Part shown: one piece after another, positions 1-32,000 of the stretch
How positions within the stretch are numbered: position 1 is the first letter of the stretch
Layout of the letters: each line of letters opens with the position of its first letter
Origin: Bermanella sp.
GTDB lineage: Bacteria > Pseudomonadota > Gammaproteobacteria > Pseudomonadales > Oceanobacteraceae
Length of the DNA: 32,000 nucleotides
Assembly (NCBI GenBank): GCA_034111105.1
Contig: JAWUXY010000047.1
Span: 3,519-35,518 of the forward strand
Reading direction: 5' to 3'
Notes under the pieces: generated by a model
The model's database searches: none
Told to the model about the DNA's origin: nothing
Seen by the model: the letters and a program-made list of their open reading frames with translations, nothing else
Program-made: the position numbers and the translations under genes

Positions 1-61
1 GACTGGCTAATGCAGGCGCGGTTTGAGCCGTCGCCAACGCTTGCGCGGAGACAAAAATCAT
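1..61 (-). CDS. fliO: FliO flagellar export-gate accessory protein, first 20 codons only (runs off the window)
   Basis: ATG at 59-61 (minus), 41 nt after the fliN stop, with AAGAG 7 nt upstream. It reads MIFVSAQALATAQTAPALAS. The call rests mainly on conserved fliN-fliO synteny. Confidence 0.5.
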   Translation of the reverse strand, partial: MIFVSAQALATAQTAPALAS

Positions 62-102
62 AGCGCTACTCTTTTATTATTTTTTTGATTAATATTCAAC
101 GC

Positions 103-633
103 TTAACGTAAACGCTGGATACGCTCACTTTGACTGATGACATCTGTTAAACGAATACCAAATTTATCGTTCACCATAACCACTTCACCATGGGCAATTA
201 ACGTTCCGTTAACCAAAACATCTAACGGTTCACCTGCCAATCTGTCTAATTCAATCACGGAGCCTTGATTAAGTTGTAACAAATTACGAATGGGTATTTG
301 GGTATTACCCACTTCCATTGATATCACAACCGAAATATCAAGTATGACGTCAAGTTCTGGCGTGGTTGTATCGAGTTTCTCAGGCTCATCATCACCGTCA
401 AATTCTTCCATGGGCGCCGGTTTAACACCGTCATCCTCATCGTCGTCATCTGTTTCGCCGGCTTCTTCCATCGCGGCAGCCCACTCATCCGCTAAGCCTT
501 CATCTTCACCGCTGGCTTCTTCTACGCCACCCGCCACTTCACTTGCTAATGATTCAGCATCGACACCTGACTCTTCCGAACCTTCGCCAGCACCCTCTGT
601 TGGTTCTTCTGTGGTGTTTTCGTCATCACTCAT
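103..633 (-). CDS. fliN: FliN flagellar motor switch (C-ring) protein with an acidic low-complexity N-terminus
   Basis: C-terminal SpoA/FliN domain (LDVILDISVVISMEVGNTQIPIRNLLQLNQGSVIELDRLAGEPLDVLVNG...FGIRLTDV). 4-nt overlap with fliM. Confidence 0.95.
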   Translation of the reverse strand: MSDDENTTEEPTEGAGEGSEESGVDAESLASEVAGGVEEASGEDEGLADEWAAAMEEAGETDDDDEDDGVKPAPMEEFDGDDEPEKLDTTTPELDVILDISVVISMEVGNTQIPIRNLLQLNQGSVIELDRLAGEPLDVLVNGTLIAHGEVVMVNDKFGIRLTDVISQSERIQRLR

Positions 634-1625
634 ACTGATAATCCATCTTTGTGACTATTATTTATTTTTCGTTTTATTGATTCTTTAATTTTTACTGCCA
701 ACACTTCGTTTGATACACCTAATTGTCCGCGGAAAATAGGCGTACCATTTGCCTGTAAAATAAAATCTTCTGGCATATCAATCGGGATCACATCTCCGGT
801 TTTAAATGCCGCCACTTCACGTAATGAAATTTCCTGCTGAACAATGGTGCCATGTATCGGAACTTTGGCGTTCTGGATATCTTCTTGCAAAGATTGCACC
901 CATCTTTCATCAACTTCATCGACGTCGGATTGCACACCGGCATCAAGCACTTCTCGAATGGGTTCAATCATTGAATAGGGTAACGCCACGTGTAAATAAC
1001 CTCCGCCGCCATCCAATTCAATATGGAATGAACTGACCACCACCACTTCACTTGGGCTAACAATATTGGCCATAGCTGGGTTTACTTCACTGCCGTAGTA
1101 TTCAAACTCCAAAGGCAAGACGGCATGCCATGCTTCTTTCATGTCTTTAAAAACTTGGCTTAAAATTAATTGCACAACACGTAATTCTGTTGGTGTAAAT
1201 TCACGGCCTTCGATTTTTGCATGGCGACCATCACCACCAAAAAAGTTATCCACTAATTTGAACACTAATTTAGCGTCAAGAATAAATAAGGCAGTACCTC
1301 TAAGAGGTCGGGCTTTGACCATGTTTAACGAGGTAGGGACATAAAGTGTGTGGATATACTCACCAAACTTCATGATTTGAATGCCGCCACTGGCTACATC
1401 AGCACTGCGGCGCAAGAAATTAAACATACTAATACGCGTATAACGCGCAAATCGCTCGTTAATCATCTCCAAAGTGGGCATGCGCCCACGTACAATTCGA
1501 TCTTGGCTTGAAAGGTCATAGGACTTAACACCTTCGCCACCACTAGGGTCTTCCGGCTCTATATCACCATCGTCTACCCCGTGTAACAGGGCATCAATTT
1601 CGTCTTGACTTAACAGATCTTGCAC
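630..1625 (-). CDS. fliM: FliM flagellar motor switch protein
   Basis: N-terminal CheY-P binding motif LSQDEIDALL, typical FliM middle domain, and a C-terminal FliN-like domain. Lies between fliL and fliN. Confidence 0.97.
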   Translation of the reverse strand: MQDLLSQDEIDALLHGVDDGDIEPEDPSGGEGVKSYDLSSQDRIVRGRMPTLEMINERFARYTRISMFNFLRRSADVASGGIQIMKFGEYIHTLYVPTSLNMVKARPLRGTALFILDAKLVFKLVDNFFGGDGRHAKIEGREFTPTELRVVQLILSQVFKDMKEAWHAVLPLEFEYYGSEVNPAMANIVSPSEVVVVSSFHIELDGGGGYLHVALPYSMIEPIREVLDAGVQSDVDEVDERWVQSLQEDIQNAKVPIHGTIVQQEISLREVAAFKTGDVIPIDMPEDFILQANGTPIFRGQLGVSNEVLAVKIKESIKRKINNSHKDGLSV

Positions 1626-1671
1626 GAGTCAACGACCCTCTATAAACGGCTAATAGAAAACATGGCAAACA

Positions 1672-2199
1672 TCACTGCATGACATAATTGGTAAATAATA
1701 TTTGTTCTAAACCACCCTCAATACCGGTTTCTTGTGTTATTAAGCGTTGAATTTCTTCTTGCAGTTTAATACGAACATCCGCTCGACCTTCTGCTGTGCG
1801 TAAATGCTCATAACTTTGCTGCCCTAGTAACGAAATGATCGAGCTTCGAATCATAGGGCTGTGCATTTCTAACGCTTCAGCAATGCCAGGGTCACGTGTC
1901 ATGGCTTCCATGTATATTTGTAGATACCGTTGGCGAGGACCCACTTGATAATTCACAATAAATTCAGGTTTCAATTTGATATAAATAGCAGGCCCCGCAG
2001 TCGGTGCAGTTTCGACTTCTTCGGCAACGGCATCCTCGGATGTTTCTTCTGCTGGTTCATCATCACCACCCATTAACAACAAAGCGGCTGCGACACCAAT
2101 GCCTATAACCAATACCGCGACTATGATAATGATGATCAATTTTTTATTGCTTTTGGGTGCTTCTACCGTATCCAATTGCAGTTCTTTTTCGTTCGCCAT
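1672..2199 (-). CDS. fliL: FliL flagellar basal-body-associated protein
   Basis: 175 aa with a single N-terminal TM helix (KKLIIIIIVAVLVIGIGVAAALLLM) followed by a FliL-like domain. Position is immediately upstream of fliM. Confidence 0.85.
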   Translation of the reverse strand: MANEKELQLDTVEAPKSNKKLIIIIIVAVLVIGIGVAAALLLMGGDDEPAEETSEDAVAEEVETAPTAGPAIYIKLKPEFIVNYQVGPRQRYLQIYMEAMTRDPGIAEALEMHSPMIRSSIISLLGQQSYEHLRTAEGRADVRIKLQEEIQRLITQETGIEGGLEQILFTNYVMQ

Positions 2200-2229
2200 A
2201 CGTCACCTTTTTGATGCTTAGTTAAAATC

Positions 2230-2245
2230 TGCAAGCCTTATGCCA
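2230..2245 (-). promoter_or_regulatory. Sigma-54 (-24/-12) promoter for fliLMNO...
   Basis: The minus strand reads TGGCAT-AAGGC-TTGCA (consensus TGGCAC-N5-TTGCW), with correct GG-N10-GC spacing. It lies about 31 nt upstream of the fliL ATG, and an AAGGTGA SD follows. Confidence 0.7.
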
Positions 2246-2328
2246 CGAACACAAAGAAACCTTTGGGTCTGTAGCGCCAATTTGCATAAGCTATTTATAA
2301 TGTAAGTGTAGACAAGAACAACAGAAGA

Positions 2329-2357
2329 GCCTTGCCACCGAGTTATGACGGCAAGGC
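2329..2357 (-). terminator. Hairpin after fliK, possibly a weak or attenuating terminator
   Basis: 8-bp GC-rich inverted repeat GCCTTGCC / GGCAAGGC with a 13-nt loop, 22 nt after the fliK stop. The downstream tract on the minus strand (TCTTCTGTTGTTCTTG) is only moderately U-rich. Confidence 0.35.
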
Positions 2358-2378
2358 GAAATACGAAGCGATAAAAAT

Positions 2379-3758
2379 TTAAGCGAAATAGTCCACCAGT
2401 GAATCACTTTCCATTGATTGAACCGCTTGTTCATCCGTCAAGTCAGAGTCGGAAAGGTCGCCCGCTATTTCGCCATCACCTGCCAGCCCATCATCAGTGT
2501 TTTGACCTTGTTGCTCACGACCTTGTTCAGAGACATTCACATCGGCTAAATTAATACCTTGTTGCTCTAATAGTTCACGCAGCCTAGGAGACTGTGCTTC
2601 TAATGCATCACGAACGGTTTGATTATTACTGCCAAACGCGACACTGACTTGATCGTTTTGAACTTTTATTTTCACTTCAAGTGAGCCTAACTCTGGTGGA
2701 TCCAATTGAATACGAGCAGTTTGTACACTTTCACTGGCCATGATACTGATGCGCTTCGCCACTTGATCATTCCACTGAGGGTGCTGAGGCGGCACATCTA
2801 ATTTATTAAACGTGGTTGAAAATTTTTCTGACATCTGGGTTTTAGAGGTATCTGTTTGATCCAGCGCCATGGATTTTGCAGGGTTAGCGTCTTTTAACCC
2901 ATTTAAGACTGCATCCGCTGTACCGGCTTTAACATCTTGCATCAGGCTAGGTTCTTGCGTTTGTGTAACGGGCGCGGCTGAATTTTCTTTTAAAACACTT
3001 AATGTTTTAGGCTGTTCATGGATCGACGTGTCTTCGAGTTCTAGTCCATCTAAGCTCACGTCATCCAACACGCTTTCCATACCAAGTTCATCAAGGTTGA
3101 TCATTTTACTATTTTGAGCGGCCATACCTGCCAGAGGGTTCACTGCTTGCTGGATAGGCTCGAGTAATTTTTCAGGCTCACCTTGACTGCCTTGCCTCAT
3201 GGCTAAATCCGATGGCGCTATTTTTACCTGACCATTGGCATCGGTTAACACGCCTTTCATGTCAAGAGCGTCGGTTTCTTCACTATCTAATGGTGCGCTA
3301 CTTTGTGTTTGAACTTGAAAATGTGGTTGCGCTCGACGCAAACTTTCAAGGTACTGTAACCCTTGCGGAGCATCTCCTTCGCTAGACTGTAAAGTGTCTG
3401 GTTGAATATTTTGAGCGTACAGCACACTACTTTCATCGCTGTGTATGTACACCTGAGGTTGCAGCGCAGGGGGACCCATAAAATCAGGATTTAGATCTTC
3501 AAGATGGTTATCGTCAAGGGTATACGTGTGCGGTAAATAAGCGGCAAATTCTTGCCCTATTGGCATGCTGGCGAGCTCACTCGCCGCTTGAAGTTGATCA
3601 AAGAAATTTAATCCATTTGCACCATTACTAGTCGTATCGGCAGAAAGACTACTGCTCTGAACTGGGCCTAAAACCCCTGCTTTACCCGTAATAGGCTGAG
3701 ATAACGGGTTGCTATTAGTAGTTGGTGAAACGAGAGCAAATAAAGGCGATACCGGCAT
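2379..3758 (-). CDS. fliK: FliK flagellar hook-length control protein
   Basis: 459 aa, Q/S/P/T-rich and disordered. C-terminal Flg_hook-type domain (ARIQLDPPELGSLEVKIKVQNDQVSVAFGSNNQTVRDALEAQSPRLRELLEQQGINLADVNV). Position is upstream of fliL. Confidence 0.85.
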   Translation of the reverse strand: MPVSPLFALVSPTTNSNPLSQPITGKAGVLGPVQSSSLSADTTSNGANGLNFFDQLQAASELASMPIGQEFAAYLPHTYTLDDNHLEDLNPDFMGPPALQPQVYIHSDESSVLYAQNIQPDTLQSSEGDAPQGLQYLESLRRAQPHFQVQTQSSAPLDSEETDALDMKGVLTDANGQVKIAPSDLAMRQGSQGEPEKLLEPIQQAVNPLAGMAAQNSKMINLDELGMESVLDDVSLDGLELEDTSIHEQPKTLSVLKENSAAPVTQTQEPSLMQDVKAGTADAVLNGLKDANPAKSMALDQTDTSKTQMSEKFSTTFNKLDVPPQHPQWNDQVAKRISIMASESVQTARIQLDPPELGSLEVKIKVQNDQVSVAFGSNNQTVRDALEAQSPRLRELLEQQGINLADVNVSEQGREQQGQNTDDGLAGDGEIAGDLSDSDLTDEQAVQSMESDSLVDYFA

Positions 3759-3793
3759 GACTTAACCCAATTAATTCTTTGATACAAAGAATT

Positions 3794-3809
3794 TGCAATG
3801 CTTAGGCCA
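3794..3809 (-). promoter_or_regulatory. Sigma-54 (-24/-12) promoter for fliK
   Basis: The minus strand reads TGGCCT-AAGCA-TTGCA. It starts 13 nt after the stop of the Hpt gene and lies about 36 nt upstream of the fliK ATG. Confidence 0.7.
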
Positions 3810-3821
3810 AGTTTTAAAAAG

Positions 3822-4154
3822 TTACTGTAATTCTTGAAGTTGGGCTTTAACCAATAAAAATTCTTGTTCTATCTTTTCAAATACTTGTGATACATCATCT
3901 AACTTTTGAGCTCGACCTGAGTCTTCAACTGTTTTAAATAATGCAGATAATGACTCTGCGCATACATTGGCACTCGAACCTTTTAAACTATGTGCTAACT
4001 CAGCTACTTGGAGGCTATCGGTTGAACTAATAGCCTCTTTTAAAGCCATCATTTTTGTATCACTATCATTAAGATAGGTCATGACAAGATCACCAAAGCT
4101 ATCTTCCATGATGTCTTTTAATTCTTCTATTTGCGAAATATTCAAGTGGGACAT
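3822..4154 (-). CDS. Stand-alone Hpt histidine phosphotransfer protein (HptB-like)
   Basis: 110 aa four-helix-type protein with the Hpt signature AHSLKGSSANV. Starts 5 nt downstream of the REC-PP2C-kinase gene. Confidence 0.85.
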   Translation of the reverse strand: MSHLNISQIEELKDIMEDSFGDLVMTYLNDSDTKMMALKEAISSTDSLQVAELAHSLKGSSANVCAESLSALFKTVEDSGRAQKLDDVSQVFEKIEQEFLLVKAQLQELQ

Positions 4155-4159
4155 AGCAC

Positions 4160-5875
4160 TTACTCCTCAAGCTGAGTTTTCCATGACAAGCAAACCTGTA
4201 CTTTGTTGCCTTTACCAAAATAAATAAGACTATCACATAAACTATAAATCAGTGGAATGCCTCGACCACAATAGGCTGAATTATCTTCAGATTTAAGGTT
4301 GAAATTGTTGTTATCATATTTAAATCCCTCGCCACTGTCTTCAACCACAATGGTGAGCTTACCACCCTTATCGAGTGGTTCAAGATCAAAGTCAAACTTA
4401 ACAAATGTATCCTTTAAAGATTCCATAGCGATATTACGTAAACGATAATATTCCGCAAAGCCATCAGCTGTTTTTTTAAGATCCGAACTTAAACCTAATA
4501 CACCGTGTTCAAATGCATTAGAGAATAGTTCCGCCATTAACGTATAAAGTTGACCACTTAAGTTACGCAGTGCAGGTACATCATTAAGTATATTCAACAT
4601 GACGGGAAGAGGATTAAATGTTTTTAGGGTCTCGTCTCTTAGGGTGTAGACCATATTCCAATCGGTCGGGCCCGTCACTGCACCACTGGATAAATCAATA
4701 TCAACTTTGGCAATCTCTGACTCATCCACCATTGATAACTCTAATAAAGTGGTATCATCATCACGACCATTCTCGCCTGCGAATTGATTCACATTTTTCA
4801 AAATATTATCGAAAAATAATTCACTATCAGGTTCATCAAAAATAGCAAATAAGCGCTCATCACCAAATAGTTCGCCCTCCGTATTACGGGCTTCTATGAT
4901 GCCATCAGACCACATATAAAGTTTATCACCCGGAATAAATCTAAACGTGGCAGTATCGGCATCAAATGCTTGTGATGACAACACACCCAGCGGCAAATGG
5001 TTTGATTTAATGCGTTCAATTTCTCCGGTTTCTTTACGATATAACCCAAAGTCCGGTAACCCACCCATCCAAACTTCTATTTCTTGGCGTCTGAAACTTA
5101 AATTCACCATACAGGTACAGCAAAAGTAACCTACTGGTAGTATTTTTTTTAGTTTGATATTTATTTCACGTAAAATATCAACCATGAAGAAGCCTTTGGC
5201 TGTCATACCATAAAATATTTCAGCAAGGGGCATCGCACCAATCGCAGCGGGCAAGCCGTGTCCGGTAAAGTCACCTAATAGAATATGAATACTGCCAGAA
5301 GGTTTGCGTGCTGCGAGCAAGACGTCACCATTAAAAATAGAGAATGGTGACAACATGTGTTTAATATTGGGTAGATCTAAACAACCACTGTGGGCCACAT
5401 TATCATAAACGGCTCGAGCCACTTGTTGCTCATGGCGCATATGTTCATTATTTTCTCTAATGACATCTCGCTGATCTTGTAGAGTATTATGCATTTTGAG
5501 CATACGACTAAATGCATTAATTTTAGCCTGCAAGATAATTTTGTTGTACGGTTTTGAAATGAAATCATCGCCACCGCTTTCAAGGCACGTAGCAAGATCA
5601 GACGCTTCTTGTAGGGAGGTTAAGAAGATAATGGGGACCATATCTTCACCTGCTAATGCCTTAATAGACTTAGCAGCTTGCTGCCCATTTAAGTTGGGCA
5701 TAATGACATCAAGTAAAATGATATCGGGTTTGTGTTCTAAAAATTGATTAATGGCTTCGTTGCCATCAGCCGCTTCACACACGCTGTGCCCCATTTTCTT
5801 AACAATGGCACACAGTATCATTCGGTCAGATTGATTATCATCCGCCACCAATATATGCAGTGGTGTTTCATCCAT
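4160..5875 (-). CDS. Response-regulator receiver + PP2C/SpoIIE Ser phosphatase + RsbW/SpoIIAB-like HATPase Ser kinase (HsbR-like partner-switching regulator)
   Basis: REC motifs are VADDNQSD, IILLDVIMPNLNG and ISKPY. PP2C motifs are GDFTGHGLPAAIGAM, WSDGIIEARN and GRDDDTTLLEL. The C-terminal HATPase has an N-box ELFSNAFEHG, G1 VEDSGEGF and G2 GRGIPLI. Confidence 0.88.
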   Translation of the reverse strand: MDETPLHILVADDNQSDRMILCAIVKKMGHSVCEAADGNEAINQFLEHKPDIILLDVIMPNLNGQQAAKSIKALAGEDMVPIIFLTSLQEASDLATCLESGGDDFISKPYNKIILQAKINAFSRMLKMHNTLQDQRDVIRENNEHMRHEQQVARAVYDNVAHSGCLDLPNIKHMLSPFSIFNGDVLLAARKPSGSIHILLGDFTGHGLPAAIGAMPLAEIFYGMTAKGFFMVDILREINIKLKKILPVGYFCCTCMVNLSFRRQEIEVWMGGLPDFGLYRKETGEIERIKSNHLPLGVLSSQAFDADTATFRFIPGDKLYMWSDGIIEARNTEGELFGDERLFAIFDEPDSELFFDNILKNVNQFAGENGRDDDTTLLELSMVDESEIAKVDIDLSSGAVTGPTDWNMVYTLRDETLKTFNPLPVMLNILNDVPALRNLSGQLYTLMAELFSNAFEHGVLGLSSDLKKTADGFAEYYRLRNIAMESLKDTFVKFDFDLEPLDKGGKLTIVVEDSGEGFKYDNNNFNLKSEDNSAYCGRGIPLIYSLCDSLIYFGKGNKVQVCLSWKTQLEE

Positions 5876-5896
5876 AGCGGACCTCAGCTATACCGT

Positions 5897-6196
5897 TTAT
5901 TCGATCGTAAACAGTTGCTCAAAGTTAGAAATCGTTAAAATCTTTTTAACATCCGCATTACAGCGGCTAATACGAACATTGGCACTTTCTCCGCCAGCAT
6001 GGTCACGTAGTAGTAGTAACATGCCTAAAGCAGAACTATCTAAATAAGACGCTTTAGCCATATCAATGACGTATTTATTGACACCACTATCAGCATCCTC
6101 ATACGCATCTCGAAACTCTTGATGAGCACTAAAGTCGAATCGTCCTTCAACAACGACCGTAAGTTCATCACCTTTAATAGAAGTATTTATCGGCAT
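5897..6196 (-). CDS. STAS-domain anti-sigma-factor antagonist (HsbA/SpoIIAA/RsbV-like)
   Basis: 99 aa with the canonical phospho-serine context YLDSSALGMLLLL. Lies 21 nt upstream of the PP2C/kinase gene. Confidence 0.82.
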   Translation of the reverse strand: MPINTSIKGDELTVVVEGRFDFSAHQEFRDAYEDADSGVNKYVIDMAKASYLDSSALGMLLLLRDHAGGESANVRISRCNADVKKILTISNFEQLFTIE

Positions 6197-6272
6197 GTCA
6201 AACCTCTTATATCCTTTGCGTAGTTTTACTGCTTTCTTTGAGCATAGTTCAAAAAAAATAGTTTAGTAAAAT

Positions 6273-7331
6273 TTAGTGTTTAATTGCGTTTTTTAATTTT
6301 TTTACCGTATGGGCTGCAATTTGATTCAAGGGTAGAATGATGTTTTCAGCGCCTAATTCGACTGCTGCACCCGGCATCCCCCAGACCACTGAGCTTTCTT
6401 TGTCTTGTACAATATTATAACTGCCAGCTTGTTTCATGCGTAACATTGCAGCCGCACCGTCGGCCCCCATCCCCGTTAACATAATACCAATCGTACGTTT
6501 AACTAACTGCGGGTGGCGTGTAATAGAATCAAATAACACTTCAACAGAGGGTTTATGTAAATTGACTCGCTCACCGTCATATACTTTGCAATAGAAGTGC
6601 CCGCCTTTTTGTAGCACCTCAAACTGCCGGTCACCAGGGGCTATGTAAATGTGACCTGGCATGATTTTATCGCCATCTTGTGCTTCGCTCACGTCTTGAG
6701 GGATAAGATTATTAATACGATTGGCAAATGAGCTGCTAAATACGGGCGGGATATGCTGAGTGATAACAATGGGCGGCGTATCAGCAGGCAGCATACACAG
6801 TAACTCACGAATGGCTTCTGTTCCTCCTGTTGACGCACCAATCACAATTATGGCGTCACGATTCAATCCTTGTTTCGTAATGGGCTTAACAGTTTTGCTA
6901 GCTGATCGATTAGCCTGAATTTCTAAGCGACTCACATTAGCGACTGAGGCCGTTCTTACTTTATTAACAATCTCATCAGCGTATTCGGCTAATAACTCAG
7001 GTTTATCGGCGCTAGGCTTACCGATATAATCCACCGCACCAATTTCTAATGCTTCAAGTGTTGAAGGGGCGCCTTTTTGCGTTAATGTTGAGATCATCAC
7101 CACTGGCAATGGGCGTAAACGCATAAGATTACGTAAGAAGGTAATGCCGTCCATTTTCGGCATTTCAATATCAAGTGTGATAACGTCAGGATTAAGTGTC
7201 TTGATTTTTTCCCTAGCAATATAAGGGTCGGCAGCCGTGCCCACCACTTCTATATTCGCTTGATTCGATAATATCTCAGTGAGTACTTTTCGTATTAAGA
7301 TAGAATCATCTACGATCAAAACTTTAATCAT
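6273..7331 (-). CDS. cheB: CheB chemotaxis response regulator protein-glutamate methylesterase
   Basis: N-terminal REC (IKVLIVDDS, DVITLDIEMPKMDG) plus a methylesterase domain (GASTGGTEA, ITQHIPP, LTGMGADGA). Confidence 0.95.
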   Translation of the reverse strand: MIKVLIVDDSILIRKVLTEILSNQANIEVVGTAADPYIAREKIKTLNPDVITLDIEMPKMDGITFLRNLMRLRPLPVVMISTLTQKGAPSTLEALEIGAVDYIGKPSADKPELLAEYADEIVNKVRTASVANVSRLEIQANRSASKTVKPITKQGLNRDAIIVIGASTGGTEAIRELLCMLPADTPPIVITQHIPPVFSSSFANRINNLIPQDVSEAQDGDKIMPGHIYIAPGDRQFEVLQKGGHFYCKVYDGERVNLHKPSVEVLFDSITRHPQLVKRTIGIMLTGMGADGAAAMLRMKQAGSYNIVQDKESSVVWGMPGAAVELGAENIILPLNQIAAHTVKKLKNAIKH

Positions 7332-7343
7332 GACCCACCTAAC

Positions 7344-7985
7344 TTAATCAAATAATTCAATATTAGAGTCATCTTTATGCTCCCTAATTGAATCGAGGTA
7401 ACCTTTTTCACGCTCAATGATCGTTTCATTGCGCGTCGTTGTAATTCGCCTAACTTTGACACTACCAGTATCAGGAAAATATAATATTTTTCGAGAAAAA
7501 ACATCCCCTACATCAGCGGCTTTTACTTTAATACCTTCTTTACGCAAAAAATCATAAGCAAATAAAATATTTCGCTGACCCACATCAGTCATACTCGCCA
7601 GTACTTGACCACCACCAAATAGCTTCACCTCAAGGTTGCGCTTTGAACACCCTAATTTATAAAGCGTATTTAATAGGTATTCCATTGCCCAGTTACCATA
7701 ACGAGTTTCTGATGTATTAGCATCACTCCCCCATTGTGGCGTACTGTGCTCATTTTGTATCGGCAACATAAAATGATTCATACCACCAATTCCTAACGTC
7801 ACATCTCGCACGCAAGCACTGATACAAGAGCCTAAAACGGTACTGATCATTTCACCGTGAGTCGTGATATAAAATTCACCCGGTAAAATCTTTGCTGACC
7901 ACACATTGAGCTTGGGATCAAAGTATCGATTAACATGTTCAAAACCCTTTTCAGCCACTGGCTGACTTAACGGATGATGATCCAT
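7344..7985 (-). CDS. cheD: CheD chemoreceptor glutamine deamidase
   Basis: CheD family motifs (TVLGSCISACVRD, GGMNHFMLP, VKLFGGG). The start overlaps the cheR stop by 1 nt (TAATG). Confidence 0.9.
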   Translation of the reverse strand: MDHHPLSQPVAEKGFEHVNRYFDPKLNVWSAKILPGEFYITTHGEMISTVLGSCISACVRDVTLGIGGMNHFMLPIQNEHSTPQWGSDANTSETRYGNWAMEYLLNTLYKLGCSKRNLEVKLFGGGQVLASMTDVGQRNILFAYDFLRKEGIKVKAADVGDVFSRKILYFPDTGSVKVRRITTTRNETIIEREKGYLDSIREHKDDSNIELFD

Positions 7986-8809
7986 TACCTTACCTTTTGA
8001 TAAATAGTGCGACCTTTAGGCTCAAACCGTGACGTCATACCGTGTAAGGTTTCACTGTGGCCAATAAACAAATACCCACCATCATTGAGTTGATCTGCTA
8101 GCCGTTCAAATAATTCTTTTTGTGTTTCTTTGTTAAAATAAATCACTACATTACGACAAAAAATAACATCAAATTTTGCCGTCATAGGCCATGGCCCTAA
8201 AAGATTAAGGCGGTTAAACTGAATCAGCGCTTTAATATCTGACTTAACCATTCCCATGGCAGTTCCCGAGTTTTGTTGAAAACAAGACAAGTAATCACGC
8301 GGCAATTGTTCGATTTCAGTTAGGGGGTACACCCCTTCTCGACCTTTTTTTAATACATCACTATCAAGATCAGTGGCTAAAATTTTAATATCATGCTGCT
8401 TGACCATCATATTTTTATATAATGTGATGGCAATGCTGTAAGGCTCGGGCCCAGTAGAACAAGCCGAAGACCAAATTCGAATAGGCTTAGACTTATCTTG
8501 TTTTTTCCACTGAGGAATAAGTTCTTTTGCTAAGTATTCGAAATGATGTGATTCACGAAAAAATGAGGTGAGATTAGTCGTAATTGAATTTACAAATTCA
8601 TTTACTTCAGACGTTTGGTTAGCATCTAAATATTTGCAGTACTGTGCAAAGTTTTTTAGACCCAGTTTTCTGATACGTCGAGATACACGACTGTAGACCA
8701 GTTCTTTTTTTTGATCACCCAGTACGATACCGCTAATATCATACGCCATGGCTGTGAGGCGTTTAAAGTCCTCATCAGCCATTGGGAATTCCTTTCCAGT
8801 GAAATCCAT
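7985..8809 (-). CDS. cheR: CheR chemotaxis protein methyltransferase
   Basis: Contains FFRESHHFEYL, the SAM motif IRIWSSACSTGPEPYSIA, DVIFCRNVVIYF and GGYLFIGHSE. Confidence 0.95.
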   Translation of the reverse strand: MDFTGKEFPMADEDFKRLTAMAYDISGIVLGDQKKELVYSRVSRRIRKLGLKNFAQYCKYLDANQTSEVNEFVNSITTNLTSFFRESHHFEYLAKELIPQWKKQDKSKPIRIWSSACSTGPEPYSIAITLYKNMMVKQHDIKILATDLDSDVLKKGREGVYPLTEIEQLPRDYLSCFQQNSGTAMGMVKSDIKALIQFNRLNLLGPWPMTAKFDVIFCRNVVIYFNKETQKELFERLADQLNDGGYLFIGHSETLHGMTSRFEPKGRTIYQKVR

Positions 8810-8823
8810 ATTAATTTACGTCA

Positions 8824-11800
8824 CTAAAATTCTTGCCAGTCATCATCATCATCCTTGACCACTGGGCGACTTGCCGTTGACGGTTTATGCGTCTGTGCCG
8901 TTGAGGCTCTTGGTTTATTGATTGAGGATTGACCTCCCCCATGATGACCGGATGATTGATGCATCGCCATTGGGCTTTGTACATCCGACCCGGATGCCAC
9001 TTTAAAGAAGCCAACTAAATCAAGCATATTTTTCGCTTGTTCGGTCATGGTTTCACTGGCGGCAGATGCTTCTTCAACTAAAGCCGCATTTTGTTGCGTC
9101 ATTTCATCCATCTGACTAATGGCTTTATTAACCTGTTCGATACCACTGGCTTGCTCTTCTGAAGCTGAACTGATTTCTTTAATCATTGTGTTCACTTTTT
9201 CAACAGCTTCGACGATTTCTGCCAATGTTTGTCCTGACTTGTTAACAAGGTCGGTACCGTTATCCACTTTTTCGACACTATCGCGAATAAGGTCTTTAAT
9301 TTCTTTTGCTGCACCTGCGCTGCGCTGCGCTAAGTTACGCACTTCACCGGCGACCACTGCAAAGCCTTTACCTTGCTCACCTGCTCGAGCCGCTTCAACA
9401 GCAGCATTTAGCGCTAATAAATTGGTTTGGAATGCAATCTCATCAATCACGCCAATAATATCTGCAATTTTTTTACTGGACGTATTAATTTCTTCCATCG
9501 CTCCCACTGCCTTGCTAACGACTTGACCACCCTTCTGGGCTTTGTCTTGCGCATTGGCCGCTAAGTTATTAGCGTGAGAGGCGTTCTCGCTGGTTTGACG
9601 CACCGAGCTTGTCATTTCTTCCATGCTAGATGCTGTCTCTTCTAAACTGGAAGCTTGCTCTTCTGTGCGTTGGCTTAAATCTGTATTGCCCTGTGCAATT
9701 TCAGTTGAGCCAGTACTTACGGTATTAGCTGATTCACGAATACGTCCAATGACATCGGTTAATCGTTCGCCTGTGGCGTTGGCATCTTGTTTTAGTTTTC
9801 CGAAAATACCTTGGTAATCAGCCTCTATACGCTCATCTAACTTACCATGAGCCATAGCGTCTAATACGCGCGCGGTGTCGTTAATGACGTTTTCAGAGAT
9901 TGTCATTAAACTATTAAGGCCCATGCATAAGTTTTTAAAGAACCCACTCTTATCATCCACGGTGGCGCGCAGACTTAACTCACCTTTACTTGCAGATTCA
10001 ATAATATTATCAACTTCACGTTCAACCGATACTTCTTCTGTACGATCACTCCATTCAACCACTGTACCTAATCGCTCCCCTTCTGGGTTAACAATTGGGC
10101 TCGCTATTAATGAGAACGTACGTCCACCTACAACAATTTGCGTTTTATAAGTATCTTTTAATGCCGCTAGCATTTGTCGTTGATGGGCAGGGTTTTTATG
10201 GAAAATATCAATATTACTGCCCAATACCTGACTGGCTGAAAATTGAGGTAAATCTTTACGCACATCAGATTCTGCTATGCGTAGCATGCCAGCTACGGCT
10301 TCATTGGTATAAATAACATTTTGATCATTATCAGCAATCATTGTATTCGCTGAACAAGCATCAAGTGCTAAACGAACGCGAGTATTTTCATCCGCTGTGC
10401 GTTTCTGCTCAGCCTCAAAAGTTAACTGTTCTGTTAAATCAAGCCACTCAACAACTGTACCAAGGCGTTTTTCATCTTGCCAAACAGGTGTCGCAACAAG
10501 ATTAAATGTTCTTCCACCTACTACAATTTTGGTTTTATAGACATCTCGAAGCTCACTAAGCATACCTCTCTGATGAGAAGGATTTTTATGGAATCCATCA
10601 ACATTAAATCCCATTAGATTTTTAACATCAAAATTCGGTAAATCTTTCTTAATATCCGATTCTGCATCACTCAGCATTTCAAGGACAGAATCATTTAAAT
10701 ATACGATATTTAATTCTTCATCAGCCATCATTACATTTGCTTGGCATACATCAAGCGCACTTCGTGTACGAGCATTTTCATCTCCTATCCGTTTCAACTC
10801 TGCCTCTGAGGCTAACGCTTCCGTCAAGTCGCGCCACTCAACAACTGTACCAAGGCGTTTTTCATCTTGCCAAACAGGCGTCGCAACAAGATTAAATGTT
10901 CTTCCACCTACTACAATATTGGTTTTATAAACATCCCGAAGGTCACGGAGCATTCCTCTTTGGTGAGAAGGATTTTTATGAAAACCATCGACATTAAAAC
11001 CCATTAGGTTTTTAACATCAAAGTTCGGTAAATCTTTCTTAATATCCGATTGTGCGTCATTCAGCATTTCGCGAACAGAATCATTTAAATATACAATATT
11101 TAATTCTTCATCTGCCATCATTACATTTGCTTGACATACATCAAGCGCACTTCGTGTACGAGAATTTTCAGCCGAAATTTTTTCTTCTCGCTCAGTTCGT
11201 GCTATTTCTTCTGTTTTATCTGTCCACTCAACAACTGTACCTATGCGCTTACCCTCTGCGCTCAATACTGGATTAACAATCAAAGAGAATGTCCGACCAC
11301 CAAGATTTAATTGGGTTTCATGTGTGCCTGATAACTTATCTAACATAGAGCGCTGATAGCTTGGGTCTTTATGGAAGATATCAATATTTTGCCCTAAAAC
11401 TTTATCAACTGAGAAGCTAGGGATGCTTTTTTTGATATCGTTTTCTGCGGTTACAAACATGTCTTTTACACCTTTATTGGTATAAACAAGATTGTATTCT
11501 TCGTCCGCTACCATCAAGCAAGACTCTGCACATGAATCTAATGCACGCTTAATTCGAGTATTGGAGATGCTTTCATTTTTCTGTCTTGTAACGTTAGTTG
11601 CAAATTTAATAACCTTATAAGGCTTACCATCTTCACCTAAAACAGGATTATAAGATGCTTGAATCCAAACTTCTTTACCACCTTTACCAATGCGTTTATA
11701 TTCTTCACTTTCAAATTCACCACTGTTTAATTTCTCCCAAAACATACGGTACTCATTACTTTCTTTAAAGCTAGGCTCTACAAATATACTATGATGCTTC

Positions 11801-12288
11801 CCTTTAACTTCATCGAGTGTATACCCCATAACACTTAAGAAATTATGATTAGCCGTAATAATTGTACCGTCCATGTTAAATTCGATAATCGCTTGTACTT
11901 TATCAATTGCAAACACTTTGGCTTCATTTTCTTTTTGATTACTGGTATCTGTGCTCGACACAATGCCTTTTATGCTATTGCGTAGGTTGACCAGGGTGTA
12001 TATTAATTTAGCTAATTCGTCTTTCCCTTTTGTACTTGGGTCGTAGCTATAATCACCATTAGCAGTGGCGTTTGCACTTCGAGTAGCCAAGACTAACACC
12101 GTCAACAACTTATGCGCTTGCATCCAATGAGCAATAAGCCCCGCTAAACACAACAAACTAAGTACAATTAAAGCATTGCCCGCTTGTTCTTGGGGGATTG
12201 TAATAAAGGCATATACCAAACCAACAAGAGGTAATATCCAAGGCATTATAAATTTATACTGTATGCTCATCCGGCTTAAACTATCCAT
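8824..12288 (-). CDS. Methyl-accepting chemotaxis protein, Aer2/McpB-like: TM hairpin, PAS, four Aer2-type PAS, HAMP, MA domain and a C-terminal DWQEF pentapeptide
   Basis: Highly conserved MCP hairpin tip [42 protein letters not shown]. Four modules carry FHK(N/D)PxxQR and GTVVEW. I place the start at the ATG at 12288 (AGGTGG SD 8 nt upstream); the ORF track starts at a GTG at 12300, abutting the cheW stop. Confidence 0.95.
10443..11170 (-). repeat. In-frame tandem duplication (period 390 nt = 130 aa) encoding two near-identical PAS modules
   Basis: My manual alignment of 10443-10780 against 10833-11170 gives roughly 26 mismatches in about 340 nt and no indels (about 92% identity). The flanking PAS modules (10045-10440 and 11170-11559) are clearly more diverged. 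Confidence 0.9.
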
Positions 12289-12300
12289 TTTTGTTACCAC

Positions 12301-12795
12301 CTAGTCATCAATCGTTAAAAGATTTTCAAGTTCTAATAGAATCACCATGTTTTTTTTCACAGTAACCAACCCTTTTATGAAGTTTGAATTCTTATTGTCA
12401 CCTAGCCCTTTATTTTTTGCATCGCCAATGGGTACGTCATACACATCACTGATAGCATCAACAATAATCCCCATTGTTCTCGTCCCATTCGCTGTGAATA
12501 TCTTAAGTACAATCACAACGGTTTCGTCTCCGTATTCCACTTTTGATAAATCAAAACGCAAACGTAAATCCATAATAGGGACAATGGTGCCACGCAAATT
12601 AATTACGCCTTTCAAATACTTGGGGCTATTAGGTATTGGGGTCGCTGACTCCCAACCTCTAATCTCTTGTACCGCTAAAATATCAACCCCGTATTCTTCA
12701 TCTGCCATAATGAACGTTAAATATTGCTCGGTCAGAACCCCATCTTCGAATCCAGCACGCTGATCTTTTTGTTCCACTTCACTCGTTGCAGTCAT
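12301..12795 (-). CDS. cheW: CheW coupling protein
   Basis: 164 aa CheW domain (EYGVDILAVQEIRGW, VINLRGTIVPIMDLR, GIIVDAISDV). Confidence 0.95.
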   Translation of the reverse strand: MTATSEVEQKDQRAGFEDGVLTEQYLTFIMADEEYGVDILAVQEIRGWESATPIPNSPKYLKGVINLRGTIVPIMDLRLRFDLSKVEYGDETVVIVLKIFTANGTRTMGIIVDAISDVYDVPIGDAKNKGLGDNKNSNFIKGLVTVKKNMVILLELENLLTIDD

Positions 12796-12810
12796 ATGAT
12801 CGGCTTTCCA

Positions 12811-14925
12811 CTATGCGGCTTTATGGCTACCATCAATAATTTTTGATGATGCCCCACTCATTTTTGACAAGCTGCTAATATCCACGATCAGTGCAACGGT
12901 ACCATCGCCTAATATAGTTGCACCTGAAATACCATCTACTCGTTTGTAGTTCTCTTCTAAACTCTTGATAACCACTTGCTGCTGACCTAATAGTTCATCA
13001 ACAACTACGCCCATTTTTTCACCATCGGTTTCAACCACAACAATGATACTTTCTTCAATGGGTTTCTTTTCTTTATCAATATTAAATACGTCATCTAGTT
13101 CAATAATAGGGACATATTCATCACGCAACTGAAGTACATCACTGTGGCCACCAACATGGTTAATGGCACGATCATCTAGCTGAATGGACTCCACAATACT
13201 GACCAAAGGAAATATGTATATTTCATCTCCGACTTTAACAAGCTGACCGTCTAAAATGGCAAGTGTTAGAGGTAATCGAATCACAAAGCGAGAACCGCGA
13301 CCTCTTTCTGAGCTTACTTCGATCGAACCGTTTAATGCTGAGATATTACGACGTACGACATCCATACCCACACCACGACCTGATAAATCACTGACGATGT
13401 CCGCGGTAGAGAAACCAGGTTGAAAAATAAGGTCAAAAATTTGTTCTTGGCTTAGGTTTGCACCTTCTGCCACTAAACCTTTTTCAATCGCCTTTGATAA
13501 TATACGGTCTGAATTTATACCCGCGCCATCATCTTTTATTTCAATGACGATATTACCGCTTTGATGATAAGCATCTAATTTAACCGTACCTGTTTCTGGC
13601 TTGCCTGCTGCAAGACGATCGGCTGGCACTTCAATGCCGTGGTCAATCGAATTGCGAATAAGGTGAACCATTGGGTCGCCTATTTTTTCCATTACCGTTT
13701 TATCAAGTTCGGTATTTTCACCTGACATTAACAGCTCAATTTTTTTATTAAGAGAAATACTCACATCCCGTACTAAGCGAGGGAATCGACTGAATACAAA
13801 GCTAATAGGCATCATGCGAATTTTCATCACACTCTCTTGTAGCTCACGAGTGTTGTGCTCTAATTGCGCTAGCCCTTCTTGTAAACGCTGTACTCTTGAT
13901 ATATCAAAATTTTGCCCAAGTTGCCCAAGCATTGATTGAGTAATCACCAGCTCACCAACCATATTAATTAAGCTATCAACTTTGTCGATACTCACTCGAA
14001 TAGATGAACTTTCTTGCGCCTTTTGTGGTGATTTAGCTTGGGGCTGAGCCTCTACGGCTTCCGCTTTGACGACGGTTTTTTCAGCGGGGGGCGTGGCTGG
14101 CGCAACAACACTCTCTGTTGGTTTTTCTTCACCTGCATTTGATGCATGTTCACCCGATGCTGAACCTGTCGAATCCACACCCATTGACAACGGTGTAATG
14201 ATAATTTCAGCATCATCAATGACCCATTCAAATACTTCATCTATTTCAGATTTTTCAATGGATTTTTCTATACGAATATCCCAAGCCAAATAACATTTCT
14301 CAGGATCAAGCCCAGTTAACTCAGGTAGACGTTGCGTATCGGCAATGACTTGCATTTGATAATCACACAGTTCGGCTAATTGGCGAAACATGCGCGCAGG
14401 TTCATTACCTGTTTGTAAAATAGTTAATTCCGGAATAAACCGAATATGCCAGCCACCGGCTTTATCATCATCTTGTTTGTCTACAGCAGGTGGTGACGGA
14501 GGCTCATCTGGTATGTTTGCATCTGTAGAAGCTGACCCGACATTTAAGATACTTTCAAATTGTGCTTTTAAACTATTGGTTTCAGTTAAGTTTGGATCAT
14601 TACCCGCCTGCAAGTCTTGTAATAACCCTTTGATGCAATCAACACTTTTCAATAGTAAATTCTGAATATCTTGACTCATGGCACGCTTGCCACTGCGTAT
14701 TTGATCTAACAATGTTTCTAGCACATGGGTAAACCCAGCCACTTGGTTAAAACCAAATGTCCCCGCTCCCCCTTTCATTGAATGTGCTGCGCGAAATATC
14801 GTATTGATTATCTCAGCATCAGGTTCCACCAAGTCTAGCTCGAGCAAACCTTGCTCCATAGCATCTAGACCTTCGTAGCTTTCTTCGAAGAATACTTGGT
14901 GAAATTGGCTAAGATCAATACTCAT
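12811..14925 (-). CDS. cheA: CheA chemotaxis histidine kinase
   Basis: P1 Hpt (AAHSMKGGAGTFG), P3/P4 (HLIRNSIDHGIE, DDGAGIN, GRGVGMDVV) and P5 CheW-like C-terminus. Confidence 0.97.
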   Translation of the reverse strand: MSIDLSQFHQVFFEESYEGLDAMEQGLLELDLVEPDAEIINTIFRAAHSMKGGAGTFGFNQVAGFTHVLETLLDQIRSGKRAMSQDIQNLLLKSVDCIKGLLQDLQAGNDPNLTETNSLKAQFESILNVGSASTDANIPDEPPSPPAVDKQDDDKAGGWHIRFIPELTILQTGNEPARMFRQLAELCDYQMQVIADTQRLPELTGLDPEKCYLAWDIRIEKSIEKSEIDEVFEWVIDDAEIIITPLSMGVDSTGSASGEHASNAGEEKPTESVVAPATPPAEKTVVKAEAVEAQPQAKSPQKAQESSSIRVSIDKVDSLINMVGELVITQSMLGQLGQNFDISRVQRLQEGLAQLEHNTRELQESVMKIRMMPISFVFSRFPRLVRDVSISLNKKIELLMSGENTELDKTVMEKIGDPMVHLIRNSIDHGIEVPADRLAAGKPETGTVKLDAYHQSGNIVIEIKDDGAGINSDRILSKAIEKGLVAEGANLSQEQIFDLIFQPGFSTADIVSDLSGRGVGMDVVRRNISALNGSIEVSSERGRGSRFVIRLPLTLAILDGQLVKVGDEIYIFPLVSIVESIQLDDRAINHVGGHSDVLQLRDEYVPIIELDDVFNIDKEKKPIEESIIVVVETDGEKMGVVVDELLGQQQVVIKSLEENYKRVDGISGATILGDGTVALIVDISSLSKMSGASSKIIDGSHKAA

Positions 14926-14929
14926 GAAT

Positions 14930-15292
14930 TTACCCTAGAACTTTCTTAATGGTGGTAAGAAGTTGATCAGGGTTGAATGGTTTTACGATCCAACCAGTTG
15001 CCCCTGCGCTTTTACCTTCCATTTTTTTATCACCGGCAGATTCGGTGGTGAGCATTAAGATCGGTGTGAATTTATAGCTCGGTAGCTCCCGTAATTTACG
15101 GCACAATTCAATGCCATTCATATTCGGCATATTCACGTCACTCAGTACAAGGTCAACTCCTTGTCCCTGTGCAAACTTTAATGCTTCGGCACCATCACTG
15201 GCTTCTACTACGTCGTGACCCGCCCCTTTTAATGTAAAGCTAACCATTTGGCGCATGGAGGCTGAATCATCTACTGCTAATATTTTTGCCAT
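14930..15292 (-). CDS. cheY: CheY single-domain response regulator
   Basis: 120 aa with all receiver residues present (VDDS, LVLSDVNMPNMNG, LMLTTE, VKPF). Lies 4 nt upstream of cheA. Confidence 0.95.
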   Translation of the reverse strand: MAKILAVDDSASMRQMVSFTLKGAGHDVVEASDGAEALKFAQGQGVDLVLSDVNMPNMNGIELCRKLRELPSYKFTPILMLTTESAGDKKMEGKSAGATGWIVKPFNPDQLLTTIKKVLG

Positions 15293-15308
15293 AAACTAGT
15301 CTCCCGAT

Positions 15309-15590
15309 TTAATGTCCATTCAATCCAATGTGTTCGTCAATGCCCAGCAACTTGGCTGTCGCGACTGTTTGCTCAGAGGGATTTGGCCAAGTGAGCTTAC
15401 GATCATATTTGGCTAATGCCTGATGAAAACTAAGGATAAGTTGTAATGCAGATGTGTCTATTTGCTCGACGCTTGCGGATTGAATTTCGATATCGTTACC
15501 GGATTGAATCAAGCTTTCCATTTGCCCATGCAGCTCCTCTGCCTTAACTATGGTACAGCGAGTACCTAAGTCGATTTTATCCATATCCAT
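15309..15590 (-). CDS. Small STAS-domain protein at the head of the che operon (CheS-like by position)
   Basis: 93 aa with a STAS-like core (VEQIDTSALQLILSF). Same size and position (directly upstream of cheY-cheA) as S. meliloti CheS. Assignment by motif and synteny only. Confidence 0.65.
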   Translation of the reverse strand: MDMDKIDLGTRCTIVKAEELHGQMESLIQSGNDIEIQSASVEQIDTSALQLILSFHQALAKYDRKLTWPNPSEQTVATAKLLGIDEHIGLNGH

Positions 15591-15680
15591 TTCTTGTACT
15601 GCCTTTAGCTCATTTATTGATAATGTTAGACGCTAATACAGAGAATGTTTGGGGCGGCAGAAAAATTATTTTATTAATAA

Positions 15681-16130
15681 TTATGAGCTATGAAGGCGAT
15701 GTAGTTGTGCGCCTATTTCATCTAAAAATTTTTGCATCTGTTGGTTTTCTGACGCAATTGCTTGATCATTAAGTCGGGATTCTAACTTTTCGTAGCTCTT
15801 CAACTTTTGATTAAGTGTTTGATAAATAGCTTGAGCTTTTTTAAGTTGCTCTTTAACTTGAAAAATATGGTTATTTTGTTGAGTGATGGCATCGTCTATT
15901 TGACGCATAAATGATTCAAACTGTTGTATCTGTAAACCAGAAACCTTTACGCTGGCTTGGGATTGAAAGTTCTCACGGTAATCTTGCTGGTAACCAAGTA
16001 ATGTATTACTTTTTTCTTGTTCACTATTCAGTTTTTGCTGAAGCGCACCTATATAAGAAAGTGCTTCATTAACCGCATTTTGGGCAATCTGTACTAATGG
16101 TTTGAGTCGTTTTGCGCGTTCGCGGCTCAT
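15681..16130 (-). CDS. fliJ: FliJ flagellar export chaperone/stalk protein
   Basis: 149 aa Q/K/E-rich coiled-coil protein. 4-nt overlap with the fliI stop and conserved fliI-fliJ synteny. Confidence 0.82.
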   Translation of the reverse strand: MSRERAKRLKPLVQIAQNAVNEALSYIGALQQKLNSEQEKSNTLLGYQQDYRENFQSQASVKVSGLQIQQFESFMRQIDDAITQQNNHIFQVKEQLKKAQAIYQTLNQKLKSYEKLESRLNDQAIASENQQMQKFLDEIGAQLHRLHSS

Positions 16131-17477
16131 GATACGTCAGTTGTATCTTGTGGCTGCGCATTTCGACCAATGGCTTCATTTAATATCATGGTTAACCCTT
16201 CCATACTTTCTTTTAACGTGATGGCTTGGTTTAAGTCTTGTGCTAAATACGCTTTCATTACTGGGTTCAAACGCACAGCAAGATCTAACTCAGGACTGCT
16301 GCCAGGGTTGTATGCTCCAACACTGATCAAGTCTTTATTTTGTTGATACAAGCTATACAAGTATTTAAATCGTTGTGCTGACTTTAAGGTTACAGAATCG
16401 ACAATTTGCGGCATTGCTCGACTGATGGAAGCTTCAACATCGATCGCAGGGTATTGGCCTTCTTCTGCCAAGCGTCGACTTAATACGACATGGCCATCGA
16501 GTATGGCTCGGGCAGAATCAGCAATGGGATCTTGCAGATCATCACCTTCTGTTAATACTGTATAAAATGCAGTGATGGAACCACCTCCCGGTGGACCATT
16601 GCCAGTACGTTCAACCAACTTAGGGATTTTAGCAAACACAGATGGCGGGTAACCTTTTGTGGCCGGCGGCTCGCCAACCGCTAATGCAATTTCACGCTGA
16701 GCTTGGCCATAACGGGTAAGACTATCCATCAATAACAGCACGTCTTTACCTTCATCTCGAAAGTATTCTGAAATAGCGGTGCTCAACGACGCCGCTCGCA
16801 TACGCATAATTGGGCTGTCATCTGCGGGGCTGGCGACTACAACGGCACGCTTTAATCCTTCTTCACCTAATATGTCTTGAATAAATTCTTGTACTTCTCG
16901 ACCACGCTCTCCTACCAAGCCAACCACGACAATGTCGGCGGAAGTAAACCGCGTCATCATACCTAACAGCATACTTTTACCGACACCCGAACCCGCAAAT
17001 AGCCCCATACGCTGGCCTCGACCCACCGTCAGTAAAGCGTTAATTGCTCGAATGCCCACATCCATTGTGTCGCGAATAGGCGCGCGCTTCATTGGATTGA
17101 TGATCTTGCCTTCAAGGCTGATGTATTCGCTGCTAACAATGTCACCAAGGCCATCTAAGGGCTGCCCTGCGCCATTGAGTACACGGCCTAATAAACCAAA
17201 GCCTGCTGGAATTTGGTCACCATCTAAAATTGGTGTGACCTTGGCACCCAGTGATAAACCTTGCACTGGCTCAATGGGCATTAAAAAGAATTTATCACGA
17301 TCAAACCCCACCACTTCAGCTTCTATCTGGCCATTGCCTTGCTCTACCCAGCAGCGATCCCCCACTTTTACTTTGCAACCTACCGCTTCCATAGTGAGGC
17401 CAACCATACGCGTCAACTGACCCGACACTGTGGGTTGGCAATAGTATTCACCATGTTCTTTTAACCAGCGTATGGAT

Positions 17478-17506
<29 letters not shown>
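16127..17506 (-). CDS. fliI: FliI flagellum-specific ATPase
   Basis: Walker A GSGVGKSMLLGM, Walker B DVLLLMDSLTRY, F1/T3SS-ATPase fold motifs. An alternative start is the ATG at 17488 (MSLKSIRW...). Either start overlaps the fliH 3' end. Confidence 0.97.
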
Positions 17507-18719
<1,213 letters not shown>

Positions 18720-18776
18720 GGTTACTGCACTCTAAAATCGGTTGCGAATGAAGATATTATCAATCGTGTGTAACGG

Positions 18777-19841
18777 CTAAACCATTTGTTCGCCACCGGC
18801 ACCACCTAATACAATTTCGCCTGCATCCGCCATACGACGAGCAATCGAAAGAATTTCTTTTTGTGCTGTCTCCACTTCACTGACTTTAACTGGGCCTTTG
18901 GCCTCAAGATCATCTCGTAATAGCTCGGCTGCACGTTTTGACATATTGCGGAATATTTTCTCTTTAAGATCTTCATCCGCACCTTTTAATGCAATCGTCA
19001 GTAGGTCACCCGATATTTCACGCAACAATACTTGAATACCCCGGTCATCCACTTCGTTAAGGTTTTCAAACACAAACATAAGATCTTGAATTTGCACACC
19101 TAGCTCTTCATCCACTTCTTTAATTTGATCAAGCAATTCACCACTCAAGGTACTATCAAGGTTATTAATAATACCAGCCGAAACTTTCACACCGCCCATT
19201 GCCGTGGTTTGTTGCCCTTGACTACCCGAGAATTGTTTTTCAAGAATATCGTTAAGTTCTTGTAACGCGGATGGTTGCACCGCTTGTAATGATGCAACAC
19301 GCATCATGATGTCGAGTCGTACTTTTTCATCGAAGTTATATAAAATTTCGGCGGCTTGATCACTTTCGAGATACGCGATAACGATGGCTTGAATCTGAGG
19401 GTGCTCATGTCGAATAATATCTGCCACAGCTCGGCTTTCCATCCACTTTAGGGTATCTAAACCTGTGGTATTGCCCCCTAATAAAATACGATCAATCAAG
19501 CCACCTGCTTTATCCGAACCCAATGCTTGGGTCAGCATGTTACGAATATAATCATCAGCCCCTAGACCTAAACCAGTTTGCCCTGATAAGCTGTCTAAAA
19601 ACTCAGCAACAACCCCTTCAACCTGTGTTTGTGAAATATCTTTTAATTGGGCCATGGTTGCACCCACCGACTGCACTTCTTTTGGGCCTAGGTGCTTAAG
19701 CAGTTCAGCTGCGTCTTTTTCACCTAAGCTCATCAACAAAATAGCGGCGCGTTGTTTGTGATCTAAACTGGCAAGCTCACCTTTTGGTGCTGCAGGTGGC
19801 TTGGCTGGTTCAGTCGCTGGTTTTTGCTCATCCTTCGGCAT
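18777..19841 (-). CDS. fliG: FliG flagellar motor switch protein
   Basis: 354 aa with FliG N/M/C domains (EHPQIQAIVIAYL, MFVFENL, RNMSKRAAELLRDDLE). The start overlaps the fliF 3' end by 14 nt. Confidence 0.97.
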   Translation of the reverse strand: MPKDEQKPATEPAKPPAAPKGELASLDHKQRAAILLMSLGEKDAAELLKHLGPKEVQSVGATMAQLKDISQTQVEGVVAEFLDSLSGQTGLGLGADDYIRNMLTQALGSDKAGGLIDRILLGGNTTGLDTLKWMESRAVADIIRHEHPQIQAIVIAYLESDQAAEILYNFDEKVRLDIMMRVASLQAVQPSALQELNDILEKQFSGSQGQQTTAMGGVKVSAGIINNLDSTLSGELLDQIKEVDEELGVQIQDLMFVFENLNEVDDRGIQVLLREISGDLLTIALKGADEDLKEKIFRNMSKRAAELLRDDLEAKGPVKVSEVETAQKEILSIARRMADAGEIVLGGAGGEQMV

Positions 19842-21573
19842 TGTTCACCCATTTCTTAAATGCTTGCGCCACTCTGGCAGGATCTTCAGCAATGAGTCCT
19901 TTCAGCGCATCTAGCTGACGTTCAAACCCTTCACTGGCACCAGGTAGTAAAAATTCATCCGCTCCTGCCAAGGTAACTTTATCGTCACCAAAGAGATCAT
20001 CGCCGCTACCAAGGTCGTCCAGTTCTCCTTCGATTTCAGCGTTCTCATCCATTTTGCCCCTGTCGATAAGGTTGCGCACAATGGGACGAATCACACCAAA
20101 AATAACAATTAATAAGAATAAACCAGCCAGTGCTTGTTTGACGATTTCCCAGAACCAAGGTTGACGCCAGAAGTCAGGTTCACCCAATTCTTGCGGACCA
20201 CCCAAGAATGCGCTGTTTATCACACTGACGCTGTCACCGCGTGCCGCATTAAAACCAACAGCATCTTTCACTAACATTTCTAAACGCGATAATTCTTCGG
20301 CAGTCCAAGTCACCGCTTCTGTTGCACCCGTTTCCGGATTCATACGCGCACGATCATTAACCGCGACGGAGACGGTAACACGGCGGATTTTGCCTACCTG
20401 ATGTTGAGTATGACTCAAAGTACGATCAACTTCATAGTTCCGTGTGGCTTCGCTGCGACGCTGGGTCGGCTGAGGTTTTTCACCATCTGCCCCTTCAGCC
20501 ACCTCTGGCGCCTCTGCTACGCCTGGAGGTTGATTTGTTAATGCTCCAGGGATGCCGCCCTCAACTTTATTTAGACTTTCTTCGTCTAAGGTTTGCTCGC
20601 TACGAAGGGCTATTAAGTCTGGATTGTAGAGTTCTTGTGTTTGTTCGACCGCGGTAAAGTCTAAATCGGCACTGACTTCGGCTTGAAAATTTTGCGACCC
20701 TAAAACCGGTTCTAAAATACGCTGTACGCGTTGATTTAAATTTTCTTCAAGTTTGCGTGTAAATTCGTATTGCTTAGCCGCTAATAAATCTTCAGTATTT
20801 TTATCGTCTTTACTCAGCAAGTTGCCTTTTTGATCCACTAGGGTGACGTTTTCCACTGGCAATTCAGGAATACTGCTGGCCACTAAATTTATAATGGCTT
20901 CTGCTTGTGCTTGCTTGAGACCCTTGCCGCCATATATCTCTAAAAAAACGGATGCTCTTGGTTCTCGATCATCTCGTACAAACACGGATTGCTTAGGTAA
21001 TGCTAAGTGTACACGTGCATTTCGCACACTCTGTAAGCTCGAAATTGTCCGCGCTAATTCCCCTTCAAGACCACGACGATAACGAGCGCTTTCGATAAAC
21101 TGACTGGTACCTAAACCCTGCTCTTTATCTAATAATTCTAAACCTGTGGAATCGTCGATATCTGCTAACACGGGCGCAAGGGCCAAGCGAGCTTCGTGAA
21201 TATCAGATTCAGGAACCGTAACAATGCCTGACGTTGGGTTAATGCGATAATCAATGCCGGTTTGATCAAGTATGCTTAAAATTTCTCTAGCATTAAAATC
21301 TTCAAGGTTGCTAATTAACGGCCTATATTGTGTTTCTTGAGACCAAACAACAACACCAATCCCCAATGCGAGTAAACCTGCAAACCCAACAAGTAAAGCC
21401 ACTTGCCTTACAATCGTAAGCTTATTAAAGCCCATCATAACTGGGTTTATTTCACTGGCATCCATGGCATCCGGCAGTGAGTCATTTAAACTCTCTGCTG
21501 GGTCAGTCATATTGGGATCTGACTGAGCTGGGAAGTTTTCCCCTGTTTCTGCCGGAACGTTGTCTGTTGCCAT
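19828..21573 (-). CDS. fliF: FliF flagellar MS-ring protein
   Basis: 581 aa with two TM segments (about aa 55-75 and about aa 470-490). YscJ/FliF motifs (LELLDKEQGLGTSQF, YRRGLEGELARTI, ARVHLALPK). Confidence 0.97.
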   Translation of the reverse strand: MATDNVPAETGENFPAQSDPNMTDPAESLNDSLPDAMDASEINPVMMGFNKLTIVRQVALLVGFAGLLALGIGVVVWSQETQYRPLISNLEDFNAREILSILDQTGIDYRINPTSGIVTVPESDIHEARLALAPVLADIDDSTGLELLDKEQGLGTSQFIESARYRRGLEGELARTISSLQSVRNARVHLALPKQSVFVRDDREPRASVFLEIYGGKGLKQAQAEAIINLVASSIPELPVENVTLVDQKGNLLSKDDKNTEDLLAAKQYEFTRKLEENLNQRVQRILEPVLGSQNFQAEVSADLDFTAVEQTQELYNPDLIALRSEQTLDEESLNKVEGGIPGALTNQPPGVAEAPEVAEGADGEKPQPTQRRSEATRNYEVDRTLSHTQHQVGKIRRVTVSVAVNDRARMNPETGATEAVTWTAEELSRLEMLVKDAVGFNAARGDSVSVINSAFLGGPQELGEPDFWRQPWFWEIVKQALAGLFLLIVIFGVIRPIVRNLIDRGKMDENAEIEGELDDLGSGDDLFGDDKVTLAGADEFLLPGASEGFERQLDALKGLIAEDPARVAQAFKKWVNNAEG

Positions 21574-21638
21574 GATAATGTAACCTTAACTACGGTTGTC
21601 TATAAAATAAAAACCTGGCTTAAATAAAAATGACACAC

Positions 21639-22034
21639 CTAAACGGGCATATTCATAATGTCTTTGTAAGCATCTACAAGCTTATTGCGGACTTCTTTCA
21701 TGGCATCAAATGATACGCTGGCTTTTTGCGCGGCAATCATGACTTCGGGTAAATCCACCATTGGATCACCTTTCTCAAAACGAGTACGCAGTTCTGAACT
21801 TTGTTTTTGTTGCTCATTAACACTATTAATGGCATTACCAAACATGGTTTGAAAGTCCGGAACATTCGGATCTGCTTTGATATTGGGATAATTTTGACTT
21901 TGGTTTTGTAACTTATCGACTTCTTGTGTCAATCGATCCGCTGCGGATAAGTCCGTTTGGTTAGGCTCTTGTATTTGAGAGCGTACTTGGCGCAATTGTG
22001 ATAGGACACTGTTTATGTCTGCTCTATCAACCAT
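21639..22034 (-). CDS. fliE: FliE flagellar hook-basal body complex protein
   Basis: 131 aa with the conserved FliE C-terminus ([38 protein letters not shown]). Lies upstream of fliF. Confidence 0.92.
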
Positions 22035-22056
22035 GTTTCACCTCATTCATTAGTTT

Positions 22057-22092
22057 GCCAAAAAAATGCCATCCGTTGGCAGCTTCCCTGCC
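22057..22092 (-). promoter_or_regulatory. Two adjacent candidate sigma-54 promoters for fliE
   Basis: On the minus strand, 22079-22092 reads GGCAG-GGAAG-CTGC and 22057-22071 reads TGGCAT-TTTTT-TGGC. Both have GG-N10-GC spacing. Neither has a perfect -12 TTGC, and the proximal one leaves a very short leader. Confidence 0.4.
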
Positions 22093-22186
22093 TTAACGTC
22101 CCTGTTAGACGTCTTCCTGACATTTTTTCCATTCGTATGTGTTAATTGCATAACACAGGCCAAGTTAAAGTTTGTTTTGTTACTGA

Positions 22187-23578
22187 CTAAAACATTAAAT
22201 TGGCTTGAATATCGATGCCTTGCTCACGCATTTGAGCCATTTTATATCGTAATGTACGTGGGCTAATGCCCAGTTTTTCAGCGGCTCTTTTTTTATTTTT
22301 TTCATGCTTTAGAGCATCTAAAATTAAGGTATATTCGCGTTGTTTTAAATTATCACCTAACCCATCAGCCGGTACATTAGTAGCCATTACAGGCTCTGAG
22401 GGAATGGCCATATCTAGGCCTTGAAACGGACTCGCTTGAAGCGGTTGCATGTGTGTTTCTGATTCGACATTCAATACAATATCACTGGCTGTAATACTGT
22501 GGCCGGTTTGAATGATAAGCGCTCGCTGAATAACGTTATCTAATTCTCGAACGTTCCCTGGCCAACTATGTTGCTGTAATTTTTGCTGTGCACTTTCATC
22601 AAAAATAAGTGTCGATTTATTTTGTTTTTTACAATGTTTGTGCAGTAAACGCTCAGCAATAGGCAATAAGTCCTGCTGGCGCTGACGTAATGATTTCCAT
22701 TGCAATGGAAATACGCTCAAACGATAATATAAATCCTCACGGAATTTTTTTTCGTTCACGTATTCGATTAAATTACGATTGGTGGTTGCTAAAATGCGAA
22801 CATCTAATGAAATCACCTTACGCCCACCTAAGCGCTCCACTTCTCGTTCTTGTAGCACACGTAATAATTTTGCTTGTAGGCCAATTTCCATTTCACTGAT
22901 TTCATCTAACAGTAATGTACCGCCTTGAGCCTGCTCAAATTTTCCTGGCATACTATTATAAGCACCGGTGAATGCACCTTTTTCGTAACCAAATAACGTG
23001 GATTCCAACATATTTTCAGGAATAGCAGCACAATTAATTGCAATAAATGGCCCGCTCTTTCGTGGACTATTTTGATGAATATAACGTGCTAATACTTCTT
23101 TACCTGTACCGCTTTCACCGCTAATTAAAACGGTTGCTTCACTGCCGGCAACTTGTTTCGCGAGTTTTAATAACGCTCGACTAGAAGGGTCTTGTGCAAC
23201 CGGTTCATTGCTTTTAGTTTGATCACTGGATTGATGACGAAATTGATTCACGGTTTCAACTAATACACTGACTTCAAATGGCTTAACCAGATAATCCATC
23301 GCACCCTGCTGAATAGCCTGTACCGCTTTTTCAACTTCACCAAACGCCGTCATTAAAACCATAGGAATAGATGGGTACTGACTCTTCACATGATTGAGTA
23401 AATCAAAGCCAGATAATGCCCCCATACTGATATCCGATAAAATCATATCGACTGACTGCTTTTGCAAAAATACCATAGCGTCTTCAGCACTACTGGCTTC
23501 GAACGTTTGTATTTTTTGTAATTGCAGAGTATCAACAATCGCATCACGCAATTGGCTATCATCCTCAACTATCAGCAT
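22187..23578 (-). CDS. flrC: FlrC/FleR sigma-54-dependent flagellar response regulator
   Basis: REC (MLIVEDDSQ, ILSDISMG), AAA+ ([21 protein letters not shown] sigma-54 contact loop) and a C-terminal Fis-type HTH. I place the start at the ATG at 23578, 1 nt after the flrB stop. The ORF-track start at 23665 would overlap flrB by 86 nt and add a non-REC leader. Confidence 0.92.
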   Translation of the reverse strand: MLIVEDDSQLRDAIVDTLQLQKIQTFEASSAEDAMVFLQKQSVDMILSDISMGALSGFDLLNHVKSQYPSIPMVLMTAFGEVEKAVQAIQQGAMDYLVKPFEVSVLVETVNQFRHQSSDQTKSNEPVAQDPSSRALLKLAKQVAGSEATVLISGESGTGKEVLARYIHQNSPRKSGPFIAINCAAIPENMLESTLFGYEKGAFTGAYNSMPGKFEQAQGGTLLLDEISEMEIGLQAKLLRVLQEREVERLGGRKVISLDVRILATTNRNLIEYVNEKKFREDLYYRLSVFPLQWKSLRQRQQDLLPIAERLLHKHCKKQNKSTLIFDESAQQKLQQHSWPGNVRELDNVIQRALIIQTGHSITASDIVLNVESETHMQPLQASPFQGLDMAIPSEPVMATNVPADGLGDNLKQREYTLILDALKHEKNKKRAAEKLGISPRTLRYKMAQMREQGIDIQANLMF

Positions 23579-23579
23579 T

Positions 23580-24794
23580 TTAAATTGATTCACGGCCCAT
23601 CTCCTTTTTAACTGCTTGATGGCTAATAGGCAGCGACATAACAAAACATGCGCCACCTTGTTCATGATTAAAGAAATTCAATTTCCCATAATGGGCACGC
23701 ACAACCGCATTGACCACTGGCAAACCTAAGCCTGTTCCATTACTTTTGGTTGTATAAAACGGTTCAGTCATTTTTTCTGATTCATCGGCATTTAGACCTG
23801 GACCATTATCACAAACAGATATGGTTAAATAATTATTTTTTTGAATAATGTGGACACGTATTCTGGCTTGCACTGTGTGCTCTTCAGCGGCTTCAATTCC
23901 GTTTGATATAAGGTTTTGAATCGCGCCAATCAAACTTTCTTGATGACATTGAATCTGGCATTCTGAATATTCACTACTGATTTCAATTTCAGCTTGAAAC
24001 TGTTTATGCAGGATATTTTTTGCCTCACAAATTAATTTTATTAAATCATTTTGCTTGAGCAACTTATTCAATGGCGCGCTACCACGAGCAAAAATCAACA
24101 TATCACGCACCTGAGCTTCAATATTTTTTAATTGACGCCCTAACTTCTTAGAAAATTTAATACGAGTCTGCGGATCCAAGTCATTACTAGCTAAGTGCTG
24201 ACTGTACAACATGGCGCCAGATAGTGGCGTACGTACTTGATGAGCGAGACTGGCTACCATTTTCCCCATAGCCATTAAACGCTGGTGTCGTGCCAGTTTT
24301 GCTTGTAAGTCACGGGTTTCTGTTTGGTCTGTCATTAATACAATTTGGCCCGGTTCATTTTCTAAACCAGAAGTCTGGATACTTAGACGTCTGCCATTAA
24401 TTAATGATACTTCGTGGCCATCATCTTCGCGGGGGCGAAAATATTGATTAATCACATTTCGCCAAAGCTGTCCTTGCAACCCTTCATGATGCAACATGGC
24501 ATGGGCAGCACGATTACTTTCTTGAACTCGACCATTGCCGTCAAGCACCACGACACCACCCGGTAATAATTGCAATAGGCTGTGCAGTCTATTCGCTAGG
24601 CGTTCTTTTTCTTTTAACTCTTTCATGCGTGCTGCACTGACTTCTGCAAGCTCACCCGATAAAAGATGAACCTGACTTTCTAACTTGCTATAACTGTCAG
24701 TAAGTTGTTCCGACATTTGATTAAAGAGTTCAAATGCTTGACGTAACCCTTCTTTGGGTTGTATTTCGTGAGGACTCTCAATGTAAGACGTCAT
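23580..24794 (-). CDS. flrB: FlrB/FleS flagellar sensor histidine kinase (cytoplasmic, PAS-HisKA-HATPase)
   Basis: PAS region (LLPGGVVVLDGNGRVQESN), H-box MVASLAHQVRTPLS, N-box LISNGIEA, G-boxes DNGPGL and GTGLGL. ATG at 24794 preferred; the track uses a TTG at 24827. Confidence 0.88.
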   Translation of the reverse strand: MTSYIESPHEIQPKEGLRQAFELFNQMSEQLTDSYSKLESQVHLLSGELAEVSAARMKELKEKERLANRLHSLLQLLPGGVVVLDGNGRVQESNRAAHAMLHHEGLQGQLWRNVINQYFRPREDDGHEVSLINGRRLSIQTSGLENEPGQIVLMTDQTETRDLQAKLARHQRLMAMGKMVASLAHQVRTPLSGAMLYSQHLASNDLDPQTRIKFSKKLGRQLKNIEAQVRDMLIFARGSAPLNKLLKQNDLIKLICEAKNILHKQFQAEIEISSEYSECQIQCHQESLIGAIQNLISNGIEAAEEHTVQARIRVHIIQKNNYLTISVCDNGPGLNADESEKMTEPFYTTKSNGTGLGLPVVNAVVRAHYGKLNFFNHEQGGACFVMSLPISHQAVKKEMGRESI

Positions 24795-24861
24795 ATACTC
24801 CACACCTAAACGTGTTAATGAAGCCAAATAAATGGCTAAATAAGCTTTCTATAGTGGTAAT

Positions 24862-24877
24862 GGCAATTTGCGTGCCG
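24862..24877 (-). promoter_or_regulatory. Sigma-54 (-24/-12) promoter for flrBC
   Basis: The minus strand reads cGGCAC-GCAAA-TTGCc, an exact GGCAC/TTGC with correct spacing, about 68 nt upstream of the flrB ATG at 24794. Confidence 0.75.
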
Positions 24878-24951
24878 CATCACATTTTTATAATGACGCA
24901 GTATATAAAGAGAATGGTTAAGCTAAGGTGGGTATTAAAAATAGAATATTG

Positions 24952-24965
24952 GTCAATTTAATAAG
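24952..24965. promoter_or_regulatory. Possible FlrA/FleQ enhancer box upstream of the flrBC sigma-54 promoter
   Basis: GTCAATTTAATAAG matches 11 of 13 defined positions of the P. aeruginosa FleQ box as I recall it (GTCAnTAAATTGAC, read on the other strand). It lies 75 bp upstream of the -24 element. Single occurrence in the window. Confidence 0.3.
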
Positions 24966-24987
24966 AGAAACGTCGTTTGTTAGATAT

Positions 24988-25016
24988 AAAAAAAGCCCTT
25001 TCGGGCTTTTTTTATT
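24988..25016 (-). terminator. Rho-independent terminator after flrA
   Basis: AAAGCCC-TTTC-GGGCTTT hairpin flanked by A and T runs on both sides, 18 nt after the flrA stop. Confidence 0.85.
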
Positions 25017-25033
25017 CTCGCTCGTTAGCGAAA

Positions 25034-26506
25034 TTAATCGTCAAATTCTTCTGCGTGCTCTTTTTCTTTTCGCTGTAAGCCATATTTACGCATCTTCTCA
25101 ACTAACGTTGTACGGCGTATTTTTAATTTTTCAGCGGCTCTGGCGACAACACCGCAAGCATCATCAAGTGCTTGTTGAATTAATGAGCGTTCTAAGTTAG
25201 TCAGATAATCTTTTAAATCAATACCGTTTACCGGTAACAATGCAGGAGTATCTAACCCAACAAGACCTGGTTCGCTAGGAAGCATAACCGGTTCTTGCAT
25301 GCGACTTTCATCTTCGTCACCTTCATCAACATGGCGGAATTTTTTCGGCAGTTCTGGTACACCAATCACACCATAAGGATGTAAGATCGCTAAGCGTTCA
25401 ACTAAGTTGGCCAGTTCGCGTACGTTTCCATGCCAATCATGCCGACACAGGGACATGATCGCAGCACTATTAAAACGAATAGAACCGCGTTTTTCATTTT
25501 CCATACGAGAGATTAATTCGTTTAACAAAAGCGGGATATCTTCACGACGATCACGTAACGCGGGTACTTCGACCGGAAAAACGTTTAGTCGATAATATAA
25601 ATCTTCACGGAAGGTTTCATCTGCGACCATGGCTTCAAGATTTTTATGCGTTGCTGCGATAATACGTACATCTGTTTGTAATGTTTTAGTACCGCCAACA
25701 CGCTCATAGGTACGCTCTTGTAAAACTCGTAATAACTTTACTTGCATATTGAGCGGTAAATCACCTATTTCATCTAAGAAAAGCGTACCGCCTTCAGCCA
25801 TTTCAAAACGACCACTGCGAGATGTAATGGCCCCTGTGAATGCGCCTTTCTCATGACCAAACAATTCGCTTTCTATTAATTCATTTGGGATAGCGCCACA
25901 GTTAACTGGAACAAAGGGGCCATCACGACGACCACTGTGATAATGTAAATTGCGCGCAACCACTTCCTTACCTGTACCGCTTTCACCTGTAATTAAAACC
26001 GTTACACTCTTATCAGCCACTTGATGCATTAATTCTCGCACATATTGAATTTGGCGACTGGTTCCTACCAATGAGCGAAATAATTGAACAGGGCGGCGTT
26101 CACCACGAACGCGATTATGAGCAAAATGTTCACGGTAAATTTGTGCTCGGTGCAAACTATCTAAAAGTTTATTGTAACTGGGGGGCATGCTCACATGAGC
26201 AATAATAGAACGGCGTACATCATCGGGTAAATCGGAAGGAAGCTCCTCATCACCCACATAAATCATGGGCATGCCTTTGTCCCATTCATTTATTTCTTTG
26301 AGTAACGTATCTAATGATGTCTTTTCAGAGCTGCCAATTATGAAGGCAACAATATTAGAGACATCGCCATTACTAGTTGCAACATCGCGCCAATTCGATG
26401 TTTTGCTGCTAAATGACTCTTCACCTAAAAAATCAAGCAATACTTGCATGTCATGTTGACGTTGCTCGTTATCATCCACCAACAGGACTTTAATTTCTCG
26501 CCACAT
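25034..26506 (-). CDS. flrA: FlrA/FleQ sigma-54-dependent master flagellar regulator
   Basis: Degenerate FleQ-type N-terminal receiver ([29 protein letters not shown]), AAA+ ([21 protein letters not shown]) and a C-terminal HTH. Synteny fliS-flrA-flrBC. Confidence 0.92.
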
Positions 26507-26650
26507 GGTGCACCTTTACCCCAGTTTTTATTGACTTCATTTGGTCACAAACTCGTCGTTAATTTGACTAGTTTCTTCTAGTTAAGTTGATGAGGACGTT
26601 GCGGTCAAATAAATGACGATAAAACTTTATTGTTATTATTTATAAGCAAA

Positions 26651-26673
26651 GTAAATGATATTTTGTCATTTAC
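26651..26673. promoter_or_regulatory. Perfect 8-bp inverted repeat in the flrA upstream region (candidate operator)
   Basis: GTAAATGA-tattttg-TCATTTAC, about 145-165 bp upstream of the flrA ATG in an AT-rich 350-bp intergenic region. The cognate factor is unknown. Confidence 0.3.
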
Positions 26674-26807
26674 CTTGCATTAGCTTATTAGTGTCAAAAA
26701 AAATGAGATCTGTAAACCATTTTCTTCAATAGGTTCAAAATATTTTTCTAGCTAGTTAATTGTTTTTTAACTGTTTAATTCCTATAGCCCATATAATACG
26801 GGGGCTA

Positions 26808-26836
26808 TAATAAAAAAGGCCTTGACGGCCCTTCTT
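26808..26836 (-). terminator. Rho-independent terminator after fliS
   Basis: The minus strand reads AAGGGCC-GTCAA-GGCCTTTTTTATTAT, a stem of about 7 bp with one G-U pair followed by a U-run. A second 8-bp inverted repeat, TATAGCCC-N11-GGGCTATA, follows immediately at 26783-26809. Confidence 0.7.
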
Positions 26837-26856
26837 AAAATATTGGCGAGTACTAA

Positions 26857-27300
26857 CTAGACTGACAAGTGATTTTGCTCAGGTGCTGGCTGCAATTTGC
26901 CTTGACCTTTAATCTCTTCATAGCTTGCACGAATGCCCTCCCAGCCGGTTTTCACCTCGGACAACAGTTCCATAACCTCATTTATGATCACGGCGTCGTT
27001 TTTAGTATTCGCTTCAAATAAGCGACGTGCCATATAATCATACAGGCGTTCCAGGTTAGCACTGATTTCACCACCCCTTTCATGATCCAGTGACTCTTGA
27101 AGCGCACAAATAATATCGATTGCACGTCCAATTTTTTCATTTTTTGCCGCATAATCTTTCTTTTCTATGTAGGTTTTTGCCATAGAAAGCCGAGTAAGTG
27201 CCCCTTCAAGTAATAGTTGAATTAGCTTGTGTGGATCAGCTTCCATCACTTCTGTTTGCAAGCTAACTTGACTGTATTCCTTTGCGCCTTTTGTATACAT
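26857..27300 (-). CDS. fliS: FliS flagellin-specific export chaperone
   Basis: FliS motifs (ADPHKLIQLLLEGALTRL, KIGRAIDIICALQESLD, GGEISANLERLYDYMARRL). ATG at 27300 (MYTKG) preferred, with a GAGGGG SD 7 nt upstream. The track starts at a TTG at 27315. Confidence 0.9.
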   Translation of the reverse strand: MYTKGAKEYSQVSLQTEVMEADPHKLIQLLLEGALTRLSMAKTYIEKKDYAAKNEKIGRAIDIICALQESLDHERGGEISANLERLYDYMARRLFEANTKNDAVIINEVMELLSEVKTGWEGIRASYEEIKGQGKLQPAPEQNHLSV

Positions 27301-27507
27301 ACTCATACCCCTCAATTACTACATAAAGGTAAACGGCCTTTGTCTGAATATCTTTAATAATTATTTAAAATAGATTGATTTGGCATAGTAACACTACGCC
27401 ACAGCGGTACGATTTCCCACTAAAAGCGGCAAGCCTCTGCCCCTTTAAAACGGATCGAGTCCACACATAAAACACCTAACCAATTGAAATATAAGTAATA
27501 TTTTTCA

Positions 27508-27523
27508 TGGCACAGGGTGTGCT
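27508..27523 (+). promoter_or_regulatory. Sigma-54 (-24/-12) promoter for the TPR-methyltransferase gene
   Basis: The plus strand reads TGGCAC-AGGGT-GTGCT, a perfect -24 element with GG-N10-GC spacing, 52 nt upstream of the ATG at 27575 (AAAGGA SD). Confidence 0.65.
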
Positions 27524-27574
27524 TATAAGGAAATATCATAGCAATCGCTGTTATCGTAGCGAAAGGATTTACCC

Positions 27575-29644
27575 ATGGCTCTTAGCAACAGTGCAAATCC
27601 AAAACAGGACAAGCTCAGTCGCAAAAAATTAAGCTTAATTAATGAGCTTAAAAAGCAGACGTTTTTGTTATTTGATGAAACCCAAAACCATCATGATCAC
27701 AAGGTGCGTCAACAAGCATTAAAAGGTGCCAAATCTTTTATCATGCAAGCACTGGATATCGCACCGCTGGATGGTGATAGTCTTAATCTTTTAACAAGGA
27801 TTGAGCTGGAATCCGGTCAATTCGAAAAAGCGCATCACGCTATCGAACAAGCCTTAACCGAACACCCTCAAAATGCGGGCTACTGGTACAGTGCCGGTCA
27901 CGTTGCACTCGCTTTACATGATTTTAATGAAGCCGAACAAGCATTTAAGCAAGCCATTGCACTGGCGCCGAATCAAACGCGCGCAGAAGTAAGCTTGGCT
28001 TACACCTTGGTTGAGCAGGGACGAAAAGTTGAGGCTTTTCAGTTATACAGGCAACTGGTCAAAACAAACGCCCAAGATGTACAAATTCGTAGCCGCCTAC
28101 TACACAGTGCACAGGGATTAGTAGCCGATTATTATGATCCAGAACTTGAACAAGATTTAATTAGTTATTTAAATTGGGACGATCTCAATTTGAATCAGCT
28201 CTCTCATTTATGCTGCAGCGTTTTAATTTACAAGTTCAAATTGAACAATCAAGGCAGCGCCTCTTCATTTAATGATATGGCTAACTCTATTTTATTATTG
28301 AAAACGTTACAAAATACTATTATTAAAAATGAGTTACTTGAGAAGCTAATCATTGCGCTGCGCCAAGAATTATTGGCCCATGCCAGTAAAAAAGGCCGCT
28401 TAATTAATCAGTATGTGCCGTTATGTGAAGCCTTATGCCAATATGCATTGAACAATGAATTCTTAATGCCTTACACAGAAGCTGAGCGCTCAATGGTGTT
28501 AACGCTTAAAACCATGATTGAACAATCATTAACACAACCGGGCTGCACACCCACTGATATATCTGGTGCACTCATGCTGTTTGCCATGTATGAATCTTGG
28601 TACACCATAGACAACCATAAAATTTTATTCGATTTTGATAATAGTAGCTGGCCTGCTATTAGTTTTGATATAAAAGTGGCGCATGATCGCTTACTGCATG
28701 AACAACATTTTGAATTTAACACCCTGACATCGATATCAGAAGGTAACCCTCACGAAGTTAAAACACAGTATGAGCGTTTCCCTTATCCTAGATGGCAGTT
28801 TTTAGATAATAAAAATGTCACGAACTATGGTCGAGCACTTCAGCATGAGTTTCCATGGATTAACGTGCCGACGTCTATTTTATCGCAACCATTAAATATT
28901 TTAGTGGCAGGCTGTGGTACAGGTCGTCATGCACTGAATGTTGCAAAATACTTTTACAACACCCATGTAACAGCCTTAGATATTAGCGAAACCAGTTTAA
29001 GCTATGCGTATAAAAAATCCGCTGAATTAGACATTGAAAATATTGAATTTCATTTAGCCGATTTAACCAAGCTTTCAAAACTAGACCAACCATTTGATAT
29101 TGTAGAGTGCTCAGGTGTTTTGCATCACATTCAAGATTATAAGACGGCATTAAATGGTTTACTGTGCAACCTAAAGCCAAATGGCTTTTTAAAATTATCG
29201 CTATACAGTAAACGCGCTCGTAAACCGGTTTATCAAATTCGTAAAGCCTATAAACACGGCGGCATCGAAAAAAATGAGCAAGACATTCGAATATTACGCC
29301 ATGCTATATTTGCCGATGACAAAATTGAAGATAAACATCTAATTACCGAATCTGATGATTTTTACAGCATGAGCGGCGTGGTGGATTTATTACTGCATGA
29401 ATATGAAGTAGGGTTTACACCAAAATCGATTAAAGCATTATGCGACACACATCAGTTGATGTTTTTGGGGTTCTCTAACCTGGATACGCAACTAAAAGAG
29501 TCATTTAAACAATTTATTGGCTCTGATTGTGCGCTAGACAATCTAGACCAATGGGAATTATTTGAGAAAAAACACCCAAACACATTCAGCGCTATGTTCC
29601 AATTTTACTGCCAGTACAAGCCACAATTAAAATCGATGAACTAG
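27575..29644 (+). CDS. TPR-repeat protein fused to a class I SAM-dependent methyltransferase; substrate unknown
   Basis: N-terminal TPR-like repeats (about aa 60-180, e.g. AGYWYSAGHVALALHDFNEAEQAFKQAIALAP). Methyltransferase motifs are I ILVAGCGTGRHA, post-I VTALDIS, II FDIVECSGVLHH and III LKPNGFLKLSLY (about nt 28880-29230). Confidence 0.8.
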   Translation: MALSNSANPKQDKLSRKKLSLINELKKQTFLLFDETQNHHDHKVRQQALKGAKSFIMQALDIAPLDGDSLNLLTRIELESGQFEKAHHAIEQALTEHPQNAGYWYSAGHVALALHDFNEAEQAFKQAIALAPNQTRAEVSLAYTLVEQGRKVEAFQLYRQLVKTNAQDVQIRSRLLHSAQGLVADYYDPELEQDLISYLNWDDLNLNQLSHLCCSVLIYKFKLNNQGSASSFNDMANSILLLKTLQNTIIKNELLEKLIIALRQELLAHASKKGRLINQYVPLCEALCQYALNNEFLMPYTEAERSMVLTLKTMIEQSLTQPGCTPTDISGALMLFAMYESWYTIDNHKILFDFDNSSWPAISFDIKVAHDRLLHEQHFEFNTLTSISEGNPHEVKTQYERFPYPRWQFLDNKNVTNYGRALQHEFPWINVPTSILSQPLNILVAGCGTGRHALNVAKYFYNTHVTALDISETSLSYAYKKSAELDIENIEFHLADLTKLSKLDQPFDIVECSGVLHHIQDYKTALNGLLCNLKPNGFLKLSLYSKRARKPVYQIRKAYKHGGIEKNEQDIRILRHAIFADDKIEDKHLITESDDFYSMSGVVDLLLHEYEVGFTPKSIKALCDTHQLMFLGFSNLDTQLKESFKQFIGSDCALDNLDQWELFEKKHPNTFSAMFQFYCQYKPQLKSMN

Positions 29645-29663
29645 CCGCCTAAAACAATCACCA

Positions 29664-29705
29664 TAAAAAAGCCCCGTTAATCAAAGATTAACGGGGCTAA
29701 AGTTA
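29664..29705. terminator. Bidirectional rho-independent terminator between convergent genes
   Basis: Perfect 13-bp stem AGCCCCGTTAATC-aaa-GATTAACGGGGCT (29670-29698), with an A-run upstream and a moderately T-rich tract downstream. Confidence 0.85.
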
Positions 29706-29726
29706 GACCGCTATTATTTTAATTTT

Positions 29727-32000
29727 TTACTTGGGTGACCCCATATCTAACCATTCAGCAATTAACTTACGCTCTTGTGGCGTTAGCATATTTTTATGTT
29801 GTTCCCATACATTTTGTTTAGCCGCTTCTACTTCAACTGGACGGAAAACCCAGTGCTTGTGATCGCTATCTTGTGCAAACACATCAAAGAAGTTTGCACT
29901 GCTAATGGCACCTAAAGGATTCATCAATGACTGACCGTAACAGCTAAAGCAATCGTTTTCTGGCTGCATAACAAACGGCGCTTCAACATAACGACGGCAG
30001 TGACTGTCGCTTACTTCGCTAAAGGTAGACGCTAAGTACATGTAAGTACGATTATTATCAAACAGCGCATTATAAGACGCTAAGCCTTCCGGCTGTGAAC
30101 TAAAGTCACTTAAATCTAAACTCGTAAAACCACGATTATCATGACAGTCAACACAACTGTTACCGGCTTCATTGCGTGTCACGTTATTCCACAATGGTTT
30201 GATGTGCTGCTCGTAAGAAATACTGGCGACACAATCTGTTGCAGGATTCTGCTCACATGCTGCATTAGTCGGTGTTTGTGTGGTAAGTGCATCATAGCCA
30301 AGAGAAATTGACTCGTTTGCAGTTGCACTGTCTGGTGTCCAGTAATCATTGTAAGTCATGATCGGCATTAGCTCACCGACGTAAACCGCATCAGCAAATA
30401 ATGCTTGAGCCATAGTTTGACCCAACGCCTGCGCTTCAATTTCACCTGACGTATTAGCGAACGCACCTAACTGGGTTACGCCAGCATTAATCGATGATTT
30501 GGTGCTATTAACGTTAAAGCCATTAAATTCCTGTTGCTCTTCTTCTGCCGCTTGCAACCAACCAGCGTAGCGTTGCATATAAGTGTAAGGGAATTCGCTT
30601 GCTGCCATTTGACCAGATTCGTTATTCAACGCTTTACCTTGCTTATTTACCACTTCAAAGGTGTAACGCGTATTAGCCGGGATCTGAAACATAACAGAGC
30701 CATCAGGTTGAATCGGCGCGTATCCATTAAGAACCAATTGCTCGTCAACGTTTTGAGTGTAAACACGAACAAAGCGTTCACTGCGTTGATCCATTGGCAA
30801 TGCCATTGGGTTCGCGGCTAAACCTTGTGCACTCATGTCAACACCGTTTAGATCATAAACAGAACGAATATGAACAGTGGCTACCACGGCATCTGGCTCA
30901 GCCGGTAATGGCTCTTCAATTAACGTCACATCTACGTTTACTTTTTTCGTGGCAGTAGTAATGGCGTTATTGTCGGTATCGGTATCTTGCACCTTAGCAA
31001 TTACGTTTAAGGTAAAGTCTGCAGCCAGCGCTTTATCAAGTGTAATAATCGCTTGTGATGCACTGGTATCTGATAGTGTCCATGACAAGTCTGAATTCAT
31101 CACGGCATTATTAACAATGGCACCTAAAGGTAGATTGTTTAACGTGATACTTTCAATTTTCTCTGAGCCATCTGTATCCACCAAACCAGCCGTCAAATTA
31201 ATAATAACTTGAGAGCCAGAAATAACGTCGCCATCAGTATGTGCAACCGATTGGAAATTGTTATACACCAATGAACCGCCTGACTTAAATTTAACAGTAC
31301 CAGAACCGGTGCCTTGAGCGATGTGTTGATCAATAATCTGCGATGCAATGATCAATGTGTTGTTGCCTGCGTCACCGGTAATCGAGGTGTTTTTTGCATT
31401 ACCCCAACCTAAAACACTGACACTATCATTGCCCTCACCCATCGACACACTGCCAGCATTGGCTTGCGCGCCAGTGATAATGAAATAATCATTACCTTTA
31501 GTGCCATTTGATACTTTATTGGCCTTAAGTTCACCCAATGTTTTGTTTTCACCTTTCTGAGCTTGGTTAATCAGTGCATGGGCATCTTCAAGTGACGCGT
31601 TGAGCGTTGGCTTATCAGCAGCTGCATTCACTGTGATGTTTAAAGCACCCGCGCGAGTTTTCGTTACATCACCTTTGGTAAAGGTCACCGATGTTGTCAT
31701 CGCAACATCATTACCGCTGTGCAATACAGGTGTAAATGTTAAACCGGTTAATTGGGCTGGCGTCATGACCCAAGTGCCATCACCTTGATTCTCGCCGGCA
31801 CTAAACTGAGCACCGATAGGCGCATTGCTAATTTTAACGGCACCCATGATTCCAGCATCAATCCACTCTTGGAATGGCGCAAGGTCAATATTAAGTGCAG
31901 CAATAACATCTTCATTAGTTGAAGCAGTTGCATTCACTGACGCACCTAATGTTTCAGGGTCAACTGGATCCGTCGGATCCGTCGGATCAGTCGGATCAGT
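29727..32000 (-). CDS. C-terminal 758 codons of a large secreted or surface repeat protein (adhesin-like, degenerate RTX-like GxGND motifs) ending in a Cys-containing CxxCH module; N-terminus lies outside the window
   Basis: The frame stays open to nt 32000 upstream of the track's GTG at 31937 (TDPTDPTDPTDPVDPETLGASV...). Motifs include GTKGNDYFI, GEGNDSVSV, GDAGNNTLI and DTDGSEKIESITLNNLPLGA. CVDCH is at 30141-30155. The C-terminal end reads LTPQERKLIAEWLDMG. Confidence 0.6.
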   Translation of the reverse strand, partial: TDPTDPTDPTDPVDPETLGASVNATASTNEDVIAALNIDLAPFQEWIDAGIMGAVKISNAPIGAQFSAGENQGDGTWVMTPAQLTGLTFTPVLHSGNDVAMTTSVTFTKGDVTKTRAGALNITVNAAADKPTLNASLEDAHALINQAQKGENKTLGELKANKVSNGTKGNDYFIITGAQANAGSVSMGEGNDSVSVLGWGNAKNTSITGDAGNNTLIIASQIIDQHIAQGTGSGTVKFKSGGSLVYNNFQSVAHTDGDVISGSQVIINLTAGLVDTDGSEKIESITLNNLPLGAIVNNAVMNSDLSWTLSDTSASQAIITLDKALAADFTLNVIAKVQDTDTDNNAITTATKKVNVDVTLIEEPLPAEPDAVVATVHIRSVYDLNGVDMSAQGLAANPMALPMDQRSERFVRVYTQNVDEQLVLNGYAPIQPDGSVMFQIPANTRYTFEVVNKQGKALNNESGQMAASEFPYTYMQRYAGWLQAAEEEQQEFNGFNVNSTKSSINAGVTQLGAFANTSGEIEAQALGQTMAQALFADAVYVGELMPIMTYNDYWTPDSATANESISLGYDALTTQTPTNAACEQNPATDCVASISYEQHIKPLWNNVTRNEAGNSCVDCHDNRGFTSLDLSDFSSQPEGLASYNALFDNNRTYMYLASTFSEVSDSHCRRYVEAPFVMQPENDCFSCYGQSLMNPLGAISSANFFDVFAQDSDHKHWVFRPVEVEAAKQNVWEQHKNMLTPQERKLIAEWLDMGSPK
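31966..32000 (-). repeat. 9-bp in-frame tandem repeat encoding a (Thr-Asp-Pro)n linker
   Basis: The plus strand reads ggatccgtc ggatccgtc ggatcagtc ggatcagt, 3.9 copies, truncated by the window edge. Confidence 0.9.

Follow-up and report, generated by a model that had tools for sequence, protein, structure and literature searches.

The locus raises the question of why a chemosensory gene cluster and a partner-switching cassette lie side by side within the flagellar genes of a Bermanella genome, and whether either of them signals to the other or to the motor. In the window, i.e., the whole 32-kb stretch of DNA analysed here, eleven genes, all on the minus strand, occupy positions 3822-15590 (11,769 bp in the ORF list) between fliJ (15681-16130, upstream) and fliK (2379-3758, downstream), with fliEFGHI further upstream and fliLMN further downstream as found by domain search of the window. 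The ORFs and their Pfam domains give the order STAS-cheY-cheA-cheW-aer2-cheR-cheD-cheB-STAS-hsbR-hpt. This arrangement is not a chance one: at least 15 independent loci, belonging to at least seven genera, show it too. The block probably constitutes a signalling island that has been inherited vertically and comprises two modules, an ancestral F7 chemosensory system (module 1, 15590-6273) and an HsbA/HsbR/HptB switch (module 2, 6196-3822).

The first STAS gene is separated from fliJ by 90 nt, the genes inside the che block from each other by -1 to 16 nt, and cheB from the second STAS gene by 76 nt; at the switch end, the distances are 21 nt between STAS and hsbR, 5 nt between hsbR and hpt, and 63 nt between hpt and fliK. 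The order, domains, strand and gaps described in the initial annotation agree with the ORF coordinates and Pfam domains in every checkable detail, and its statement that cheZ and a second cheY are lacking holds within the 32-kb window, where domain search detected neither.

Module 1 encodes a CheA histidine kinase with regions P1-P5 (12811-14925; Pfam Hpt, H-kinase_dim, HATPase_c and CheW), a single copy of CheW (12301-12795; Pfam CheW, E=8e-34), a CheR methyltransferase (7985-8809; Pfam CheR and CheR_N), a CheD deamidase (7344-7985; Pfam CheD, NCBIfam PRK13487 at 234.8 bits with a cutoff of 223) and a CheB methylesterase with REC and CheB_methylest domains (6273-7331; Pfam, NCBIfam PRK00742 at 415 bits with a cutoff of 293). 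The top PDB match of CheA is E. coli CheA, while its score against the NCBIfam model of E. coli-type CheA, 641 bits, is under the cutoff of 793. The receptor (8824-12300, 1158 aa; Pfam HAMP, PAS and MCPsignal) is Aer2-like and consists of a transmembrane hairpin (hydrophobic segments 17-35 and 42-60), a HAMP domain, an N-terminal PAS, four tandem Aer2-type heme-PAS units, a di-HAMP and a 36H signalling domain, which differs from that of E. coli Tsr by a single 3-residue indel, before the kinase-control hairpin. The four heme-PAS units carry the His and Trp motifs, FHK[ND]P at residues 309, 440, 570 and 700 and GTVVEW at residues 354, 484, 614 and 745. The stretch from residue 640 to 848 gives a gap-free alignment with P. 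aeruginosa Aer2 (3VOL, E=6e-62), and the protein ends in DWQEF. By homology, the heme-PAS units would respond to O2 or a similar gas. PAS units B and C stem from a recent 390-bp tandem duplication in the receptor gene (10443-11170; period 390, 1.9 copies and 92% matches in Tandem Repeats Finder).

The CheY of the block (14930-15292; Pfam REC) is of the V. cholerae CheY4 type: its best solved relatives are the VcCheY4 structures 4H60/4HNR (145.7 bits), whereas E. coli CheY scores about 77 bits and VcCheY3 72 bits, and W101, V53, M80, T82 and K89 are shared with VcCheY4. No other protein of the block is as conserved: its identity across genera is 78-96%, above that of FliI. VcCheY4 fails to bind FliM, and from such homologs the block's CheY is not expected to bind it either. 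The proposal, made at the outset, that the che part is Che2/F7-like is thus borne out by the 36H Aer2-type receptor, by the CheY4-type CheY and by the CheA ortholog of Thalassolituus oleivorans (TOL_2510), which is labelled F7 in the supplementary tree of Ortega.

The 5' STAS-only protein (15309-15590, 93 aa; Pfam STAS_2, E=2e-11) is the "first anti-sigma antagonist" of stage-1 F7 clusters, and its orthologs head cheY-cheA in Thalassolituus, Maricurvus, Oleispira, Bacterioplanoides, Pseudoalteromonas and Vibrio. It is fast-evolving (33-87% identity among orthologs), has a mere 13-14% identity to the HsbA-type STAS protein of module 2, and in the ortholog alignment the canonical phospho-Ser position is Ser in the Bermanella clade only and Ala elsewhere.

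In module 2, the HsbA-type STAS anti-sigma antagonist (5897-6196, 99 aa; Pfam STAS) carries a DSS phospho-serine motif, YLDSSALGMLLLLRD, which is invariant across all aligned orthologs, and a protein with 88% identity bears the name HsbA in its NCBI record. The HsbR/CrsR-type bifunctional regulator (4160-5875, 571 aa; Pfam Response_reg, SpoIIE (PP2C) and HATPase_c_2) retains the REC catalytic residues (DD...D...T...K), the PP2C motifs GDFTGHG, SDG and DDDTT and the kinase-domain motifs ELFSNAFEHG, DSGEG and GRG; it shares 48-87% identity with its syntenic orthologs and 32% with the F7-linked protein of Vibrio. The last gene (3822-4154; Pfam Hpt, E=2e-10) encodes an HptB-type single-domain histidine phosphotransfer protein of 110 aa with an HSLKGSS motif; every flagellar-locus cassette has this gene, and the Vibrio clusters lack it. 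The domains, together with a position like that in P. putida, support the original assignment of the last three genes to the HsbA/HsbR/HptB architecture.

Promoter-like elements are found in front of both modules. The fliJ-STAS1 gap (15591-15680, minus strand, 90 nt) contains gcgTCTAACATTAt, which is conserved in the clade (alignment of 8 relatives) and may serve as the -10 of the che block, and no terminator-like site was found in this gap. The cheB-STAS2 gap (6197-6272, minus strand, 76 nt) contains a conserved T-run followed by GAACTATGCTCAA, a sigma-S/sigma-70-like -10 (CTATGCT, 6241-6250), which is kept in all 8 aligned relatives, one of them with its che genes deleted, and parallels the RpoS-dependent PhsbA of P. 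putida. Both -10 elements match at the level of the consensus and may act as promoters, although a sigma-70 scan did not rise above chance. By pattern search, a sigma-54-like promoter, TGGCCTAAGCATTGCA, lies in the Hpt-fliK gap (3794-3809, minus strand) and a second such site upstream of fliL (2230-2245), matching the internal promoters reported before these two genes in P. putida, and none was found upstream of either STAS gene. Module 2 is probably under its own sigma-S-like promoter, and fliK is predicted to be transcribed from its own sigma-54 promoter.

The full 11-gene arrangement is found in Bermanella, Oceaniserpentilla, Oleispira, Thalassolituus, Bacterioplanoides and Maricurvus, and its downstream part in Agarilytica; Hahella, Saccharospirillum and Salicola have the switch at the fliJ-fliK junction without che genes there, and the locus tags HCH_00449-00458 in Ortega's trees suggest that Hahella chejuensis retains an F7 cluster at a separate locus. 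Among a group of marine bacteria, placement between fliJ and fliK is the norm. The assumption that this junction is usually without genes does not hold, since hsbAR-hptB lies there in P. putida as well as in Hahella, Saccharospirillum and Salicola. The initial annotation had named, as telling against its interpretation, an arrangement that is common and already functionally described in this lineage; the synteny survey shows that it is common, while no functional description for the lineage was found in the literature. One Bermanella MAG (L004) has a clean deletion of cheY-cheB, in which the 5' STAS has fallen to 49% identity, with Ser47 replaced by Pro, while its neighbours are still 82-95% identical, except for Hpt and FliK, both of which evolve fast. 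The identities of CheA and HsbR rise and fall together (r=0.96, n=13). In HsbR trees, which are neighbour-joining trees of few taxa, che-bearing taxa are monophyletic in 0 of 100 bootstraps and the che-deleted MAG is nested within the che-bearing core in 100 of 100. A long branch separates HsbR and HsbA of the flagellar locus from the F7-linked pair of Vibrio (32% and 39% identity), and they could be old paralogs beside an inserted che block.

The proposed working of the island, whose phosphorylation steps are those of homologous systems, is as follows. In module 1, an F7 system of ancestral, stage-1/Che2 type, O2 or a related gas would act on the membrane-anchored receptor through its heme-PAS domains, the receptor would control CheA through CheW, and CheA would phosphorylate CheY and CheB. 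Adaptation would be set by CheR, CheD and CheB, with CheR probably tethered to the C-terminal DWQEF of the receptor, and the 5' STAS would be an accessory of the Che proteins and not a phospho-switch. Module 1 would leave the motor unsteered because its type of CheY is inactive on FliM. In module 2, Hpt would phosphorylate the REC domain of HsbR and thereby set the balance between dephosphorylation by its PP2C domain and phosphorylation by its kinase domain at the DSS serine in HsbA, so that HsbA and HsbR bind or release their targets (anti-sigma or sigma factors, or a diguanylate cyclase), with a shift in lifestyle or stress programmes as the presumed outcome. The two modules would have been adjacent since before these families diverged, with repeated loss of the che genes.

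Other accounts of the locus differ in what the che block is taken to act on. The position between fliJ and fliK would suit a second aerotaxis pathway that controls the motor and lies among the flagellar genes so as to be expressed together with it, and on heterologous expression PaAer2 and VcAer2 are capable of driving E. coli CheY and tumbling. We regard this as very improbable, given a CheY of the type that does not bind FliM, the lack of cheZ, the reports of Aer2-containing systems without direct modulation of flagellar motility, and the control of the motor by an F6 system in species with stage-1 or stage-2 F7. The wiring proposed in the initial annotation, a control of flagellar gene expression in which an O2-sensing array would pass phosphate from CheA to the REC domain of HsbR and so change the state of the second STAS protein, the titration of FlgM and the sigma-28-dependent late flagellar genes, is somewhat less improbable but still doubtful. 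The adjacency is kept from Vibrio to Oceanospirillales, CheA and HsbR co-diverge, the cluster sits within the flagellar cluster, unphosphorylated P. aeruginosa HsbA binds FlgM, and a Che1 input to the CrsR/CrsA switch has been proposed in S. oneidensis (Fortier et al.); Vibrio and Shewanella clusters, moreover, have no Hpt gene, so that CheA is the nearest candidate donor there. Against it, HsbR has an Hpt gene of its own directly behind it in every flagellar-locus cassette, the cassette is intact where the che genes are absent or deleted, and it has its own conserved promoter-like element upstream of STAS2. A two-hybrid assay between V. vulnificus CheA2 and RsbU was negative (data not shown in that paper), and in P. 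putida deletions and phospho-variants left motility and FliA-dependent expression unchanged and HsbA did not co-purify with FlgM.

The coupling might instead be indirect, with phosphorylated CheY or a CheA-bound 5' STAS engaging HsbR or HsbA; competition for the HsbR kinase domain, for example, could allow the array to bias the switch without REC phosphorylation. The high conservation of CheY, above that of FliI, points to a conserved partner other than FliM, and the decay of the 5' STAS after che deletion, while HsbR and HsbA stay, implies that its function depends on the Che proteins. The STAS-only CheS of S. meliloti binds CheA and modulates the handling of CheY, and HsbR/CrsR kinase domains bind STAS proteins across species. 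Nevertheless, we hold this coupling to be unlikely, as the two STAS proteins of the block have so little identity and there is no second, sink CheY as in CheS systems. A possible, though not the favoured, view is that the che block landed or stayed at an insertion-tolerant hsbA-fliJ junction with no cross-talk between the modules. On this view, F7 would act elsewhere, e.g., by CheD/CheB crosstalk with the main chemotaxis array, and the switch would receive its input solely from hybrid kinases via Hpt. In the flagellar clusters of Pseudomonas, hsbA-fliJ is listed among the favoured sites of insertion. Many genomes have the switch but no che genes with it, and in one case it lies away from any flagellar locus. 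In P. aeruginosa there is no linkage of Che2 with HsbRA, the Che2 cluster being at another locus, crosstalk of Che2 with chemotaxis via CheD has been reported, and the two blocks have separate promoter-like elements. However, a STAS/phosphatase pair adjoins F7 che genes also in Vibrio, Shewanella and Methylomicrobium, so that a chance juxtaposition would be needed several times over, the order is identical in che-bearing clades separated by taxa without che genes, and the two modules co-diverge. Under the preferred reading of an inherited two-module island, any signal from module 1 to module 2 is probably not carried by direct phosphotransfer from CheA to HsbR.

Parts of the block have counterparts in several known systems. 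CheS of S. meliloti and A. fabrum resembles the 5' STAS in architecture and position, being a STAS-only protein (~95 aa) encoded directly before cheY-cheA in a che operon, and a further likeness is that the canonical phospho-serine is dispensable in the 5' STAS family; CheS systems have two CheYs, one serving as a phosphate sink, whereas the block has one. P. aeruginosa Che2 (cheY2-cheA2-cheW2-aer2-cheR2-cheD-cheB2) has the same core order, a single cheW, an Aer2 heme-PAS receptor and no cheZ, but McpA stands in front and no STAS genes flank it, while the block lacks McpA and has STAS genes on both sides. P. aeruginosa Aer2 is soluble and has one PAS, unlike the block receptor with its predicted transmembrane hairpin. 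McpB/Aer2 ends in GWEEF, an xWxEF pentapeptide thus common to both receptors.

Module 2 matches the HptB-HsbR-HsbA systems of P. putida and P. aeruginosa in its three architectures, in the order hsbA-hsbR-hptB, in the DSS serine motif and in the sigma-S-type -10 upstream of hsbA; the likeness to P. aeruginosa PA3345-3347 is one of architecture and order. The P. putida cassette also lies after fliJ and directly before fliK, but eight che-cluster genes separate fliJ from hsbA in the block and none do so at that spot in Pseudomonas. S. oneidensis che1 with CrsR/CrsA likewise links an F7 Aer2 system to a STAS and REC-PP2C-anti-sigma/kinase switch, whose characterised target is RpoS, and a regulatory tie between Che and switch has been proposed there (Bouillet, Fortier and colleagues). 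In Shewanella the switch precedes the che genes (mcpA-crsA-crsR-cheY..., stage 2), whereas in the block it follows cheB; the 5' STAS, the Hpt and the position in a flagellar cluster, all features of the block, are missing from the Shewanella locus.

The closest counterparts are V. cholerae cluster III and V. vulnificus che2 (Ortega et al. 2020; Stuffle et al. 2022), which share with the block the 5' STAS, the CheY4-type cheY, cheA, cheW, the Aer2-like 36H multi-PAS-heme receptor, cheR, cheD and cheB, followed by a STAS and a REC-PP2C-HATPase_c_2 regulator, all on a single strand. This stage-1 order was confirmed on two Vibrio chromosome-2 loci (L033 and L035), and relative to L033 the identities are 62% for CheY, 48% for CheA and 50% for CheB. 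The STAS and phosphatase have just 39% and 32% identity to the Vibrio pair. The Vibrio clusters, which are on chromosome II and not between fliJ and fliK, have two cheW genes instead of one, an mcpA-like receptor between cheB and STAS that the block lacks, two or three heme-PAS domains against four plus an extra N-terminal PAS, and no Hpt gene. A linkage of Che and partner-switch genes, for whose wiring the initial annotation knew of no characterised example, is what defines the stage-1 ancestral F7 cluster (Ortega 2020) and is known also from S. oneidensis Che1/CrsRA and V. vulnificus che2/RsbUV; the cluster type is already described and its novelty was overstated. The Bermanella block is essentially the published "stage 1" F7 cluster minus one cheW and the mcpA-like receptor, plus an Hpt.

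The eleven genes between fliJ and fliK belong to a minus-strand polar-flagellum cluster which, in the window, comprises fliS, fleQ, fleS-like and fleR-like genes, fliEFGHIJ, the block itself and fliKLMN. The block begins with a STAS gene (STAS1, 15309-15590, –; Pfam STAS), followed by the genes, identified by domain matches, for CheY (14930-15292, –), CheA (12811-14925, –), CheW (12301-12795, –), a PAS/HAMP receptor of 1158 aa (8824-12300, –), CheR (7985-8809, –), CheD (7344-7985, –) and CheB (6273-7331, –), and it ends with a second STAS gene (STAS2, 5897-6196, –; domain match), a REC-PP2C-HATPase_c_2 (REC-SpoIIE-HATPase_c_2) regulator of 571 aa (4160-5875, –; domain match) and an Hpt gene (3822-4154, –; Pfam Hpt, HSLKG motif). 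The coordinates and domains proposed in the initial annotation were confirmed by ORF and domain searches, and so were the gaps, which measure 90 nt between fliJ and STAS1, 76 nt between cheB and STAS2 and –1 to 21 nt in the other cases, with 63 nt before fliK. cheA and the receptor gene are separated by a single CheW ORF, with gaps of 15 and 0 nt, cheR-cheD-cheB stand downstream of the receptor gene, and neither cheZ nor a second cheY was found within the 32-kb window, as had been claimed.

Around the same cluster, fliS has as neighbors an opposite-strand gene for a 689-aa TPR and SAM-methyltransferase protein (27575-29644, +) and a gene for a 736-aa protein (29727-31937, –), the latter with no family match except a weak one to HZS_alpha, and the gap between fleQ and fliS (26507-26856) contains no fliT-sized ORF. 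FliH is long (413 aa; 17478-18719, –), its FliH domain covering residues 129-251 only; the N-terminal extension carries a weak Yae1_N-like repeat, and the ortholog at locus L030 has 490 aa and no Pfam match recorded.

The receptor would be a gas sensor, a reading well supported by homology. Over residues 640-848 it aligns, with no gap, to the PAS/di-HAMP fragment of Pseudomonas aeruginosa Aer2 (E=6e-62), and it contains a di-HAMP and four tandem Aer2-type PAS units, in all of which the heme loop FHK[ND]P and the strand GTVVEW are found; unit D and the PAS domain of P. aeruginosa Aer2 share ~60% identity, as counted from the alignment. The FHKNP histidine is presumably heme-coordinating and the I-beta tryptophan O2-stabilizing, which we assume from His234 and Trp283 of the P. 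aeruginosa protein. The four units are preceded by a short membrane anchor of two helices, a HAMP and a PAS domain of another kind; only ~6 residues lie between the hydrophobic segments of the anchor, so that a periplasmic domain is absent. With respect to Escherichia coli Tsr, the signaling domain shows a single 3-residue indel, located before the kinase-control hairpin, which assigns the receptor to class 36H; the C-terminus is DWQEF. A 390-bp duplication with 92% identity (10443-11170, –) accounts for two of the PAS units and is recent. In characterized Aer2 receptors, the PAS-heme domains number one to three. Among the syntenic orthologs the number of PAS units varies from one to five or more, and the Agarilytica receptor ORF reaches 1846 aa with many PAS repeats (ortholog coordinates: L031, 4055-7351; L023, 1239-6776).

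As for the downstream components, the best solved relative of CheY is Vibrio cholerae CheY4 (145.7 bits); E. coli CheY scores ~77 bits and V. cholerae CheY3 72. CheY4, a member of V. cholerae cluster III, fails to bind FliM, so that control of the motor by the window CheY appears unlikely. No other protein of the block is as conserved as this CheY, whose identity across genera is 78-96%, above that of FliI. By sequence similarity, the best NCBIfam and PDB matches of CheA are to E. coli-type (F7) CheA; the syntenic Thalassolituus CheA is 62% identical to it, and T. oleivorans CheA TOL_2510 is labeled F7 in the tree of Ortega et al. (2020).

The two STAS proteins, which share only 13–14% identity, are different things. 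STAS1 is fast-evolving (33-87% identity, among the least conserved proteins of the block) and, when aligned with the first STAS protein of F7 clusters from Vibrio and Pseudoalteromonas, shows a shared D-x-x-x-x-Q-L motif. A word-indexed protein search with STAS1 returned close Bermanella-clade relatives only, and its distant orthologs were reached through the gene contexts of CheA, CheY and STAS2 matches. Outside the Bermanella clade, all genera examined have Ala at its canonical phospho-serine position, and the idea that STAS1 is a second HsbR substrate was dropped as the default reading for this reason. STAS2 is 53-91% identical among orthologs, with the YLDSSALGMLLLLRD motif invariant in all those aligned, as expected for an HsbA-type phospho-switch; it has DSS at residues 53-55, to be compared with the phospho-serine Ser56 of P. 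aeruginosa HsbA, and is 88% identical to an NCBI protein named HsbA. On inspection, the catalytic motifs of the regulator are intact.

A generic sigma-70/terminator scan of 3600-16300 gave results at or below shuffle expectation, with nothing in the gaps and no terminator-like hairpins in any of the three, and candidate promoters were instead picked by conservation across relatives. By this criterion, a conserved TCTAACATT element is found upstream of STAS1, and a conserved T-run followed by GAACTATGCT, comparable to the RpoS-dependent PhsbA promoter of P. putida, upstream of STAS2, the latter being kept also in a sea-ice relative deleted of che genes (see below); from these elements we infer that transcription may start ahead of both STAS genes. 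Sigma-54-type sites (TGGC-N7-TTGCA) are located just upstream of fliK (3794-3809, –) and fliL (2230-2245, –), as they are in P. putida, and a pattern search found none upstream of STAS1 or STAS2; three matches were counted over the whole window where 1.2 would be expected, a number not significant by itself, and it is their location that is informative.

The synteny survey of the fliJ-fliK junction, which had been suggested as a check on the arrangement, combined a scan of genomes at species level, using the regulator as query, with a tblastn synteny map, was extended by context look-ups, and established that the arrangement recurs in several related genera. It is complete from fliJ to fliK in several Bermanella-clade genomes, Oceaniserpentilla, Thalassolituus, Bacterioplanoides, Oleispira, Maricurvus and one metagenome contig, and partial in Agarilytica; in Hahella, Saccharospirillum, Salicola and a related halomonad, the fliJ-fliK junction is occupied by STAS-regulator-Hpt alone. 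The nearest relatives of the regulator are in Bermanella and Oceaniserpentilla, with up to 87% identity (571 aa). NCBI files the exact proteins of the window as ‘Pseudomonas sp. HK3’ (Pseudomonadaceae), a genus label that looks wrong given that the closest relatives, at 79-87% identity, are Bermanella and Oceaniserpentilla. In one Saccharospirillum MAG (L016, 7652-10231), the STAS-regulator-Hpt trio is not part of a flagellar locus; it comes after pheS-pheT, an HU/IHF-type gene and a gene of the MerR family, and a second REC-PP2C protein is encoded ~2.6 kb downstream. Three PLSDB ‘plasmid’ records are in fact chromosomal or chromid sequence, namely NZ_CP099945.1 (L034), a 31-kb Pseudoalteromonas piece with rplQ, lexA and cytochrome oxidase genes, to which its STAS-cheY-cheA is adjacent instead of to flagellar genes, and NZ_CP046066.1 (L033) and NZ_CP045351.1 (L035), two Vibrio replicons of 1.3-1.85 Mb.

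Information on the history of the block comes from a Bermanella sea-ice MAG (L004, 9100-9720), in which exactly cheY through cheB are gone between the two STAS genes; the deletion is clean, as no cheY or cheB remnants were found at the deletion point. The leftover STAS1 is only 49% identical to that of the window and has Pro in place of Ser47, compared to 82-95% for its neighbors other than the fast-evolving Hpt and FliK, and this decay once the che genes are deleted links the function of STAS1 to the Che proteins. Across loci, the identities of CheA and of the regulator co-vary (r=0.96, n=13). When a neighbor-joining tree of the regulator was rooted on the Vibrio proteins, monophyly of the che+ taxa was recovered in 0 of 100 bootstraps, che-less Saccharospirillum joined che+ Oceanospirillales in 75/100 and the che-deleted MAG was nested within the che+ core in 100/100. 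From this topology and the co-varying identities we conclude that the linkage between Che genes and switch is probably old and that the che genes appear to have been lost repeatedly. A recent insertion of foreign DNA was considered and rejected, because there is no sharp GC break across the block, whose proteins have diverged in parallel with the flanking switch. A long branch connects the regulator and STAS2 to the Vibrio pair (32% and 39% identity), and the flagellar-locus switch may be either the ortholog of the F7-linked switch or an old paralog. A PLSDB search for further F7-linked REC-PP2C-HATPase sequences, with which to root the regulator tree, yielded only Vibrio chromids and truncated Methylomonas proteins. 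According to the locus tags in the supplementary trees of Ortega et al., an F7 cluster of Hahella chejuensis is at HCH_00449-00458.

The best-supported reading of the block is one of two modules. In the former, an Aer2/CheA/CheW array, with adaptation by CheR, CheD and CheB, would deliver its output via the CheY4-type CheY; in the latter, signals would pass from Hpt to HsbR and from HsbR to an HsbA switch acting on sigma-factor availability or c-di-GMP. The initial annotation had instead envisaged a direct wiring in which the Aer2 array, through CheA, HsbR and HsbA, controls FlgM and sigma-28. Indirect evidence weighs against it, since a dedicated Hpt accompanies all the flagellar-locus cassettes, the switch cassette survives without che genes, a two-hybrid assay in V. 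vulnificus was negative, and the syntenic P. putida system has no effect on FliA activity or motility and inhibits instead the diguanylate cyclase CfcR. The deep conservation of the adjacency nevertheless keeps some coupling between the two modules plausible, the chances standing about even, and CheY-P or the 5' STAS is the likelier route for it. A bolder proposal, which we regard as improbable, is that the hsbA-hsbR-hptB trio of flagellar clusters in Pseudomonas, Hahella and relatives is the relic of a fliJ-fliK cluster similar to the ancestral (stage-1) F7 layout of Ortega et al. (2020), and that in che+ genomes, the present one included, the Aer2 array biases HsbR/HsbA through CheY-P or the 5' STAS; if so, oxygen or energy state would be tied to sigma-28, sigma-S or c-di-GMP output, and the long-sought output of ancestral F7 systems would be identified.

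The block is of value mainly as a natural setting in which the role of ancestral F7 systems can be conveniently tested. What the ancestral F7/Che2 systems of stages 1 and 2 act on is a question recognized in the literature, another one concerns the signals entering HptB-HsbR-HsbA, and this lineage holds both modules in one block within the flagellar cluster. The clean che deletion in close relatives, the switch-only sister genera and the varied number of heme-PAS units provide natural controls, which make cultivable Bermanella, Thalassolituus and Oleispira convenient for testing crosstalk between Aer2 array and partner switch.

Among known systems, the switch half resembles that of Pseudomonas in the REC, PP2C phosphatase and HATPase_c_2 kinase/anti-sigma domains of the HsbR-type regulator and in the single-domain Hpt encoded beside it, as with HptB. 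In P. putida, hsbA-hsbR-hptB lie between fliJ and fliK and head the fliK operon, and the likeness of the window to this order directly upstream of fliK is one of architecture and position. The P. aeruginosa and P. putida literature is inconsistent on the targets of HsbA (FlgM or a diguanylate cyclase) and on HsbR-RpoS binding. The P. putida hsbA-fliJ junction has been noted as a site of extra genes, and beyond this remark our literature search found nothing on che genes between fliJ and fliK. By position and architecture STAS1 can be likened to CheS, a STAS-only accessory of CheA in alpha-proteobacteria, as it too is STAS-only and just upstream of cheY-cheA; however, CheS systems have a sink CheY and the window encodes one CheY only. 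The closest counterpart of the whole is the stage-1 F7 cluster, with which the window shares the STAS gene directly 5' of cheY-cheA, the Aer2-type 36H receptor followed by cheR-cheD-cheB, and a 3' end made of a second STAS and a serine-phosphatase response regulator. The stage-1 layout was confirmed on two Vibrio chromosome-2 loci (L033 and L035), where the last gene is a REC-PP2C-HATPase_c_2; directly 3' of it, in Vibrio sp. THAF191d (L033, 26286-27959, +), is a FapA gene, a second physical link of this cluster type to flagellar genes. The same layout, with RsbU/RsbV, is that of V. vulnificus che2 (Stuffle et al.), Shewanella oneidensis che1 is found with CrsA/CrsR and has been suggested to participate in RpoS regulation (Fortier et al.), and CrsR/CrsA and HsbR/HsbA have been shown to be homologous (Bouillet et al.). 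Both halves of the arrangement and their linkage are therefore already in the literature, and the initial interpretation is supported in part: the homology calls were right, but the novelty did not stand, cluster type and Che/switch linkage having been published, and the specific wiring was not supported either. The arrangement overturns nothing and varies a cluster type already described, with one cheW instead of the two of the Vibrio loci, a 76-nt gap after cheB where these have an mcpA-like receptor (a 398-aa MCP), an added Hpt gene and a position inside the flagellar cluster.

Follow-up and report, generated by a model that had tools for sequence, protein, structure and literature searches.

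A membrane-anchored Aer2-family chemoreceptor with four predicted heme-PAS modules in tandem from Bermanella sp.

Aer2 is a model for in-line signalling from PAS to HAMP domains and for heme-based gas sensing in chemoreceptors. Why Aer2 receptors bear one, two or three PAS-heme domains is explicitly an open question (PMC10107281); a locus from Bermanella sp. extends this series to four and thereby asks whether all four modules belong to the Aer2 type, what kind of receptor carries them and what the additional copies might do. The window analysed here is a stretch of 32,000 nucleotides (contig JAWUXY010000047.1, positions 3,519 to 35,518); positions below are those of the window, and all features discussed lie on its (-) strand.

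The receptor gene is a single ORF (8824..12300) which encodes 1158 aa if read from a GTG, and residue numbers refer to this ORF. Translation probably begins at the ATG at 12288 (M5 in ORF numbering; 1154 aa) and not at the GTG at 12300, because the homologs begin with MDSLSR and because the GTG sits inside an AGGTGG Shine-Dalgarno-like motif, 9 nt 5′ of the ATG. Pfam detects MCPsignal (8e-59) as well as PAS and HAMP_2 families in the ORF, and its matches in the PDB (phmmer) include Tsr and the Pseudomonas aeruginosa Aer2 (PaAer2) entries 3vol (6e-62) and 4hi4 (1.5e-36). Judged from its sequence, the product is a membrane-anchored member of the Aer2 family with four heme-pocket PAS modules in tandem; the cytoplasmic order is a HAMP-like segment, one PAS, the four Aer2-type PAS, a di-HAMP unit and a 36H kinase-control hairpin.

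The N-terminus carries a two-helix membrane anchor (12121..12252; aa 17-35 and 42-60), to which 19-residue Kyte-Doolittle windows above 1.6 are confined in the whole protein. The two helices are separated by a loop of about 6 residues (PQEQAGN), in agreement with the initial annotation, which had described an anchor nearly without a periplasmic loop; in the AlphaFold2 model, residues 13-34 and 41-80 are helical. This hairpin would anchor the protein in the inner membrane and leave hardly any of it in the periplasm. The segment following TM2 (11971..12120; aa ~61-110) is tentatively designated HAMP-like, given a weak Pfam HAMP match (aa 73-103; E 2.3e-4; 21.8 bits, under the 25-bit cutoff) and a helix-loop-helix of low pLDDT in the model. 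Next in line is a PAS domain (11578..11913; aa 130-241) already annotated as an extra, non-heme-type domain, which bears out: Pfam matches it over aa 136-241 to PAS_4 (4.5e-24), PAS_9 (8.8e-22) and PAS_3 (4.4e-15), and with 0.5 bits it has no significant match to the heme-module profile, for which reason it was rejected as a fifth, degenerate heme module. Compared with module 1 by BLASTP, it gives a weak partial match (E 3e-4 over 72 residues). Its top PDB matches are MmoS and the FAD-PAS of E. coli Aer; an FAD sensor of the Aer/NifL/MmoS type was nevertheless discarded because the FAD-contact residues of Aer are not kept. Among R57, H58, D60, N85 and W70, which we take to be the FAD contacts of E. 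coli Aer in this numbering, the first four are not conserved in the phmmer alignment to 8dik and 31cj and W70 alone is retained (RHPD is replaced by VEPS and N85 by R).

The four modules were located by regular expressions and a profile scan of the 1158-aa ORF; together they extend from 11559 to 10030, no more than 15 nt away from the 10045-11559 at which four tandem Aer2-type PAS domains had initially been placed, and follow each other with a period of 130 aa. Module 1 (11203..11559; aa 248-366), of what we call the first type, contains His310, Trp359, Leu340 and D361xT363. Two modules of the middle type follow, module 2 (10813..11163; aa 380-496) with His441, Trp489, Tyr457, Leu470 and D491xT493, and module 3 (10423..10773; aa 510-626) with His571, Trp619, Tyr587, Leu600 and D621xT623; module 4 (10030..10383; aa 640-757), of the last type and the PAS of the Aer2 core, has His701, Trp750, Tyr718, Leu731 and D752xT754. 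Helices of about 25 residues join the PAS modules, the I-beta strand leading through the DxT motif and the linker to the next N-cap.

The reference for these assignments is the PaAer2 PAS domain (residues 173-289; PAS cluster 119 of Xing et al. 2023). With its sequence taken from PDB 3vol/4hi4 and a database size of 1e8, BLASTP aligns the four modules over 115-118 residues at full-length identities of 47%, 53%, 55% and 56% (modules 1 to 4; E 7e-40, 2e-39, 2e-41 and 2e-45), far beyond chance. The motif FHK[ND]P occurs four times in the receptor and GTVVEW likewise; the histidines within the former (310, 441, 571 and 701) align with PaAer2 H234, and the tryptophans of the latter (359, 489, 619 and 750) are the equivalents of W283. 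The initial annotation had named these two residues and had numbered them correctly: if 173 is taken as the first residue of the 4hi4/3vol sequence, H234 lies in FHKNP and W283 in QWTDRTE. Both are present in all four modules. The His-to-Trp spacing is 49, 48, 48 and 49 residues, compared with 49 between H234 and W283. Equivalents of the H-beta Leu (L264) and of DxT, like that of W283, are found in every module, a G-beta Tyr in modules 2-4; module 1 differs from the other three in the pocket region by a Tyr in place of PaAer2 His239 and a His in place of the G-beta Tyr. Conservation is equally pronounced among the homologs: in 377 modules from 120 homolog clusters the His is present in 373 and both His and Trp in 372, and the equivalents of Met187, Leu264 and DxT are conserved to the same degree. 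By homology, modules 1-4 thus are Aer2-type PAS-heme domains, and they are predicted to bind heme.

The predicted fold agrees with this assignment. Foldseek superimposes the AlphaFold2 model on 4hi4_A with a target-normalised TM of 0.86 (rmsd 2.0 A over 115 columns) and on 3vol with a TM of 0.85; the superposition covers one module, as Foldseek gives one local match per target. The check originally proposed for the modules, alignment to and structure prediction against the PaAer2 PAS, therefore came out in favour of the annotation, with 47-56% identity for the four and the TM of 0.86 for the one. In DSSP terms the modules are alike: each has a long C/D helix, and a short helix of 4 residues lies at the His. 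For this monomeric model the mean pLDDT is 66 and the pTM 0.28, and per-domain features alone were taken from it; for the same reasons (monomer, pTM 0.28) a domain arrangement taken from the full-length model was rejected, so that the in-line layout is not established by it.

Downstream of module 4 the receptor continues with a di-HAMP unit (9721..10029; aa 758-860), recognised by Pfam HAMP_2 (aa 785-843; 5.6e-10) and modelled with helices at 754-771, 787-817 and from 837 onward. A PAS-heme domain directly joined to a C-terminal di-HAMP defines the "Aer2 core" (Stuffle et al. 2022), and this is the arrangement found here: aa 640-848, that is, module 4 plus di-HAMP, align with residues 22-230 of the 3vol PAS-HAMP chain contiguously and at equal lengths (E 6e-62). 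The kinase-control (MCP signalling) module (8998..9720; aa 861-1101) was delimited by alignment to Tsr; aa 878-1101 match residues 1-224 of 1qu7, again at equal lengths (E 1.6e-73), and alignments to full-length Tsr constructs run through the kinase-control region without gaps. The module was accordingly placed in the 36-heptad class, to which Tsr belongs. EE pairs occur at the Tsr methylation positions (E881, E888, E895 and E1077). The protein ends in the pentapeptide DWQEF (8827..8841), a CheR tether motif of the form x-[HFYW]-x2-[HFYW] which is present in 96 of 130 Aer2-like receptors (Ortega et al. 2020, PMC7184735); the homologs conserve this terminus as xDDWQEF/xEEWEEF.

Pfam searches of the flanking ORFs place the gene in the order cheY-cheA-cheW-aer2-cheR-cheD-cheB. 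Upstream (12301..15590) lie genes for a STAS protein (15309-15590), cheY (14930-15292), cheA (12811-14925) and cheW (12301-12795); the downstream part of the cluster (3822..8809) consists of cheR (7985-8809), cheD (7344-7985) and cheB (6273-7331), followed by genes encoding a STAS protein (5897-6196), a response regulator-PP2C-HATPase_c_2 protein (4160-5875) and an Hpt protein (3822-4154). The central order is common to loci L003, L058, L001, L079, L002 and L021; the upstream order is the same in L003, L058, L001 and L079, and the downstream order, too, is the same in relatives. The STAS and response regulator-PP2C genes downstream are comparable to CrsA/CrsR of the Shewanella oneidensis che1 locus and to RsbV/RsbU of Vibrio vulnificus che2. 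The cluster appears to be of the F7/Che2 type, an assignment made from gene order and the 36H Aer2-like receptor and not from class-specific profiles.

From these features we infer, by homology, heme binding as well as which ligand is sensed and how the response is directed: the receptor is likely to be an Aer2-family heme-based O2 sensor of an F7/Che2-type cluster, one whose last module signals while those upstream of it modulate. Each module would bind a single b-type heme through its E-eta His (H310, H441, H571 and H701), with the I-beta Trp (W359, W489, W619 and W750) stabilising bound O2. In V. cholerae Aer2 (VcAer2), V. vulnificus Aer2 (VvAer2) and, as far as the summary of it in the same source goes, Leptospira interrogans Aer2 (LiAer2), signalling is the role of the last PAS, and the PAS before it modulates (PMC10107281); by analogy, module 4 with its junction to the di-HAMP would transmit the O2 signal, and the upstream heme modules would tune its amplitude or bias and may aid dimer geometry or clustering. 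The 36H hairpin would dock CheA and CheW, CheR would tether at DWQEF, and CheD and CheB would act on the four EE sites; the output would pass from CheA to CheY and CheB and perhaps to the neighbouring response regulator-PP2C/STAS partner switch as well. That every module must sense does not follow: the first PAS of VvAer2 (VvPAS1) forms an unstable complex with O2, and O2 signalling can largely do without it (PMC10107281), so that a module in which His and Trp are conserved need not have a sensing role.

How the fourth module came about can be read from the DNA, in which direct repeats recur at spacings of 390, 390 and 393 nt. Tandem Repeats Finder reports one repeat (10443-11170; period 390; 92% matches), namely that of modules 2 and 3; the two are 92% identical and differ by 8 core substitutions. 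It could be suspected that the count of four is an assembly artefact, reads having been mis-joined within the tandem repeat: the source is a JGI metagenome contig, and short-read assemblers can collapse or expand repeats such as this one, with 92% DNA identity over ~730 nt. This is hardly credible, however, as about 8% of core positions differ between the two copies and their linkers are clearly distinct, so that reads could be placed uniquely, the reading frame is intact, and the same TM-HAMP-PAS-4x architecture recurs in independent assemblies (P0004, 84% identical; P0016, 72%; the Bermanella MAG L058, 71%). Over the 130-aa unit, dN/dS between modules 2 and 3 is 0.17, which indicates that both copies are under purifying selection.

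Comparison with relatives shows where the number changes. Orthologs of module 1 form the first module in two-, three- and four-module relatives, and in the nearest relatives (P0004, P0005, P0015, P0037, P0033, P0025 and P0044) the last module shows 83-92% identity to module 4. Two-module relatives consist of the module-1 and module-4 types and lack the module-2 type; three-module relatives have one middle-type module in addition, and those with 5-10 modules add more. While first and last types are fixed, the middle type varies from 0 to at least 8 copies among relatives, and receptors at 79-88% identity differ by exact 130- or 260-aa indels. The four-module state would thus have arisen when a dedicated middle-type module was duplicated in tandem. 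That modules 2 and 3 each have a one-to-one ortholog in P0004 was considered and rejected, for the middle modules are 92% identical within a protein vs 82-84% between proteins; the duplications are thus independent, or the copies have been homogenised.

Receptors with four or more modules are by no means confined to this contig. Of the 120 best homolog clusters, 27 have four modules and 24 have 5-10, and 12 of 80 species-representative genomes encode receptors with 4-6; cultured carriers of the latter include Shewanella benthica, S. violacea, Exilibacterium tricleocarpae and Pseudoalteromonas denitrificans. Such multi-module proteins are annotated generically, for example as "methyl-accepting chemotaxis protein". 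The initial annotation had known of no described receptor with four modules, which holds to the extent that no four-module receptor is described in the literature searched, including an aerotaxis review of July 2026, where receptors have 1-3 heme-PAS domains only; at the database level novelty does not hold, for many homologs with 4-10 modules, all of them unstudied, are on record, and the 27 four-module clusters are precisely what had been named as evidence against novelty. The step had also been overstated, by implication, as one from two to four: it is from three to four, as a tri-PAS-heme receptor, VvAer2, is characterised (Stuffle et al. 2022, PMC10107281) and LiAer2 is a further one, membrane-embedded, according to the summary of Orillard & Watts 2022 given there. 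Four heme-PAS domains are one above any studied receptor, in sequence databases the tetra-PAS architecture is no rarity, and the gene is not a new kind of system.

What the additional modules do is the remaining question. The initial annotation had envisaged cooperative, multi-threshold or multi-ligand sensing, which was speculative and found no support here. Formulated as a rival, it states that the four hemes differ in affinity or preference for O2, NO and CO or in redox behaviour and are summed along the rod, resulting in several thresholds or a steeper response. That all four modules keep the full set of heme-pocket residues under purifying selection, that module 1 departs from modules 2-4 at two pocket-region positions and that copy number has changed repeatedly and independently across lineages, as if selectable, would fit such a graded sensor, and the authors of the VvAer2 study leave signal integration open should PAS1 sense another ligand (PMC10107281). 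Modules 2 and 3, however, with 92% identity and 8 core substitutions, are unlikely to differ in ligand or affinity, and we regard this explanation as quite improbable.

A second rival assigns the upstream modules a mainly structural role, as heme-loaded rigid spacers which set the receptor's length and with it the distance between the membrane and the CheA/CheW baseplate, maybe with a part in dimerisation or clustering, and which sense little. Copy number shifting in exact 130-aa units that include the ~25-residue linker helix, in a receptor whose two ends are fixed to the membrane and to the baseplate, is what a spacer would lead one to expect; F7-array cryo-tomograms indicate ~5.6 nm per PAS layer (L2 24.5 nm, L3 30.1 nm; PMC7184735), VvPAS1 is, as said, largely dispensable, and HAMP1 of PaAer2 is a clustering determinant (PMC10107281). 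On the other hand, a pure spacer would have no need of the distal-pocket Trp, Leu and Tyr, yet these are kept in ~99% of the 377 modules, and in VcAer2 and VvAer2 the PAS before the last has a measurable modulating effect on signalling (PMC10107281). We therefore hold a chiefly structural role to be rather unlikely and retain, as the preferred reading, an O2 sensor with a signalling last module and modulating upstream modules.

A broader proposal, for now tentative and open to considerable doubt, is that Aer2 of marine gammaproteobacteria is a variable-number heme-PAS array of 2-10 modules, in which 130-aa middle units have been amplified and lost repeatedly and independently and their number acts as a selectable dial for the O2 response (gain, bias, threshold) and/or for the height of the F7 array. 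If so, the four-module receptor would be one allele in a natural series of 2, 3, 4, 5 and 7 modules at an orthologous locus, and its baseplate would lie ~50 nm below the membrane, as scaled from the published ~5.6 nm per PAS layer. Near-identical orthologs at the same locus differ by 0, 1 or 2 copies of one module type, and distant relatives reach ten; these natural copy-number variants make the role of extra heme modules, be it in gain, threshold, cooperativity or array geometry, tractable.

Among the known systems, PaAer2 (McpB) has in common with the receptor described here H234, W283, L264, M187 and DxT, all of which are conserved, as well as the di-HAMP, the 36H signalling domain, the pentapeptide and the gene order (cheY2-cheA2-cheW2-aer2-cheR2-cheD-cheB2); it differs in being soluble and in having three HAMP domains at its N-terminus and just one PAS. 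To our knowledge, its che2 cluster does not lie inside a flagellar gene cluster. LiAer2, as far as it is summarised in PMC10107281, is similar in that it is embedded in the membrane and has more than one PAS-heme domain, namely three, ahead of the Aer2 core, and differs by a periplasmic ligand-binding domain between its TM helices, where the present receptor has the ~6-residue loop; according to that summary its hemes are hexacoordinate and the sign of its response is inverted, neither of which is predictable for the receptor here, and which illustrates that Aer2 family members do differ. MEALZ_2872 of Methylomicrobium alcaliphilum (Ortega et al. 2020, PMC7184735) is Aer2-like and of class F7; its predicted layout comprises two short membrane segments and a HAMP that precedes the PAS, but no periplasmic domain. 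It has one heme-type PAS, beside the di-HAMP, and its membrane segments, of 10 and 14 residues, are of doubtful status. VvAer2 likewise consists of helix-joined tandem PAS-heme domains with E-eta His, I-beta Trp and DxT, some of them with a G-beta Tyr; the last of these domains leads into a di-HAMP and a 36H module, the C-terminus is an xWxxF pentapeptide, and VvAer2, too, is encoded in a cheAWYRDB cluster together with a response regulator-phosphatase and a STAS protein (RsbU/RsbV). Yet VvAer2 is soluble and has three heme-PAS domains with nothing else N-terminal, whereas the Bermanella receptor combines four of them, the middle pair near-identical, with a membrane hairpin, a HAMP-like segment and a non-heme PAS.

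The aer2-like gene (8824-12300, minus strand) is a single open reading frame of 1158 aa, numbered here from the GTG at 12300, and a motif scan of its translation returns FHK[ND]P and GTVVEW four times each, with the histidines at residues 310, 441, 571 and 701 and the tryptophans at 359, 489, 619 and 750. A profile scan places the four minus-strand modules at aa 248-366, 380-496, 510-626 and 640-757, that is, from nt 11559 down to 10030; these limits agree within 15 nt with the span 10045-11559 assigned in the initial annotation. The encoding DNA repeats with a spacing of 390, 390 and 393 nt, modules 2 and 3 being reported by Tandem Repeats Finder as a repeat at 10443-11170 (period 390, 92% matches). 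Each module aligns end to end with the PAS sequence of Pseudomonas aeruginosa Aer2 (PaAer2), as read out of the alignments to PDB entries 3vol and 4hi4, at 47, 53, 55 and 56% identity for modules 1 to 4 (E 7e-40 to 2e-45). This similarity far exceeds chance and therefore confirms the reading of four Aer2-type heme-PAS modules.

When the 4hi4/3vol sequence is numbered from residue 173, H234 falls within FHKNP and W283 within QWTDRTE, so the residue numbers given in that reading were right, and profile alignment finds the pair in all four modules, together with the H-beta Leu (L264), Met187 and the D-x-T motif. His and Trp lie 49, 48, 48 and 49 residues apart in modules 1 to 4, versus 49 in PaAer2. 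The residue 32 positions before the Trp is Tyr in modules 2-4 and His in module 1 and PaAer2; the G-beta Tyr/I-beta Trp pairs of Vibrio vulnificus Aer2 (VvAer2), Y119/W151 and Y246/W278, are also 32 apart (PMC10107281), and modules 2-4 thus hold both known O2-bonding residues. An AlphaFold2 model of the full-length monomer (input alignment A1, 27 sequences) has a mean pLDDT of 66, with PAS cores at 75-85, and predicts one succession of elements for all four modules: after an N-cap helix and two strands come a long C/D helix, a helix of 4 residues that holds the His, an F helix and three long strands, the modules being connected by helices of about 25 residues. In Foldseek the model matches 4hi4_A with a target-normalised TM of 0.86 (rmsd 2.0 Å, 115 columns) and 3vol with 0.85.

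Characterised Aer2 receptors carry one PAS-heme domain in P. aeruginosa and two in V. cholerae and Shewanella oneidensis; three are found in V. vulnificus and Leptospira interrogans (PMC10107281), the latter receptor being membrane-embedded. No description of a receptor with at least four was found in the literature searched. Among the best 120 homolog clusters, 17 had no module, three had one, 23 two, 27 three, 27 four, 15 five, two six, six seven and one ten; among 80 species-representative genomes, one to six modules occurred in 1, 34, 33, 7, 4 and 1, respectively. Cultured carriers in the genome survey include S. benthica and Exilibacterium tricleocarpae (five each) and Pseudoalteromonas denitrificans (four), and the cluster survey adds S. 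violacea DSS12 (six). Module-bearing proteins number 5006 among 1.84 billion cluster representatives (E <= 1e-3), with at most seven matched stretches per protein among the best 150 of them. The architecture is therefore undescribed in that literature, yet not rare in sequence space; its uniqueness had been overstated, since three-module receptors are published and the copy-number survey found those with four to ten modules, though unstudied, abundantly catalogued in sequence databases. The largest array in the survey is that of cluster P0007 (1820 aa, NCBI source), in which ten Aer2-type modules follow one another; nine keep the 130-aa period, and the eight internal ones are 68-96% identical among themselves.

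The window derives from a JGI metagenome contig; since the same architecture is present in independent assemblies, the count of four is unlikely to be an artefact of assembly. More interesting than the count itself is a variable-number array of middle modules across orthologous loci. In relatives the first module resembles module 1 (70-86% identity), the last resembles module 4 (70-92%), and all those in between resemble modules 2 and 3. Relatives with two modules have one of the module-1 type and one of the module-4 type; a single middle-type copy is added in those with three, and further copies in five-, seven- and ten-module proteins. Proteins 79-88% identical to the receptor studied here differ from it solely by exact in-frame gaps of 130 or 260 aa. 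Middle modules are 92% identical within the protein studied here and 91% within that of cluster P0004, versus 82-84% between proteins, and in distant lineages 81-85% versus 52-57%, which points to independent amplifications or gene conversion. His and Trp are retained together in 372 of 377 modules, and modules 2 and 3 have diverged with a dN/dS of 0.17; thus, rather than decaying, the extra copies are being preserved as heme-pocket domains.

Homologs begin with MDSLSR, pointing to the ATG at 12288, and the GTG at 12300, which abuts the cheW stop codon, sits in a Shine-Dalgarno-like AGGTGG 9 nt 5′ of that ATG; the true product is therefore probably of 1154 aa. The JGI gene call begins even later, at M19. 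As proposed initially, the membrane anchor consists of two helices almost without a loop, the only strongly hydrophobic segments being aa 17-35 and 42-60, with PQEQAGN between them. The second is followed by a HAMP-like segment (Pfam HAMP, aa 73-103, sub-threshold at E 2e-4), modelled by AlphaFold2 as helix-loop-helix. The additional N-terminal PAS of non-heme type also stands: aa 130-241 are a confident PAS (Pfam PAS_4, 4.5e-24) and do not match the heme-module profile. In the PDB it is closest to the FAD-binding PAS domains of MmoS and Escherichia coli Aer, but R57, H58, D60 and N85, through which Aer contacts FAD, are not conserved. Four close relatives with the same anchor (clusters P0011, P0019, P0026 and P0027) carry a heme-type module in this slot (aa ~123-241), and hence two N-terminal architectures coexist in the clade.

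Downstream of module 4 the receptor is of Aer2 type: aa 640-848 align at equal length with residues 22-230 of 3vol, a PaAer2 PAS-HAMP construct (E 6e-62), and Pfam HAMP_2 lies at aa 785-843. The signalling domain (aa 878-1101) aligns, again at equal length, with residues 1-224 of Tsr (1qu7), which implies the 36H class; EE pairs occupy the Tsr methylation positions (E881, E888, E895, E1077), and the C-terminal DWQEF matches the CheR-tether pentapeptide motif typical of Aer2-like receptors (Ortega et al. 2020, PMC7184735). At the level of sequence, Aer2-family identity, four pockets predicted to be heme-competent, the Aer2 core, the adaptation features and a Che2-type cluster are established.

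By analogy to studied relatives, each module would hold a b-type heme; when O2 binds to module 4 it would displace the H-beta Leu, rotate the Trp and move the DxT motif, and the di-HAMP inhibition of the kinase-control module would be lifted. The upstream heme modules may tune the amplitude or bias of this signal, as modulation of either kind is ascribed to VcPAS1 and VvPAS2 (PMC10107281). The idea that four hemes integrate cooperatively or across several gases, raised initially, is weak and finds no support: O2 affinities are alike among the studied domains and modules 2 and 3 are almost identical. A mainly structural role of the upstream modules, as spacer or in clustering, is plausible in part; conservation of the distal pocket speaks against a purely structural one. 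In F7 arrays each PAS layer adds ~5.6 nm (Ortega et al. 2020, PMC7184735), and because of this increment and the N-terminal membrane tether the baseplate would lie roughly 50 nm beneath the membrane.

The gene order is STAS, cheY, cheA, cheW, aer2, cheR, cheD, cheB, STAS, response regulator-PP2C-HATPase_c_2 and Hpt, and the whole block is flanked by fliJ (15681-16130) and fliK (2379-3758), together spanning 2379-16130 on the minus strand, within a flagellar gene cluster that has fliEFGHIJ upstream, fliKLMN downstream, and also fleQ, a histidine kinase and a sigma-54 response regulator. The arrangement, including fliJ, recurs in four relatives (loci L003, L058, L001 and L079), L058 being from a Bermanella MAG and two others from Oleispira MAGs; the neighbour genes at L003 are 79-95% identical to those of the window. 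Among named relatives, MAGs of Bermanella, Oceaniserpentilla and 'Oceanicoccus' are the closest to the window. The small STAS ORF between fliJ and cheY (93 aa, 15309-15590, minus strand) keeps its position in relatives at 33-87% identity. In the FliH ORF (17478-18719, minus strand, 413 aa) the FliH domain is confined to aa 129-251, and there is an overlap of ~29 nt between this ORF and that of fliI, which starts with TTG; for FliH, either its start is over-extended or its N-terminal extension is unusually long. Next to fliS, a TPR and SAM-methyltransferase protein (689 aa, 27575-29644, plus strand) and a 736-aa ORF (29727-31937, minus strand), whose sole match is a weak one to the HZS_alpha middle domain, may serve flagellin modification.

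The order cheY-A-W-aer2-R-D-B matches the Che2 (F7) cluster of P. aeruginosa. Downstream of cheB, on the minus strand, lie the genes for STAS (5897-6196), the response regulator-PP2C phosphatase-HATPase_c_2 protein (4160-5875) and Hpt (3822-4154); the STAS and response regulator-phosphatase pair is paralleled by CrsA/CrsR at the S. oneidensis che1 locus and by RsbV/RsbU in V. vulnificus che2 (PMC10107281), and by this analogy the partner-switch-like genes at 3822-6196 suggest an output to a sigma factor.
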